From the NCBI GenBank assembly GCA_013299055.1, contig JAAFKB010000007.1, positions 202 through 64,201 of the forward strand: DNA of 64,000 nt, in the 5' to 3' direction. Below, piece by piece: positions 1 to 64,000 of this stretch. The stretch is from Sphaerotilus sp. GTDB lineage: Bacteria; Pseudomonadota; Gammaproteobacteria; Burkholderiales; Burkholderiaceae_C. The notes beneath the pieces are model-generated. The model worked only from the letters and a program-made list of their open reading frames with translations, did no database searches and was not told the origin of the DNA. The translations under genes and the position numbers were made by a program. The stretch's first letter is position 1. Every line of letters starts with the position of its first letter.

Positions 1-208
1 GAACGGCGCCTGGGTCACGATGGGCATCCCGTCGGGTGGCGAATACGGTATCCCGGCTGAAACGATGTTCGGCTACCCCGTCACCTGCGAAGGTGGCGAG
101 TACAAGATCGTCGAAGGGCTGTCCATCGACGCGTTCTCGCAGGAATGCATCAACAAGACCCTGGCCGAACTCGACGGCGAGAAAGACGGCGTCAAGCACC
201 TGCTCTGA
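1..208 (+). CDS. mdh: Malate dehydrogenase, 3' end (starts upstream of the window)
   Basis: Translation [26 protein letters not shown]...[22 protein letters not shown] matches the C-terminus of betaproteobacterial MDH; sits next to citE-like and acnB genes. Confidence 0.9.
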
Positions 209-240
209 TGCGCTGAATCCGGGACTGCGGTCCACAATGC

Positions 241-275
241 AAGGCCGGCTGCTTCAGGCGCCGGCCTTTTTCTTT
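241..275 (+). terminator. Rho-independent terminator after mdh
   Basis: AAGGCCGGC-10 nt loop-GCCGGCCTT followed by TTTCTTT. Confidence 0.75.
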
Positions 276-285
276 GAGGTGTGAC

Positions 286-1308
286 ATGAACAAAGTCCAT
301 CCCCGCGACGCCCTGTTCGACGCCAGCGATGTGCCCGTGCCCGAGCTGCCGGTGTGCGACCACTACGCCGGCGTCGAAGTCCGGATGCGCAAGAGCCTGG
401 AGCTGCAGGCGGAACTTGGTCCCGTCTTCGACATCACGCTCGACGGCGAGGATGGCGCTCCCGTCGGCGGTGAAGTCGAGCACGCGCACCTGATCGCCGA
501 GCTGGCCCTGTCGCCCCAGAACCACTTCGGCCGTGTCGGTGCCCGCGTGCAGACCGTCGATCACCCGGCCTTCGAGCGCATGGTCGATGTCGTCGTCGGA
601 CGGGCGGGCGAGCGGCTGGCCTACCTGATGGTGCCCAAGCCGCGGGGCCTCGCCGATCTGGAGCGGGCGATCGGCGTCATCGACGAAGCCATCGCCCGCC
701 ACGGCGTGTCGCGCCAGATCCCCGTGCATGCGCTGGTCGAAACGCATGGGGCGCTGCGCGAGGTGCAGGCACTGGCCGCCCATCCGCGCATCGAGTCGCT
801 GTCGTTCGGGTTGATGGATTTCGTCTCCGACCACCGTGGCGCCATTCCGCAGAGCGGCATGACCGTCAAGGGCCAGTTCGAACACCCGCTGGTGATGCGC
901 GCCAAGCTGGAAATCTCTGCTGCCTGCCACGCCTGGGGCAAGGTGCCTTCGCACTGCGTCGTGACCGAGTTCAAGCACCTGTCCGCGTTGCAAGAGGCTG
1001 CAACCCGAGCGTGCCGGCAACTCGGCTACACGCGCATGTGGAGCATCCACCCGGACCAGATCCGCCCGATCGTCGATGCCTTCTCGCCGACCACGGCCGA
1101 GGTCGATCAGGCCGCCGAGATCCTGCTGGACGCCCAGGCCAACGGCTGGGGTCCGATCCGCCACCGCCACCACGGACAGGACACGCTGCACGACCGGGCC
1201 AGCTACCGCTACTTCTGGCATGTGCTGGAGCGCGCGCACCGCACGTCCGGCACGGGCGCTGGCCAATTGCCGGGCGAGGTGCGGCTGGCGTTTTTCGGGG
1301 ACGCCTGA
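286..1308 (+). CDS. HpcH/HpaI aldolase / citrate lyase beta (CitE) family protein
   Basis: Motifs LDGEDGA, LMVPK, ALVET, FGLMDF, MWSIHPDQI; GAGGT RBS upstream of ATG 286. Confidence 0.85.
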   Translation: MNKVHPRDALFDASDVPVPELPVCDHYAGVEVRMRKSLELQAELGPVFDITLDGEDGAPVGGEVEHAHLIAELALSPQNHFGRVGARVQTVDHPAFERMVDVVVGRAGERLAYLMVPKPRGLADLERAIGVIDEAIARHGVSRQIPVHALVETHGALREVQALAAHPRIESLSFGLMDFVSDHRGAIPQSGMTVKGQFEHPLVMRAKLEISAACHAWGKVPSHCVVTEFKHLSALQEAATRACRQLGYTRMWSIHPDQIRPIVDAFSPTTAEVDQAAEILLDAQANGWGPIRHRHHGQDTLHDRASYRYFWHVLERAHRTSGTGAGQLPGEVRLAFFGDA

Positions 1309-1429
1309 GGGTGTGGAAAACTGCACGACTGTGACGCCGCAGCCACCCGGATGCCGACCGGGTTAAGGATGCTGGCTGGGTGGTCCGATATGGTTCGCTC
1401 CCGCCTGCTCGTTGAATCCGGAGTCCTTG

Positions 1430-1879
1430 ATGCCCCACACCACCCCTGTTACCGTGCGTTCCCTGACCGCTGTTCTGGTTGCTGCTGCCTGTGTACTGAG
1501 CGCCGGTTCGGCGTCGGCGACTACCAAGAAAGCCAAGCCTGCGCACGCGGCCCAACCCGCCCAGCCCGCGCCCCTCGCCGACCTCAGCGAGGAACAGCTC
1601 GCCAACGCCGAGCGGGTGCTGACCGGCGCCCAGGCGTGCGAGTTCAACCAGACCATTGCCGTCGAAGGGGCGCCGGAGAAAGCCGGCTACTTCCACATCG
1701 TCTTCAAGGGCAAGAAGTACCTGCTGGCGCCCGAGCCGACCACCACGGGCGCTGTCCGTCTGGAGGACAAGAAGGCTGGCGTGGTGTGGTTGCAAATCGC
1801 CAACAAGTCGATGCTGATGAACGCCAAGATCGGGCAGCGCATGGTGGACGAATGCATCCATCCGAGCCAGAAGGTTTGA
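1430..1879 (+). CDS. Secreted hypothetical protein upstream of acnB
   Basis: GGAG RBS before ATG 1430; signal peptide (LVAAACVLSAGSASA); motif TTTGAVRLED..WLQIANKSMLMN..GQRMVDEC; host-like codon usage. Confidence 0.75.
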   Translation: MPHTTPVTVRSLTAVLVAAACVLSAGSASATTKKAKPAHAAQPAQPAPLADLSEEQLANAERVLTGAQACEFNQTIAVEGAPEKAGYFHIVFKGKKYLLAPEPTTTGAVRLEDKKAGVVWLQIANKSMLMNAKIGQRMVDECIHPSQKV

Positions 1880-1924
1880 GCGCAGTGCCACATTGGCACA
1901 TCACGGCACATCAGGACTTGGCAA

Positions 1925-1943
1925 GTCTTATATAAGACATAAA
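1925..1943. promoter_or_regulatory. Palindromic operator upstream of acnB (SdhR/GntR-type)
   Basis: Perfect 14-bp palindrome GTCTTATATAAGAC extended by ATAA; resembles the TCTTATATAAGA-core site of the GntR-family TCA regulator in Burkholderiales (recalled, not searched). Confidence 0.7.
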
Positions 1944-1995
1944 ATACCGGACTTACCCCAAGTCCGGGGTTCAGCCACACCGCACGGAGCTTTTC

Positions 1996-4587
1996 ATGCT
2001 GCAAGCCTATCGCCAACACGCCGCTGAACGCGCTGCGCTCGGCATCCCGCCCCTCGCGCTCGATGCCAAGCAAGTCGCCGACCTGATCGAGCTGATCAAG
2101 AACCCGCCGGCTGGCGAGGACGCGTTCCTGCTGGACCTGCTGACGCACCGTGTTCCCCCCGGTGTGGACGATGCGGCCAAGGTCAAGGCGTCGTTCCTGG
2201 CCGCTGTCGCGCACGGTGACATCGCCGTCGCGCTGGTCTCCAAGGCCAAGGCCACCGAGCTGCTCGGCACCATGGTGGGCGGCTACAACGTGCATCCGCT
2301 GATCGAGCTGCTCGACGACGCCGAAGTGGCTGGCGTGGCGGCGCAAGGGTTGAAGAAGACCCTGCTGATGTTCGACTTCTTCAACGATGTCGCCGAGAAG
2401 GCCAAGGCCGGCAACGCCAAGGCCCAGGAAGTCATGCAGTCGTGGGCCGACGCCGAGTGGTTCACGACGCGCCCGGAAGTGCCGCAGTCGATCACCGTGA
2501 CCGTGTTCAAGGTGCCCGGCGAGACCAACACCGACGACCTGTCCCCGGCCCCGGATGCGTGGAGCCGCCCGGACATCCCGCTGCACTACCTCGCGATGCT
2601 GAAGAACACCCGCGAAGGCGCGGCGTTCGTGCCCGAGGACGACGGCAAGCGCGGCCCGATGCAGTTCATCGAAGACCTGAAGAAAAAGGGCAACCTCGTC
2701 GCCTACGTCGGCGACGTGGTCGGCACGGGTTCTTCGCGCAAGTCGGCCACCAACTCGGTGATCTGGGCCACGGGGCAGGACATCCCCTTCGTGCCGAACA
2801 AGCGTTTCGGCGGCGTCACGCTCGGCGGCAAGATCGCCCCGATCTTCTTCAACACGCAGGAAGACTCCGGTTCGCTGCCCATCGAAGTTGATGTCACCAA
2901 GCTCGAAATGGGCGACGTGATCGACGTGCTGCCGTATGAAGGCAAGCTCGTGCGCAACGGCGAGACCGTCGTCGAGTTCAAGCTGAAGAGCGAAGTGCTG
3001 TTCGACGAAGTGCGCGCCGGTGGCCGGATCAACCTGATCATCGGCCGCTCGCTGACCGCCAAGGCCCGCGAGTTCCTGAACCTGCCCGCCTCGACGCTGT
3101 TCCGCCTGCCTTCGACCCCGACTGCCACCAACGCCGGCTTCACGCTGGCGCAGAAGATGGTCGGCCGTGCCGTCGGTCTGCCGGAAGGCCAGGGCGTGCG
3201 TCCCGGCACCTACTGCGAGCCGAAGATGACCACCGTGGGTTCGCAGGACACCACCGGCCCGATGACCCGCGACGAGCTGAAGGACCTGGCCTGCCTGGGC
3301 TTCTCGGCCGATCTGGTGATGCAGTCGTTCTGCCACACCGCCGCGTACCCGAAGCCGGTCGATGTCAAGACGCACCGCGAGCTGCCCAAGTTCATCTCCA
3401 GCCGCGGTGGTGTTTCGCTGCGTCCGGGCGACGGCGTGATCCACTCATGGCTGAACCGCCTGCTGCTGCCCGACACCGTCGGTACCGGTGGTGACTCGCA
3501 CACCCGTTTCCCGATCGGCATCTCGTTCCCGGCTGGCTCCGGTCTGGTCGCCTTCGGTGCCGCCACCGGCGTGATGCCGCTGGACATGCCGGAATCGGTG
3601 CTGGTGCGCTTCAAGGGCCAGATGCAGCCCGGCATCACCCTGCGCGATCTCGTCCATGCGATCCCGCTGTACGCCATCAAGGCTGGTCTGCTGACGGTGG
3701 CCAAGGCCGGCAAGATCAACGTGTTCTCGGGCCGCATCCTCGAAATCGAAGGCTTGCCGGACCTGAAGGTCGAGCAGGCGTTCGAGCTGTCCGACGCTTC
3801 GGCTGAACGCTCGGCTGCTGGCTGCACGGTCAAGTTGAACCCGGCACCGATCCAGGAATACCTCACCAGCAACACCGTGCTGATGAAGAACATGATCGCC
3901 GACGGTTACGCCGACGCCCGCACGCTGGCCCGCCGCATCGAGAAGGTCGAAGCCTGGCTCGCCAACCCGAACCTGCTCGAAGCCGACCAGGACGCCGAAT
4001 ACGCGGCCGTGATCGAGATCGACCTGAACGAGCTGACCGAGCCTGTCCTCTGCTGCCCGAACGACCCGGACGACGCCAAGCTGCTGTCCGCGGTCGCCGG
4101 CGCCAAGATCGACGAGGTGTTCATCGGCTCCTGCATGACCAACATCGGGCACTTCCGCGCAGCCTCCAAGCTGCTCGAAGGCAAGCGCGACATCCCGGTC
4201 AAGCTGTGGATCGCGCCGCCGACCAAGATGGATGCGTCCGAGCTGACCAAGGAAGGCCACTACGGCGTGTTCGGCGCGGCCGGTGCGCGGACCGAGATGC
4301 CGGGCTGCTCGCTGTGCATGGGCAACCAGGCGCAGGTGCGTGAAGGCGCGACCGTGGTCTCGACTTCGACCCGCAACTTCCCGAACCGCCTGGGCAAGAA
4401 CACCTTCGTGTACCTGGCGTCGGCGGAACTGGCGGCGATCGCGTCCAAGCTGGGCCGCATCCCGACGGTGGCCGAATACGCCGCCGACATGGGCGTGATC
4501 AACAAGGACAGCAGCAAGATCTACACGTACCTGAACTTCGACCAGATCGAGGAGTACGCGGACGTGGCCAAGGGCGTGACCGCCTGA
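1996..4587 (+). CDS. acnB: Aconitate hydratase B / 2-methylisocitrate dehydratase
   Basis: 863 aa; [68 protein letters not shown]. Confidence 0.98.
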
Positions 4588-4609
4588 CGGTTCAGCCCCT
4601 GCTGACGAT

Positions 4610-4639
4610 GGCCCGCCGATGGCGGGCCTTTTCGTTTTT
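4610..4639 (+). terminator. Rho-independent terminator after acnB
   Basis: GGCCCGCC-GAT-GGCGGGCC followed by TTTTCGTTTTT. Confidence 0.85.
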
Positions 4640-4695
4640 GCGATGCCACAATTCGTGGTCTGTCGCCCTGCGTCGCCCCTCCTGACCGCGCCCAC

Positions 4696-7600
4696 ATGCC
4701 TTCATCCAAGTCCACCTACGATCGCAGCGCGGGCGCACCCGGTCTTGTCGTCAAGGAAGAGCAGATCGAATACGGCTTCATCGGCAAGCTGCAAGACCTG
4801 AAATACGCATACCGTTCCGACATCCGGGACCGGCTCGCACTGGAGCGCAACTTCCGCGAGAAGTTCGAAACGCTCAACCGCGTTCACCTGAGTGACGGCG
4901 AGTTCACCCGCCTGCTGGAAGACATCGTCACGCCGGACGTCTTCACCGCCGCCCGCACCCTGCGCGAGCGCAACGCCTTCACGCGCGACGACGGCACCCC
5001 GCTGAACTACACCCTGGTCAACCTCAAGGACTGGTGCAAGAACACGTTCGAGGTGGTCAACCAGTTGCGCATCAACACGGACCACAGCCACCACCGGTAC
5101 GACGTTCTCATCCTCATCAACGGCGTGCCCTGTGTGCAGATCGAGCTGAAGACGCTGAACATCAGCCCGCGGCGGGCGATGGAACAGATCGTCGAGTACA
5201 AGAACGACCCGGGCAACGGCTACGCCAGGACGCTGCTCAGCTTCGTGCAACTGTTCATCGTCAGCAACCGCACCGACACCTGGTACTTCGCCAACAACAA
5301 CGCCCGGCACTTCACGTTCAATGCCGAAGAGCGTTTCCTGCCCATCTACCAGTACGCCGACGAGGCCAACCAGAAGATCACCCACCTCGACCATTTTGCC
5401 GAGACCTTCCTCGCCAAGTGCACGCTGGGCCAGACCCTGAGCCGCTACATGGTGCTGGTCGCCAGCGAACAGAAGCTGCTGATGATGCGGCCGTACCAGG
5501 TGTACGCCGTCAAGGCCATCGTGGACTGCATTCACCAGAACTGCGGCAACGGCTACATCTGGCACACCACCGGCAGCGGCAAGACGCTCACGTCCTTCAA
5601 GGCATCCACCCTGCTCAAGGACAACCCGGACATCGAGAAATGCCTGTTCGTGGTGGACCGCAAAGACCTGGACCGCCAGACCCGCGAAGAATTCAACCGC
5701 TTCCAGGACGGCTGCGTTGAAGAAAACACCAACACCGGCGCGCTGGTGCGTCGTCTGCTGTCAGGCGACTACGCCGACAAGGTCATCGTCACCACCATCC
5801 AGAAGCTGGGCCTGGCGCTGGACGAGAACAGCAAGCGCAACAAGCAGCGCAAGAAGAGCGACCAGAAGACCTACAAGGAACAGCTGCAGCCGTTGAGCGA
5901 CAAACGCATCGTCTTCATCTTCGATGAATGCCACCGATCGCAGTTTGGTGACAACCACCAGGCCATCAAGGACTTCTTCCCCAAGGCGCAGCTCTTCGGC
6001 TTCACCGGCACACCCATCTTTGAGGACAACGCCACCGCCCGGCAGATCGAGGGCGAGGAGGCGCAGTTCAAGACCACCGAAGACCTGTTCCAGAAGCGGC
6101 TGCACGCCTACACCATCACCCACGCGATTGAAGACGCCAATGTGCTGCGCTTCCATGTGGACTACTACAAGCCCGAGGGCAAGAAACCACCCAAACCCGG
6201 CGAAGCCTTGGCCAAGAAGGCCGTGATCGACGCCATCCTCGCCAAGCACGACACTGCCACCGCCGGGCGCCGCTTCAATGCGATTCTGGCCACCGCCAGC
6301 ATCAACGATGCCATCGAGTACCACGCCCTGTTCGGCGCACTGCAGCAAGCCAAGGCCGAGGCCAACCCCGACTTCGTGCCCCTGAACATCGCCTGCGTGT
6401 TCTCGCCGCCGGCCGAGGGCGACGCCGACGTGAGGCAACTGCAGCAAGACCTGCCGCAGGAAAAGGCCGACAACGAAGAAGACCCCGAGGGCAAGAAGGC
6501 GGCGCTCAGGGCCATCCTGGCGGGCTACAACACGCGCTATGGCACGAACCACACGGTGGGCGAGTTCGACCTGTACTACCAGGACGTGCAAAATCGCATC
6601 AAGGACCAGCAGTGGCCCAACGCCGACTACCCCGCGGCCAAGAAGATCGACATCACCATCGTGGTGGACATGCTGCTCACCGGGTTTGACAGCAAGTACC
6701 TGAACACGCTGTACGTGGACAAGAACCTGAAGCACCACGGGCTGATCCAGGCGTTCTCGCGCACCAACCGCGTGCTCAACGGCAGCAAGCCCTACGGCAA
6801 CATCCTCGACTTCCGCCAGCAGCAGGACAATGTGGACGCGGCCATCGCCCTGTTCTCCGGCGAGAAGACCGGCGAGCAGGCCCGCAAGATCTGGCTGGTG
6901 GACAAGGCCCCGGTGGTCATTGAAAAGCTCGATGCGGCCGTGCAGAAGCTGGCCGACTTCCTGCAGAGCCAGGGTCTGGCCTGTGCGCCCGAGGCGGTGC
7001 CGCAGCTCAAGGGGGACGAGGCCCGCGCCGCGTTCATCAAGGCGTTCAAGGAGGTGCAGCGCCTGAAGACCCAGCTCGACCAGTACACCGACCTGACCGA
7101 GGACCACGCGGCGGCCATTGAGGACATCCTGCCCCGCGAAGACCTGCAGGCGTTTCGCGGGGTGTACCTGGAGACGGCGCAGCGGCTCAAGGCGCAGCAA
7201 GACCAGGCCAACCGGGAAGGCGAGGGCGCCGTCGCTGGTGCGGTGGATGAACTCGACTTCGAGTTCGTGCTCTTCGCCTCCGCTGTCATCGACTACGACT
7301 ACATCATGGGCTTGATGGCCCGCTTCTCGCAGCAGGGTGCGGGCAGCGGCAAGCTCACGATGAGCCGGGAACAGCTCATCGGCCTCATCGCGGCAGATGC
7401 CAAGTTCATGGACGAGCGCGACGACATCGCTGCGTACATCGGCACCCTCCAGGCGGGTGAAGGTCTGAGCGAGCAGGCCATCAGCGAGGGCTATCTGCGC
7501 TTCAAGAAGGAAAAGGATGGCGCCGAGCTGGCCGGCATCGCCTCTCGGCACGGGCTGGCGGCTGAGGCCCTGCAAGCTTTCGTGGACGGCACGCTGCAAC

Positions 7601-7764
7601 GCCTGATCCTGGACAGCGACGCGCTGGGCGACCTGATGGCGCCGCTGGATCTGGGCTGGAAGGCGCGTGCGCAGGCCGAGACGGTGTTGATGGCCGAGTT
7701 GATGCCGCTGCTGAACAAGCGGGCGCAGGGCGGCGAGATTTCAGGGCTGAGTGCGTATGAGTGA
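4696..7764 (+). CDS. hsdR: Type I restriction endonuclease subunit R
   Basis: Nuclease motif RYDVLILINGVPCVQIELK; Walker A HTTGSGKT; DECHR; GFTGTP; VVDMLLTGFD; QAFSRTNR. Confidence 0.95.
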   Translation: MPSSKSTYDRSAGAPGLVVKEEQIEYGFIGKLQDLKYAYRSDIRDRLALERNFREKFETLNRVHLSDGEFTRLLEDIVTPDVFTAARTLRERNAFTRDDGTPLNYTLVNLKDWCKNTFEVVNQLRINTDHSHHRYDVLILINGVPCVQIELKTLNISPRRAMEQIVEYKNDPGNGYARTLLSFVQLFIVSNRTDTWYFANNNARHFTFNAEERFLPIYQYADEANQKITHLDHFAETFLAKCTLGQTLSRYMVLVASEQKLLMMRPYQVYAVKAIVDCIHQNCGNGYIWHTTGSGKTLTSFKASTLLKDNPDIEKCLFVVDRKDLDRQTREEFNRFQDGCVEENTNTGALVRRLLSGDYADKVIVTTIQKLGLALDENSKRNKQRKKSDQKTYKEQLQPLSDKRIVFIFDECHRSQFGDNHQAIKDFFPKAQLFGFTGTPIFEDNATARQIEGEEAQFKTTEDLFQKRLHAYTITHAIEDANVLRFHVDYYKPEGKKPPKPGEALAKKAVIDAILAKHDTATAGRRFNAILATASINDAIEYHALFGALQQAKAEANPDFVPLNIACVFSPPAEGDADVRQLQQDLPQEKADNEEDPEGKKAALRAILAGYNTRYGTNHTVGEFDLYYQDVQNRIKDQQWPNADYPAAKKIDITIVVDMLLTGFDSKYLNTLYVDKNLKHHGLIQAFSRTNRVLNGSKPYGNILDFRQQQDNVDAAIALFSGEKTGEQARKIWLVDKAPVVIEKLDAAVQKLADFLQSQGLACAPEAVPQLKGDEARAAFIKAFKEVQRLKTQLDQYTDLTEDHAAAIEDILPREDLQAFRGVYLETAQRLKAQQDQANREGEGAVAGAVDELDFEFVLFASAVIDYDYIMGLMARFSQQGAGSGKLTMSREQLIGLIAADAKFMDERDDIAAYIGTLQAGEGLSEQAISEGYLRFKKEKDGAELAGIASRHGLAAEALQAFVDGTLQRLILDSDALGDLMAPLDLGWKARAQAETVLMAELMPLLNKRAQGGEISGLSAYE

Positions 7765-7800
7765 ACAGCCGCTGACCGATCCCAACACAAAGGACACACC

Positions 7801-8406
7801 ATGGTCTTGGCCAACAAACTGAATATTGCAAGCCAGGTTGAACTCAACAGGGCAGAAGAAAAGCTCAGCAAACAAAAAGCCAAGCAGTTGTTTGAAAGCG
7901 GCGATATTGACAAGGTGGATGTGGGTACCTTTGCCGGCTTGGCGTATGTCCATGCGTATCTGTTTGACGAGGTGTATGCCTTTGCTGGGCAAGTGCGTGA
8001 CGTGAATCTGGCGAAGGGAAATTTCCGGTTTGCGCCTGTCATGTACCTGCAGGCATCTCTGGCGCACATCAGCGCCATGCCGCAGCAGAGCTTTGAGCAG
8101 ATCATCGAAAAATACGTGGAAATGAACGTGGCCCATCCGTTTCGCGAAGGCAACGGGCGCGCGACACGCATCTGGCTGGACTTGATGCTGAAGAAGGAAA
8201 TCCGCCAGGTCATTGACTGGAATGCGGTGGACAAGGCTGAGTATTTGTCGGCCATGGAGCGCAGTGTGGTGAAGGATCTGGAAATCAAATACCTGCTCAA
8301 GAGTGCCTTGACGGACCAGATCAATGACCGCGAGCTGTACATGAAGGGCATTGATGTGAGTTACTACTATGAAGGCTATAGCGAATACCGGGTTGAGGAC
8401 TTGTGA
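7801..8406 (+). CDS. fic: Fic protein adenylyltransferase, class III (NmFic-like, C-terminal autoinhibitory helix)
   Basis: Canonical HPFREGNGRATR motif; C-terminal SYYYEG fits the (S/T)xxxE(G/N) inhibitory motif; AAGGA RBS; visibly more AT-rich than the flanks. Confidence 0.9.
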   Translation: MVLANKLNIASQVELNRAEEKLSKQKAKQLFESGDIDKVDVGTFAGLAYVHAYLFDEVYAFAGQVRDVNLAKGNFRFAPVMYLQASLAHISAMPQQSFEQIIEKYVEMNVAHPFREGNGRATRIWLDLMLKKEIRQVIDWNAVDKAEYLSAMERSVVKDLEIKYLLKSALTDQINDRELYMKGIDVSYYYEGYSEYRVEDL

Positions 8407-8618
8407 ACGAGCCCATCACAGTGCGTATGAGCAGCAAGAAAAAACCCATGCCAGCGAAGCAGAAACTGACACTGCCAGCCAGTGGTAGGGGCGCACTGCC
8501 AAAACGGGAGACAACGTCTCCCACATCTGAAGAAAAGGTGGGGAGCGTGTCTCTACCGCCCCGCAATGAGGACATGGAACGCTTCATTGCTCAAATCAGC
8601 AAGGAGGTGGCGACGTGA
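8403..8618 (+). CDS. Small hypothetical protein (alternative start ATG 8428 region)
   Basis: Overlaps the fic stop (GTGA) and the next gene start (GTGA), consistent with translational coupling; no family motif. Confidence 0.4.
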   Translation: MNEPITVRMSSKKKPMPAKQKLTLPASGRGALPKRETTSPTSEEKVGSVSLPPRNEDMERFIAQISKEVAT

Positions 8619-8974
8619 ACACCCAAGGCCCGTCATCCCAGGCGACTGCGCCGGGCTTGGACCCTTACCAGGACTTGCTCCATGTGCTTTCATCGGCCAT
8701 TGCCCCGCTGCAGGCACTGCACCTGCAGGCCGTCGAGACGCTGGCACCCACCGTTCAAGAAATCCTGCGCAGCCGCAGCCGGAATGCCCAATGGATCGAG
8801 CGCACGCTCGATCAACTTCTGAACCACGCTTGCATGCCCGAGGGCCTCGCTCTCTTCAAGGCCCTTTGCCGCCACTATTGGCAATTGGATCCGCAGGCCA
8901 CCGCAAGTTATATCAACGCCTACCGCGAGATGTGGGATGGCGAGGACAAGAACGAAAATGAGGGGGAGCCATGA
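8615..8974 (+). CDS. Hypothetical helical protein in the type I RM operon
   Basis: Strong AAGGAGG RBS before GTG 8615; stop overlaps the hsdS start (ATGA); 119 aa. Confidence 0.7.
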   Translation: MNTQGPSSQATAPGLDPYQDLLHVLSSAIAPLQALHLQAVETLAPTVQEILRSRSRNAQWIERTLDQLLNHACMPEGLALFKALCRHYWQLDPQATASYINAYREMWDGEDKNENEGEP

Positions 8975-10320
8975 GTTCAGAAATAAAAACCAGCGCCACG
9001 AAGGAAGAGGCTAAGTCCATGTTGGTGCCTAGGCTGAGGTTTCCGGAGTTTCGAGGGGTGGAGGGCTGGGTGCCTGAGTCAATGAGCAAACTCTATTCGT
9101 TCAAGCGCAGTAACTCACTCTCACGCGACAAACTGAACTATGTGGCTGGTTCGGTGAAGAATATTCATTACGGCGACATTCACACCAAGTTTTCGGCCCA
9201 CTTCGACATCACGCAGGAGTTTGTTCCATTCATCAATGAATCCGAGGGGGGCATTGTTATTGAGGAAAATCTGTGCGCCGAGGGTGACATCATTTTCGCA
9301 GATGCGTCCGAAGATTTGGCTGACATCGGTAAGTGCATTGAGATTGTCCGCTTGAACGAAGAGTGTGTGGTTTCGGGGCTGCATACGATTCTGGCCAGAC
9401 CGATGGCGGAACGAATTGCTTTAGGGTTTGGCGGACACCTCTTCAAATCGAGATGGGTTCGCTCTCAGATTCAGAAGGAGGCTCAAGGGGCGAAGGTCTT
9501 GGGCATATCTCCGACACGCCTGAGAAACCTGCGTCTGCCGCTGCCGAACGATAAAGCCGAACAACAAAAAGTTGCCGACTGCCTGAGTTCCTTGGACGAA
9601 CTGATCGCCGCGCAAGCCCGCAAAGTGGAGGCGCTCAAGACCCACAAAAAATGGCTGATGCAGCAGATTTTCCCCTGCGAGGGCGAGAGTCAGCCAAGTT
9701 TGCGCTTTCCTGAATTTCGGGGCTCGCGTCCTTGGGCGAGTGATTCTTTAGGAAAATTATTCGAAACCACTTCTGGTGGGACGCCAAGTCGATCGAATAG
9801 CGAATACTGGGGCGGAGGCATTCCATGGGTGACCACCACGCATGTGAATTTTGGTGTCATCACAGAAGCCGATGAATTCATCAGCGAAAGTGGTCTCAAT
9901 AAATCCTCCGCAAAAATATTCCCCTGCGGAACGGTTTTGATTGCCATGTATGGCCAAGGAAAGACGCGCGGGCAAGTTGCATTGTTGGGCATTGAAGCGA
10001 CGACGAACCAAGCCTGTGCCGCAATTCTCCCTGCCAAGAAAATCGATCCACTCTTCGTCTTCTTCAATCTGTCTGGTCGATATGAAGAACTCCGGCGCAT
10101 GAGCAATAGTGGCGGACAAGAAAATTTGAGTCAGGGGCTCATTCGAGAAATTTCATTCTCGTATCCCTCGGATGAAGCGGAACAGCAGCGCATCGTCTCT
10201 TGTCTGCAATCGCTCGACAATCTCATCACTGCCGCAACCCAAGAACTCGAAAACCTCAAGACCCACAAGAAGGGCCTGATGCAGCAGCTATTCCCCTCCG
10301 TCGAGGCACTTGAAGCATGA
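8971..10320 (+). CDS. hsdS: Type I RM specificity subunit
   Basis: Two variable TRDs separated by conserved repeats P(R/S)LRFPEFRG and EQQ..(V)..L.SLD.LI.A....E.LKTHKK.LMQQ.FP; AT-richer TRD DNA. Confidence 0.95.
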   Translation: MSSEIKTSATKEEAKSMLVPRLRFPEFRGVEGWVPESMSKLYSFKRSNSLSRDKLNYVAGSVKNIHYGDIHTKFSAHFDITQEFVPFINESEGGIVIEENLCAEGDIIFADASEDLADIGKCIEIVRLNEECVVSGLHTILARPMAERIALGFGGHLFKSRWVRSQIQKEAQGAKVLGISPTRLRNLRLPLPNDKAEQQKVADCLSSLDELIAAQARKVEALKTHKKWLMQQIFPCEGESQPSLRFPEFRGSRPWASDSLGKLFETTSGGTPSRSNSEYWGGGIPWVTTTHVNFGVITEADEFISESGLNKSSAKIFPCGTVLIAMYGQGKTRGQVALLGIEATTNQACAAILPAKKIDPLFVFFNLSGRYEELRRMSNSGGQENLSQGLIREISFSYPSDEAEQQRIVSCLQSLDNLITAATQELENLKTHKKGLMQQLFPSVEALEA

Positions 10321-11516
10321 GCGACAAGCCGACGAAGATCCACCGCTTCACCGACATTCGTCGGCTGGCTGCACGGCTACGGGACGACCTGAACGGCGGC
10401 GGCCAGGACTTCGTGCTGCTCTACGCCTACAACGGTACGGGCAAAACACGGCTGTCGATGGAATTCAAGGACGCTGGCAAGAAAAAAGCCAGGCGTCCCC
10501 TTCGAGCCGGGAATCGTGTGGGGCAACGATTGGTCGTCGATGAAGCCGTGGGCGACACGCTGTACTTCAACGCCTATACTGAAGACTTGTTTTCCTGGGA
10601 CAACGATTTCGAGAACGATACCGAGCGGCGGCTGCATATCAATACCGACTCGACCTTCTTCAAAGGCTTGAAGGAACTGGCACTGGATGAGCGCATCGGC
10701 CACTACTTGGCGCGCTACGCCGATTTTCTGTTTGATATCGACTACGACCAGTGGACCATCAGCTTTCGCAAAGATGAGACACGGTACATCAAGGTATCGC
10801 GCGGCGAAGAGAATATCTTCATCTGGTGTGTCTTCATGGCCATTTGCGAGCGGGTCATTGACGGAGCAGAGTCGTACCAGTGGGTGAAATACCTCTACAT
10901 CGACGACCCAATCACCTCGCTGGACGACAACAACGCGATTGCCGTGGCCAGCGATCTGGCCAAGCTGCTACGAAAAGCCAAAACCCGGACACGGCCTGAG
11001 GTGGTGGCAGCGCACGGGCCGGGTGAGGCCGACAACCCGCCGCGCATGGCGCCGGCGCCCATCAAGGCCGTAGTTTCTTCACACCACGCCCTGTTTTTCA
11101 ACGTGGTGTGCAATGAGCTGAAGAAGGACGCGCACAAGAAGTACCTGCTGCAACGCCCTGAGCGAGGCACCACCTACACGCTGCGCGCGACCGACGACAC
11201 GCCGTTTTTTCACCATGTGTCGATGTTGGCCGAGCTACAGAAGGCAGCCCACGACGGAAAGCTGTACACCTATCACTTCAACATGCTGCGCAGCATTCTG
11301 GAGAAGACGGCCACCTTCTTCGGTAACGACGATTTCTCGTCGTGCATTCATGGGCTGGATGACGAAGACCTGTTCGCCCGCGCGCTCAACCTGCTCAGCC
11401 ACGGCAAATACGACATCTATCAGCCGTCGGAGATGGTGGACGACAACAAGCGGCTGTTCCGAAAGATCCTCGACGCATTCCTGACGCGCTACCAGTTCGC
11501 TTTGCCGCACCTTTGA
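10317..11516 (+). CDS. prrC: PrrC-like anticodon nuclease (ABC-ATPase + HEPN)
   Basis: Walker A YAYNGTGKT; YFNAYTEDLF; PrrC-box-like KVSRGEENIFIW; Walker B/D-loop YIDDPITSLDDN; H-loop SSHH; HEPN residues LRSILEK and RALNLLSH; located between hsdS and hsdM. Confidence 0.85.
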   Translation: MSDKPTKIHRFTDIRRLAARLRDDLNGGGQDFVLLYAYNGTGKTRLSMEFKDAGKKKARRPLRAGNRVGQRLVVDEAVGDTLYFNAYTEDLFSWDNDFENDTERRLHINTDSTFFKGLKELALDERIGHYLARYADFLFDIDYDQWTISFRKDETRYIKVSRGEENIFIWCVFMAICERVIDGAESYQWVKYLYIDDPITSLDDNNAIAVASDLAKLLRKAKTRTRPEVVAAHGPGEADNPPRMAPAPIKAVVSSHHALFFNVVCNELKKDAHKKYLLQRPERGTTYTLRATDDTPFFHHVSMLAELQKAAHDGKLYTYHFNMLRSILEKTATFFGNDDFSSCIHGLDDEDLFARALNLLSHGKYDIYQPSEMVDDNKRLFRKILDAFLTRYQFALPHL

Positions 11517-11616
11517 GCAACCTGCTGAAGACGCTGGAAAACATATTGAAGCGTCGTTCCGAACGCAGCGTTCATCGGCGCTGTGTAGAGAATTTCCATA
11601 TCGAAGCCGATAGACC

Positions 11617-13230
11617 ATGACCGACGAAAAACAGAAACAACTGGGCAAGACCCTCTGGGCCATCGCCGACCAACTGCGCGGCGCGATGGACGCGGACGAT
11701 TTCCGCGACTACATGCTGTCATTCCTGTTCCTGCGTTACCTGTCGGACAACTACGAGACGGCCGCGAAGAAGGAGCTGGGCAGCGACTACCCGAAGGTGG
11801 ACGCAGACAGCCGTCTGGTGCCGCTGGCCGTCTGGTACGCCGACAACCAGGCCGACGTGCCAACGTTCGAGAAGCAGATGCGCCGCAAGGTGCATTACGT
11901 CGTCCAGCCCGCGCACCTGTGGAGCAGCGTCACCCACCTGGCGCGCACGCAAAGCCTCGACCTGCTGATCACGCTGCAGCAAGGCTTCCGCTACATCGAG
12001 ACCGAATCGTTCGAGAGCGCCTTCGCCGGCCTGTTCTCCGAGATCGACCTCGGCTCGACCAAGCTGGGCAAGTCCTACACGGAACGCAACGCCAAGCTCT
12101 GCGCCGTCATCCAGAAGATCGCCGAAGGGCTGTCATCGTTTTCCACCGACGTGGACACGCTGGGCGATGCCTACGAATACCTGATCGGCCAGTTCGCAGC
12201 TGGCTCGGGCAAGAAGGCAGGCGAGTTCTACACCCCCCAGCAGATCTCCGACATCCTCTCGACCATCGTCACGCTGGACAGCCAGGAACCCAGGACCGGC
12301 GCCCGGCAGCGCCTCGACAGCGTGATGGACTTTGCCTGCGGCTCAGGCTCGCTGCTGCTGAACGTGCGCCAGCGCGTGAAGAAGGCCGGCGGCACCATCG
12401 GCAAGATCCACGGCCAGGAAAAGAACATCACCACCTACAACCTCGCGCGCATGAACATGCTGCTGCACGGGGTGAAGGACACCGAGTTCGAGATCTTCCA
12501 CGGCGACACGCTCACCAACGACTGGCCGATGCTGCGCGAGCTGAACCCGGCCAAGCAGCCCAGGTTCGACGCCATCGTGGCCAACCCGCCGTTCAGCTAC
12601 CGCTGGGATGTCAGCGACGCGATGGCGGACGACGTGCGCTTCAAGAACCACGGCCTCGCCCCGAAGTCGGCGGCAGACTTCGCCTTCCTGCTGCACGGCT
12701 TCCACTTCCTGAAAGACCAGGGGGTGATGGCCATCATCCTGCCGCACGGCGTGCTGTTCCGCGGCGGTGCGGAAGAGCGCATCCGCACCAAGCTGCTGAA
12801 GGACGGGCACATCGACACGGTGATCGGCTTGCCGTCCAACCTGTTCTATTCCACCGGCATCCCGGTCTGCATCCTGGTGCTGAAGAAGTGCAAGAAGCCG
12901 GACAACGTGCTGTTCATCAACGCGGCCGAGCACTTCGTCAAAGGCAAGCGCCAGAACCAGCTCACCGACGAGCACATCGCCAAGATCATCGACACCTACC
13001 AGTTCCGCAAGGAAGCGGCACGTTACGCGCGCTGCGTGGAGATGGCCGAGATCGAGAAGAACGACTTCAACCTGAACATCTCGCGCTACATCAGCACCGC
13101 GGTGGGCGAGGCGGAGATCGATCTGGACGCCACCCACCGCGAACTGGTCGAGATCGAGAAGACGATCGCAGCGGCCAAGGACCAACACAATCGATTCCTG
13201 ATTGAGCTGGGCTTGAAGCCCTTGCCATAG
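11617..13230 (+). CDS. hsdM: Type I RM methyltransferase subunit
   Basis: LWAIADQLRG, GEFYTP, motif I DFACGSG, motif IV NPPF, LPHGVLFRG. Confidence 0.96.
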   Translation: MTDEKQKQLGKTLWAIADQLRGAMDADDFRDYMLSFLFLRYLSDNYETAAKKELGSDYPKVDADSRLVPLAVWYADNQADVPTFEKQMRRKVHYVVQPAHLWSSVTHLARTQSLDLLITLQQGFRYIETESFESAFAGLFSEIDLGSTKLGKSYTERNAKLCAVIQKIAEGLSSFSTDVDTLGDAYEYLIGQFAAGSGKKAGEFYTPQQISDILSTIVTLDSQEPRTGARQRLDSVMDFACGSGSLLLNVRQRVKKAGGTIGKIHGQEKNITTYNLARMNMLLHGVKDTEFEIFHGDTLTNDWPMLRELNPAKQPRFDAIVANPPFSYRWDVSDAMADDVRFKNHGLAPKSAADFAFLLHGFHFLKDQGVMAIILPHGVLFRGGAEERIRTKLLKDGHIDTVIGLPSNLFYSTGIPVCILVLKKCKKPDNVLFINAAEHFVKGKRQNQLTDEHIAKIIDTYQFRKEAARYARCVEMAEIEKNDFNLNISRYISTAVGEAEIDLDATHRELVEIEKTIAAAKDQHNRFLIELGLKPLP

Positions 13231-13268
13231 GGCCAGACCGCCTGAGGGTTCTGACCCCCCCACAAGCC

Positions 13269-13301
13269 AAAAGCCCGCCGGGGAGACCCGGCGGGCTTTT
13301 T
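13269..13301. terminator. Bidirectional Rho-independent terminator between convergent genes
   Basis: AAAAGCCCGCCGGG-loop-CCCGGCGGGCTTTTT with A-tract on the left and T-tract on the right. Confidence 0.85.
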
Positions 13302-13322
13302 GTCGAGTTCAGCGCCTGCGCA

Positions 13323-13649
13323 TCAGCACGGCGTGATGCCTGGGCCGCCACGTTTGCATGGCGGCACCACCACCACCGGGCGAGGCGGATGGTGCGGCCG
13401 GTCCGGGCGCTCGGCCTTGGCATGGCCGCGTCCGCCCCATTGGTGGTCGTGGTGATCGCGACCACCATGGTGCTTGTCTCGGCCATCCATGGTCTGGACC
13501 ACGGGCTGCATGCGCCCGCGGCCACGGGTGTCGGTCGCGTGGGCGGGCAGGCTGCCCAGCAACGTGATCGAGACGAGGGCCAGTGCGCCCAGCACCCGCC
13601 GAGTCGACCCGGCTCCCATGGTGCGCATGATTGAAGTCTGTCGTGTCAT
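13323..13649 (-). CDS. Small secreted His/Arg/Gly-rich protein with a C-terminal Cys pair
   Basis: AGGAG RBS 6 nt before ATG; signal peptide RRVLGALALVSITLLGSLPAHA; mature part DKHHGGRDHHDH...PPCKRGGPGITPC; followed by a terminator. Confidence 0.6.
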   Translation of the reverse strand: MTRQTSIMRTMGAGSTRRVLGALALVSITLLGSLPAHATDTRGRGRMQPVVQTMDGRDKHHGGRDHHDHQWGGRGHAKAERPDRPHHPPRPVVVVPPCKRGGPGITPC

Positions 13650-14134
13650 TTGCCACTCCTGAATTGGTTTTTGAATTACCCGCGCTGTGTGCGGGTAATT
13701 GATTCTAGAGTTTTGGCAGACTGCTATCCGAAATGAATTATTTCGACTTTCTTAAGCTCGACAAAGGTATGGTGTGTAGATTATCTGGTGCGTGGTAATC
13801 AAATCCATATTGCACTCTAGATATAAAAAATGATCATCTTTGAAAGATGAAGCAGTAAAGATGGGAGACGTTGGTCACCGTAGCCATTCAGCGTGGGCAA
13901 TGCGCAGGACAGCACCGGTGTGCTGGAACGCCATGGCCATGCGCTGTCGCGGATGAATTTTCGCATTCCGGCCTTCCGCTCTGCTGCAAGGCCCGATGCC
14001 GACCGAATGGACAGGGCGGATTGTTGGATCTTGTTGCATTTCCGTGCGGCGGACTGCACGGTCTGGCTGGAATTGGAGCGGTGTCGCGCCTGTGGCGCGG
14101 GTGGTGCTCGCCGGGCGGGCGCCCGGCGTCGGGC

Positions 14135-14500
14135 TCAGGGGCGCGAGGTGGCGATCTGCACGGTCGGAGCGCGGGCCGCCGACGGGGGGGTCACGAACGC
14201 CAGGTTGTATTGCGCACTTTCCAGCCCCAGCGCCAGGGCCTTGCGGTACCACTCCGCCGCCATGGCCACGTCGCGCGGAACCCCTTCGCCACGCTCGTGC
14301 ATCAGGCCAAGACTGCGTTTTGCACGGGCGTCCCCACGGGCTGCAGCGTCGCCGAATGCCTTGATCGCCAGATCGAAACGTCCGTGCTGGTAGGCCGCCA
14401 CGCCATCGTCGTAGCTGGCCCAGGCGGGGCTGCACGGCACGCTGACCAGCATGAGCAGGCCGAGGGCACGCCGCAGAAAAGAAGAAGGGTATGTACGCAT
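14135..14500 (-). CDS. Secreted Sel1-repeat (TPR-like) protein
   Basis: Signal peptide ending PAWA; YDDGVAAY..G.F..A; Sel1 repeat AKRSLGLMHERGEGVPRDVAMAAEWYRKA; AQYNL. Confidence 0.75.
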   Translation of the reverse strand: MRTYPSSFLRRALGLLMLVSVPCSPAWASYDDGVAAYQHGRFDLAIKAFGDAAARGDARAKRSLGLMHERGEGVPRDVAMAAEWYRKALALGLESAQYNLAFVTPPSAARAPTVQIATSRP

Positions 14501-14760
14501 GGGCTGGATCCTGATTGGTACTCCTGCGTGCTTCAAGTGCGCAATTCACGCGCTGCGGAAACACACCAGAAACGCAGGGTGGATTGGACGGGCACCCGCA
14601 GCCATCCGCGCCATGCCTTCGGACAGCCCGGCCCCGCTGACGTGTGCACCGACTGTTCCGCGCTTGTGACACGTCTGTCTGACTTTCGACGCGCTTATCC
14701 CGTTCCTGTGGCGCGTGCGTGCCGCGTAGGCTGCGCATCAGGATGTAACGGAGTGTATTC

Positions 14761-15441
14761 ATGCGCGGAAACTCGCAGGTCAAGGCAAGCCCATGGGCGG
14801 TAGCCCTGGTCGGGTGCGCGCTGCTGCTGCTGGTCGGCCCGGCAGCCAGTGCGCCTGGGGTGGCCCTGGCCGGCACCATGGGCGACAAGGTGGTGCTGGT
14901 CATCGACGGTCGCACGCGGGTGCTGTCGCTGGGCGAGACGGTCGATGGCGTGCGCGTGCAGCGCGGTGCCGGCGAGCGGTCGGTCGTCGTCGAGGCGGGT
15001 GGGTACCGGCAGGCCCTGGTGGTGGGCGCTGCACCGGTGGCCGTGGGGGATGCGCAGGCGCTGCGCGCCGGGCGCCAGCGGCCGGTGCTCGTGCTGGAAG
15101 CGGGCAGCGACCGGATCTACCAGACCGGCGGCGAGATCAACGGCCATGCCATGCAGGCGGTGGTGGACACGGGGGCCTCGGTGGTCGTGCTGTCGGTGCA
15201 GACGGCGCAGCGCATGGGCGTAGACTGGCAGGCGGGCACGGCTGCGCAGGTGCAGACCGCCTCGGGCCGCAGCGCCGGACGGCGGGTGCGGCTGGCGCAG
15301 GTCCGTCTCGGCCCGCTGCAGGCCCGCGATGTCGAGGCGGTGGTCATCGACAGCGACATGCCCCATGTGCTGGTCGGCAACAGCTTTCTCCAGGGCTTTC
15401 GCCTGCAGTGGGAGCAGGGGCGCCTGTCGATGTCGCCCTGA
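14761..15441 (+). CDS. Retropepsin-like (clan AA, TIGR02281-type) aspartic protease
   Basis: Signal peptide; catalytic VVDTGAS; TASG flap; VLVGNSFL C-terminal motif. Confidence 0.85.
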   Translation: MRGNSQVKASPWAVALVGCALLLLVGPAASAPGVALAGTMGDKVVLVIDGRTRVLSLGETVDGVRVQRGAGERSVVVEAGGYRQALVVGAAPVAVGDAQALRAGRQRPVLVLEAGSDRIYQTGGEINGHAMQAVVDTGASVVVLSVQTAQRMGVDWQAGTAAQVQTASGRSAGRRVRLAQVRLGPLQARDVEAVVIDSDMPHVLVGNSFLQGFRLQWEQGRLSMSP

Positions 15442-15509
15442 GCGGCGGCAGGGCTACCATCGGCACGCGAGGGGCTGCAGACGATGACAGGAGTGCCAGG
15501 AGTGCCGCG

Positions 15510-16127
15510 ATGACATGCCAAGTGATGCGATGGGGAGGGCTGGCCGCGCTGTGGCTGCTGGTCGGTACGGCCTCGGCCCAGTACAAGGTGGTCGGCCCTG
15601 ACGGCCGGATCACCTACACCGACCGCCCCCCCGCCGGCCCCGCTGCCCGCCTGTCCGGGGCGGAGCGCGCCGCCGGGTCGGCGCCGGTCGAGCTGCCCTA
15701 CGACCTGCGCCAGGCGATGGCCCGCTACCCGGCCACGCTCTACACCGCGCCGAACTGCAGCCCCTGCGACAGCGCCCGTGGCCTGCTGCGGCAGCGGGGG
15801 GTGCCCGTGCGCGAGTTCAGCGTCGTGCGCGCCGAAGACCTGGCCGAGCTGCAGCGGCGCGAAGGCGCGATCGAGCTGCCCATCCTGCGACTGGGCGCGC
15901 AGCGCCTGCAGGGCTTCGAGGCCAGCGACTGGCAGACCACGCTCGACGCGGCTACCTACCCGCGCACGTCACGCCTGCCGCCCACCTGGCGTGCGGCTCC
16001 CGCGCAGCCCTTGGTGCCTGTGGCCACGCAGGAGTCTGACCCGGCGCCCGCCGGCGCCCCTCGGCTGCGCCCGATTCCCGACACGGCTCCCGTGCTGCCG
16101 GCCGCTTCAGGCCAGTTCCGGTTCTGA
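15510..16127 (+). CDS. Glutaredoxin-family protein with N-terminal DUF4124-like segment
   Basis: GGAG RBS; signal peptide; QYKVVGPDGRITYTDRPP; LYTAPNCSPCD (CxxC). Confidence 0.8.
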   Translation: MTCQVMRWGGLAALWLLVGTASAQYKVVGPDGRITYTDRPPAGPAARLSGAERAAGSAPVELPYDLRQAMARYPATLYTAPNCSPCDSARGLLRQRGVPVREFSVVRAEDLAELQRREGAIELPILRLGAQRLQGFEASDWQTTLDAATYPRTSRLPPTWRAAPAQPLVPVATQESDPAPAGAPRLRPIPDTAPVLPAASGQFRF

Positions 16128-17648
16128 CGACGGCACCGGCCAGCGGCTGACGCGGTTGCGCCCGCTGCGCTTGCTCTCGTAGAGTGCCTGGTCGGCCCGG
16201 TCCACCAGCGCCGCCAGCCCGGCCAGTCCCGGCTCGTGCAGCGCCAGGCCGAAGCTGGAGGTCACCTGCAGCCCCGCCACCGACGTGACCTGCGCGCCCG
16301 CCGTCTGCTCGATCTCCAGCCGCAGCCGCTCGGCCAGCGCCTGCACGTCGCCCACGGCGCGCTGCGGCAGCAGCAGGCAGAACTCCTCGCCGCCGTAGCG
16401 GCACACCAGGTCAGTGCTGCGCACGCCGCTGCCCAGGATGGCCGCCACCGCCTTGATCACCTGGTCGCCAGTGGCGTGGCCGTGGCGGTCGTTGAACTGC
16501 TTGAAGTGGTCGATGTCGGCCATCACGCAGACCAGCCCCTCGCCGCGCTGGTCGGCCAGCTCGAACAGCCGCGTGGCCTGCTCGAAGAAGGCGCGACGGT
16601 TCAGGCAGCCCGTCATGGGATCGCGGGTGGCCAGACGGCTGAGTTCCTCGTTGCGCTCGCGCAGGGCCTGCTGCGAGGTCTGCAAGGCACGGTTGAGCTG
16701 GTGCAGGGCGCTCACGTCGCGCAGCCGCAGCAGGCTGCCGCGCACCTGCCCGCCAGGGTCGAGCACCGGCGTGCATTTGACCAGCACCTCGCGCTGCTGG
16801 TCGGGCGCGCTGGCGTCGGTGATGCGGATCTCGCGCTCGGGCGAGGCGGCCGCCGTGCGGGTGGCGGTGGTCCATGGCAGCGGTACGTCCTTGTCCTGCC
16901 CCGTGCCTTGCAGGGCGCTGCACAGCCAGTCGAGCTGCGTGACGGGCTGGCCGATGGTCACGTCGGTGCGGGCCAGGCGGCGCAGGGCCTCGTTGGCCAT
17001 CATCACGCGGGCCTGCGGGTCGAGGATGACGATGCCCTCGTCGAGCACGTCGAAGGCGTCGCGCACCCGCTCCGGGATCACCTGGCCCGGATCGAGGTGC
17101 TGCAGCACGCGGCGCAGGTAGAGCCAGATCGCCAGCCCGCTCAGGACCGCGATGGCCAGCAGCGCCCGCACCACCGGCGTGGCCAGCACCCCCGCCAGCG
17201 TCGACGGGTAGAGCGGGCGGAAGGCGATTTCCAGCGTGCCCCAGGGCTGCTGGCGGGCGTCGTGGATGGCCACGCGCACCTGGGTCAGCGTCGAGCGTTC
17301 GCCGGCGGGCAGGGTCCAGTGCGCGGCGTGGTCGCCCACCAGGGTGATGCGCGGGCGGCCGGGTTGCACCAGCGCCACCGACAGCACCTCCGGGTCTTGC
17401 GCGACGAGCTGCCGCACGGCCGCGTGCGGCAGGCGCTGGTTCTGCTCGACGCCCTGCGTGACCAGCAGCGCCAGCGCCGTGCTGGTGGTCTGGCGAGAGA
17501 CCAGCTCGGTGCGGGCGCGGTCCGGCACCAGACCGAACAGCACATCCAGCAGGAAGATCACCGCCAGGAAGATGGCGACGAGCCCCAGCGTCAGCCGCAG
17601 CTCGACCCCTGGGCGGGGCCACCAGGCAGGCCAGGCGTGGCGGCTCAT
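16107..17648 (-). CDS. Membrane-anchored PAS-GGDEF diguanylate cyclase
   Basis: Two TM helices around a periplasmic domain; PAS; DPMTGCLNRR, DIDHFKQFND, I-site RSTD, GGEEF; start overlaps the upstream stop. Confidence 0.92.
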   Translation of the reverse strand: MSRHAWPAWWPRPGVELRLTLGLVAIFLAVIFLLDVLFGLVPDRARTELVSRQTTSTALALLVTQGVEQNQRLPHAAVRQLVAQDPEVLSVALVQPGRPRITLVGDHAAHWTLPAGERSTLTQVRVAIHDARQQPWGTLEIAFRPLYPSTLAGVLATPVVRALLAIAVLSGLAIWLYLRRVLQHLDPGQVIPERVRDAFDVLDEGIVILDPQARVMMANEALRRLARTDVTIGQPVTQLDWLCSALQGTGQDKDVPLPWTTATRTAAASPEREIRITDASAPDQQREVLVKCTPVLDPGGQVRGSLLRLRDVSALHQLNRALQTSQQALRERNEELSRLATRDPMTGCLNRRAFFEQATRLFELADQRGEGLVCVMADIDHFKQFNDRHGHATGDQVIKAVAAILGSGVRSTDLVCRYGGEEFCLLLPQRAVGDVQALAERLRLEIEQTAGAQVTSVAGLQVTSSFGLALHEPGLAGLAALVDRADQALYESKRSGRNRVSRWPVPSSEPELA

Positions 17649-20542
17649 CGGCGGACTCCCTTGCTGGCGGTGGTGGTGTCGACGTTGTCGTCGGCTGCCG
17701 TGGCTTCTCGGGCGGCGGCAGGCTGGTCACGCCCGAGCACTTCTGCCGCGGAGGCTTCCTCGTTCTGCAGGTCTGGGCGGGTGGTGTCGGCGGGCTCCGT
17801 GGCGTCGCGCAGGGCACGGCGGGCGGCGGGTGGACGGGTCAGCACCGGCAGCGGATCGAAGAACTGCCAGGTCGGCACCGACACCAGCAGCGAACCCGCC
17901 ACCCCGCCCAGCCGCACCGTCCACCACACCAGGCCGACGGTCAGTGCCAGACCGGACGCCTCGATCGGGTCGATGGCCGACTGCAGCCGCCCGGACTCCT
18001 CGGCCAGATCCGCCCGCAGCAGCCCCAGTCCATCGTCGGTCAAGGCCAGGAGTTCGCTGCCCTGGGTGAGGGCAGCGGGCAGGTCGTAGCCCGCTTGCAG
18101 GGCCGCCAGCGCGTTGTCGGGCAGCACCAGGGCGAGCAGGTCGGGGGCGAGCGTGGCGTCCCCCGCGGGGGCCGGTGCCGCGGCGGAGGCCCCGTTCTGG
18201 TGGTTCTGGGTGCCCAGGGCGGCGATCTCGGCGGAGCTGGTGGCCTGCACCTGCGCCAGCCACTGCTCCGCTGCCACCGCCCGCACCTCGCGGGACAGCG
18301 GATCGGCTCGGCCCGACAGGGTGGGCGTGGCCAGCGTCAGGGGCTCGGTGTCGCGGGCGTCCGGGGTGGGCGGCGGGGGCACGCTCAGGCGCGGCGGGGG
18401 CTCCAGCGTGGGCTCGGGGCTGGGCGCGGGTGGCGGGGGCGGCGGCGGCGGGGCAGGGGTCCAGTCCACGCCCACGGTGGTCCAGGGGCTGCTGGCGCTG
18501 CCGTCGCTCACCCGCACTTGCACCGACGGCGCCTCGCTCACCGCCGTGGCGACAAAGCGGATCTGGCCGGACTGCAGGTCATTGACGCTGAACCGGTCGA
18601 GCGCCACCCCCGGCGCCGTGACCGCCTCGAAGCGTCCACCCGTGGTCGGGCCGACCTCCACCTGCAGCGTGGCCATGCTGCCGTCTGGATCCTGGGCGCG
18701 CAGCACGTCGGGGCCGAGGGTCAGCGGCATGCCGGTCTGGATCTGCCAGGGCACCACCGCCAGCAGCGGTGCCTCGTTCACGTTGTCGATGGCGATGGTG
18801 AGGGTCTGGGGGGCGCTGGTGAGGGTGCCGTCGGAGACGGTGGCGGTGACGGTGAAGGTGGTCTGCGCTTCATGGTCGAGCGCGCTGGGATCGACCACGC
18901 GCAACGCCCCCGAGACCGGATCGACCGCCAGCGCGCTGCTGCCGAGCAGCGTCCAGCCACCCAGGGTGCTGCCGGGGTCGGCATCGCTGGCGCGCAGGGT
19001 GCCGACCACCGTGCCGGCGGGACTGTTCTCGGCCACGCGCAGGGTGGTGTCCGGGGTGACGACGGGCGCGCTCGGCTCGAAGCGCACCGCCACCGCGTTG
19101 CCGAACTCCGAGGTGTCGCCCCAGGGCTTGCCCGCTGCGCCACCCGGCAGCCGCACCGTGGCGGTGGCCGACACGACCTGACCCGTCTGCAGCAGCCGGT
19201 CCGCCAGCGTGGTGTCGAAGCGGGCCATGCCGCTGGCGTCGGTGGTGATCTCGGTGCTGGCCACGAAGGTGCGGCCCTCGCCGAAGCCCAGCGGGTCGGC
19301 CTGCGGGTTGACGAAGAACTCGATGCGCAGCGTGGCGCCGGGGGTGGTGCGCAGCTCGCCGACCAGGCGCGTGGCCCCCGCCTGCGTGGTGACGCTGGTC
19401 AGCAGCGGGTAGTTCAGCAGGTTGTTGGGGCCGCCGTCGGTGTCGGCCTCGCGGTTGCCGTTGACCCCGGCGGCCCCGAGGTCAAGGCCCAGCCCGGTGT
19501 TGTCGTGGATGGCATTGCCCAGCACCGACACTGCCCCCGCCGTCCCCACGATGGACACCCCCGCGCCGGACTTCTGCCAGGCGATCAGGTTGCCGGTGCC
19601 GGGGGTGGTGCCGCCGATGAGCACGTCGCGCGTGTTCTCGACGTACACGCCGAAGGAGCCATTGCCGACGGCCCGCGTGCCGCCGAGGTCGGTGCCGATC
19701 AGGTTGCCCTGCACGGTGCTGCCGGTGGCGCCGGCGAGCAGGTAGACGCCTTCGTAGCTGTTGCCGCTGATGAGGTTGCCCGTGACCGCCGCACCCGGTG
19801 CATCGAGGTAGACCCCGACCGAGCGGTTGCCCAGCGCCGACTCGCCGCGCAGGTCCACCCCGATGGTGTTGCCCTCGATGCGGGCGCCGGCCGCCGTGGT
19901 GCCCGCGACGACCACCCCGGCGTTGTTGCCCGAGAGCAGGTTGCGGTCGGCGGCAGTCGGCCCGCCCACCAGGGTCTGCGCGCCGCGGGTCTCGATTGCG
20001 TGGCCGCCGTTGCCGGGGGCTTGCTGGCCGCTCGCGTCGGTGCCGATGCGCAGCCCGGCCAGCGTCACCCCGTCCGCGCCAGCCTGCACCTGGAGGCCGC
20101 CGCCGCCAAAGCTGTGGACCACCAGCCCGCGCACCAGGCTGCCGTCGCTGCCATCGGCCAGCACCAGCGCCGTGGTGCTGCCGCCGGCGTCGCTGCCCAC
20201 CAGCTCCACCACCGGCCGGCCCAGCGCCAGCGCGTCCGGTTCGCGGCTGGCGTCGAGCCAGACGGTGTCGGTGATGACGGGCAGCGCCGAGGTCGGGGTG
20301 ATGGTGTGGACGCCGCCCACCAGCGGGGCGGCGATGTCGAAGCGGATCGTGTCGGCGCCGGGCTGGAGGTTGGCCTGCAGGATGGCGTCCCGCAGCGAGC
20401 CTGTGCCGCTGTCGGCGGTGGTGCTGACGACGAAGGTGGTGCCGATGTCGCCCAGCGTGGCCAGCGCGGCGGTGTCGGCGGCGTAGAGGATGCGCGGCTC
20501 CAGCTCCTCGACCTGCCAGCGCCGGCGCGGCGGGCGGCTCAT
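17645..20542 (-). CDS. LEPR-XLL leader protein with beta-helix and cadherin-like domains (965 aa)
   Basis: N-terminal VEELEPRILYAAD; GSLRDAI; repeated GN.IG.D beta-helix turns; cadherin VAENSPAGT..ASDAD..LDHE..NVNEAP; poly-Pro linker; C-terminal hydrophobic VGLVWWTVRLGG..SVPTWQFFDPLPVL. Confidence 0.85.
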   Translation of the reverse strand: MSRPPRRRWQVEELEPRILYAADTAALATLGDIGTTFVVSTTADSGTGSLRDAILQANLQPGADTIRFDIAAPLVGGVHTITPTSALPVITDTVWLDASREPDALALGRPVVELVGSDAGGSTTALVLADGSDGSLVRGLVVHSFGGGGLQVQAGADGVTLAGLRIGTDASGQQAPGNGGHAIETRGAQTLVGGPTAADRNLLSGNNAGVVVAGTTAAGARIEGNTIGVDLRGESALGNRSVGVYLDAPGAAVTGNLISGNSYEGVYLLAGATGSTVQGNLIGTDLGGTRAVGNGSFGVYVENTRDVLIGGTTPGTGNLIAWQKSGAGVSIVGTAGAVSVLGNAIHDNTGLGLDLGAAGVNGNREADTDGGPNNLLNYPLLTSVTTQAGATRLVGELRTTPGATLRIEFFVNPQADPLGFGEGRTFVASTEITTDASGMARFDTTLADRLLQTGQVVSATATVRLPGGAAGKPWGDTSEFGNAVAVRFEPSAPVVTPDTTLRVAENSPAGTVVGTLRASDADPGSTLGGWTLLGSSALAVDPVSGALRVVDPSALDHEAQTTFTVTATVSDGTLTSAPQTLTIAIDNVNEAPLLAVVPWQIQTGMPLTLGPDVLRAQDPDGSMATLQVEVGPTTGGRFEAVTAPGVALDRFSVNDLQSGQIRFVATAVSEAPSVQVRVSDGSASSPWTTVGVDWTPAPPPPPPPPAPSPEPTLEPPPRLSVPPPPTPDARDTEPLTLATPTLSGRADPLSREVRAVAAEQWLAQVQATSSAEIAALGTQNHQNGASAAAPAPAGDATLAPDLLALVLPDNALAALQAGYDLPAALTQGSELLALTDDGLGLLRADLAEESGRLQSAIDPIEASGLALTVGLVWWTVRLGGVAGSLLVSVPTWQFFDPLPVLTRPPAARRALRDATEPADTTRPDLQNEEASAAEVLGRDQPAAAREATAADDNVDTTTASKGVRR

Positions 20543-21372
20543 GGCGCGGCCTTCGCGGACAGGCCCAGGTCGATCTGGCAGCGCGCCCCGGCCGGCACGG
20601 CGCGGTCGGCGTTGTCCAGCGCCAGCCGCACGCGGAAGGTGTTGCTGGCGGCGTCGATGACCTGGTCCACCTGCGTCACCACCGCCTCGCGCCCCGGCAC
20701 GCCCGGCACATCGGCCTTCACCACATGCCGCGCGCCCGTGCGCACCTGCCCGAACTGGCTGGCCGGCACCACCACTTCCACCCGCAGCCGCGCCACGTCC
20801 GCTACCCGCAGCAGCGGCTGCAGCTCGACGCGCTCGCCCGGCTGCGCCATGCGGTCCACCACCACCCCGTCGAAGGGGCTGCGCAGGGCGCGCTGGCCGA
20901 GCTGGGTCAGCGCCTGCGCGGCCTCGGCCTGGTAGATGGCGCGCTGGTCCTCGGCCTGGCGCAGCGCCTGGCTGGCCACGCTCAGGTCGGTGCGGGCCTG
21001 GTCGAGCGCGATGTCGGAGATGAACTGCTCGCGGTGCAGCGACTCGGCGCGCTGGACCTTCTGCTGTGCCAGCCCCCGCGTGGCCTGGGCGGCGGTGACG
21101 GCGGCTTGTGCCTTGGCACGGGCTTCGGCGGTGTGCAGCGCGGCGCGCTCGCCGGCCGCCTGCAGCAGCGCCAGCGGCTGGCCCCGGCGCACCGTGTCGC
21201 CCCGGTCGACCAGCATGCGCTCGACCACGCCAGCCTGCGGCGTGCCGAGGTCGGCGACACGGGCCGGCGTGATCAGGCAGCCCAGCGTGAGGGCCTGGGC
21301 CACGTCGGGCAGCCACAGCCACAGCGCCAGGGTGGCGGCGTGGACGGGCAGGAGGCGGGAGCGTCTTGGCAT
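20539..21372 (-). CDS. RND/HlyD-family periplasmic adaptor (membrane fusion protein)
   Basis: Signal peptide; GVVERMLVDRGDTVRRGQPL, coiled coil, LRSPFDGVV, VIDAASNTFRVR. Confidence 0.9.
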   Translation of the reverse strand: MPRRSRLLPVHAATLALWLWLPDVAQALTLGCLITPARVADLGTPQAGVVERMLVDRGDTVRRGQPLALLQAAGERAALHTAEARAKAQAAVTAAQATRGLAQQKVQRAESLHREQFISDIALDQARTDLSVASQALRQAEDQRAIYQAEAAQALTQLGQRALRSPFDGVVVDRMAQPGERVELQPLLRVADVARLRVEVVVPASQFGQVRTGARHVVKADVPGVPGREAVVTQVDQVIDAASNTFRVRLALDNADRAVPAGARCQIDLGLSAKAAP

Positions 21373-21402
21373 GGGAGGGTGGGGAGTCGAAAGGGTGCGG
21401 GA

Positions 21403-23145
21403 TCAGTCCATCGGATCACGGTCCGCGGGGGCGAGCCGGTCCAGGTGCTGGCGGGCGAGCGTGTCGGCCAGGTGCAGGCGGTGGCGTTCGTCGGCCGAAC
21501 GGGCTTCGCGGGCGCGCTGGCGCAGCCGCCAGGCCACGTCGCGCCACGCCCCCAGCGCCGCCACCGCGTACAGCGAGCGCGCTGGCCCGACCCGCCAGTG
21601 CTCGGCGCTGCCCGGATCGCCCTGGCGTGCGCTGCGGCCGAAGAGCTGCTCGTCCAGGCGGCGGGCGGGGTTGTCCTGGCAGTTCAGGACGTGCAGCCCG
21701 CCGGCGCGGACCGCGTCCGGGTGCAGCCGGATGTCGACCCCCCGCCCGGCCATGCGCGTGGCGATGGTGATCTGCCCCGGCTGGCCGGCCTGGGCGATGC
21801 AGGCGGCCTCCAGGGCGTCCTGCCGGGCGTCGAGGCATTGGATGGGCGGGTGCTGCGTGGCCGGCACGCTGGCCGCGAACGCCTCGGCCAGCCGCAGCGA
21901 CTGCGGCACGCCGTCCGTCCCGACCAGCACGGGCCGACCCTGCGCCGCCAGCGCCAGCGCCCGCTCGACCACCGCCCGGTCGCGGGCCGCCTCGTCGCTG
22001 AACCAGCGGTTCGGGCCCCGCACGCAGCGGCTGGGCGTGTGCGGGGCGATGCGGCGCATGCTCAGGCCGTACAGGCGCTGCAGCTCGTGGCGGTGGCCGT
22101 GCAGGGTGGCGCTGGTGCCGCCGAGGTGGCGGTAGCGGCGCAGGAAGGCGCTGTAGGTGGTGCGGGCCGCCGTCTCGGTGGGCGGCGGTGGGGGGCAGCC
22201 TTCCTTCAGGCAGACCAGCTCGTGCAGCCCGTTCGACCAGACCCGCCCGGCGGCGATGCGCCCCGTGACCGGGTCGAGCAGGCAGAGCTGGGGATGGCGC
22301 ACGAGGTAGTCGCGCTGGGGCTGCAGCAGGTGGGTGGCGACCAGGGCCAGCCGCACCAGCTCCTCCCGGTGCAGCCGGTGGCGCCAGAGCCGGGCGGCGT
22401 CGGCGCAGAGCGTCTCCAGCCGCTGTGCCCCGGCGGGCGTGAGCAGCGCGTCGCGGGCCAGGGGCTGCAGCTCGAAGTCCCGCCCCGCCTGCAGCCGTGC
22501 CGCCAGCCCGAGCGCGGTGCCGAGCTGCGCCAGCCGCTCGCCCGAAGCACCGAGGCGGGCCAGCACCAGCGGCATGACCGCTTCGTCGAGCAGGATGCTG
22601 TCGGCCTCGTCGATCAGCGCGGCGTCGAAGGTGGGGACGGTGGCGAGGTCGTCGTCGGGCGGCGTCTGGGTCAGGGCGCGGGCGTGTTCGCTCAGGCGGG
22701 CGTCGCGGGCGGAAGCCGACCACGCCGAGCGGCCGGCCACCTGGTCGCGCAGGCTGTCGAAGACCAGCTCGCGGGCGCTGACGTAGACCACGTCGGCCCG
22801 GTAGGCGGCGGCGCGCTCGCGTGCGGGCGTCTCGGCGGTGACGGCGGCCACGCGCAGCCCGAGCCGGGCGTACCAGGGCTGCCACTGCTGCGCGTCGCGG
22901 GTGGCGAGGTAGTCGTTGGCGGTCAGCAGGTGGACAGTCTGGCCCCGCAGCGCCAGCAGCCCCGCCGCCAGCGCCAGCGCCAGCGTCTTGCCTTCGCCGG
23001 TGGCGAGTTCGGCCAGCTGGCCCTCCACCATCGCCTGCGCCGCCTGCCACTGGTTGGGGCGAGGCGTCAGGCCCAGCGTGTCGCGGCAGGCCGCGTCGAG
23101 GCGGGCTTGCAAGGCGGGCGTGTTCCGTGTCGGTGTGCGCACCAT
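21403..23145 (-). CDS. Secondary SecA-like DEAD ATPase lacking the C-terminal domains
   Basis: ELATGEGKT, TANDYLATRD, DEADSILLDEA, GRPVLVGT, ATRMAGRGVDI, RRLDEQLFGRSARQGDPG; only 580 aa. Confidence 0.88.
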   Translation of the reverse strand: MVRTPTRNTPALQARLDAACRDTLGLTPRPNQWQAAQAMVEGQLAELATGEGKTLALALAAGLLALRGQTVHLLTANDYLATRDAQQWQPWYARLGLRVAAVTAETPARERAAAYRADVVYVSARELVFDSLRDQVAGRSAWSASARDARLSEHARALTQTPPDDDLATVPTFDAALIDEADSILLDEAVMPLVLARLGASGERLAQLGTALGLAARLQAGRDFELQPLARDALLTPAGAQRLETLCADAARLWRHRLHREELVRLALVATHLLQPQRDYLVRHPQLCLLDPVTGRIAAGRVWSNGLHELVCLKEGCPPPPPTETAARTTYSAFLRRYRHLGGTSATLHGHRHELQRLYGLSMRRIAPHTPSRCVRGPNRWFSDEAARDRAVVERALALAAQGRPVLVGTDGVPQSLRLAEAFAASVPATQHPPIQCLDARQDALEAACIAQAGQPGQITIATRMAGRGVDIRLHPDAVRAGGLHVLNCQDNPARRLDEQLFGRSARQGDPGSAEHWRVGPARSLYAVAALGAWRDVAWRLRQRAREARSADERHRLHLADTLARQHLDRLAPADRDPMD

Positions 23146-23155
23146 GGTGGCCTCT

Positions 23156-25336
23156 TCACTCCCGCGCCTGGAACTCGCCCAGGAAGGTCTGTCGCAGCCA
23201 GCGCCCGAGCTGCCACGCCGCTGGCTGCGGCGTGAAGGACAGGCGCACCCAGACCCTGCTGCCCACGCGCTCGCCCAGCGGCTGGTCGCTGACGAGTTCG
23301 AGCACCGTCACCGGGTCGCGGCTGGTCAGGCCCTGCGGGTCGGCGGGGTCGGTGGTGATGCCGCCGCCGCCGAGGTCGCCCAGGCTGCGGGCGGGCAGGC
23401 GCCGGGTTGCCGAGGGCAGGGTGGCGGTGCGCAGCCGGGCGGTGAGCGGGGTGTCGGGCTGGTCGACGCGGCGCAGGGTGATGCCCTGCAGTGCCTGCTG
23501 CACGAGCACCGCATCGCCGTGGGGCAGCACGACCTGCACGGTGCGGTTGTCGTCCGGGCGGACGTGGCCGAGGGTGTCGCCACGTCGCAGCCAGCGCCCG
23601 CCCAGCCGGTGCGCGTCGTCCAGCACCAGCGTGCCCGACAGCGGTGCGCGCACCGCCAGCCCGGCCAGTTCGGCGTCGAGCTGCTGGCGCTGGGCGTGCA
23701 GCGCCGTGATCTGCTGCTGCAGCGCCGCCGACTGGCCGGGGTCGCGCACGAGGGTGTCGTAGCGCCGCGCCTGCAGGCCGATGCGCTGTTCCTCCAGCGC
23801 GGTGCGGCGCGTGCTCAGCGGATCGTTGGCGAGGGCGAGCACGGTCTGGCCGGCCTGGACGCGCTGGCCGGACGGGGTCTGGGCGGCGGCGACGAGTCCT
23901 TCGGTCTGGGGCCGGATCCAGGCCGACTCGGGCAGCCACACCACGCCCTGCACCGTGGCTGCGTGTGGCAGCGGCCACAGCGCGAACAGCGCCAGTCCGG
24001 CCGCCCCGATCAGCGCCACCCGCACCATCGCCACGCGCCGCACCGCCTCCGCCAGCCTCGGCGCCTGCAACTGCTGCCACAGCGCCAGCAGCGGCCCGCC
24101 CAGCATCCACCCACCCAGCACCGCCGCCGCCGCCAGCCCCAGTCCCGCATGGACGCCGCCCAGCCAGCGCACGACCATCCAGCTCAGCCCCGCCCGGTAC
24201 AGCCACGACAGCGGCGCATACGCGATCAGCCAGCCGCGCTCGCCCGGTGCGCACAGCGGGGCGGGGGCGGCGTGCGCGGCCCCGTTGACCAGCCCGCTGC
24301 CCACCCGCAGCCACCAGCGGCGCGAGCGTGCGGCCAGGTTGGGCAGGTCCAGCGCGTCGCAGAAGGCGTGGTAGCCGTCCATGCGCAGCAAGGGGTTGCC
24401 GTTGACCAGCAGGCTCGACACCGCGCCCAGGAACATCACGACGAAGGCGACATCGTGCAGCAGCCCGTTCTGCGTGTGCTGCCAGACCACGAACGCGCCG
24501 GCCGCCATCGCCAGCTCGGCCATGATCCCGGCCAGGCTCACCAGCAGCCGCTCGCCCCGCCCGATGAAGGCCCCGGCGGCGCGGGCGTCCACATGCGGCA
24601 CCGGCGTGAACAGCATCATCGTCAGCCCGAAGGCGCGCACCTCGCCGCCGAAGCGGTGGATGGCCAGCGCGTGCGCGGCCTCGTGCAGCAGCTTCATCAC
24701 CGGGTAGACGGCCCACAGCAGGCCCAGGTGGTGCGGGTGGCCGAGCCAGTGGCGGGCGTGGGCGGACAGCGCGGGCCAGTCCGCCAGCGCCCCCAGCCCG
24801 GCCAGCCCCACCCCCAGCGCCCACGCCACCAGCAGCGCCGGCTGCAGCAGCGGATGCAGCGCCCGCTCCAGCCGCCGCACCAGCGCCGACGGGTCGCCCA
24901 GCGTCACCTGGAAATACAGCGGATTGGCGGCACTGACCAGGGCCCGCGGGCGGGGCGGGGCCCAGTCCGGCTCGGTGGCGGGACTGTCGATCCCCGCCTG
25001 GAGCAACCCCACCTGCTGCAGATGCGTCAGCAGCGCGATGACCTCGCCCTGGGTCGGCGCGTCGTCGCCCTCGGTGTCGAGCAGGGTGTCCCAGAGCTGC
25101 TGCACGGTGCGCTCGCCCGTGCAGCGCCCGACGAAGGCCCAGGCGGCGTGGTCGAGCCGGTGCGTGCGCTGCGTGTTGCCGTCGGTCAGCAGCATCCAGC
25201 GTTCGCCCCGCGTGGTCTGGCGCTGCACGCGCACATGGCCGCGCAGGCGCGGCTGCAGCGCGGCGACCCGGTACCAATGCGGGTGCAGCAGCGCGTCGGA
25301 CGCAGGCAGTGCCGCCGTGGCCGTCATGCCGCTCAT
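23156..25336 (-). CDS. Peptidase M50 with N-terminal PqqD/RRE-like domain and C-terminal HlyD-like domain
   Basis: HEAAH zinc motif; NGNPLLRMDGY; multiple TM helices; RRE-like HRLDHAAWAFVGRCTGERTVQQLW..EVIALLTHLQQVGLL; VRAPLSG adaptor motif; ATGA overlap with the upstream gene. Confidence 0.85.
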   Translation of the reverse strand: MSGMTATAALPASDALLHPHWYRVAALQPRLRGHVRVQRQTTRGERWMLLTDGNTQRTHRLDHAAWAFVGRCTGERTVQQLWDTLLDTEGDDAPTQGEVIALLTHLQQVGLLQAGIDSPATEPDWAPPRPRALVSAANPLYFQVTLGDPSALVRRLERALHPLLQPALLVAWALGVGLAGLGALADWPALSAHARHWLGHPHHLGLLWAVYPVMKLLHEAAHALAIHRFGGEVRAFGLTMMLFTPVPHVDARAAGAFIGRGERLLVSLAGIMAELAMAAGAFVVWQHTQNGLLHDVAFVVMFLGAVSSLLVNGNPLLRMDGYHAFCDALDLPNLAARSRRWWLRVGSGLVNGAAHAAPAPLCAPGERGWLIAYAPLSWLYRAGLSWMVVRWLGGVHAGLGLAAAAVLGGWMLGGPLLALWQQLQAPRLAEAVRRVAMVRVALIGAAGLALFALWPLPHAATVQGVVWLPESAWIRPQTEGLVAAAQTPSGQRVQAGQTVLALANDPLSTRRTALEEQRIGLQARRYDTLVRDPGQSAALQQQITALHAQRQQLDAELAGLAVRAPLSGTLVLDDAHRLGGRWLRRGDTLGHVRPDDNRTVQVVLPHGDAVLVQQALQGITLRRVDQPDTPLTARLRTATLPSATRRLPARSLGDLGGGGITTDPADPQGLTSRDPVTVLELVSDQPLGERVGSRVWVRLSFTPQPAAWQLGRWLRQTFLGEFQARE

Positions 25337-26772
25337 CCCGCCCAGCGCCACCACTGCAAGCGCAGCCAGTCCACCGCCCGCCCGCCCAGCGTCTGCAGCC
25401 GACTCTGGCGGCCGATCTCGATGCGCACCACCCCGGTCAGGCCGGGCCGCAGTCCGTCGGGCACCGGCGAGCGCAGCCGGGCCTCGACCTCGAACACATT
25501 GGCGCCCTCGACCGAGCGCGCCGCCGGCTGCACCCGCTCCACCTGCAGCGCCAGCGTCTCCCAGGGCAGAGCGGACAGTGCCAGCCGTGCCGGCTGTCCC
25601 GGACGCACGGCGTCGATGTCGCGTTCGTCGATCTCGACCACCACCCGTGGTGCCTGGTCCGGGGCCAGGCGCATCAGCGTGTCGCCGCGCCGCACCGGCA
25701 TGCCCACCGAGCGGCTCAGGTCGCCGTCCAGCACCAGCGCGTCCATGGGCGCGGTGATCTGGGTGCGGCCGAGGTCGCGCCGCACCAGCTGCAGCCGCGC
25801 CTGCACTTCGTCGCTGCGGGCGAGGTGGATGCCCATCTGCGCCCGGTCGGCGCGGGCGAGCGCGGCCATGTAGGCGTTCTGGTGCTGGGCGATCTCGCTT
25901 TCCAGTCGGCGGGCGTCCACCTCCAGATCCTGTGGCGCCAGGGCCAGCAGCGCCTGACCGGCCCGCACACGGTCGCCGGGCCGGGCGTGGACCGCCTGCA
26001 GAAAGCCATCCGTGGGGGCGGTCAGGCTGCGCTCGTGCTCGCCATCGAGCCGCGCCCGCCCGCCGAGTTCCTGCGCCACCGGCCACAGCAGCCAGCCCGC
26101 CACCAGCAGCACCAGCGCCGCACTGGCCCCCCGGCGGCGCCGGCTCGACTGCTGCCACCACGCCTGCCAGGAGTGCACCATGCGGCGCCACAGCGGCTGC
26201 TCGTGCCGCGCCAGCAGCGCCAGCCATGGGGCCATCAGGGCGAGCTGGTGCCCCAGCGTGTCGGCGTCGAAGGTGGAGAGCCGGTCTGCGTCATCCCAGC
26301 ACAGCGTCAGCGCGCCGACGCAGCGCCCGCCCGCCCGCAGCGGCAGGCTGGCAACGGCGTGTGCATGGCCGCCCGGGGGCTGCACCAGTGCCGCATGCGC
26401 CTGGGCAATCGCCGGTCGTGTCTGGTCGGGTGTTTCGGGCCAGCGCACCACCGTGTCCTGGTCGAGGCATTCGTCCATCGCGGCCTCGAAGGCCCGCGTG
26501 GTGCGCAGGGCCGCGGCGGCATCCCCCAGTGCGGAGGGGCTGGACACCGCCAGCAGCGCGGTGCGGTCGTGGTGCTGCCAGCCCAGGGCCACCTGCGTGC
26601 AGCCCAGGCCGATGGCCACGTCCCGCACCAGCTGGGCGGCGGCGGTGGCGAGCCGGTCCTGCGACATCAGCGCCGCCTGCCACGCGACCAGTCGGGTCAG
26701 CGCGGGCAGGCTGTCGGCGCTGGCGCGCGGACGGGCCGTGGTCGTTCTGGGGTCGGACAGGGGACTCGTCAT
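25333..26772 (-). CDS. GAF-domain HlyD-family adaptor protein
   Basis: N-terminal GAF-like region (AMDECLDQD, SLPLRAGGRCVGALTL); TM helix; TAPTDGFL..RPGDRV, ITAPMDALV. Confidence 0.82.
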   Translation of the reverse strand: MTSPLSDPRTTTARPRASADSLPALTRLVAWQAALMSQDRLATAAAQLVRDVAIGLGCTQVALGWQHHDRTALLAVSSPSALGDAAAALRTTRAFEAAMDECLDQDTVVRWPETPDQTRPAIAQAHAALVQPPGGHAHAVASLPLRAGGRCVGALTLCWDDADRLSTFDADTLGHQLALMAPWLALLARHEQPLWRRMVHSWQAWWQQSSRRRRGASAALVLLVAGWLLWPVAQELGGRARLDGEHERSLTAPTDGFLQAVHARPGDRVRAGQALLALAPQDLEVDARRLESEIAQHQNAYMAALARADRAQMGIHLARSDEVQARLQLVRRDLGRTQITAPMDALVLDGDLSRSVGMPVRRGDTLMRLAPDQAPRVVVEIDERDIDAVRPGQPARLALSALPWETLALQVERVQPAARSVEGANVFEVEARLRSPVPDGLRPGLTGVVRIEIGRQSRLQTLGGRAVDWLRLQWWRWAG

Positions 26773-26921
26773 GGCAAACCGCCGGGGGCTGCCCGGCGGT
26801 TGAAAAATGCGAAAAATCGGGCTCTGCCATTGTAAAGGTGCGAAATCCGTCACAACCTTTGCGGTGGCTTGCGAAACGGTGTCGAACCGTTGGCCCGATC
26901 CCCCCTGTCCAGGGGGTTGCG

Positions 26922-29156
26922 TCAGGTACCGATGCGACCGCCGTCGTTCTGGGTGATGACGAGGGTGGCGGAGCGTGGGCGCTTGCCGGCACCGTAGCCC
27001 GCGCTGGAGGGCCACTGGCTGGTGTACTTCGTCGGATCGGCGATGTCGGCCATCTTGGTGCCTTCACCTGGGTGCTGGATGTTGATGAACAGCGTCTTGC
27101 CGTCTGGTGTCTCGGTCAGGCCGGTGATCTCGCAGTCCTTCGGGCCGACGAGGAAACGCTTGAGCGTGTCCGCCGTCGGTGCCTTGCCGAGGAAAGTGTC
27201 CACGCTCAGGGTGGCGCTGTGGGCCAGCGTCTTCTTGGCGCCATCGCCGACCTGACCGGGCAGGCCCGCCAGCATCATGCAGTTGGTCACGTCGGTGTAG
27301 GCGCCGTCGTCGGTCTGGATCCAGCAGATGCCGGTGGACTGGCTGAACACGAGACCGTCCGGGCTGGAGAAGTCCTGGTCGGCGGTCAGGCTCGACAGGT
27401 TGACCAGCCCGGTGTCGGCGTCGGACTGGGCACCGAAGAGGTACACGTCCCAGGTGAAGGTCAGGGCGGCGCCGCTGCCGGCGGTTTCCTTGACGCGCAG
27501 GATGTGGCCGTTGGGATTGCCTTGCTGCGCGGTCGTGCCCTTCAGGTCCGAGTAGGCGCGCGGGTTGGCGCTGTCCGGGGCGAGCTGCGTGGCGCTGCCG
27601 GCGGTCGGGGCGACACGGCGGTTGCTGTTGTTGGTCAGCGTGAAGTAGACCTCGCCGGTCGTCGGGTGGGTCGCGCACCACTCGGGGCGGTCCATCTTCG
27701 TCGCGCCCACCGCGTCGGCGGCCAGACGGCAGTTCACGCGGATGTCGGCTTCGTCGGCGAAGGCGTAGGCGGTGTAGGTGGCCGGGATCGCGGCCTTGTT
27801 CAGCTCGATCCATTGGCCGGTGCCGTCGGCGGCGAACTTGGCGACGTGGAGCTTGCCGTTGTCGAGGTACTTGGCGCCGGTGGCCAGGCGGTCGCTCGGG
27901 TTGGCGTCGGCGGCGGACCAGGCGGTGTCGGAGACGAACTTGTAGATGTACTCGTTGCGGGCGTCGTCGCCCATGTAGACGGCCAGCTTCTCGCCCGCCT
28001 TCGGCAGCGAGAACGCGGCGCTCTCATGCGCGAAGCGGCCCAGGCCGGTGCGCTTGACCAGGCGGCTCGTCGCCTTGTAGGGGTCCATCTCGACGATGTA
28101 GCCCATGCCGTTCATCTCGTTGCGGTAGTCGTCGGTGCCGTCGGTCGAGGTGCCGGTCCTGGCGTTGATCCAGCGGGCGTAGAGGTCGGCGGTGCCGGCG
28201 GATTCCCAGCCGTGGCGCGAAGCGGCGCCTTCGGCACGGCCATAGCGGTTCAGCGCGGTGACCGACTTGTCGTTGGCGCGGGCCAGGTTGTCGCCGAGCG
28301 GGCGGGTGAAGTAGCCGAACCAGTTCTCTTCGCCGGTCAGGAAGCTGCCCCACGGCGTCTTGCCGGTGCCGCAGTTGTTCAGCGTGCCGCGGGTGCGGGT
28401 GCCGTCGATCGAGTACTTGGTCTTCAGCAGTGCGTGGCCCTTGGCCGGGCCGCTGATGTCGACTTCGGTCAGCGCGGTGACGCGGCGGTTGAAGGCCGAG
28501 TTCTGGACATAGGCCCAGGTGTTGCCGGTCTTCTTCACCTCGACGACCGAGACGCCGTGGATGGCGGTTTCCTTGTCCACTTCGGTGGTCGGGCGGGGCA
28601 GGGTCTTGGTGCCGCCGTTGGCGTGCAGGAAGAACGACGACAGGGTTTCGTCGGTGGTCGCCTCGTGGTTCATGGCGAGCAGGCCGCGGTCGTTGGCGGC
28701 GGTCGAGGCCGAGCCGTCGCTGCCCAGGCCGAACCACTCCATCCCGTCGTGGTGGTCGCCGGCGCGGTTGCCGAAGTCGGTGTCGGTGCCGTCGTTCTTG
28801 TAGGCAGGGGTCGAGGCGGTCAGCGGGTCGCCGAGCGCGTAGACGACGGTGGCGGTGTAGCCGGCGGCCAGCGTGACCTGGTCGGCCATGCTCTTGGGCA
28901 CGGCGGTGAAACCCAGCTTCGACAGGGCGCCGGTGTCTGGCGTGGTGGGCGTGGCCGGGGTGTCGTCACCGCCGCCACAGGCCGCCAGCGCGACGCTGCC
29001 GAACAGGGCGCTTGCCGCCGTGCCGACGCTGCCGCGCAGCAGGCCGCGTCGGCTCAGCCGGGCGTCCAGCACGGCCGCGAAGTGCGCGTTGTCGCTGGTG
29101 TTGCTGTCTTCTTCGGCGCGGGCGGCGAGGTGGCTGAGGTCCAGAGGCTTGTTCAT
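26922..29156 (-). CDS. phoX: PhoX-family alkaline phosphatase (Tat lipoprotein)
   Basis: Tat motif SRRGLL and lipobox LAAC; GDHHDGM, MNHE, GTLNNCG, TPWGSFLTGEEN, GRFAHE, KMDRPEW, SPDGL, CEITG, NIQHPG. Confidence 0.93.
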   Translation of the reverse strand: MNKPLDLSHLAARAEEDSNTSDNAHFAAVLDARLSRRGLLRGSVGTAASALFGSVALAACGGGDDTPATPTTPDTGALSKLGFTAVPKSMADQVTLAAGYTATVVYALGDPLTASTPAYKNDGTDTDFGNRAGDHHDGMEWFGLGSDGSASTAANDRGLLAMNHEATTDETLSSFFLHANGGTKTLPRPTTEVDKETAIHGVSVVEVKKTGNTWAYVQNSAFNRRVTALTEVDISGPAKGHALLKTKYSIDGTRTRGTLNNCGTGKTPWGSFLTGEENWFGYFTRPLGDNLARANDKSVTALNRYGRAEGAASRHGWESAGTADLYARWINARTGTSTDGTDDYRNEMNGMGYIVEMDPYKATSRLVKRTGLGRFAHESAAFSLPKAGEKLAVYMGDDARNEYIYKFVSDTAWSAADANPSDRLATGAKYLDNGKLHVAKFAADGTGQWIELNKAAIPATYTAYAFADEADIRVNCRLAADAVGATKMDRPEWCATHPTTGEVYFTLTNNSNRRVAPTAGSATQLAPDSANPRAYSDLKGTTAQQGNPNGHILRVKETAGSGAALTFTWDVYLFGAQSDADTGLVNLSSLTADQDFSSPDGLVFSQSTGICWIQTDDGAYTDVTNCMMLAGLPGQVGDGAKKTLAHSATLSVDTFLGKAPTADTLKRFLVGPKDCEITGLTETPDGKTLFINIQHPGEGTKMADIADPTKYTSQWPSSAGYGAGKRPRSATLVITQNDGGRIGT

Positions 29157-29220
29157 GGGAGGTCCGTGGCGTGTGACAGGTGGCTGGGAAATGTGACTTT
29201 CCGCATCCTCTGCGCCTCTT

Positions 29221-29260
29221 GTGAAATCACCGTGACAGCCACAAGGCAGAACCGTGACAG
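29221..29260 (-). promoter_or_regulatory. Pho box array (PhoB sites) upstream of phoX
   Basis: Minus strand CTGTCAC-GGTT-CTGCCTT-GTGG-CTGTCAC-GGTG-ATTTCAC: four half-sites at an exact 11-bp period. Confidence 0.8.
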
Positions 29261-29319
29261 CCCGGGCGCCCGACAATCGTGGGGTCTTTTCCTTTTCAGC
29301 CCGATTGCAGGTACTTGCC

Positions 29320-29568
29320 ATGAACGCAGATCTCCGCCCCTTCCCCCGTCTGGTCCTTCGCCGCCTGGGTCTTGCTGGCGCTGCCGCCGTGCTGGCCACC
29401 AGCCTGAGCGGCTGCGGCGTGGTGGCTGTGGCCGGTGCCACCGCAGGGGCTGCCATCTCGGTGGCCGGCGCGGTCGTCTCCACGGGCGTGAAGGTCACGG
29501 GCAAGGTCATCGAGAAGACGATCGACGTGGTGACGCCGGCGGCGCCGGTGCCGGAGCCGACGCCCTGA
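29320..29568 (+). CDS. Small lipoprotein
   Basis: Lipobox LSGC followed by an amphipathic VAGAVVSTGVKVTGKVIEKTIDVV helix. Confidence 0.75.
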   Translation: MNADLRPFPRLVLRRLGLAGAAAVLATSLSGCGVVAVAGATAGAAISVAGAVVSTGVKVTGKVIEKTIDVVTPAAPVPEPTP

Positions 29569-29572
29569 GGCT

Positions 29573-29590
29573 CGCTGCCTGACAGCTCTC
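29573..29590 (+). repeat. Direct repeat copy 1 (CGCTGCCTGACAGCTcTC)
   Basis: 15 bp identical (17/18) to 32601..32618; both copies are intergenic. Confidence 0.6.
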
Positions 29591-29682
29591 GCCTGCCATC
29601 CTCGCGAAGGCGAGGATCTCTCGCAGAGTCCCGCGTGCCGCCTGAAGCGTCTGGGCATGGGCCGGTGCAGCAGAATGCCGGG

Positions 29683-30306
29683 ATGGGAGAAATTTTCATT
29701 TTTGGACAGCGCCCCGGCCTTTTTGACCTGCTGCCGGTGCGGGCTGTTCAGTTGACCGGGGATGAGTTTGGTATCGGTCTGTCTCGGCGTGCTCTGTCCC
29801 GAGCGGCTGACGATGCATTGCGCGTCATACAGAGTGGAGACGGACTGCCGAACGATGACACCGGCTGGGTGCTGCGCATCAACAAGAAGGGCCGCTCGAA
29901 GATGGGTGACAACCCGGGTCTTTCAGCGACCGACTCGAAAGCGGTTGCTGCGCTGCCTGCACTGGCCCAGCGCGCAGTTGTGGCTGAGCGGCATGCCGAC
30001 GACACGCACCACAACGAATTCGTGTCGGCGGTGTACCGGCTCTATGTCCCTTTGCTGATCGGCGACCAGCTATATCGCGTCAAGCTGACCGTCAAGGAAT
30101 ACGAGCCGGGGGCGGTGGTGGCCGGTACCATGCTCCACGCGCTTTCGAGCGTGGAAATAGAAAACGCCCCGCTGGGAACCGTGCCTGCCTCTGACACCAA
30201 AAAGGTGGCACTACAGCAAGCTCAACCAACCACGGGGCGCGCCTTCAGTGTACGGGATCTGCTCCGTGGCGCCCACCTCCATGACGGGACACTTTTCGTC
30301 GGGTGA
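29683..30306 (+). CDS. Stand-alone LPD3-like domain (large polyvalent protein-associated, BECR-fold)
   Basis: NDDTGWVLRINKKGRSKM..AVAALPALAQRAVVAERHAD..VYRLYVPLLIGDQLYRVKLTVKE resembles LPD3 domains; start uncertain (GTG 29635 possible). Confidence 0.6.
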   Translation: MGEIFIFGQRPGLFDLLPVRAVQLTGDEFGIGLSRRALSRAADDALRVIQSGDGLPNDDTGWVLRINKKGRSKMGDNPGLSATDSKAVAALPALAQRAVVAERHADDTHHNEFVSAVYRLYVPLLIGDQLYRVKLTVKEYEPGAVVAGTMLHALSSVEIENAPLGTVPASDTKKVALQQAQPTTGRAFSVRDLLRGAHLHDGTLFVG

Positions 30307-30350
30307 TCTGCTTGGTGATCCGAAGGGTCGTCCCAGCGTCGCACACCCAT

Positions 30351-30764
30351 TCAGCCAGACGCCCTGATCTGCCAGAACAGCGCATCCAGACATTCCTCCT
30401 GGCGTGTCTCGCACTCCCAGATGACCAGGGATGTCCAGCCGGTCTGTTCTAGCGCGAGCTGGCTGCGCTGGTCCCGGACGACATTCCTGGCAAACTTGTC
30501 CAGCCAGAACTCGCGGCGTGTGGCGGGAGTCGTGGCGTAGCGACAGAACGGGTGTCGGTGCCAGAAGCATCCGTGGACGAAGACTGCGGCGCGGTGTGCA
30601 GAGAAAACGAGGTCGGGGCTGCCGGGCAGGTCTCTGACGTGCAGGCGAAAGCGCAGACCGGTTGCATGGAGATAGCGCCGGACTCTCCGCTCTGGCTGCG
30701 TGTCCTTGCCCCTGATGCTCGCCATCATTCTGGATCTGGTCGCCCCGTCCACCACGTCTGTCAC
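30351..30764 (-). CDS. vsr: Very-short-patch repair endonuclease
   Basis: DVVD..RSRMMASIRGKDTQPE, LPGSPDLVF, FVHGCFWHRH, FWLDK..NVVRD, IWECE; AGGAG RBS 7 nt before GTG. Confidence 0.93.
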   Translation of the reverse strand: MTDVVDGATRSRMMASIRGKDTQPERRVRRYLHATGLRFRLHVRDLPGSPDLVFSAHRAAVFVHGCFWHRHPFCRYATTPATRREFWLDKFARNVVRDQRSQLALEQTGWTSLVIWECETRQEECLDALFWQIRASG

Positions 30765-30867
30765 CGTCGTGCTCCTGTCCATCGTCCTGCGCGCTGCTGG
30801 CTGTAGGATGCCGCTTTTTTGTCTGTTCGGCCGAACTCCTTTGGCGGCCGCTTGCCCGAGTCTCTGA

Positions 30868-32508
30868 ATGCCTGTTCCCGTCATTGATCTGTTCGCCGGC
30901 CCTGGTGGTCTGGGCGAAGGACTTTCCCGCTCGTCGCAAGTCGAATTCAGAACCGTCGTCTCGATCGAGAAGGACGAAATGGCTGCCTGCACGTTGAGGC
31001 TGCGTGCGGCGCATCGGGCCTTGGAGCGTCTGCTCAAGGGGCGGGAGCCACAAGAAATTGACGAGGTCTGGAAGACGTGGGATCACTTGATCGCGGTGAC
31101 TGACTGGCGAGACACGTTGACGCAGTTGAGTGCTCAGGGGGGGGGGTTGATCGCCGAAGCGTGTGTGGAGGCTGGTCGTGAAGCGCTGAAATTTGAGCTT
31201 GGGCCTGATCGCCGCGCAGAAGCCACCGAAATCATCAGGGAACGCCTTTTGCTGTTCACACGAGATGGGCAGCTTCCTGACAACGCCGTGTTGATCGGAG
31301 GTCCGCCTTGTCAGGCGTACTCGCTGGTGGGGCGCGCGCGCAATCGGGGCAAGGAAGACTACCGGCCGGAGGAAGATCACAGGCACTTTCTCTACAAGGA
31401 GTACTTGCAGGTCATAGCCGAATTCCGGCCTGCTGTCTTCGTGATGGAAAACGTCAAGGGTATCCTGACCTCGACTATCGAAGGTGCTCGGATCTTCGAG
31501 TCGATCAAGTCGGATCTTCGGAATCCGGGCGAGGTGTGCGGTGTACCCGGCGGTAAGGGCTACGTGCTGGTTTCGCTGGTGAAGGGTGCAGATGGCAGCA
31601 GCGATACACCATCGGAACCCGCTGCCGATGAGTTCATCGTCCGCACGGAAGAACTGGGTCTGCCTCAGGCTCGGCATCGCGTGATCATCTGCGGGATACG
31701 GGAGGATGTTTTCAGGCTTGCCGGCTACCACGTCGGGACGCTGGTGGCGACGCCGTCTACTGCTGTACACGACGTGATTGCCGATTTGCCCAAACTTCGA
31801 CCTGCACTTAGCTGGCGTGGCGGTGGCGCGTCGTGGCTCAGCAGTTTCAATAGCAAGACGTTTGATGAAGCTATCGGAGAGCTGAGCCAATCAGAAAATC
31901 CCGCACGACGCCGCATTGCACTTTGGATGACAGGATCCGTCACCAGAATGGCGGGGGGGACGCTGGAATCCGGCTCCGAGCGTCTGCCGGTTGCGTGCCA
32001 TTCAAGCTCCGCTGCGCATGGCTGCTGGTATGCCGATCGAATGATCCGTGTGCTTGCGAACCATGAGTCCCGCTCGCACATGCCAGAAGACCTAGTGCGT
32101 TACCTGTTCGTTTCCGCCTATGGTCAGGAAATAGGGTCTAGTCCCCGGTTGGCCGATTTCCCGAAGGCGCTTCTTCCGAAGCACCGCAACGTCGATCCGG
32201 AAAACGTCTCGGCGGCCATCTTCAAGGATCGCTTCCGGGTTCAGGTGTCCGGAAGCCACAGCACCACTGTGACCAGTCACATTGGCAAGGATGGGCACGC
32301 CTTTATCCATCCCGATCCTGTCCAGTGCCGTAGCCTGACAGTCCGCGAGGCGGCCAGACTCCAGACCTTCCCGGACAGCTACGTTTTTCTGGGAAATCGG
32401 ACTTCGCAGTACTCCCAGGTCGGCAACGCCGTGCCACCAATGCTGGCTCGTCGGATCGGTGGCGTGGTCGGGGCAGTCCTGCGTCGTGCAGGACTGGCTG
32501 GCAGTTGA
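30868..32508 (+). CDS. dcm: DNA (cytosine-5)-methyltransferase
   Basis: Motif I DLFAGPGG, IV GGPPCQ, VI ENVKG, VIII PQARHRV, IX VREAARLQTFPD, X QVGNAVP; divergent from vsr. Confidence 0.95.
   Translation: MPVPVIDLFAGPGGLGEGLSRSSQVEFRTVVSIEKDEMAACTLRLRAAHRALERLLKGREPQEIDEVWKTWDHLIAVTDWRDTLTQLSAQGGGLIAEACVEAGREALKFELGPDRRAEATEIIRERLLLFTRDGQLPDNAVLIGGPPCQAYSLVGRARNRGKEDYRPEEDHRHFLYKEYLQVIAEFRPAVFVMENVKGILTSTIEGARIFESIKSDLRNPGEVCGVPGGKGYVLVSLVKGADGSSDTPSEPAADEFIVRTEELGLPQARHRVIICGIREDVFRLAGYHVGTLVATPSTAVHDVIADLPKLRPALSWRGGGASWLSSFNSKTFDEAIGELSQSENPARRRIALWMTGSVTRMAGGTLESGSERLPVACHSSSAAHGCWYADRMIRVLANHESRSHMPEDLVRYLFVSAYGQEIGSSPRLADFPKALLPKHRNVDPENVSAAIFKDRFRVQVSGSHSTTVTSHIGKDGHAFIHPDPVQCRSLTVREAARLQTFPDSYVFLGNRTSQYSQVGNAVPPMLARRIGGVVGAVLRRAGLAGS
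31137..31146 (+). repeat. G10 homopolymer inside the methyltransferase CDS
   Basis: CTCA GGGGGGGGGG TTG (10 G) encodes QGGGL; the longest homopolymer I noticed in the window. Confidence 0.85.
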
Positions 32509-32600
32509 GCTGCACTTGTGTTGTGGTCGCTGATGGAGTGTGGCTTTTTCGGTCTTTTTTGCTGGATACGGCCTGAGTGTGTGACTTGTTTCATGATCGA

Positions 32601-32618
32601 CGCTGCCTGACAGCTTTC
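32601..32618 (+). repeat. Direct repeat copy 2 (CGCTGCCTGACAGCTtTC)
   Basis: Matches 29573..29590. Confidence 0.6.
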
Positions 32619-32670
32619 CCGCTGCTTAGCATGCGCCACGAAAAATCATGTCGTGGCAAAGGGAGGCTGT

Positions 32671-34539
32671 ATGCCAGCGAATACGAACAGTCACGTTGTG
32701 CGGTTGCATCGGTTCCTGCCGTTCAGCGCCGCGCACGACCAGATCTACGAGGAGTACCAGACGGGCGACGATAGGCTCGATCTGGAGACTGTCTCGATCG
32801 ACTACACGGCGGGAGCGATTCGATCCGGCGCCCGCTGTGTGGTCCTCACCGGTGATGCTGGACACGGCAAGACCCATATGTGCCGGCGTCTGCTGGAGCA
32901 GGCGCTGTTGGGGCATGCCCCGCATGTGGCGCGACAGCATCTACTGGAAAGTTGCAACGCTTCTGTCCCGATCCCGCCCGCAGATGGGGTCGATGCGCCA
33001 CGGCTCCGCATGCACAAGGATCTCTCGGAGATTCAGCCTCCGTCCCGAGCGGCGAGACTGCTGGAGGAGTCGGCCGCGAGGGACGGCGAATGCTTGGTGG
33101 TCTGTGCGAACGAAGGGCGACTTCGGGCGATCGTCAATTCGGAGGGTGCCGGTCCTGTATGCGCAGCAATTCGACACCTGTTCGAGGAATCCTTTCGACG
33201 GGGCATTACGGCAAATGCAGACGGGCATACCCACATCGTCAATCTCAACTACCAGTCTGTCGCCGCTGGCGCCGTGCATCGACAGGGCAGCCTGATTCGG
33301 CGGTTGCTTGCCAGTTGGGTCAGTGACGGAAGGCGCTGGTCAGACCGATCCTGCGGAACCTGCGATCACGCCTCCGGGTGTCCTGTTCGGCGCAATCGCG
33401 TTCTTCTGGCTGAAGATTCCGCCGCCGGTTCGCGTTTGCAGCGACTGGAGGAGCTGTTCGAGGTGGTGGAACGGCTTGGTCATGTGGTGACGATCCGGGA
33501 GATGCTGATGCTCGTGGCGTACATGCTGACGGGTGGACTGACTTGCAGCGATGTGGATCGACGCATGTCGGGTGCGTCGGCTGGCTGGCAGCATGCGTGG
33601 AGCTTCTACAACCTGCTGTTCAGCTCGCCCCCGAATCTTCCTGGTGACAGGGCAGAAAAGGTGATCCCAGTGCTGGCGGCCTTGCGGCGGCTGGATCCTG
33701 GCCTCATCGCCGTGAGACGTGTCGATGAGCGCATCCTGAGCCTGGGGCAGGTGTTCGAGACGAGTCAGGTCGATCTGCAGTTCACGGTTCAGACAGGCAG
33801 CGGGAAGACGATCGTGGACGCCGCATTCGGCATCGATGACTTCAACGGCAACCCGCAGACCCGCGCAGATCAGCAGCGGGAAGCCGAAGCGACGAATCTC
33901 GCCGTGGCTGCGCTTCGCCGCAGGGCCTTTTTCGATGACGTGAACACTCGCGAGAGCGTCATGCAACGCCTCGGGTTCAGGTTCGGTGACATGTTCGTTC
34001 GGCTGATCGCTGGAACGATGAGCGTTCCGGATCGGGTGAAAGCCAAGAACACCATCGTGGCTGGACTGCATGCCATCCAGAGCCTGCGCACCGGGCGGAA
34101 CGAAACGATGCTGCACTTGGTCGATCCCGCTTTCGGAAAGGCCAGTGCCGATGCGGCGATCATTGCCCGTCGAATCCCGGTCGATCGTATCAAGCTGATG
34201 TCTGCCAGCGGCGCTTGGCTGGGTGGGCAAGTTACCAGTTGGTTCATGCCGAAGGCCGTGGACTGGATAGACCGCACAGTGGTCCTTCGTGTCGATGAAA
34301 GTCTGAACTTGTTACGGGAGCTGCCGCTGGATCTGCTCTCGTTCGAGTGCATCTCACGGGCGGCGTCCGGGCATGTCAGTGAAGAGTTCTATGCCAATGA
34401 AATTCGACAGGTGCGCACGTTCCTGGGGCAGCTCGCAGAGAGCACGACCGACGACGCTTCTCAAATCATGATCTTCATGCGCGGGCAGATTCAGAACGTG
34501 TCGCTCGACATGGGCGTGATTCAGGTGGGGGGCGAGTGA
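32671..34539 (+). CDS. P-loop NTPase, DptF/DndF-like
   Basis: GGGAGG RBS; Walker A VVLTGDAGHGKT, HKDLSE, VVCANEGRL, IVNLN, CGTC....GCP; layout reminiscent of DptF. Confidence 0.6.
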   Translation: MPANTNSHVVRLHRFLPFSAAHDQIYEEYQTGDDRLDLETVSIDYTAGAIRSGARCVVLTGDAGHGKTHMCRRLLEQALLGHAPHVARQHLLESCNASVPIPPADGVDAPRLRMHKDLSEIQPPSRAARLLEESAARDGECLVVCANEGRLRAIVNSEGAGPVCAAIRHLFEESFRRGITANADGHTHIVNLNYQSVAAGAVHRQGSLIRRLLASWVSDGRRWSDRSCGTCDHASGCPVRRNRVLLAEDSAAGSRLQRLEELFEVVERLGHVVTIREMLMLVAYMLTGGLTCSDVDRRMSGASAGWQHAWSFYNLLFSSPPNLPGDRAEKVIPVLAALRRLDPGLIAVRRVDERILSLGQVFETSQVDLQFTVQTGSGKTIVDAAFGIDDFNGNPQTRADQQREAEATNLAVAALRRRAFFDDVNTRESVMQRLGFRFGDMFVRLIAGTMSVPDRVKAKNTIVAGLHAIQSLRTGRNETMLHLVDPAFGKASADAAIIARRIPVDRIKLMSASGAWLGGQVTSWFMPKAVDWIDRTVVLRVDESLNLLRELPLDLLSFECISRAASGHVSEEFYANEIRQVRTFLGQLAESTTDDASQIMIFMRGQIQNVSLDMGVIQVGGE

Positions 34540-35840
34540 TGTCCGCAAAATCGACGACAGCGACGGTCTACGCACCTGACATCACACAGAAACTGTTCGG
34601 CGGAATATTCGATGTAGATGGATCCGGACACTATCCAGGGCTGGAATTGATCAACTTGGTGGTGTGCTGTGCCGAAGGGACGCTGCCATCCACCGAAAAG
34701 GTGCATGTGCTCCGTGCAGCCCATGACTTTGCACGCCGGCTCATCGCTGACAACGAAATGCCCTCGGAAAAGGTGGCAGAGGTGCTGATGAACGAGCACA
34801 CGACCCATGCTATTTCCCATCTGCTGCGCTGTCTGGAGATGGACGTTCCGAACGTGGTGGGCAGCAAGAGCTGGGAGCGGACGCATTTCTTCCCCTACAC
34901 GCGCTCGCTGGTGCATTGGGATGCCCGCCGACCCAGAAGCGAAAACAGCCCGCCCTCGCTGGAGCGGCGCTATTACCGGGGTGCCGGGGCCTATGCTTTT
35001 TCCGTGCTACGGCGGGATCCGGTCGCCGGGCGGCTGCTGGCGCTGCGAGAGGGTTTCGACGCGCTATATCCGAAAGAGCGCCGCTCTCCCTTGGAGCAGT
35101 TGGCCTCGACCCTGCGTGAAAAGGGTTTGATCGATGCCCAGCCTTCGCTGGACAAGATCGAGGAACGATCTGAACTGCACGGCGACCGCTGGGAAGATCT
35201 GCTGCGCGACGGGATGCAGAACGTGTTGAGCCATCGAAGCCTGCCAACCGTGCAGCGGGTGCGTGCCGTGATGAACTGGACCTCGATCTGGCTGGTGCTC
35301 ATGGAAGCTGCCCGCGCTCTGGCAGTGGCCGGGACACAGTCACTGTCGCTGACCGTTGACTGTGCGGGAACCCACCCACAGCTGCGCCGTGCAGCGCAAC
35401 GCTGCTTCAAGGACATGGTGGGCGTGATCGAGCAGGTGTCCCGTGAAGAGGGGCAGCGGCTGGGGTCGCTCAGTCCGGTTCAGCTTGGAAAGATCCGCGC
35501 GTTCTATGGCAACACCGCCGCGGCCGGTGGGCTGCTGAATGCCTGGAAGGGACGGCGGCATTTCACCCTGCGTCTGCCCGCCATCGAGGCGATGGTGCTT
35601 GCAGCGGTGCCGGCTGGGACGGAGATCGAGTTCGATCGCTTCCTGACAGAGTGGCTGCATGACCGATGCGGCATCGTCGCAGGCCGGGAAGGGGCATCCC
35701 GAGCAGGTTTGCTCAAGGAATTCGACGGAACGATCTTCGAGGAAAACGAGCGGCGTCTGGCCGATCAGATGAGGGCGGCGGGGATGCTCAGAGTCTTTTC
35801 CGACGCAACAAGAATGGTCCACGCGGGAGGGCGCTGGTGA
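34539..35840 (+). CDS. Hypothetical protein, DptG/DndG-like
   Basis: TGATG coupling at both ends; 433 aa; C-terminal winged-helix-like segment ending LADQMRAAGMLRVFSDATRMV, reminiscent of the DptG C-terminus. Confidence 0.5.
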   Translation: MSAKSTTATVYAPDITQKLFGGIFDVDGSGHYPGLELINLVVCCAEGTLPSTEKVHVLRAAHDFARRLIADNEMPSEKVAEVLMNEHTTHAISHLLRCLEMDVPNVVGSKSWERTHFFPYTRSLVHWDARRPRSENSPPSLERRYYRGAGAYAFSVLRRDPVAGRLLALREGFDALYPKERRSPLEQLASTLREKGLIDAQPSLDKIEERSELHGDRWEDLLRDGMQNVLSHRSLPTVQRVRAVMNWTSIWLVLMEAARALAVAGTQSLSLTVDCAGTHPQLRRAAQRCFKDMVGVIEQVSREEGQRLGSLSPVQLGKIRAFYGNTAAAGGLLNAWKGRRHFTLRLPAIEAMVLAAVPAGTEIEFDRFLTEWLHDRCGIVAGREGASRAGLLKEFDGTIFEENERRLADQMRAAGMLRVFSDATRMVHAGGRW

Positions 35841-38800
35841 TGTCTGAGGTACTTGCAAGGACGGCGGCACGGATCGCGTCTCTCGTGCTCGAACGCAACA
35901 AGGGTGCAGACCACCAGTGTGTGCGGATCAAGAATCTGGACGCGGAAGAAGTGATCCGGTTCGTGAACGCCTGGCCTGCAATCGCCACGGCAGCCGGTGT
36001 CCACAAGGTCAGTCTTGTCGTGGCTGATGATCTGGGCGGGCGGATCCCTGCCGTGTACGTCGCTGCGCCAGGCTGCACGATCACGCACTACCGCAATCAC
36101 AACCGGCAGGGACTTGTCTACGTCGAGACCAGCATCCAGAGCGATGAGCAGGGCCTGCAGAACATGTTCACCCTGCGGGACAGCAATTTCCTCGATGGAA
36201 GCTTTGACGAGCACGCCGCCTCCAGCCGTGGCGTGCCCGGACTCCTTGCGCAGGAAGCGTGGTCCGTCAGCGCCGCAGATGGCGTGGTGCCACCTCTGCT
36301 GCTGGATCGTCTGTTGACCGTGCTGGGTCATGTGCATCCGGGCATTGTTTCTGTCTCCGTTCGCCGATTCGTGGACTTTGTCGAAGAGGTCTGCCGCACC
36401 TGGCAGGGGCACACCGAGGCCATCGATGGCGCTGTGGCAGATCGCATCGTCGGTGAGTCGTTGTGGGCGCTGGAGAAGCTGTTTCCGGACGCGCATTGGC
36501 ACGATGGTGGGTCCGATATCCGTTGCCGGCGGCGGCTGTCGATGAATTTTCGGCATGCCGACCTGGTGGATGGAACCACGGAGCTGACTGCGGAGGACAT
36601 CGCCTCCAAGGTCCGTTCCGTGCGGTTCACTGATGTGGCTGGCTCACCACTTCCGGCGGCGGCCATCCGGGAATGGGCCGGGTTGTGCGAGCAGTACGGT
36701 CGTGACCGTTCTCTGGGGATGCGGCGCCGGATTCCCTACGAAATTTTTTGTCAGCTCTTTGCCCGCGATACGGCTGGACTCAAGCTGGGTGAACGGGTGC
36801 GTGCTGAGATCGAGGCAGCGGCACCTGAACGCCTGCATGAATTCGAGGCGCTGGATCTCACGTCGGGATTGAATGCCCGCAGCAGCCATGCCGCTGCCCA
36901 GTTGCAGGATGCGCTCCCGCCTGAAGGACTTGCGCCGCTCATCGAACTGGCCAGTGCGAAGACGCGCAAGTCGATCGAAAGGCTTGCTGTTCCACCCCGG
37001 CGCAGCTTCTTCAATCCAGCCATTGAAATCGTTCGCCAGACGCAGCGGGTGCAGGCCGACCTTCAGGATGGTGCCGTTGCTCGCTTGGAAATCGAGGCTG
37101 CTGGAGGGGACGATGATGGCGTGCGAAACCCTTCGATCGGCCTGTTCGCGTTCCTGTTCGGACCCACGCTGGAATCGATCGCTGCTGACGGCGACGAACT
37201 GACGGGCAGGTGTCAGCTTGTCGTGGACCCGCTGTTGCTGGCACAGCAAGAGGTACCGAGTCGGCCAGTCCATCACGATGATGACCTTGGCGAGGGTCTT
37301 GGCGAGGAGATTTCCTGGAGTGCCGTGTCGCTGCGTTTCGTCTTCAAGGATATGGCCGGGCACATTCTCGAAGTCGTCGAGCAGCTTGAATGGCGCCCGC
37401 CGGCCATTCAGCATTTCGCCTTGTTCTGGCTGCTTGCCGCAGCGCCCGAATCTCCCGGTTTCGCCGATGCCGGCACACTGTGTCGGCAACATGCGGGCGA
37501 TGAGGAACATTGGCTCGCCTCCCTGGTCGGTCGTCAGTCCGAGCTGACAGAGCTGGTGCTGGATCCCTCGCATGTCATCGAGAACCCCAGCCTGCTGATG
37601 CGTGAATTTGTCGAATCGCGGCAGTCGCTGAAATCCAGTCTTGTCGAAGGTGGGCTTTCCATCCCCGCCCTGCTGACTTTCCACGATGCATGGCAGTTGC
37701 ATCTGATCGAGGCTCGTAGTCAGTTCATTCCTGAGGGCGTGCGCATCAGGGAGCTGGAGGCTTTTCTTGGCACGGACCTCCTTCAGATCGAAGGCTCCGA
37801 TCGCCGATTGATGCTTCCATCGCATCCGATCCGCTTGCGCTGGATTTGTCGGTATCTGGAGCAGACCCGCAAGCTGGCGTGCGATTTCTTGTCTGGCGAC
37901 GCGGCGTTTGCGGATGGGGAGGGGCGGGTCTACCTGGACTGGCTGGAAGACCTGACGCCCAGGGAATCTCCACCGATTGCCGTGGGGCAGCAGGGGCAGT
38001 TGCTGTACTCGCGCGCTGAAGTCGGCTGGTGCGAGGATTTTTCTCCGCAGCGGACAGAGACCGGGGATGTCGCCTGCGACGACGAGGCCATCGCGGCCAT
38101 CTCTGCCCGTGTCGCGAACTACCTCGACGCACACCCGTACAAGCGAGACGGGCTTTCCTTGCTGGTGGTGCTTCCTACCAGCGACACGACTCCAGCCGAG
38201 ATCCTTCGACACATCACGTCCGGCGTGCATCGCTCCGTGCGGGTGTCCATCGTGGTGGCCGCACCCAAGAAGCGGTGGGAGGCCATTGCCCGTGCGGTCG
38301 AATCGGTCGCCGGGGATGATGGCGATGCGCCTCGTCGGCGACTATTTCCTGATCGAGATCTGTCTCTGGTGGACTACGAGGCTGGTGGCAGTCTCACCGA
38401 GTTTCTTGCTGATCAGCAGATCGACATTGCCGTGGTGACGCATGTCTTGCAGGAGCAGGTCATCAGCCAGCAGAACACGGAGGTGCCGGTGGAGCATGCT
38501 GGCGCTTTCGATCCGCTGGGACACCGTCCCTTGCGCATCGAGACGGGCGCCGGCGGGTCGATGTCGCTTGTGATGCTGCCCAAGTATTCAGATCCGATCC
38601 TGGAGGCATGGAGCACCCTGGTCGTTCGATCCAACCGTTGCAAGCCCGTCGCGCCCGGTCAGCCCGAGAACACCGACCTGATCGAGCTTCGCGTGAGCTT
38701 TCAGGATTCGGCCCGACTCTTCCATGAGCTGCATGAGCATTGCCACTGGGTGATCACCCTTGAACGCCACATCACGCGGGAGCAGATCGAATCCATCGAG

Positions 38801-40975
38801 TCTGGTGCTCCGGATGTGCTGAGCATCGAGGTTGGTGTCGGGGCAAATCGCCTGAGCACGCTGATCGTGTCGTCACGCACGGGGCGAGATCTGGTTCGCT
38901 CGCGACTGGCCCGCAAGCTGCAGCGGCTGCTCCCTTCCTGGACTGCGGCAGGCGCTGACCGGAAGGTACTCCATGCCTTGGCTGAGGGTGTGTACGAATC
39001 GACTCGGCGCTTCAGCCCTCGATTGGCGCTTCAGGCGCTCGGTGTTGCGCGTGTGACCGAGGAAATCATCGGGCTGACGGTCGCTCGCCATCTGACGGAA
39101 GAGCGATTCCCGGTCCAGAACCAAGATGGCGTTTCGGTCTGGCTCAGCCTGGACGAGCACGTGGGCTGGTTCGGTGGTTCGGATCAGATCCGGGCCGACA
39201 TGTGCCGGCTATCCCTTGAGCATCGTGCGGATGGGGCGATCACGGCCGACGTTCTCGTCCTCGAAGGGAAACTGCGCCAGATCTACGATGCTCACGGCGT
39301 GCAACAGGTTCGCCGCACGTCCAGCTTCTTCCATTCGATCCTGAGTGGACGGGGGGTCGATGCTGCCCGCTGGCGCGAACTCCTTGCTGGTGCAATCGAG
39401 AGCGTTGCCGACCACGCAATCCAAGTTCACGCCGAAGGTGCCGACGCTGTGACCGCCAGGTCCGTCCGTGACCGGACACTTTCCGCCCTGCGAACGGGGC
39501 CGGTCGTGCTCCGAGGGGTCAGCGGTGTTTACTCGATCTGCCTGTGGGATTGCGACGACGAGCAGGTCGATGTTCGGCAAGATGGTGATGTCGCCATTCT
39601 TCAATCTGGGCGGTGTCATCTGGTGGATCTTCTGAAGGAGCGTGCGGCGCCAGCTCAGATGGATTCAATGGATGTTGGAATGCCCCCGCCTCCAGACAGC
39701 CAAGCAGTCAGCACGCCCGAAGTGCCGCCGCAAGCCGATCTTTCCCCTGATGAAATTCCTGTCGTCGTGAGCGAAGCCGCTTCTGTCATGCCAGATCCTG
39801 GCGTAGATGGTGTGCGCACGGACAGCACGGGCGAGCCAGACATAGGTTTGCCTGAGTCCAGTGCAACTGACGGGGATGTCGTGTCAATCAAACCAGCACT
39901 CTCACGGCGGCGCCTGTCACCGGACGTTCTGCGGCGCATCTATGAGAACTTGTTGGGCTGCTTCGACGTGCATGGCGTGTCTGTTTCTGCCGTTCGCATG
40001 GACGATGAGCCCTTCTTGGAAGGCCCCGCGTCGATTCTTTTCAAGGTCCGACCAGGCGCGGGCATTGATCCTCGCAAGCTGTTCGAGAAGGGGGCGGCCT
40101 TGAAGCTGGCGCTGTCCTTGGCGCAAGAGCAGAACGTCAGTTTCGGGATTGATCGCGGCGTGGTCACGATTGATGTGCCCAAGTCGCAGGAGCAGCGATA
40201 TTTTGTCGATGCAGCTGAGACGTGGGGCCGCTGGAAGCGCCCGGCATCAGGCTTGGCCGTGCCGATTGGCGAAGACCGTTTTGGTGAGCTTGTCGAGCTG
40301 AACTTCTCCTCGCCGAACACGCCGCACCTGTTGGTGGCTGGCACGACGGGCAGCGGAAAGTCGGAGGCGCTCAACACGATCCTTTTCGGACTGGTTCGGC
40401 ATTACGCACCGGAAGAGCTGCGTCTGATGCTGGTCGATCCAAAGGGAACGGAACTCACCCCGTTCGAGAACTCCCGGTTTCTGGAAGGGCAGATTGGCTG
40501 GGATGACTCCGATGCACTGGAGTTGCTGAAGTCGGCAGTCGAGGAGATGCAGCGCCGCTACCAGCTCTTCCGCGAGATGTCTCGGCGGAGCCTGATGGAG
40601 TTCAATGCCGAGGTGCCAGTCGAGAAGCGCCTGCCGTGGTGGCTCATCGTTCTGGATGAATACGCCGACCTGACACATGATCCGCAGGCCAAGAAGAACA
40701 TCGAGGCGGAGCTGAAACGTCTGGCCCAGAAGGCTCGGGCTGCAGGCATTCACGTGATCATCGCGACGCAGAAACCAAGCGCCGAGGTGATCAGTACGAA
40801 TCTGCGCAGCAACTTGCCCGCGCAGTTGGCGCTGCGGGTCAAGAGCGCAATCGAGAGTCGTGTCGTGATCGACGAGGCTGGAGCCGAGAACCTGAACGGC
40901 AAGGGTGATGCCTTGTTGAAGGCGGATGGGCGCCTCCAGCGTATTCAGTGTTCTCGGGTGGCTCCTCTTGCCTGA
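35840..40975 (+). CDS. 1711-aa protein with PD-(D/E)xK-like motif and C-terminal FtsK/HerA ATPase, DptH/DndH-like
   Basis: HLLVAGTTGSGKS, LVDPKGTEL, LIVLDEYADL, RLAQKARAAGIHVIIATQKP, GAENLNGKGDALL; upstream RAD..VLEGK; no N-terminal TM domain and no FtsK gamma domain. Confidence 0.75.
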   Translation: MSEVLARTAARIASLVLERNKGADHQCVRIKNLDAEEVIRFVNAWPAIATAAGVHKVSLVVADDLGGRIPAVYVAAPGCTITHYRNHNRQGLVYVETSIQSDEQGLQNMFTLRDSNFLDGSFDEHAASSRGVPGLLAQEAWSVSAADGVVPPLLLDRLLTVLGHVHPGIVSVSVRRFVDFVEEVCRTWQGHTEAIDGAVADRIVGESLWALEKLFPDAHWHDGGSDIRCRRRLSMNFRHADLVDGTTELTAEDIASKVRSVRFTDVAGSPLPAAAIREWAGLCEQYGRDRSLGMRRRIPYEIFCQLFARDTAGLKLGERVRAEIEAAAPERLHEFEALDLTSGLNARSSHAAAQLQDALPPEGLAPLIELASAKTRKSIERLAVPPRRSFFNPAIEIVRQTQRVQADLQDGAVARLEIEAAGGDDDGVRNPSIGLFAFLFGPTLESIAADGDELTGRCQLVVDPLLLAQQEVPSRPVHHDDDLGEGLGEEISWSAVSLRFVFKDMAGHILEVVEQLEWRPPAIQHFALFWLLAAAPESPGFADAGTLCRQHAGDEEHWLASLVGRQSELTELVLDPSHVIENPSLLMREFVESRQSLKSSLVEGGLSIPALLTFHDAWQLHLIEARSQFIPEGVRIRELEAFLGTDLLQIEGSDRRLMLPSHPIRLRWICRYLEQTRKLACDFLSGDAAFADGEGRVYLDWLEDLTPRESPPIAVGQQGQLLYSRAEVGWCEDFSPQRTETGDVACDDEAIAAISARVANYLDAHPYKRDGLSLLVVLPTSDTTPAEILRHITSGVHRSVRVSIVVAAPKKRWEAIARAVESVAGDDGDAPRRRLFPDRDLSLVDYEAGGSLTEFLADQQIDIAVVTHVLQEQVISQQNTEVPVEHAGAFDPLGHRPLRIETGAGGSMSLVMLPKYSDPILEAWSTLVVRSNRCKPVAPGQPENTDLIELRVSFQDSARLFHELHEHCHWVITLERHITREQIESIESGAPDVLSIEVGVGANRLSTLIVSSRTGRDLVRSRLARKLQRLLPSWTAAGADRKVLHALAEGVYESTRRFSPRLALQALGVARVTEEIIGLTVARHLTEERFPVQNQDGVSVWLSLDEHVGWFGGSDQIRADMCRLSLEHRADGAITADVLVLEGKLRQIYDAHGVQQVRRTSSFFHSILSGRGVDAARWRELLAGAIESVADHAIQVHAEGADAVTARSVRDRTLSALRTGPVVLRGVSGVYSICLWDCDDEQVDVRQDGDVAILQSGRCHLVDLLKERAAPAQMDSMDVGMPPPPDSQAVSTPEVPPQADLSPDEIPVVVSEAASVMPDPGVDGVRTDSTGEPDIGLPESSATDGDVVSIKPALSRRRLSPDVLRRIYENLLGCFDVHGVSVSAVRMDDEPFLEGPASILFKVRPGAGIDPRKLFEKGAALKLALSLAQEQNVSFGIDRGVVTIDVPKSQEQRYFVDAAETWGRWKRPASGLAVPIGEDRFGELVELNFSSPNTPHLLVAGTTGSGKSEALNTILFGLVRHYAPEELRLMLVDPKGTELTPFENSRFLEGQIGWDDSDALELLKSAVEEMQRRYQLFREMSRRSLMEFNAEVPVEKRLPWWLIVLDEYADLTHDPQAKKNIEAELKRLAQKARAAGIHVIIATQKPSAEVISTNLRSNLPAQLALRVKSAIESRVVIDEAGAENLNGKGDALLKADGRLQRIQCSRVAPLA

Positions 40976-41064
40976 AAAGTTTCACGATATCGACTTCGGC
41001 TGTGGATGCTGCTTCCGCGGGCATGACGGGAAGGTCGCAGGGGTCAGCGCAGCGGCCGGATCGC

Positions 41065-43443
41065 TCACTCAATCGGCGTCAGCTTCGCCACACTGAGCGC
41101 CAGCCACTTCGTCCCATGCCGCCCGAAGCTGACCTGCGCCCGCGCATCCGGCCCCTTGCCTTCGAGCGCCAGGACCACGCCCTCGCCGAACTTGTTGTGG
41201 AACACCGCCTGCTTCACCCGCAGGCCGTGCCCGGCGGAGTCGGCCGCGCTGCGCACCATCGCGGCCGGCACTGGGGCGGCCCAGGCGGGAGGCGGCGCGG
41301 GGGTGGGGGTCCACGCGGGGCGTGATGGGGCGCTGAATCCACCACCGAATCCACCACCGCCGCCGAAGCTCTGCCGCTTCGGCGTGAGCCACTTCAGCGC
41401 CTCCTCCGGCAGCTCGTCCAGGAAGCGGCTCTTCACGTTGTAGCGCGTCTGCCCGTGCAGCATCCGCGTCTGGCTGTGGCTGATGTAGAGCCGCTGCCGC
41501 GCCCGCGTGATCGCCACATACATCAGCCGGCGCTCTTCCTCCAGCCCGTCCGCCTCGGTGGCGGAGTTCTCGTGCGGGAACAGCCCTTCCTCCAGCCCGG
41601 TGATGAACACCGCGTCGAACTCCAGCCCCTTCGCGGCGTGGACGGTCATCATCTGCACGGCGTCCTGCCCGGCCTGCGCCTGGTTGTCGCCCGCTTCCAG
41701 CGCCGCGTGGGTCAGGAAGGCGGCCAGCGGCGACAGGATCTCGCCCGTCTCCGCATCCGGCAGCAGCTCGCTGGCCGTCTGTCCGGTCTGGCCCATCTCG
41801 TCCACCGGCAGCGCCACCGCGTCCTTGCCAAACCCTTCGATGGTGACAAACGCCTCCGCCGCGTTGACGAGTTCCTCCAGGTTCTCGATCCGGTCCTGGC
41901 CTTCCTTCTCGGTGCGGTAGAAGTCGATCAGCCCGCTGGCGGCCAGCATCTGCTCGATGATCTTGCGGAGCGTCTGGCCTTGCGTGGTGTGGCGCAGTCC
42001 GTCGACCAGCCGGGCGAAGCCGCCGACCTTGGCCCCTGCCGCGCCCGTCAACCCACTGACCGCCTGGTAGAGGCTGCGGCCACTGGCGCGGGCGACTTCC
42101 TGCAACTGCTCCACCGAGCGCGTGCCGATGCCGCGGGCCGGGAAATTGACGACGCGCAGAAAACTCGTGTCGTCGTTCGGGTTCTCGATCAGCCGCAGAT
42201 ACGCCAGCGCATGTTTCACCTCCGCCCGCTCGAAGAAGCGCAGGCCCCCGTACACCCGGTACGGCACCCCCGCATTGAACAGCGCCGACTCGATCACCCG
42301 CGACTGCGCATTGCTGCGGTAGAGCAGGGCGCATTCCGAGCGCGCCATGCCGCCCCGGTGCAACTGCTGCAGCTCCTCCAGCAGCCACGCCGCTTCGGCA
42401 AAGTCGCTGGTCGCTTCATAGACGCGCACCGGCTCGCCCGGCCCCGCCTCGGTGCGCAGGTTCTTGCCCAGCCGCCCCGTGTTGCGCGAGATCAGCGCGT
42501 TGGCCGAATCGAGGATGTTGCCGAAGCTGCGGTAGTTGCGCTCCAGCTTGATGAGCTTGCTGACGCGGTACTCGCGCTCGAAGTCCGCCATGTTGCCCAC
42601 GCGGGCGCCGCGGAAGGCGTAGATGCTCTGGTCGTCGTCCCCCACCGCGAACACCGCGCACGGCACATCCCCCTGCACCGGGTCGCCCGCGAACATCTTC
42701 AGCCAGGCGTACTGGAGCCGGTTGGTGTCCTGGAACTCGTCCACCAGGATGTGCTGGAACCGCCGCCGGTAGTGCTCGCGCAGGCCGGCATCGTCGCGCA
42801 TCAGCTCGTAGCTGCGCAGCATCAGCTCGGCAAAGTCCACCACGCCCTCGCGCTGGCACTGGTCTTCATACGCCTGGTAGATCTCCGCGAGCTTCTGGCT
42901 GTGCGGGTCGTGGATGTCCACGTCCTTGGGGCGCTTGCCTTCTTCCTTGGCGCCGGCAATGAACCAGGCGACCTGCTTGGGCACGAAGCGTTCCTCGTCG
43001 AGCTTCATCCCCTTGATGACCCGCTTGACGGCGCTCAGCGAGTCGCCGCTGTCGAGGATCTGGAACGACTGTGGCAGGGCGGCCTGTTTCCAGTGCGCGC
43101 GCAGGAAACGGTTGCACAGCCCGTGGAAGGTGCCGATCCACATGCCGCGCACGTTGAACGGCAGCATCGCGCCGAGCCGGGTCAGCATCTCCTTGGCGGC
43201 CTTGTTCGTGAACGTCACCGCCATCAGCCCGGCCGGCGAGACCTGACCCGTCTGCAGCAGCCACGCGATGCGCGTCGTCAGCACGCGGGTCTTGCCCGAG
43301 CCAGCGCCGGCCAGGATCAGCCCCGGCTCGGGCGGCAATGTGACCGCGGCGAGCTGTTCAGGGTTGAGGTTCGCCAGCAGGCGGGACGACACCGGGGCGG
43401 CGGGGTCGTGGGGTGTCGTCGAGAAGTCCGGGGAGGCGTGCAT
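41065..43443 (-). CDS. uvrD: DNA helicase II (UvrD)
   Basis: AGAGSGKTRVLT, TFTNKAA, VDEFQDTN, VGDDDQSIY, LERNYRS, TVHAAKGLEF, EERRLMYVAITRA; C-terminal Tudor-like HNKFGEG. Confidence 0.95.
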   Translation of the reverse strand: MHASPDFSTTPHDPAAPVSSRLLANLNPEQLAAVTLPPEPGLILAGAGSGKTRVLTTRIAWLLQTGQVSPAGLMAVTFTNKAAKEMLTRLGAMLPFNVRGMWIGTFHGLCNRFLRAHWKQAALPQSFQILDSGDSLSAVKRVIKGMKLDEERFVPKQVAWFIAGAKEEGKRPKDVDIHDPHSQKLAEIYQAYEDQCQREGVVDFAELMLRSYELMRDDAGLREHYRRRFQHILVDEFQDTNRLQYAWLKMFAGDPVQGDVPCAVFAVGDDDQSIYAFRGARVGNMADFEREYRVSKLIKLERNYRSFGNILDSANALISRNTGRLGKNLRTEAGPGEPVRVYEATSDFAEAAWLLEELQQLHRGGMARSECALLYRSNAQSRVIESALFNAGVPYRVYGGLRFFERAEVKHALAYLRLIENPNDDTSFLRVVNFPARGIGTRSVEQLQEVARASGRSLYQAVSGLTGAAGAKVGGFARLVDGLRHTTQGQTLRKIIEQMLAASGLIDFYRTEKEGQDRIENLEELVNAAEAFVTIEGFGKDAVALPVDEMGQTGQTASELLPDAETGEILSPLAAFLTHAALEAGDNQAQAGQDAVQMMTVHAAKGLEFDAVFITGLEEGLFPHENSATEADGLEEERRLMYVAITRARQRLYISHSQTRMLHGQTRYNVKSRFLDELPEEALKWLTPKRQSFGGGGGFGGGFSAPSRPAWTPTPAPPPAWAAPVPAAMVRSAADSAGHGLRVKQAVFHNKFGEGVVLALEGKGPDARAQVSFGRHGTKWLALSVAKLTPIE

Positions 43444-43638
43444 CGCCAAATTTTACGCGGCCCCCCTGGCTTGGCTGGTGTCGGACCAGAACTGCGCAAG
43501 ACGGGTGGCCCTTGCGGTTTCCGGTGTGGGGCGATCCTGCGATCGGGGGTGGTCGGCGGGATGGATCGAGTGAGTTCCTTTCTTAACATCAGACACATAA
43601 AGAAACATTTGGCCGATTCACCTCCGGTCCACCGCGCC

Positions 43639-46600
43639 ATGCCCCGTTCCGCTTCGCTTGCCCGGCGTCTGCCCCTTGCCCTGTGGCTGCTGACCGCTGC
43701 CGCCCTGGTCGCCTGCAACAGCGAGGAAGCCGGTGCGCCCGACGAACAGGCCAGCAGCACCGGCACCACCACGGCGCCCGCCGCGCAGACGCGCCGACAG
43801 GCGCTGGCGGTGGTGCAGCCGAATCTGGCGCGCTGGTCCGCGGTGAAGGCGCTGCCGCTGGTGCCGGTGTCGGCCGCGAACCTGCCGGACGGGCGCATCC
43901 TGATGTGGTCGGCGGAAGAAAAGTTCAGCTTCGGCGGATCAGGCCGCACCTACAGCCTCACCTACGACCCGGTCAGCCAGGCCGTCACCGAGCGGCTGGT
44001 GAACGAGACCGGCCACGACATGTTCTGCCCCGGCACGACCAACCTGGCCGACGGGCGGCTGCTGGTCAATGGCGGGCTGGACTCGGCCAAGACCTCGATC
44101 TTCAATCCGGCTACCGGCACCTGGACCAGCAGCGCGCTGATGAACATCCCGCGTGGCTACCAGGCCAACACGCTGCTGCCGGACGGCGGCGTGCTGACGC
44201 TGGGCGGCTCGTGGAGCGGCGGGGTCGGCAACAAGCATGGGGAGGTCTGGACCGAAGCGGGTGGCTGGCGGCGCCTGACCGGCGTGCCGATCGACTCCTT
44301 CCTGTCGCCTGACCCGTCGCGCAACTTCGGCGGTGACTCGCACTTCTGGCTGATCCCGGCGGGCAATGGCCGCGTCTTCCATGCCGGCCCTGGTGTCAAC
44401 CTGCACTGGATCGACGCCCGCGGCACCGGCTCGGTCACATCCGCCGGGCGGCGCGGCGACGACGAGTTCAGCGTCAGCGGCAACACGGTGATGTACGACG
44501 CCGGCAAGGTGCTCAAGACCGGCGGTGCGCCCGCCTACGACAGCGCGCAGGCCAATGCCAACAGCTACGTCATCGACCTGAACGGCGGTGTCGCGGTGCG
44601 CAAGCTGCAGCCGATGGCCTACCGGCGCGCCTTCCACAACAGCGTGGTGCTGCCGAACGGGCAGGTGGTGGTCCTTGGCGGGCAGACCTTCGCGGTCGGC
44701 TTCTCGGATGCGAACGCGGTGCTCGCCCCGGAACTCTGGGATCCCGAGACCGAGACCTTCACGACGCTGCCGGCCATGACCGTGCCGCGCAACTACCACA
44801 GCATCGCGCTGCTGCTGCCGGATGGCCGGGTGATGTCGGCGGGCGGCGGCCTGTGTGGTGCCGGGTGTGCCGCCAACCACGCGGACATGGAAGTGCTCAG
44901 CCCGCCCTATCTCTTCAACGCGGACGGCACGCCCGCCACCCGCCCGGTCATCACCGCGGCGCCGACCGTCGCCGGACACGGGCAGACCATCGAGGTGACG
45001 ACCGATGGCGCGAGCGCGGTGGCCGCGTTCTCGATCGTGCGCATGTCGTCCACCACGCACGCGGTCAACAACGACCAGCGTCGCCTGCCCCTGACGTTCC
45101 GTGCGCTCGGCGGCAACCGCTACGCCGTGGACATCCCCACCAACGGCGGGCTGGCGCTGCCGGGGCAGTGGATGCTGTTCGCGCTGAACGCGGCCGGCAC
45201 GCCGTCGGTGTCCGCGCCGCTGCGCCTGACGCTCGACGGCAGCCCGCAGCTCGCGCCTGTCGCCGACCAGGCCTCCACCGTCGCCGGGCCGATCGGCTTC
45301 ACGCCGCAGGTGACGCTGCCGTCGGGCACGGTCGCCACCTGGCGCGCCACGGGATTGCCGGCGGGCACCACGATCGACCCAGTCACGGGACGCATCAGCG
45401 GCACGCCCACGGCGGCCGGCACCTTCCGCATCACGGTCTTCGTCAGTGCCGGCGGGCGCACCGTCTCCACCGACTTCGTCTGGAACATCAGCAACCCGGG
45501 GGCCACCCGCTATGTGCGGCTGGAGGCGCTGTCCGAGGTCAACGGCAACCCGTGGTCCTCGGCCGCCGAGATCGAGCTGCTCGGCACCGACGGCCGCCCG
45601 CTGCCCCGCGCCGGCTGGACCGCCACCGCCGACAGCGCCGAGACCACGGGCGAGAACGGCAGCGCCGCCAACGTGCTCGACGGCAATCCCGCGACGATCT
45701 GGCACACCACCTGGAGCGCACCGGCCGCGCCGATGCCGCACTGGATCGTGCTCGACATGCAGCGCGCCGCCGAAGTCACCGGCCTGCGCTACCTGCCACG
45801 CGGCAACACGCCGAACGGCACCATCCGCCAGTACCGCATCTCCCTCAGCGTCGATGGGGTGAATTGGGGCACCCCGGTTGCCAGCGGCGACTTCACGCAG
45901 CTCGACCCGAGCGCCACGGCCGAAAAGGTCATCCACTTCGACAACGTGGCCCGTGGGCGCACGGCCAGCCAGTCCTCGCAGTTCGAGGCGGGCGCTGCCG
46001 CACGTGCGGTCGACGGCAATACCGACGGCGCCTGGGCGGGCAACTCCGTCACCCACACGCAGTCTGACGCCGGCGCCTGGTGGGAGGTCGATCTCGGCCG
46101 CGTCCACGACCTGCACGCCGTGCGGCTGTGGAACCGGACCGACTGCTGCGCCGACCGCCTGACGAACTTCCACGTCTTCGCCTCCGACACGCCGATGACC
46201 GGGCGCACGCTGGCCGCGCTGCTGGCCGACACCACCGTCTGGCGCCGCAGTGTGGCGACCACCGCGCCGCGGGCGCTGCGCCTGGATGCGCTCGGGGGCC
46301 GGGGCCGCTACGTGCGGGTCCAACTGGCGGGCACGAACTTCCTGCAGCTCGCCGAGGTCGAGGTGCATGGCCGCCCGGCCGCCGACACGCCGCCACCCGT
46401 GACGCTGCCGACGCTGCAGCCGATGACCGTCGCCCCGGTGGCGGTGGGCGGCACGGTGTCGTGGACGGCGGCACCTTCGCTGGCCGGCAGCTACACCTAC
46501 CAGTGGGACTTCGGGGACGGCTCGCCCGCGACCGCCTGGTCCGCATCGCCCAGCGCGAGCCGCGTCTATGCGGCGGCAGGGGTCTACACCGTCACCGTGA

Positions 46601-48993
46601 CGCTGCGCACCACCGACGGCCGCACGACCACCCGCTCGTTCTGGCAGGTGGTGCAGGGCACGACGGGGCAGGGCGGGCGCTCGACCTCGCCCGTGCTGGT
46701 CGAACACCGCACAGGCGCCACGCCGCGCCTGTGGAGCGTCAATCCCGACCATGGCAGCGTCAGCGTCTTCGACCTGGCGATGAACACCCGCGTGGCGGTC
46801 ATTCCCGTCGGCGCCCAGCCGCGCACGCTGGCGCTGGCGCCGGACGGCCGGATCTGGGTCGCCAACCAGGAAAGCGCGTCGCTGAGCGTCCTGTCGCCCA
46901 GCACGCTGGCGGTGGTGCAGACGGTGCTGATGCCGCGGGCGTCGCAGCCTTACGGCGTGCTGGTCGCGGCCGATGGCACGGTGCTGGTGTCGCTGGAAGC
47001 CAGCGGGCGGGTGGCCCGGGTGTCGGCGGCGGGTGTCGTGGGCACCACGGCCGAGGTCGGGCCGAACGTGCGGCATCTTGCGCTGAACGCGGCCGGCAAT
47101 CGCCTGCTCGCGACCCGTTTCATCACGCCACCGCTGCCGGGCGAAGGCACGGCCGTGGTGCAGACCAGCGCGGGTGGTGCGCCGAAGGGCGGCGAGCTGC
47201 TGGTGCTCGATCCGGTGACGCTGGCGCGGCAATCCACCGTGGTGCTGCAGCACAGCGAGCGTCCGGACACGACCATCGGGGGCCGCGGCATCCCGAACTA
47301 CCTTGGCGCACCCGTGATCGCGCCGGACGGCCGCAGCGCCTGGGTGCCGTCCAAGCAGGACAACGTGCAGCGCGGGGCCTTGCGTGACGGACTGGGGCTG
47401 ACCTTCGAGACGACGGTGCGCGCCGTCAGCTCGGTGATCGACCTCGGCACGCTGACCGAAGCCACCGCCGCCCGGGTGGACCACGACAACGCCGGGGTGG
47501 CGAGTGCCGCGGCCTTCCACCCGACGGGCGCGTTCCTGTTCGTCGCGCTGGAGGCCAGCCGGCACGTCGCGGTGGTCGATCCGGTGGGCCGGCGCGAGCT
47601 GTTCCGCCTCGACGTGGGCCGGGCGCCGCAGGGCGTGGCGGTGTCGGCGGATGGGTTCACGCTCTACGTCCACCACTTCATGGACCGCAGCATCGGCGTG
47701 TTCGACCTGCGCCCGCTGCTGCAGCGTGGCGAGGCGTCGGCGCCGACGGTGGCAACGCTGGCGGCCACGGCCAGCGAGGTGCTGCCGGCGGCGGTGCTGC
47801 GCGGCAAGCAGTTCTTCTACGACGCCCGCGATCCGCGACTGGCACGCGATGGCTACATGAGCTGCGCAGCCTGCCACCACGACGGTGGGCACGACGGCCG
47901 CACCTGGGACTTCACGGGCCAAGGGGAAGGGCTGCGCAACACGCTGAGCCTGCGCGGCCGTGCGGGGGGTCAGGGGCGGCTGCACTGGAGTGCCAATTTC
48001 GACGAGGTGCAGGACTTCGAGGGCCAGATCCGCACGTTGCAGCAGGGCACCGGCCTGATGACCGAGGCCCAGTTCACCGCCGGCACCCGCCGCGATCCGC
48101 TGGGCGACCGCAAGACCGGCGCCAGTGCAGACCTGGATGCGCTGGCGGCGTATGTCACCTCGTTGTCCAGCCATGCGCCGACGCCGTACCGCCAGGCCGA
48201 CGGCGCACTGACGGCCGACGCGGTGGCGGGCCGCAGCGTGTTCGCGGGCCGCTGTGTCGCCTGCCACAGCGGTGCGGACTTCACCGACAGCGCGGCCGGT
48301 GCCCTGCGCAATGTCGGCACGCTCAAGCCGGCCAGCGGCCAGCGCCTGGGCGCGACGCTGACCGGGCTGGACACGCCGACGCTGCGCGATGTCTGGTCGA
48401 CCGCGCCGTATCTGCACGACGGCTCGGCGGCGACGGTCGAGGCGGCTGTCCAGGCGCACACCACGCTGTCGCCCACGCTGACCGCCACCGAACTGGCGCA
48501 GGTCAGCGCCTATGTGCGCCAGATCGGCCGCGAAGAGCCCTCGGCGCCAACCCCGACCGCGGCAGGCACCGGCCTGCGTGGCGAGTACTTCGCCGGCACC
48601 ACGCTGGCCGGCTTGCCCCTGCGCACCACCGCCGAGGCCGTCAACTTCAACTGGGACCGCAGCGCCCCGGCGGCGGGCGTGCCGGCCGACAACTTCTCGG
48701 TGCGCTGGAGCGGCTGGGTCGAGGCCCCTGCGGCGGGCGGTGTCGTGTTCCAGACGCGCTCGGATGACGGCGTGCGCGTCTGGGTGAATGGTGCGCAGGT
48801 GATCAACAACTGGACCGACCACGGCGCGACCGACAACACCAGTGCCGCGGTCACGATGGCCGCCGGGCAGCGGCTGCGCATCGTGGTCGAGTACTACGAG
48901 CGCGGTGGGCAGGCCGTGATGGCCCTGCGCTGGCGCACGCCTGGCGCCGCCACGTTCACGCCCATTCCAGCCAACCGCCTCTACCTGCCATGA
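43639..48993 (+). CDS. Multidomain lipoprotein: galactose-oxidase-like copper radical oxidase, Ig, F5/8, F-type lectin, PKD, YVTN propeller, di-heme cytochrome c peroxidase-like domain, PA14
   Basis: Lipobox LVAC; HDMFCPG, RGYQ, GGSWSGG, RNYHS, STTH; THT..RTDCCADRL; WDFGDG; CAACH, LHWSANFDEVQDFE, CVACH, TPTLRDVWSTAPYLHDGS; FSVRWSG..SDDGVRVWV. Confidence 0.88.
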   Translation: MPRSASLARRLPLALWLLTAAALVACNSEEAGAPDEQASSTGTTTAPAAQTRRQALAVVQPNLARWSAVKALPLVPVSAANLPDGRILMWSAEEKFSFGGSGRTYSLTYDPVSQAVTERLVNETGHDMFCPGTTNLADGRLLVNGGLDSAKTSIFNPATGTWTSSALMNIPRGYQANTLLPDGGVLTLGGSWSGGVGNKHGEVWTEAGGWRRLTGVPIDSFLSPDPSRNFGGDSHFWLIPAGNGRVFHAGPGVNLHWIDARGTGSVTSAGRRGDDEFSVSGNTVMYDAGKVLKTGGAPAYDSAQANANSYVIDLNGGVAVRKLQPMAYRRAFHNSVVLPNGQVVVLGGQTFAVGFSDANAVLAPELWDPETETFTTLPAMTVPRNYHSIALLLPDGRVMSAGGGLCGAGCAANHADMEVLSPPYLFNADGTPATRPVITAAPTVAGHGQTIEVTTDGASAVAAFSIVRMSSTTHAVNNDQRRLPLTFRALGGNRYAVDIPTNGGLALPGQWMLFALNAAGTPSVSAPLRLTLDGSPQLAPVADQASTVAGPIGFTPQVTLPSGTVATWRATGLPAGTTIDPVTGRISGTPTAAGTFRITVFVSAGGRTVSTDFVWNISNPGATRYVRLEALSEVNGNPWSSAAEIELLGTDGRPLPRAGWTATADSAETTGENGSAANVLDGNPATIWHTTWSAPAAPMPHWIVLDMQRAAEVTGLRYLPRGNTPNGTIRQYRISLSVDGVNWGTPVASGDFTQLDPSATAEKVIHFDNVARGRTASQSSQFEAGAAARAVDGNTDGAWAGNSVTHTQSDAGAWWEVDLGRVHDLHAVRLWNRTDCCADRLTNFHVFASDTPMTGRTLAALLADTTVWRRSVATTAPRALRLDALGGRGRYVRVQLAGTNFLQLAEVEVHGRPAADTPPPVTLPTLQPMTVAPVAVGGTVSWTAAPSLAGSYTYQWDFGDGSPATAWSASPSASRVYAAAGVYTVTVTLRTTDGRTTTRSFWQVVQGTTGQGGRSTSPVLVEHRTGATPRLWSVNPDHGSVSVFDLAMNTRVAVIPVGAQPRTLALAPDGRIWVANQESASLSVLSPSTLAVVQTVLMPRASQPYGVLVAADGTVLVSLEASGRVARVSAAGVVGTTAEVGPNVRHLALNAAGNRLLATRFITPPLPGEGTAVVQTSAGGAPKGGELLVLDPVTLARQSTVVLQHSERPDTTIGGRGIPNYLGAPVIAPDGRSAWVPSKQDNVQRGALRDGLGLTFETTVRAVSSVIDLGTLTEATAARVDHDNAGVASAAAFHPTGAFLFVALEASRHVAVVDPVGRRELFRLDVGRAPQGVAVSADGFTLYVHHFMDRSIGVFDLRPLLQRGEASAPTVATLAATASEVLPAAVLRGKQFFYDARDPRLARDGYMSCAACHHDGGHDGRTWDFTGQGEGLRNTLSLRGRAGGQGRLHWSANFDEVQDFEGQIRTLQQGTGLMTEAQFTAGTRRDPLGDRKTGASADLDALAAYVTSLSSHAPTPYRQADGALTADAVAGRSVFAGRCVACHSGADFTDSAAGALRNVGTLKPASGQRLGATLTGLDTPTLRDVWSTAPYLHDGSAATVEAAVQAHTTLSPTLTATELAQVSAYVRQIGREEPSAPTPTAAGTGLRGEYFAGTTLAGLPLRTTAEAVNFNWDRSAPAAGVPADNFSVRWSGWVEAPAAGGVVFQTRSDDGVRVWVNGAQVINNWTDHGATDNTSAAVTMAAGQRLRIVVEYYERGGQAVMALRWRTPGAATFTPIPANRLYLP

Positions 48994-49466
48994 CACCACG
49001 CCGCTCTGCCCGCTGGCTGCCGCTGGGACTCAGTGCGCTGCCGGTGCTGGTCGCGTCGACCTGGCTGCTGACCACCGGGGCCCCACCGGCTCGACCGCCT
49101 GCGTCGGCTGAGTCCACGCACGGTGCCGCGCTGTGGGCGGGTGCGCAGCCACTCGACGGGCGCATCGCAGGCCATGCCCAGCGGTTGCCGCCGTCGGCGA
49201 CACGCTGCATCAACTGCCACGGGTCTGCCGTGGCCGATCCAGCACGGGACAGCACTGCGCCATCCCTGACCGCGCAGCATTTGCTGCGCGGTCAGCCGCG
49301 CCGGGGCGGGCCGCCCTCGCGCTACGACGCGGCGTCGTTCTGCACGCTGCTGCGCACGGGCGTGGACCCGGCGGCGGTGCTGCTGCCACGCCAGATGCCG
49401 CGTTACACGGTCGCCGAGACCGACTGCCGGGCGCTGTGGACGTTTCTCGTGGCGGAGGGTGCATGA
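48990..49466 (+). CDS. Mono-heme c-type cytochrome
   Basis: Signal/TM segment; CINCH; distal QMPRY; ATGA overlaps on both sides. Confidence 0.8.
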   Translation: MTPRRSARWLPLGLSALPVLVASTWLLTTGAPPARPPASAESTHGAALWAGAQPLDGRIAGHAQRLPPSATRCINCHGSAVADPARDSTAPSLTAQHLLRGQPRRGGPPSRYDAASFCTLLRTGVDPAAVLLPRQMPRYTVAETDCRALWTFLVAEGA

Positions 49467-50056
49467 ACCGGCGGCGCGCATGCCTGGGGCTGGCGGGCTG
49501 GATGGGCCTGGGCGCGCTGCCGCCGGTCCACGCCCATGGTCTGCTCGGGCCGGTCACGCCACCGCTGGCGCTGCCGGCGGTGGCCTTGACGCTGGATGAC
49601 GGGCGGCGCGTGCCACTGGCCAGCGTGCTGCAAGGGCGGCTGACGGCGCTGCAGCTGATGTTCACGGGCTGCAGCGCGCTGTGCCCCGTGCAGGGCGCCG
49701 TGTTCGCCGAACTGCAGAGCCTGGTGCTGCGCGGCACGGCGCCGGCCGGGACGGTGCGACCACAGGCGCTGCAGCTGCTGTCGGTCAGCATCGACGTGCT
49801 GGGCGACGATGCGCGCACGCTGGCGGCCTGGCGCGCGCGTTTCGGGGCGGGGCCGCAGTGGCGGGCGGCGGTGCCGGACCCGGCGGGCATCGACCCCTTG
49901 CTCGACCTCCTGCGCGGCCGTACCGGCGGACCCGATCGCCACACGACGCAAGTGTTCGTGCTGGACGGCCGCGGCAGACTCGTGTACCGCTGTGCGGAGC
50001 TGGCGGCGGCCGAGTCAGTGGCTCAGGTGCTGCGCCAGCGTCAGCTTGTCGCGTGA
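49463..50056 (+). CDS. SCO1/SenC-family copper chaperone
   Basis: RRR signal peptide; FTGCSALCP (CxxxC), LLSVSID, conserved His in RHTTQVFVLD. Confidence 0.85.
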   Translation: MNRRRACLGLAGWMGLGALPPVHAHGLLGPVTPPLALPAVALTLDDGRRVPLASVLQGRLTALQLMFTGCSALCPVQGAVFAELQSLVLRGTAPAGTVRPQALQLLSVSIDVLGDDARTLAAWRARFGAGPQWRAAVPDPAGIDPLLDLLRGRTGGPDRHTTQVFVLDGRGRLVYRCAELAAAESVAQVLRQRQLVA

Positions 50057-50394
50057 TTATTTCAGTTCGGGATGGTCTGCACCATGGAGAGGCATTGACA
50101 GGCGGCTACTACCGCGTTTTCCCGCCCTGATGATGTGAATCTGAAGTGGCAAATGTGAAAATATTGTCACAAGTCATATCAAAAAGAAGGTACTGCTCAG
50201 GTTCAACTGCGTGATTTTCTAGGCGATTTCCGGTCAAAAATGGAACGACCCATACTGCCGACCTGTGCCCGTCTACCGCGTACGGTTAGCCTGCGGTCCA
50301 TCGAAAAGAGCGATCGCAGGCTCATCCATTGAGTCTTCGGGCAGGATCTCCGGACCCGTCCTGCGCACGACCCACAAGAAAATCAAGGCTGGCC

Positions 50395-53300
50395 ATGTCC
50401 TCGACTACCGCTGTTGCACGCTGCCTCCAGGCGTGTTTTTTCCGCTGCGCCACGCTGGTGCGGCACGCTCCGCTCTGGTGGGCCTTGGCCTGGCTCGGGC
50501 TGGGGAGTCCCTGGCTGGCGCCGGCCGCGCAGGCGGCGTCCTTCAACTGGACTGCGGCGAGCTGCGTCGGCGCGGCCCCCTGCACCGGTGTCGGCGGCAT
50601 CACCCGCTTCAGCAACGCCGTTTCCGGGGCCAATCCGCGCGACATCCTGGTCGAGGTCATCTCCAACACCAACGGCGCCAGCGTCAACGGCAGCATCGTC
50701 GGTGCCGTGACCAGCGGCGTCGCCCACATCGACGGCCGCGTCAACACCAACCTCACGCCCTCGGCGGTGTCGCAGGTGCGCTTCCGGCTGCGCTTCGTCA
50801 CGGTGGGCACCACCACCGACAACCCGCTGCCCGGCCCGGTCTACTTCACCAGCCTGGACACCGACGGCATCCTCAGCCCGACGGTCGGTGGCTACCGCGA
50901 ACGCTTCGAGATCATCACGCCGACCACCAACCTGGTCATCGGCCCCCAGCTGGAGACGACCGGCGCACTGGCGGGTGGTCAAGCCTATGCCCCCAAGGTC
51001 TGCACGGCTGCCGACGTGAGCCAGCCCGGCTGCAATGACCCTGCCTATGGTGGTGTTGGCAACTACGTCTTCTATTCGCTGCTGAACCCTACGCCCAATG
51101 TCGCGGCGACAGCGGTCTACACCGGCGTGGTCGGCAACATCGACTTCGCGTTTGGTCTGGAAGTCCCCGCGGTCGGTGCCGGCACGAATCCCCCGTCGCC
51201 CCGCGAGTCCTTCCGCCAGTTCGGCATCGCCGGCGGTGTGCCGGACGCCGACATGGTGCCCACCCCGATCACCTGCACGCCCAACCCGGTCGCCGCCGGT
51301 GCACCCACCACCTGCGCGCTGACCTGCACCAACAACGGCCCCGATGCGGCGATCAACCCGTCGTGTGACTTCACCGGCACGCTGCCCGCCGGGGCCGTGC
51401 GCAGCGCCGGTTGCGGCACCTTGACCGGTCTGCTCGCCAGTGGCGGCAGCCGTGCCTGCAGCATCACCTTCACGCCGACCGTCGGCGGCCTGCTCAACCT
51501 GACGGGCGGCACCACCGCGCTCAACGACACCAACGGAGGCACCGTGGTCACGGCTGGCAACAACCCGGCCACGGGCTCAGTGAACGTGACTGCACCCACC
51601 ACGGCAGACATGGTTCCGGTGTTCAGCAACCTGCCGACCCTGCTCAGCCCCGGCACCCGCTACAGCGGCTTGACGCTGACCTGCGGCAACGCCGCGGGCG
51701 GTGCCGCTGCGCTGGCCGCCAGCTGCGCACCGGGTGTTTCCGCCGGCACCGTGACCGGGGTGGCGTGTGCGCCCGCCAGCGGCAGCACCGTGGCCGCTGG
51801 TGCCAGCGTGGTCTGCACCTTCGACTACACCAGCCCCGGCACCGCCGGCGGCAGCGACACCGCCGACACCGCCATCACCTTCACCGGCACCACTGGCGCC
51901 ACCAACGACGCCAACCTCGCCAACAACACCGCCACCGCCGACATCGCCCTGATCGACGCCCTGGACGAAGCGATGACCACCCCCTACGGCACGGCGGTCA
52001 CCCTGTCCATCCGCGTCAACGACAGCCGCGGGACCACGGCGGCCACGTTCGGCAACACGACCGTGACCCTGCTGAGCGTACCGACCCCCGGCTCTGCCAT
52101 CGACCTCTCCAGCGGCCTGTTCAGCACCACCGCCACCACCCCGCCCGGCACCTACACGGTCACCTACCAGCTCTGCGCCAGCCCTGCGCTGACGCCCGCA
52201 GTCTGTGACACGGCCACGGCCACCATCGTCGTCGGCCCTGGCGCGGACATGGTGCCCACCTTCGGCCCGCTGCCCGGCGTCGTCCATCCCGGCCAGCTCT
52301 ACACCGGCCTGACGCTGAACTGCACCAACGTCGCCGGCGGCAACAGCGCCGCCACCGCCCGCGGCACGCTCTGCCAGCCACAGGCCAGCGTCGGCACGGT
52401 CAGCAACGTCGTCTGCAACCCGCTGGTCGGCGCGGAGGTCGCCAGCGGCGCGGTGCAGACCTGCTCCTTCTCCTACCTGGCCCCCGGCACCCAGGGCGGC
52501 ACCGACGAGGCCACCACCGCCGTCACCTTCACCGGCACGACCGGCGCTGCCAACGACCTCAACGGCGGCGTGACCACGGGCGGCAACAACCTGGCCACGG
52601 CCACCACCGTGGTCATCGACGCGCTCGACGACACCACCGGGCGGGCGGGCGGCCTGACGGCGCAGACCTTCGCGCTCGACACCAACGACCAGTTCCCCGC
52701 CGGCAGCGTCTTCAGCCTGCGTGCGGGTGGCACCTGCGCCAGCGCCAGCGTGGGCAGCACCGGGCTGGCCACCTACGACGTGCCCGCCAGCGGCACCTGC
52801 ACCGTGCCGTACCAGGTCTGTGCCCCGGCGCCGGACACGACGGCCTGCGACACCGCCACGCTCACCGTCACGGCCACCGCGGCGGACATGGCGGCGGCGT
52901 TCAGCGGCCTGCCGAGCGCGCTGCGTCCTGGGCAGGTGCTCACCGGGCTGGGGCTGACCTGCACCAACGTCGCCGCCAGCGGTGCGGCCGCGGCCGCGAC
53001 CTGCACCCCCACGGCCAGCGCTGGCACGGTCTCGGCCGTCGTCTGCAATCCGGCGGTGGGCGGGACGGTGGCGTCCGGTGCGGCCATCGCCTGCACCTTC
53101 ACCTACACGGCTCCCGGTGTCCAGGGTGGTGCCGACGAGCCTGCGCTGTCCGTGGTCTTCACCGGCACGACCGGCGCCGCGAACGACACCAACGCCGTCA
53201 ACGACGTGGTGCAGACGACCGCCACGGTGGTGGACGCCGTCGACGACAACATCGGCCAACCGGGTGGCAGCACCGGCCGCACCACGCCGCTGGCGCCGAA

Positions 53301-56300
53301 CGACCAGTACCCGGTCGGCAGCCGCTTCACCGGCACCGGCGGCACCTGCGCCAACGCCAGCGTCAACCCCAGCGGTCTGGCCACCTACGACGTGCCCGCC
53401 AGTGGCGCCTGCACCGTCACCTACCAGGTCTGCGCCCCCGCCCCGGAGGCGACCACCTGCGACTTCGCCACGCTGACCGTCACGGCAGGCGCGGCCGATC
53501 TCTCGCCGGTGTTCACGGGTCTGCCGCGTGTGGTCGGCCCCGGCCAACGCTACACCGGCCTCACGCTGACCTGCGCCAACGGCGCGGGTCTGGCCACCGC
53601 CACCGCGCCCACCTGCGCCCCGACGGCCTCGGTCGGCACGGTCGGCGATCTGGTGTGCAGCCCGACACCGGGCGCCGACCTCGCCGCTGGCGCCGCGATC
53701 ACCTGCACCTTCTCGTACACGGCCCCTGGCGTGCGCGGTGGTGTGGATGAGCCGGCCCTCGACGTGGTGTTCCGCGGCCAGACCGGCGCGGTCAACGACA
53801 GCAATGGCGGCACCAGCGCCAACGGCAACAACCTGACGCTGGCCTCGGCCACGCTGGTCGATGCCCTCGACGACACCGACACCAAGCCTGCCGGCCTGAC
53901 GGGGCAGACCAGCAACGTCGCCAGCAACGACCAGTACCCCGCTGGCAGCACCTTCACCCGCACCGGCGGCAGCTGCGCCTTCGCCAGCATGGCCCCGACC
54001 GGCATCGCCACCTACGACATGCCCGCCAGCGGTGCCTGCACGGTGGTCTACCAGGTCTGCGCGCCCGCGCCGGAGGCAGCGTCCTGCGACACCGCCACGC
54101 TCACCGTGACGGTCAACTCCTCTGACATGGTGCCCACCTTCGCCGGTCTGCCGACGGTGGTGCGCCCGGGCCAGTCGATCACCGGCCTGAGCCTGACCTG
54201 CCGCAACACCACGGGTCTGGCCGCGGCCACCGGCGCGCTGTGCCAGCCGGCAGTCTCGATCGGCACGCTCACCAACCTGCAATGCACCCCCGCCACCGGC
54301 AGCACCGTGGCGGACGGCGCCAGCATCGTCTGCACCTTCGGCTACACCACCCCCGGCACGGTGGGCGGCAGCCGTGAAACCGTGGCTTCGGTCGTCTTCA
54401 CCGGCACCACCGGCGCCAGCAACGACGGCAACGGCGGCCTGACCACGGGCGGCAACAACAGCGTCAGCAGCGCCGCTGCGCTGGTCGACGCGGTCAACGA
54501 CGGTCCCGCCACCGTGCCGAGCACCGGCGCGCGCGTGCCGCTGTATGGCAACGACACGCTGGGCGGCGCAGCGGTCGCCGTGGTCCAGGTCGTGCCCACG
54601 CTGGTCGACACCAGCAGCCTGATCGGCGCCAGCGTGGACGCCGCGACGGGTGAACTCGTGGTGCCGGCGGGTGCCGTGCCCGGTGCCTACACGCTGACCT
54701 ACCAGCTCTGCGCCGCCAGCGCGCCGACGGTGTGCGACCAGGCCACCGTCACCGTCAACGTGCAGGGCGCGGACATGGTGCCGACCTTCTCGGGTCTGCC
54801 CGCCGCCACGTCGCCCGGTGTTCCCGTCACGGGCACGCTGACCTGCACCAACAACGGTCCGACCGCGGCCACCCAGGCGACCTGCGCCGCACCGGGCGCC
54901 ACGGTCGGCGCCTGCACGGTGGGCGGTGTCGCCGTGGTGCTGCCGGTGGCGAACCTGTCCGCGGGCAGCGCCATCGTCTGCGCCATCACGGCCACGGCGC
55001 CGGCCAATGGGCTGCTGGCCCTCACCGGCGTGACCGGTGCCACCAACGACACCGTGGGCGGCACTGGCACCGGCGGCAACAACAGCACCACGGCCACGCT
55101 GTCGGTGATCGATGCCGTCAACGATGGCCCTGTCACGCTCCCCGCCGCGGGTGGAACCATCGCCCTGTTGGGCAACGACACCCTCGGCGGCACCGCCATC
55201 ACCCCCGTCCAGGTCTCGGTCACGTTGACGAACCTGGGTGGGCTGACCGGCGCCATGGTCGATGCGCAAGGCCGTGTTGCCGTGCCCGCGAACACGGCGC
55301 CCGGTGCCTACACGCTGACCTACCAGATCTGCGTCAGCCCGGCGGTGATCCCGGCGGCGTGCGACACGGCGACGGTGGTGGTCAACGTGCTGGGCGAGCC
55401 GGACCTGCAAGTCGGCAAGACCCACAGCCCGGCGGTCTTCACCGAGCGCCGCACGGGCACCTACACCATCACGGCGCGCAACTCCGGCGCCTTCCCGACC
55501 AGCCTGCCGTACACCGTGGTGGACACGCTGCCGGCCGGCATGACGGTGGCTGCAGTCCCGACCGGCACCGGCTGGGACTGCAGCACCACGGCCCTCGGCG
55601 CCACCACGGCGACCTGCACGTCGAGCACGGTGGTCGCGGCGGGTGGCTCCGCTCCGGCGATCACGCTGGTGGTCCACGTCGCGGCGGGCGCCTGCGCCAC
55701 GCCGGACGCCAACGGGCTGTGCTCGGTCGCGGCCGGCACGGCGCTGGTCAACCAGGTGGGCATCCGCGGTGGTGGCGAGTCCGGCACCGGCCCCACCGGC
55801 ACCAACAACACCGGCACCGACCCGACGCCGGTCCAGCAAGCCGGCGCCGTGTCGGGCCGCGTCTGGGTCGACACCAACCACGACCGCGTGCAAGGGGGCG
55901 GCGAATCCGGTGTGGCCGGGATGCGCGTCGAGGTCCTCGATGCCACGGGTGCCGTGGCGGGCACCGCGACGACCGACGCGCTGGGCGACTACCGCGTGGA
56001 CGCACTCCTGCCGGGCACGGGCTATGCGGTGCGTTTCGTCGATCCGGTCAGCGGCGCCTACTACGGGCGTCCGCTCTCCAACGACCCGGCCGGTGGCAAC
56101 GACCCGACCGCCGCCAGCGGCACCGGCGTCGTCACCAGCGGCATGATCCGCGATCTCACCGTGCCGTCCGGCCAGCGGGCGCGGATCAACCAGAGCCTGC
56201 CCCTGGACCCGAGCGGCATCGTCTACGGCACCGACACGCGCACGCCAGTGGGCGGCGTGCGGGTCGAGCTGCTCGACGCGGCGGGCACGCTGGTGCCGGC

Positions 56301-57612
56301 GGGCTGCGTGGTCGGCGGTGCGAACAGCGTCGTGACGTCGGCGGCGGGTGCGCTGGCGGGGGGCTACAGCTTCCTGCTGCACAACCCGGTGCCGGCTGGC
56401 TGTCCGGGCGCGGCGGTCTACCAGCTGCGCATCGCCCCGACGAGCGACTACGTGGTCAGCAAGACCTTGCCTGCGCAGGCCGGCACGCTGACTCCGCCGG
56501 TCGGTTGCACCAACGGCGCCGCGGGGGGCATCTGCACCGTGCAGGTGCAGAACGCCGCCCCCACCGGCACGGCACCGACGCCTTGGTACACCGCGCTGCG
56601 GCTCGACCCGGCGGCCGGTCCGGACGTGGTGAACAACCACATCCCGCTCGACCCGTCGGTGGTCCCGGCGCTGCTGGTGATCAAGACCGGCGACCGCGCA
56701 CAGGCCGAACTCGGCGACTCGGTGCGCTACACCGTGGTGGTCAAGCGCTCGGACAGCGGACGCGCGCTGCTGCCGGCGCTGGAGGTGGTGGACACGCTGC
56801 CGGCGGGCTTCCGCTACATCGACGGCACGGCGCAGGTCAACGGCGTCAGCGTCGCCGACCCGGTCGGCAAGCCCGGCCCGGCGCTGCGCTTCCCGCTCGG
56901 TGCCCTGGCCTCGGGTGGCACGGCCACGCTGACCTACCGCGTGCGCATCGGCGTCGGTGCCCAGCAAGGCACCGGCATCAACCGCGCCCAGGCCACCGGC
57001 ACCCCCGGCGCCACCTGCGGCACGACCCCGGACGCGCTGTGTTCCAACGTCAGCCAGTACCGCGTGCGGGTCACGGGTGGCGTGTTCGCGGCCGATGCCT
57101 GCGTGGTCGGCAAGGTCTTCGTGGACTGCAACCACAACCACGTTCAAGAGGACGAGGAGCTGGGCATCCCTGGCGTGCGGATGTACCTGACCGATGGCAC
57201 CAGCCTCATCAGCGACGTGGAGGGCAAGTACAGCGTCTGCGGACTCGCTCCACGCACGCAGGTGCTGGTGGTGGACCAGACGACGCTGCCGCGCGGCAGC
57301 CGCCTGACCACCTCGTCCAGCCGCAACGCGGGCGACGCGGGCAGCCTGTTCCTCGACCTGAAGAACGGCGAACTGCACCGCGCCGACGTGGTGGAAGGCA
57401 GCTGCTCGAACCGCGTGCTGGAGCAGGTCAAGGCCCGCCGTGCCCGCGGCGAGACGCAGTCGGCCGAGACCGAGCGGCGCGGCCAGGTGCTGCGCTTCGA
57501 CGGCAAGCCCGTCACCGCACCGGCCCAGGCCACCGACAGTGCCCGCCAGCGCGGCGGCACCGTCAAGCCCCGGCAACCGGACAGCGGCGCCTCCACGGGA
57601 GCGGCGCAATGA
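50395..57612 (+). CDS. Giant Cys-rich repeat adhesin with DUF11 and SdrD-B-like domains (2405 aa)
   Basis: Signal peptide ending AAQA; tandem repeats; DUF11 PDLQVGKT..YTITARN..VVDTLPAG; SdrD-B VSGRVWVDTNHD, VGKVFVDCNHN..GIPGVR; LVIKTGD..VDTLPAGF. Confidence 0.85.
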   Translation: MSSTTAVARCLQACFFRCATLVRHAPLWWALAWLGLGSPWLAPAAQAASFNWTAASCVGAAPCTGVGGITRFSNAVSGANPRDILVEVISNTNGASVNGSIVGAVTSGVAHIDGRVNTNLTPSAVSQVRFRLRFVTVGTTTDNPLPGPVYFTSLDTDGILSPTVGGYRERFEIITPTTNLVIGPQLETTGALAGGQAYAPKVCTAADVSQPGCNDPAYGGVGNYVFYSLLNPTPNVAATAVYTGVVGNIDFAFGLEVPAVGAGTNPPSPRESFRQFGIAGGVPDADMVPTPITCTPNPVAAGAPTTCALTCTNNGPDAAINPSCDFTGTLPAGAVRSAGCGTLTGLLASGGSRACSITFTPTVGGLLNLTGGTTALNDTNGGTVVTAGNNPATGSVNVTAPTTADMVPVFSNLPTLLSPGTRYSGLTLTCGNAAGGAAALAASCAPGVSAGTVTGVACAPASGSTVAAGASVVCTFDYTSPGTAGGSDTADTAITFTGTTGATNDANLANNTATADIALIDALDEAMTTPYGTAVTLSIRVNDSRGTTAATFGNTTVTLLSVPTPGSAIDLSSGLFSTTATTPPGTYTVTYQLCASPALTPAVCDTATATIVVGPGADMVPTFGPLPGVVHPGQLYTGLTLNCTNVAGGNSAATARGTLCQPQASVGTVSNVVCNPLVGAEVASGAVQTCSFSYLAPGTQGGTDEATTAVTFTGTTGAANDLNGGVTTGGNNLATATTVVIDALDDTTGRAGGLTAQTFALDTNDQFPAGSVFSLRAGGTCASASVGSTGLATYDVPASGTCTVPYQVCAPAPDTTACDTATLTVTATAADMAAAFSGLPSALRPGQVLTGLGLTCTNVAASGAAAAATCTPTASAGTVSAVVCNPAVGGTVASGAAIACTFTYTAPGVQGGADEPALSVVFTGTTGAANDTNAVNDVVQTTATVVDAVDDNIGQPGGSTGRTTPLAPNDQYPVGSRFTGTGGTCANASVNPSGLATYDVPASGACTVTYQVCAPAPEATTCDFATLTVTAGAADLSPVFTGLPRVVGPGQRYTGLTLTCANGAGLATATAPTCAPTASVGTVGDLVCSPTPGADLAAGAAITCTFSYTAPGVRGGVDEPALDVVFRGQTGAVNDSNGGTSANGNNLTLASATLVDALDDTDTKPAGLTGQTSNVASNDQYPAGSTFTRTGGSCAFASMAPTGIATYDMPASGACTVVYQVCAPAPEAASCDTATLTVTVNSSDMVPTFAGLPTVVRPGQSITGLSLTCRNTTGLAAATGALCQPAVSIGTLTNLQCTPATGSTVADGASIVCTFGYTTPGTVGGSRETVASVVFTGTTGASNDGNGGLTTGGNNSVSSAAALVDAVNDGPATVPSTGARVPLYGNDTLGGAAVAVVQVVPTLVDTSSLIGASVDAATGELVVPAGAVPGAYTLTYQLCAASAPTVCDQATVTVNVQGADMVPTFSGLPAATSPGVPVTGTLTCTNNGPTAATQATCAAPGATVGACTVGGVAVVLPVANLSAGSAIVCAITATAPANGLLALTGVTGATNDTVGGTGTGGNNSTTATLSVIDAVNDGPVTLPAAGGTIALLGNDTLGGTAITPVQVSVTLTNLGGLTGAMVDAQGRVAVPANTAPGAYTLTYQICVSPAVIPAACDTATVVVNVLGEPDLQVGKTHSPAVFTERRTGTYTITARNSGAFPTSLPYTVVDTLPAGMTVAAVPTGTGWDCSTTALGATTATCTSSTVVAAGGSAPAITLVVHVAAGACATPDANGLCSVAAGTALVNQVGIRGGGESGTGPTGTNNTGTDPTPVQQAGAVSGRVWVDTNHDRVQGGGESGVAGMRVEVLDATGAVAGTATTDALGDYRVDALLPGTGYAVRFVDPVSGAYYGRPLSNDPAGGNDPTAASGTGVVTSGMIRDLTVPSGQRARINQSLPLDPSGIVYGTDTRTPVGGVRVELLDAAGTLVPAGCVVGGANSVVTSAAGALAGGYSFLLHNPVPAGCPGAAVYQLRIAPTSDYVVSKTLPAQAGTLTPPVGCTNGAAGGICTVQVQNAAPTGTAPTPWYTALRLDPAAGPDVVNNHIPLDPSVVPALLVIKTGDRAQAELGDSVRYTVVVKRSDSGRALLPALEVVDTLPAGFRYIDGTAQVNGVSVADPVGKPGPALRFPLGALASGGTATLTYRVRIGVGAQQGTGINRAQATGTPGATCGTTPDALCSNVSQYRVRVTGGVFAADACVVGKVFVDCNHNHVQEDEELGIPGVRMYLTDGTSLISDVEGKYSVCGLAPRTQVLVVDQTTLPRGSRLTTSSSRNAGDAGSLFLDLKNGELHRADVVEGSCSNRVLEQVKARRARGETQSAETERRGQVLRFDGKPVTAPAQATDSARQRGGTVKPRQPDSGASTGAAQ
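51604..55398 (+). repeat. Six tandem ~630-bp two-domain repeats within the adhesin gene
   Basis: Units begin (A/S)D(M/L) at 51604, 52243, 52882, 53494, 54121, 54769; each has LT(L)TC.N..C..C..C..GTTGA.ND followed by (I/V)DA.(D/N)D..YQ.C..CD.AT. Confidence 0.85.
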
Positions 57613-60600
57613 GACTGCACACGAACAACACCCAGAACGTGAACCCCACGATGCCCGTCCAGACCCGTGCCCTCCATGCTGTGGCCGCTGCGGTGGTCCT
57701 GCTCGGCGCCGGGACCGCCCGCGCCGAGCTGGGCGACCCTGCGCGCTACCAGCCGCTGTTCCCGGCCGTCGCGCCTGCTGCGGCGCCCGCCGTGGTGCTC
57801 GATGGCCAGTACGCCGCCAATGCCCGTGTCGGGCGCATCCGGGTCGAGGTGCAGGGTGCGGGCGGTCCTGCCGATGGGGTCACGCCCGTCAGCATCACCG
57901 TGTCCGTGCTCGACCGCGCCGGCCAGCCGCTGCGCGAGGCCGTGCTGCTCACCATCGAGCACGGCGGAACCGCCCGGCTGCAGCTGCCCGGCAACCCGAC
58001 CGACGAGTTCGGCCCCAGCCGCAAGGATGCCGACCGGCGCGTGCCGGGGACGCAGCTGAAGGTGCTGGGCGGTCAGGCGACGTTCCAGCTGATCGCCCCG
58101 AGCCAGCCCGAGGACGTGCCGCTGCGGCTCACGGCAGGTGAGGCCGAGGTGTCGGGTCTGATCGCCTTCGCCCCCGATCTGCGCGAGATGATCGCCGCCG
58201 GTCTGGTCGAAGGCGTCATCGGCAGCACCCGCCGCCGCTACGACAACGCCATCGCCCCGGCCCGGGTGGACGACGGCTTCGAGGCCGAGCTGCGCCAGTG
58301 GAGCCGTGGCTTCGACAACGGGCGTGGCACTGCGGCGGCCCGGGCCGCGCTGTTCCTGAAGGGCAAGATCCGCGGCGACCTGCTGCTGACGATGGCCTAC
58401 GACAGCGACAAGGACACCCGCGCCCGTCTGCTCAACGACATCAAGCCCGAAGAGTTCTACCCCGTCTACGGAGATTCCAGCGTCAAGGGGTTCGAGGCGA
58501 AGAGTTCGTCCAAGCTCTTCGTGCGGCTCGACAAGGACCGCCACTTCCTGCTGTATGGCGACTTCTCGACCGGCGACGGCGCCACGGCGGCGGCCGGCGG
58601 TGGCGTCGTGGCGGGCACCCGGATGCGCCAGCTCGGGGCCTACCAGCGGGTGATGACCGGCGTGCGTGGGCACTGGGAAACGCCGACCGGGGTGGCCAAC
58701 GCCTACGCCAGCCGCGACACGCTGCGCCACGTCGTCGAAGAGGTGCAGGCCAACGGCACCAGCGGCCCCTTCGCGGTCAGCGGCACGCAGGCCTTGGAGA
58801 ACAGCGAGCAGGTGCAGCTCGTCGTGCGCGACCGGAACAACCGGGACACCGTGCTCTCGGTGACGACGCTGGTGCGGCTCAACGACTACAGCTTCGAGCC
58901 GTTCAGCGGCCGCATCCTGCTGACCCGCCCGGTGCCCAGCCAGGACGCGGACGGCAACCCCGTCTCGCTGCGCATCCGCTACGAGATCGACCAGGGGGGC
59001 GAAGCGTTCTGGCTGGTCGGCGCGGACGCGCAGGTCAACCTGGGCGAGCGTGTCACCCTGGGTGGCAGCGCCGTGGAGGACCGCAACCCGAACGCCCGCT
59101 TCCGTCTCGCCAGCGTCAACGGCGGTGTCAAGCTGTCCGAGCAGACCAGCCTGGTCGCCGAACTCGCCTTCACCGACGCCGACCTCGCCGCCTTGCGCCC
59201 CACGTTGACGGGCGTTGGCAACACGCCGCTGCCCGGCGGCGACACCACGATCGGCCGCGCCGGCCGCATCGAGCTGGCCCACCGCAGCGACACGCTCACC
59301 GCCAAGGTCTACGCCAGCCGCACCGGCGCGGGGTTTGCCAACACGGCGGCGGGTGTGCTGCCGGGCAGCCAGCAGGTCGGCGCCTCGGCGGCGCTCAAGG
59401 CGACCGCTGCCGTCACCGTCAAGACCGATGCCCAGCGCACCGACGACACCGACACCGACGCCCGCCGCACCGGCCTGACCGTCGGCGCCGAGGTGGCGGT
59501 GACACCGGCGCTGACCTTGGGGGGTGGGCTGCGCCGCATCGAGGAACGCGGCCGGATCCGCGGCGCGCTCGCCACGCTGGGCGCCAACCCGAGCGCAGGC
59601 AGCTACTTCACGCCTGGTTCGGAAGGCGGTTTCAGTGGCGCGGGCAGCAGCACGCTGTTCAACCTCAACAACGCCATCGCCACCACCGGTGCCGCCCCCG
59701 GCACGGTCCCGGATCTGGAGGCCACCACCGCCTTCGTCACCGCCGCCTTCAAGGCCACCGACCGGCTCACGCTGCGGGCGCTGGCCGAGGCCGACGTGAA
59801 CGGCGACGACCGCCACCGGGTCGAACTGGGTGCCAGCTATCAGATCGCCGAACGTACTCGGCTTTATCTGCGTGGCGAATCTCAGACTGGCCTGTCGTCG
59901 CAGTACGCCCTCGACAGCGCCGCCCACAGCAACGCCATCGCCCTGGGCATCGACGGCAGCTACATGGAAGGTGGCAACGTCTTCAGCGAATACCGGCTGC
60001 GCGACGCCACGGATGGCCGCGCTTCCCAGGTGGCCACCGGCGTGCGCAACGTCTGGCACGTCCGCGAAGGGCTGGCGCTGACCACCGGGCTGGAGCGACT
60101 GAAGATCCTCGATGGCACCGGCCAGAACGCCACCGCCGCCGCGCTGGGCGCCGACTACACCGCCAGCGAGTGGTGGAAGGCGTCGGGCCGGCTGGAATGG
60201 CGGCGGCTGGACAGCGTGTCCGCCAACGTGACGCAGGACAGCTGGCTCTCCACCGTGACCGTGGTGCGCAAGCTCGACCGCGACTGGACCGCGCTGGCCC
60301 GCAACTACTACCTCGCCACCGACCACCACGGCGCGCGTCCGGACGGCTGGCAGGACCGTTTCCAGATCGGATTCGCGTACCGGCCGGTGGACCACAACCG
60401 CCTCGATGTGCTGGGCAAATACGAGTACAAGACCGAGGACAACATCAATGCCACCGACGAGGCACGCCGGGTCCACATCGGCGCGCTGCAGGCGAACTGG
60501 CACCCGAGCCGGGTCTGGTGGACCTCGGCCCGTGTCGCGGCGAAGGACGTGCGCGAGCGTTTCCCGACCACCCAAGGTGGGGGCGACGACCGCTACCAGG

Positions 60601-60914
60601 CGTGGCTGCTGGGCGGTCGCCTCGTCTACGACGTGACCGAACACTGGGATCTCGGCCTGCAAGCCAGCGTGATGCGCGGCAAGGCGGACGGCCAGACCGG
60701 CTCGGCGTGGCAGAAGTCGATCGGCGTGGAAGCGGGCTACCTCGTCAGCACCAACCTGTGGCTGTCGGCGGGCGTCAACTGGGCCGGCTTCAGCGACCGC
60801 GACCTGTCGAGCGACTACACCGCCCGGGGCATCTACCTGCGCCTGCGCTACAAGTTCGACGCCGACCTCTGGGCCGGCAGCAATCCCGACATCAACCGCA
60901 GCCTGCCGCGTTGA
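57609..60914 (+). CDS. Predicted large outer-membrane beta-barrel protein partnered with the DUF11 adhesin
   Basis: ATGA overlap with the adhesin; signal peptide ending TARA; LFLKGKIRG..LLTMAYDS..YPVYGDSS; many amphipathic strands ending YLRLRYKF. Confidence 0.7.
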   Translation: MRLHTNNTQNVNPTMPVQTRALHAVAAAVVLLGAGTARAELGDPARYQPLFPAVAPAAAPAVVLDGQYAANARVGRIRVEVQGAGGPADGVTPVSITVSVLDRAGQPLREAVLLTIEHGGTARLQLPGNPTDEFGPSRKDADRRVPGTQLKVLGGQATFQLIAPSQPEDVPLRLTAGEAEVSGLIAFAPDLREMIAAGLVEGVIGSTRRRYDNAIAPARVDDGFEAELRQWSRGFDNGRGTAAARAALFLKGKIRGDLLLTMAYDSDKDTRARLLNDIKPEEFYPVYGDSSVKGFEAKSSSKLFVRLDKDRHFLLYGDFSTGDGATAAAGGGVVAGTRMRQLGAYQRVMTGVRGHWETPTGVANAYASRDTLRHVVEEVQANGTSGPFAVSGTQALENSEQVQLVVRDRNNRDTVLSVTTLVRLNDYSFEPFSGRILLTRPVPSQDADGNPVSLRIRYEIDQGGEAFWLVGADAQVNLGERVTLGGSAVEDRNPNARFRLASVNGGVKLSEQTSLVAELAFTDADLAALRPTLTGVGNTPLPGGDTTIGRAGRIELAHRSDTLTAKVYASRTGAGFANTAAGVLPGSQQVGASAALKATAAVTVKTDAQRTDDTDTDARRTGLTVGAEVAVTPALTLGGGLRRIEERGRIRGALATLGANPSAGSYFTPGSEGGFSGAGSSTLFNLNNAIATTGAAPGTVPDLEATTAFVTAAFKATDRLTLRALAEADVNGDDRHRVELGASYQIAERTRLYLRGESQTGLSSQYALDSAAHSNAIALGIDGSYMEGGNVFSEYRLRDATDGRASQVATGVRNVWHVREGLALTTGLERLKILDGTGQNATAAALGADYTASEWWKASGRLEWRRLDSVSANVTQDSWLSTVTVVRKLDRDWTALARNYYLATDHHGARPDGWQDRFQIGFAYRPVDHNRLDVLGKYEYKTEDNINATDEARRVHIGALQANWHPSRVWWTSARVAAKDVRERFPTTQGGGDDRYQAWLLGGRLVYDVTEHWDLGLQASVMRGKADGQTGSAWQKSIGVEAGYLVSTNLWLSAGVNWAGFSDRDLSSDYTARGIYLRLRYKFDADLWAGSNPDINRSLPR

Positions 60915-60919
60915 ACGCG

Positions 60920-62023
60920 ATGAAGTTGACGCACATGAACCACAACACTTCCACCGTCTCTCCCCGCATGGCGCTGCGTCCCCTGGTGCTGGCCCTCGGC
61001 TTGCTGGCCATGGTGCCGCAGGTCCATGCCGATGCCGCCACCGATGGCGCACTCGCCGCCGACCACCGTGGCTACCAGCTGCAGCAGGATGCGATCCAGG
61101 CCCTCAACGACACGGGTCGCCACCGCCTGGCCAGCTATCCCCTGGCGAAGGCGCAGTGCTGGCTCGACGTGAGCTTCCACGAGTACACGCGCAACGACCG
61201 CTCCGCCTTCCCGCAGGGTGCGCTGGACGCCTCGCGTGCGATCACCGGCTTCCTCGCCCGTGGCGGTGCGCCCGGCGCGGCAGACAACCCGGCGCAGCAG
61301 ACGCCGCTCGTCAACGACGCGCTCAAGCTGCGCGACGATCTGTGGGCGCAGGCTGCGGCGCTGAAGGCCCACACCGGCTGGCGCTGTGCGGAGAAGCTGG
61401 TGGCCTGCGGTGAAGTCGAGCTGGTGCATGCGGGCAACGAACACCGCCAGCAAGGCTGGCGCCACGCCAAGCCTTACGTGCAGATCGCCGAAGACCTGTT
61501 CCACGACGCCCGTCTGGCGGCTGAAGCCTGTCCGGCGCTGCCGGTGCCGGTGCCAGTCGTCGCTTCGGCGGTGCCGGCGGCGACGACGGTGCCAGCGCCG
61601 GTCGTTCCACCCGCAGTGCCTGCACCGGTGGTGCGAGAGCGCGTGGTGCTCAGTGCCAGCGTGCTGTTCGCCTTCGACCGCCGCACGCTGGCGGACCTGC
61701 TGCCGGAAGGGCGGGGCCAGCTTGACCAGCTCGTCGCCCGGCTCGACCGCGTCTACGCCCGCGTGGACCGCCTGGAGCTGGTGGGCCACACCGACCGCCT
61801 GGGTCGCGAGGACTACAACGCCCGGCTGTCCGCGGACCGCGCCGAGACCATCCGCGCCTACCTGCAGCAGCAGGGCGTGAAGGCCGAGATCGTGGCCAGC
61901 GGGCGCGGGGCGACCGAGCCGCTGCCCAACCTGGTCTGCACGCAGCGCACGCCGGCCGCACTGGCCCAGTGCCTGCAGCCCCACCGCCGCGTCGAGATCA
62001 GCATCACGGGCGTGCCGCGCTGA
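60920..62023 (+). CDS. OmpA-family peptidoglycan-binding protein
   Basis: Signal peptide; helical N-domain with Cys; Pro-rich linker; VLFAFD, GHTDRLG..YN..LS..RA, RRVEI. Confidence 0.88.
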   Translation: MKLTHMNHNTSTVSPRMALRPLVLALGLLAMVPQVHADAATDGALAADHRGYQLQQDAIQALNDTGRHRLASYPLAKAQCWLDVSFHEYTRNDRSAFPQGALDASRAITGFLARGGAPGAADNPAQQTPLVNDALKLRDDLWAQAAALKAHTGWRCAEKLVACGEVELVHAGNEHRQQGWRHAKPYVQIAEDLFHDARLAAEACPALPVPVPVVASAVPAATTVPAPVVPPAVPAPVVRERVVLSASVLFAFDRRTLADLLPEGRGQLDQLVARLDRVYARVDRLELVGHTDRLGREDYNARLSADRAETIRAYLQQQGVKAEIVASGRGATEPLPNLVCTQRTPAALAQCLQPHRRVEISITGVPR

Positions 62024-62071
62024 GTCCTGGAGGTCTGGCCTGGCGCCGAAAAGCCGTTATGCTCCTGGGCG

Positions 62072-63466
62072 ATGCAGTACCGTTCCGGCACGCCAGCCGA
62101 TGACGCCCCGGACATGACAACCCAGATCTGGCACCAAGTGGTCCGACAGGACATCGAGTGCACGGTGGACAACCCCGACGTGCTGGCGTTGTTGCGCCAC
62201 TGGCACGCCAGCCGGGGCGACCAGCCGCGTGGCACGCTGGCCATGTTCCATGCGGGACGCTGGTCGGCGCTGCATCCGCGCCTGATGCTGCTGCAGCGCG
62301 AGGGCGACGGGTTCGTCTACGGCCACTACGGCAGCGAGATCGCCCGCTATTCGCAGGGCGACATGACCGGGCGGCGTGTCGCCGATTTCGGCGGCCGGCT
62401 CACCGCGTTCTTCAGCGACTGCTACCACGACGCGCTGGCCAGCGACCAGCCGCTCTACACCGTCCACGTCTCCGACCGCTCGCAGGCGGTCTTCACCTGG
62501 GAGCGGCTGATCCTGCCGCTGGTGGACGAGGCTGGCGGTGACTGGCTGCTGACCTACGGGCACCCGCTGCAGATGCGCCACCAGCTGTATGCCTCGGTGC
62601 TCGACGCCACCGGCGACGCCTTGCTGGCGCTGCGCCGCGTGCGCGACGCGCAGGGTGCTGACCTGGGCTGGATGGTGCTGCTGGTCAACCCTGCCTTCAC
62701 CGAGATGTTCGGCGTGGTCTCCAAGGCCGTGGTCGGCTACCTGGCCCACCAGGTGCTGGCGGAGTGGGGCGCGCTCAACGTGGATGCCGAGTGCCTGCTG
62801 ACCCTGGCATCACGCGGCCACCGTGCGGTGACGCGGGTGCTGCTGACCAGCCAGAACCAGCTGCGCTACCTGGACCTCCAGATCCGGCCGCTGCAGGACG
62901 GCGTGGTCGTGAGCCTGACCGACGCGACCGACCTGCACGAAGCCCAGACGCGCCTGCGCCATCTGGCCACCACCGACGCCCTGACCGGGCTGGCCAACCG
63001 GCGCGAGTTCGACGACCAGCTGCGGCTGGAGGTCCAGCGCGCACGCCGCTCGGGAGAACCGCTGACGCTGGTGATGGCCGACATCGACGCCTTCAAGCTC
63101 TACAACGACCACTGCGGTCACGCCGCGGGCGACGACTGCCTGCGCCAGTTCGCGCTGATCCTGAAATCGATCTTTGCCCGCGAACTCGACGTGGTTGCCC
63201 GCTACGGCGGCGAGGAATTCGCGGTGCTGCTGCCAGGCACGGGCGTGGAGGGTGCGCTCAACCTCACCGAGCGCATGCTGCTGCGGCTGGCCCGCGAGGC
63301 GCTGCCGCATCCGGCCTCCCCGGTGGCGGAGGTGGTGACGGCCAGCTTCGGCGTGGCGGTGTTCCAGCGCCAGGGCGACGATGAGGTGCGCCTGCTGCGC
63401 CGCGCCGACACTGCGCTCTACGAGGCCAAGCAGACGGGGCGCAACCGGGTGTGCCGGGCACGGTGA
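62072..63466 (+). CDS. Cytoplasmic PAS-PAS-GGDEF diguanylate cyclase
   Basis: DALTGLANRR, DIDAFKLYND, I-site RELD, GGEEF, LYEAKQTGRN; N-terminal PAS-like DMTGRRV motif. Confidence 0.9.
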   Translation: MQYRSGTPADDAPDMTTQIWHQVVRQDIECTVDNPDVLALLRHWHASRGDQPRGTLAMFHAGRWSALHPRLMLLQREGDGFVYGHYGSEIARYSQGDMTGRRVADFGGRLTAFFSDCYHDALASDQPLYTVHVSDRSQAVFTWERLILPLVDEAGGDWLLTYGHPLQMRHQLYASVLDATGDALLALRRVRDAQGADLGWMVLLVNPAFTEMFGVVSKAVVGYLAHQVLAEWGALNVDAECLLTLASRGHRAVTRVLLTSQNQLRYLDLQIRPLQDGVVVSLTDATDLHEAQTRLRHLATTDALTGLANRREFDDQLRLEVQRARRSGEPLTLVMADIDAFKLYNDHCGHAAGDDCLRQFALILKSIFARELDVVARYGGEEFAVLLPGTGVEGALNLTERMLLRLAREALPHPASPVAEVVTASFGVAVFQRQGDDEVRLLRRADTALYEAKQTGRNRVCRAR

Positions 63467-63532
63467 ATGGCCGTGCTGCAGGTCACGCGAGGAGAATCTG
63501 GATCGGCGAGCTGTTCTGACGAGGCTGGCGCT

Positions 63533-63916
63533 TCATCCGTCTTTCTTGAACATGCCGGCAACTTCCTTGACGATGTCCTTCAAGGCCTCCCATGACGGCA
63601 CTGCCGTGCCGTCGTTCGCTTCCGGTTCCAGTCTCCTGAACGCGGCACGCATGGTGGTGACGACGATCACGGTCATGGGCAGGACAATCGCCCCAAGCAG
63701 CAGCGTCGAATGCCAGTCGAACTTGTCTTTCGTCGCGTACAGGTACAGCAGGCTGCCCACGACACAGAGCGCGGCCAGCAAGAGAAGACAGGCCGTGGCG
63801 AGTGCAAAGCTGAACGCTGACTTCTGAAGACCAATCCGGTGGCTGTGCTCTTCGAGCCCAAGATTCGTCAGCTTCTGTTCGGTGTCGGAGAGGCTTCCTT
63901 CGCTCAGGTCAGCCAT
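63533..63916 (-). CDS. Small two-TM hypothetical membrane protein
   Basis: Two hydrophobic helices (FALATACLLLLAALCVVGSLLYL; TLLLGAIVLPMTVIVVTTM); atypical codon usage. Confidence 0.6.
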   Translation of the reverse strand: MADLSEGSLSDTEQKLTNLGLEEHSHRIGLQKSAFSFALATACLLLLAALCVVGSLLYLYATKDKFDWHSTLLLGAIVLPMTVIVVTTMRAAFRRLEPEANDGTAVPSWEALKDIVKEVAGMFKKDG

Positions 63917-64000
63917 GCAGCAGGCCCAGGTTCTGGAGTCGGAAGCGCATGGCTGCCTGCGAAACATTGAATCCAGACGCCAGGCGCGTGATGTCCAGCA

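Follow-up and report, generated by a model that had tools for sequence, protein, structure and literature searches.

In a 64,000-nucleotide stretch of DNA from Sphaerotilus sp. (hereafter the window), three overlapping genes resembling the restriction modules of phosphorothioate (PT) systems stand beside a C5-cytosine DNA methyltransferase (MTase) and a Vsr endonuclease. This locus raises the question of whether such a trio may be licensed by 5-methylcytosine (5mC) in place of PT, as proposed in the initial annotation, which described it as a modification-swapped Dnd-like system.

The island and its genes

The features on which the analysis is based are as follows (positions in the window, or residues of H where indicated).

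29254-29568, + strand: small upstream flanking gene
29569..41064, no strand: inserted island, ~11.5 kb, between the stops of the small upstream gene and uvrD
29635..30306, + strand: LPD3-domain ORF, 223 aa (PF18798, E 1.9e-15)
30351..30782, - strand: Vsr very-short-patch nickase, 143 aa from ATG (PF03852, E 2.7e-28)
30868..32508, + strand: C5-cytosine DNA methyltransferase, 546 aa (PF00145, E 5.4e-41)
32671..34539, + strand: F subunit (SspF/DndF/Mad6-core-like), 622 aa (PADLOC SspF, E 3.5e-39)
34539..35840, + strand: G subunit (SspG/DndG-like winged-helix protein), 433 aa (PADLOC SspG, E 8e-15)
35840..40975, + strand: H subunit (SspH/DndH-like), 1711 aa (PADLOC SspH, E 2.4e-85)
H residues ~740-1015: SAM-methyltransferase fold (fold search, Z 13-16)
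H residues ~1060-1190: PD-(D/E)xK nuclease domain (E1075, D1120, E1142, K1144)
H residues ~1250-1350: poorly conserved linker
H residues ~1360-1705: FtsK motor (K1507, D1606/E1607, R1633, Q1644; PF01580; FtsK 2iuu, E 9.5e-70)

The inserted unit is larger than the segment first delimited (30351..40975) and includes the LPD3-domain ORF. In the congeners G444, G443, G436, and G430, the sequences flanking the island lie only ~20-30 bp apart, and the empty-site joint (29538->41065) was found in sequencing run X17; 28500-41176 is spanned by one contig of one sequencing run with zero differences, and near-identical pieces occur in a sequencing run from another study. RNA contigs of X17 also overlap island pieces, an overlap not usable as evidence of transcription. 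The foreign codon usage noted initially was borne out, the third-position GC content (GC3) being 0.66-0.79 in the island genes versus 0.92-0.94 in the flanking host genes. The island contains six ORFs (LPD3, vsr, C5-MTase, F, G, and H), among which there is no integrase; the reported absence of a type II restriction enzyme from the window holds for these six, to which the check was confined. A sigma-70 promoter consensus was not found. The LPD3-domain ORF is an island resident outside the conserved system, its homologues among the fetched loci occurring at only three, all without FGH.

The gene layout was as initially described, with vsr divergent from a complete MTase gene and the three co-directional genes joined by TGATG overlaps. 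Vsr scores 140.6 bits against TIGR00632 (cut-off 97.85), and the MTase retains FAGPGG, GPPCQ (C148), and ENV, so that motifs I, IV (PC), and VI (ENV) are all intact beside a Vsr gene. F is predicted to be a derived P-loop NTPase, with Walker A GDAGHGKT (G61-T68), an Asn-type Walker B (CANEG), and a Cys cluster (C228/C231/C237/C292), these features being invariant columns in 17 sequences, with the template taken from PMC10853773; a sequence search found no solved structural relative of F. G is the predicted DNA-binding subunit. Its PADLOC SspG match is confined to the C-terminal 85 aa, and its AF2 model (pLDDT 94) matches DndG (7exx) with Z 15.4 over 327 aligned residues (rmsd 5.8), the next match being at Z 5.4; in Foldseek, DndG likewise ranks first (probability 0.91, E 0.065), with nothing at E<=0.001 for either G or H(1-1200). 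The RAD..ExK nuclease-like motif and C-terminal FtsK/HerA motor ascribed to H were confirmed: RAD1120...E1142-G-K1144 forms the nuclease motif, the FtsK Walker A/B motifs are intact, and all 30 of 30 sequences agree at the nuclease, Walker, and arginine-finger positions. In the fold search on H, the MTase domain filled the match list, leaving the rest barely sampled; the further domains of the DndH plan, namely an inactive SWI2/SNF2 domain at the N-terminus, an HTH, a beta-sandwich, and a TRD, did not emerge from it.

Relation to known systems

The initial likening to DptFGH stands for the fold of G and the architecture of H, whereas by sequence the nearest named family is SspFGH, as shown by the PADLOC matches of all three subunits. 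The trio shares with the SspFGH module of SspABCD-SspFGH the three-gene order, the approximate sizes, the Walker A motif in F, and the FtsK-like C-terminus of H. The scores are, however, far below those of true members (F, 133 versus 464-1037 bits; G, 53 versus 508-822; H, 285 versus 524-1695), identity to a PT-linked plasmid SspFGH copy is 28% (F, N-terminal half) and 25% (H), and G and H, at 433 and 1711 aa, are shorter than their SspFGH counterparts of ~505-545 and 1770-1825 aa. In the F tree (FastTree) the clade is monophyletic, with a support of 0.989, and has PT-linked SspF as its sister, although monophyly is favoured by how its members were gathered, namely through their similarity to the window protein. 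Neither sspABCD nor the PT-associated putative methyltransferase is present here; the C5-MTase and Vsr stand in their place. With DndFGH/DptFGH, the trio shares the DndG fold, the order of MTase fold, REase, and HerA/FtsK in H, and an F with canonical Walker A, Asn Walker B, and Cys cluster, as given in PMC10853773, but no PADLOC DndF/G/H model matches at E<=0.01. The trio is accordingly a separate clade, sister to SspFGH, whose layout follows the DndFGH plan.

MADS, which restricts DNA without its m6A motif and requires mad6-8 (bioRxiv 2023.03.30.534895), has Mad6 and Mad8 homologous to F and H (E 1e-22 and 6e-10 with our own profiles). However, our G profile found no Mad7 match, and among the models of MADS itself mad8 alone matches, over the motor only (E 3.9e-25). 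The m6A of MADS comes from a type I-like MTase with a specificity subunit (bioRxiv 2023.03.30.534895; PMC13662399), absent here; neither the kinase domains of Mad6 nor the Mad3-Mad4 nuclease is on the island, and the H motors belong to separate FtsK/HerA groups.

The initial statement that the locus matches neither DISARM nor Mza holds for the effectors. Only the MTase matches the DrmMII models of class II DISARM, with no DrmA/B/C match among the island ORFs, and the Mza effectors are unrelated to the trio, which is matched by no Mza model. The MTase-Vsr pair, in contrast, is of the same family as the MzaABCDE companion. The window MTase belongs to a 'long' family with the target-recognition motif T-x-x-H-x-x-K-D-G, present in 21/400 sampled genomes of the phylum; of 20 non-FGH loci with a member of this family, at least 14 have Mza genes beside it. 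It is 75% identical to the Mza-linked MTase of congener G444 and 58% at best to the FGH-linked MTases tested, and FGH-, Mza-, and REase-linked members are interleaved in the MTase tree, so that it could be a general passenger of defence islands. The MTase-Vsr unit is shared with Mza systems and frequently exchanged. A targeted search of openly accessible papers found no named FGH-C5-MTase-Vsr (5mC) system, although the supplementary neighbourhood tables of PMC10853773 may include such loci; in the available text of PMC10853773, cytosine methylases are linked to CxC-DndE systems and not to FGH.

Gene linkage and the predicted methylation site

The linkage of the trio to a C5-MTase and vsr, which the initial annotation had proposed to count, is conserved. 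Of the 28 distinct relatives for which both flanks could be seen, 27 have a C5-MTase no more than ~2 kb away, a frequency that far exceeds the 5% background, and 20 have vsr. The MTase gene lies upstream or downstream on either strand, in all four arrangements (12/8/4/3), and the linked enzymes comprise 20 of the long family and 7 others. Since several MTase subfamilies are found among the partners, the link must have been re-made repeatedly. Four genome-derived loci lack an adjacent MTase; in three (L006, L007, and L025) the genome encodes an MTase of the same family at another position, and that of the fourth (L023, an F fragment only) gave no match. In L006, which we regard as IS-rich and rearranged, the intact trio lies ~75 kb from the MTase, and both MTase and vsr are still in the genome. 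An IS-mediated inversion was considered for this split; the two IS21-like elements that flank it share only 66% identity, though other, identical repeats connect the regions, and we claim no more than rearrangement.

The reading in which ssp or dnd genes at another genomic position license the trio as a conventional PT-dependent SspFGH would fit the best family matches of the trio, but we consider it most improbable and largely refuted. True SspD was found in 0/27 carrier genomes, closed chromosomes included, whereas it was recovered in 4/4 PT-type controls at 278-361 bits; sspBCD were absent from all 28 full-context relatives and from the fetched flanks of all 94 loci, and the scores lie far below those of true members. 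DndC exceeded its cut-off in one of the 27 carriers, leaving 26 without dndBCDE by this measure; that genome speaks for PT dependence, as does the incompleteness of our own assembly. The latter yielded no PT genes, DndD and DndE included (the DndE search lacking a positive control), but it is 83.8% complete and without even the housekeeping cysteine desulfurase, so that this negative carries little weight. The absence of PT genes, noted initially for the window, extends to nearly all carrier genomes.

The predicted site of the MTase is CCWGG, at which motif depletion hints, together with the KDG motif, which we take to indicate kinship with Dcm-type enzymes. CCWGG ranks first of 48 palindromes by extra depletion in FGH genes (337/522) relative to flanking ORFs (632/745). 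Against this signal, the paired test gave only 13/18, the loci are kin, and CCWGG depletion extends to PT-type FGH genes (0.70-0.74) and to flanks (0.84). Genome-wide k-mer depletion in the host gave no informative signal.

No FGH segment was found to co-vary with MTase subfamily: L012 and L020, which differ in MTase type, are 82-86% identical throughout, and the same-type pair L010/L020 is alike. If the reader were sequence-specific, it should co-vary with the MTase unless sites are shared, and this lack of co-variation counts against the mechanism predicted below. A 5mC-licensed trio might instead sense how densely DNA is marked, or recognise a minimal CC core, with several C5-MTases serving it. 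Trios that hardly differ occur with MTases of at least five subfamilies, the CC-containing depleted motif varies by group (CCWGG in A and B, CCGG 13/29 in D, CCSGG 54/88 in G; small counts, with many motifs tested), and PT density has been raised as a possible cue (PMC8092258). SspFGH is, however, protected by CCA-PT and not by GAAC/GTTC-PT (PMC8092258), and we regard this reading as rather improbable.

Predicted mechanism and its alternatives

We consider it probable that the locus encodes a restriction-modification-type defence, in which the C5-MTase marks host DNA and the SspFGH/DndFGH-like trio nicks or cuts unmarked DNA. In the predicted mechanism, the MTase would generate 5mC at a short site, for which CCWGG is the most likely candidate, and Vsr, whose families have an established role in T:G mismatch repair, would repair the mismatches left by 5mC deamination. 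By analogy to DndFGH, F, G, and H would assemble into a complex contacting DNA through G and the methyltransferase-fold/TRD region of H, as their predicted folds suggest. The FtsK motor would translocate this complex along DNA, and the PD-(D/E)xK domain would damage unmarked DNA, blocking phage replication as SspFGH does; for SspFGH, damage to unmarked DNA and toxicity when its mark is missing have been shown (PMC8092258). We infer that the trio reads 5mC as self.

Alternatively, the trio may be a counter-invader complex that acts on its own in response to infection cues (nucleotides, DNA ends, or DNA being pumped), the MTase-Vsr unit shielding island or host from other restriction enzymes without licensing. 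DndFGH has been argued to be able to act alone (PMC10853773), and the missing co-variation, the frequent residence of the same MTase family by Mza genes, the AspBHI-like methyl-directed nucleases beside the MTase in five loci, and the distance between trio and MTase in L006 agree with such independence. Against it stand the linkage in 27/28 loci in four arrangements, the toxicity of unlicensed SspFGH, the nearest tested relative, and the retention of MTase and vsr in the L006 genome. We judge the stand-alone reading unlikely and favour licensing by the MTase.

The proposed modification swap is partly supported, by the Dnd-like module, the MTase/Vsr link, and the near-absence of PT genes, but not in its novelty: MADS already licenses an FGH-like core by methylation (m6A), and 5mC would be a third mark and no new principle. 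It is conceivable, though doubtful, that FGH is a mark-agnostic engine that has come to work with three chemistries, namely backbone sulfur in Ssp/Dnd, m6A in MADS, and 5mC in the present clade, with methylases swapped, also with Mza, while the reader stays unchanged, and with 5mC and PT as possibly interchangeable licences. If the MTase acts at CCWGG, its target includes the CCA step at which SspABCD introduces sulfur, so that either mark could license the sister machines. With PT at only 10-15% of sites, self versus non-self discrimination by DndFGH and SspFGH has been a puzzle (PMC8092258). Were one ordinary methylase enough to license a sister machine, this question would become testable with defined substrates and by comparing dcm-plus with dcm-minus E. 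coli, and Dnd, Ssp, and MADS would form, together with it, a single family of motor-nuclease effectors whose marks can be exchanged. The family comprises at least 492 F clusters from several bacterial phyla; the plasmid collection held one PT-type F and none of the 5mC type. Since SspFGH is defined by sspBCD partners, which are missing here, the 5mC-type FGH family is likely to be without assignment in defence annotations.

Insertion island and its genes

All five genes proposed in the initial annotation were found as claimed, including vsr, the C5-methyltransferase gene and a trio (F, G and H) joined by TGATG overlaps.

30351–30782, minus strand: vsr
30868–32508: C5-methyltransferase, 546 aa
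consecutive genes, TGATG overlaps at the joints: F, G and H, 622, 433 and 1711 aa

Their supposedly foreign codon usage is also evident, GC3 being 0.66–0.79 in the island genes versus 0.92–0.94 in the flanking host genes. Because these flanks, a small ORF (end, 29568) and uvrD (end, 41065), nearly abut in four congeners (only ~20–30 bp apart), and because one contig of sequencing run X17 carries the empty insertion joint, the island is an 11.5-kb insertion. The assembly across it is sound; a single contig, whose run may be the assembly's source, covers 28500–41176 with zero differences, and near-identical island pieces also occur in the data of a separate study. The island (29569–41064) is placed between two convergent stop codons, and no integrase gene was found on its 11.5 kb. 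It also bears an LPD3-domain ORF (29635–30306), with homologues 57–60% identical at unrelated sites in three congeners (L228–L230). Elsewhere in the window are a second low-GC stretch (5000–14000, 0.52–0.63) and ARAGORN calls of tRNA-Gly(acc) within uvrD (42258–42353, probably spurious) and tRNA-Ala(ggc) (51838–51928).

Kinship of the trio with SspFGH, DndFGH and MADS

PADLOC matched the trio to SspF (E 3.5e-39), SspG (8e-15, confined to the C-terminal 85 aa) and SspH (2.4e-85), with no match to DndF, DndG or DndH. True phosphorothioate (PT)-linked members score 464–1037 bits versus 133 for the window protein in F, 508–822 versus 53 in G, and 524–1695 versus 285 in H. The plasmid locus L030, a true sspABCD-sspFGH set, shares 28% identity with the window's trio in the N-terminal half of F and 25% in H, and the similarity between the G proteins is not significant. 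In a tree of 93 F sequences, the window clade is monophyletic (support 0.989), a result favored by the collection of its members by similarity to the window query; its sister comprises PT-linked SspF and one kinase-fused F, with the MADS-type proteins outside.

The predicted G structure (pLDDT 94) matches DndG (PDB 7exx) with Z 15.4, the runner-up reaching Z 5.4. In the model of H residues 1–1200 (pLDDT 85), a SAM-methyltransferase fold at ~740–1015 precedes a PD-(D/E)xK motif (E1075, D1120, E1142 and K1144) invariant in 30/30 sequences, beyond which lies an FtsK motor whose Walker A and B motifs, arginine finger and sensor Q are all intact, in agreement with the RAD..ExK nuclease-like motif and C-terminal motor initially noticed. 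This domain order is that of DndH in PMC10853773, and F, which has kept its Walker A motif, a Walker B of the Asn type and a cluster of Cys residues, is consistent with the DndF template in that paper. Since the G fold, H domain order and F motifs match their Dnd counterparts, the initial comparison with DptFGH is valid at the fold level; by sequence, SspFGH is nearer.

MADS loci are also retrieved by the SspF model, and the clade profiles match Mad6 in its C-terminal NTPase (E 1e-22) and also match Mad8 (E 6e-10); they give no match to Mad7, which the PADLOC SspG model does match. According to bioRxiv 2023.03.30.534895, MADS restricts DNA without the m6A motif and requires mad6-8; its second nuclease is Mad3–Mad4 (PMC13662399). 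The likeness would lie in a methylation-licensed FGH-like core, whose mark is m6A in MADS and presumably 5mC in this clade. Given the MADS precedent, methylation licensing of such a core is no new principle. A version with 5mC and Vsr was found nowhere in the literature searched; the PMC10853773 supplement, outside that search, may bear on this. Other pairings of effector and mark were seen: a kinase-fused MADS-like F-G-H trio (L137:7620–19493 with L138:4544–11898) lies a few kb from sspBCD instead of from an m6A methylase. At L141:9807–17167, a short kinase-less F and a Mad7-like gene are followed by a type I-like m6A methyltransferase and specificity subunit.

Partner genes across relatives

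Relatives came from genomes (26 loci), metagenomes (80 loci, the best 80 of 106) and a phylum sample (two loci), and merging at 95% F identity left 94 loci. Among these (metagenome part, best 80 of 106), a C5-methyltransferase is visible in 58, vsr in 36, and sspBCD in none within the fetched flanks. Full context, meaning an unbroken H plus 3 kb or more of sequence on each side, was available for 28; the other 66 were left out of the linkage count, most of them cut by contig ends and a few having a broken or missing G or H. The linkage with dcm and vsr, a count proposed initially, proved conserved, with a C5-methyltransferase within 2.03 kb in 27/28 and vsr in 20/28 full-context loci (metagenome, best 80 of 106). 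Methyltransferases were called by phmmer against three references, and PADLOC and Pfam agreed for 9 loci. The 27 enzymes, 20 of the window's subfamily (long family) and 7 of others, are placed downstream-opposite (12), upstream-same (8), downstream-same (4) or upstream-opposite (3). In the sole exception, L006, a same-family methyltransferase and vsr lie ~75 kb off in an IS-rich region; the contig-edge loci L007 and L025 likewise have a same-family enzyme elsewhere in the genome, and the same search of the L023 genome gave no match. Decayed copies show a missing H (L044), truncated G (L092), split H (L075) and shortened F (L023). In five clade loci (L012:18495–19673, L014:18223–19380, L068, L089 and L122), an AspBHI-like methyl-directed nuclease adjoins the C5-methyltransferase.

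The lack of PT genes noted initially extends to nearly all carriers: true SspD occurs in 0/27 genomes (two weak matches, 46–50 bits; controls 4/4), and DndC exceeds the cut-off in 1/27, besides one partial and one weak match. The window's own assembly has no SspB/C/D, DndD, DndE or SspE, a negative that is weak because the assembly reaches 83.8% completeness and misses even a cysteine desulfurase. Its sole PAPS-reductase-family match, a frame of 252 aa, is weak and has no relation to SspD. All PT-type sspFGH loci with sufficient flank (L030:22853–24862, L125, L129, L133, L138 and L139) carry a 'DNA phosphorothioation-associated putative methyltransferase' beside sspH or sspB.

The presumed mark and its target site

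The putative defence system is real, intact and widespread. Its homology, motifs, predicted folds, gene linkage and insertion are established; licensing by 5mC, the target site, assembly of the complex and a defence role are inferences. We consider it fairly probable that 5mC marks self, that an F-G-H complex damages unmarked DNA and that Vsr limits the mutational cost. The methyltransferase would mark host DNA, the complex would track along DNA by the FtsK motor, and the nuclease of H would damage unmarked DNA by analogy to SspFGH, which damages non-PT DNA (PMC8092258); Vsr would contain the mutational burden of methylation. The main alternative, that the trio stands alone with the methyltransferase a mere passenger, accords with section 25 of PMC10853773 and appears unlikely beside the near-constant adjacency of the two. 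The C5-methylase is, by its distribution, a module common to several systems. The long family occurs in 21/400 sampled genomes, just 2 of which hold the trio; among 20 fetched non-FGH loci, scanned for selected neighbors, genes of the defence system Mza adjoin in at least 14 and type II REase-like genes in 3; and FGH-, Mza- and REase-linked members intermix in the methyltransferase tree. The window enzyme shares 75% identity with a Mza-linked one of congener G444 and at most 58% with the FGH-linked ones tested. No segment of F, G or H shifts with methyltransferase subfamily in the 14 pairs compared; this leaves common or nested sites, a trio that is loose in its reading of marks, or a methyltransferase that does not license it. 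The nearest kin of the window enzyme head complete Mza operons in congeners (L224:9094–18686 and L227:8176–17854), so that Mza, too, may rely on this 5mC mark. If 5mC is the self mark, the clade would offer a simple route to testing how machines of this class read self.

As to the target, depletion of 48 palindromes was measured against synonymous-codon shuffles, with crudely called flanking ORFs. Over 29 long-family loci, CCWGG ranked 1/48 for extra depletion in FGH genes (337/522) versus flanking ORFs (632/745), lying under expectation in 25/29 loci and lower in FGH than in flank in 13/18 testable pairs. It is low too in Mza genes (0.63) and the window's island (23/44). Against CCWGG as the site, it is also low in PT-type FGH genes (0.70–0.74), the loci are kin and the flanking ORFs were called crudely; CCWGG is a lead only. 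A KDG motif in the target-recognition region may be reminiscent of Dcm/EcoRII-type enzymes.
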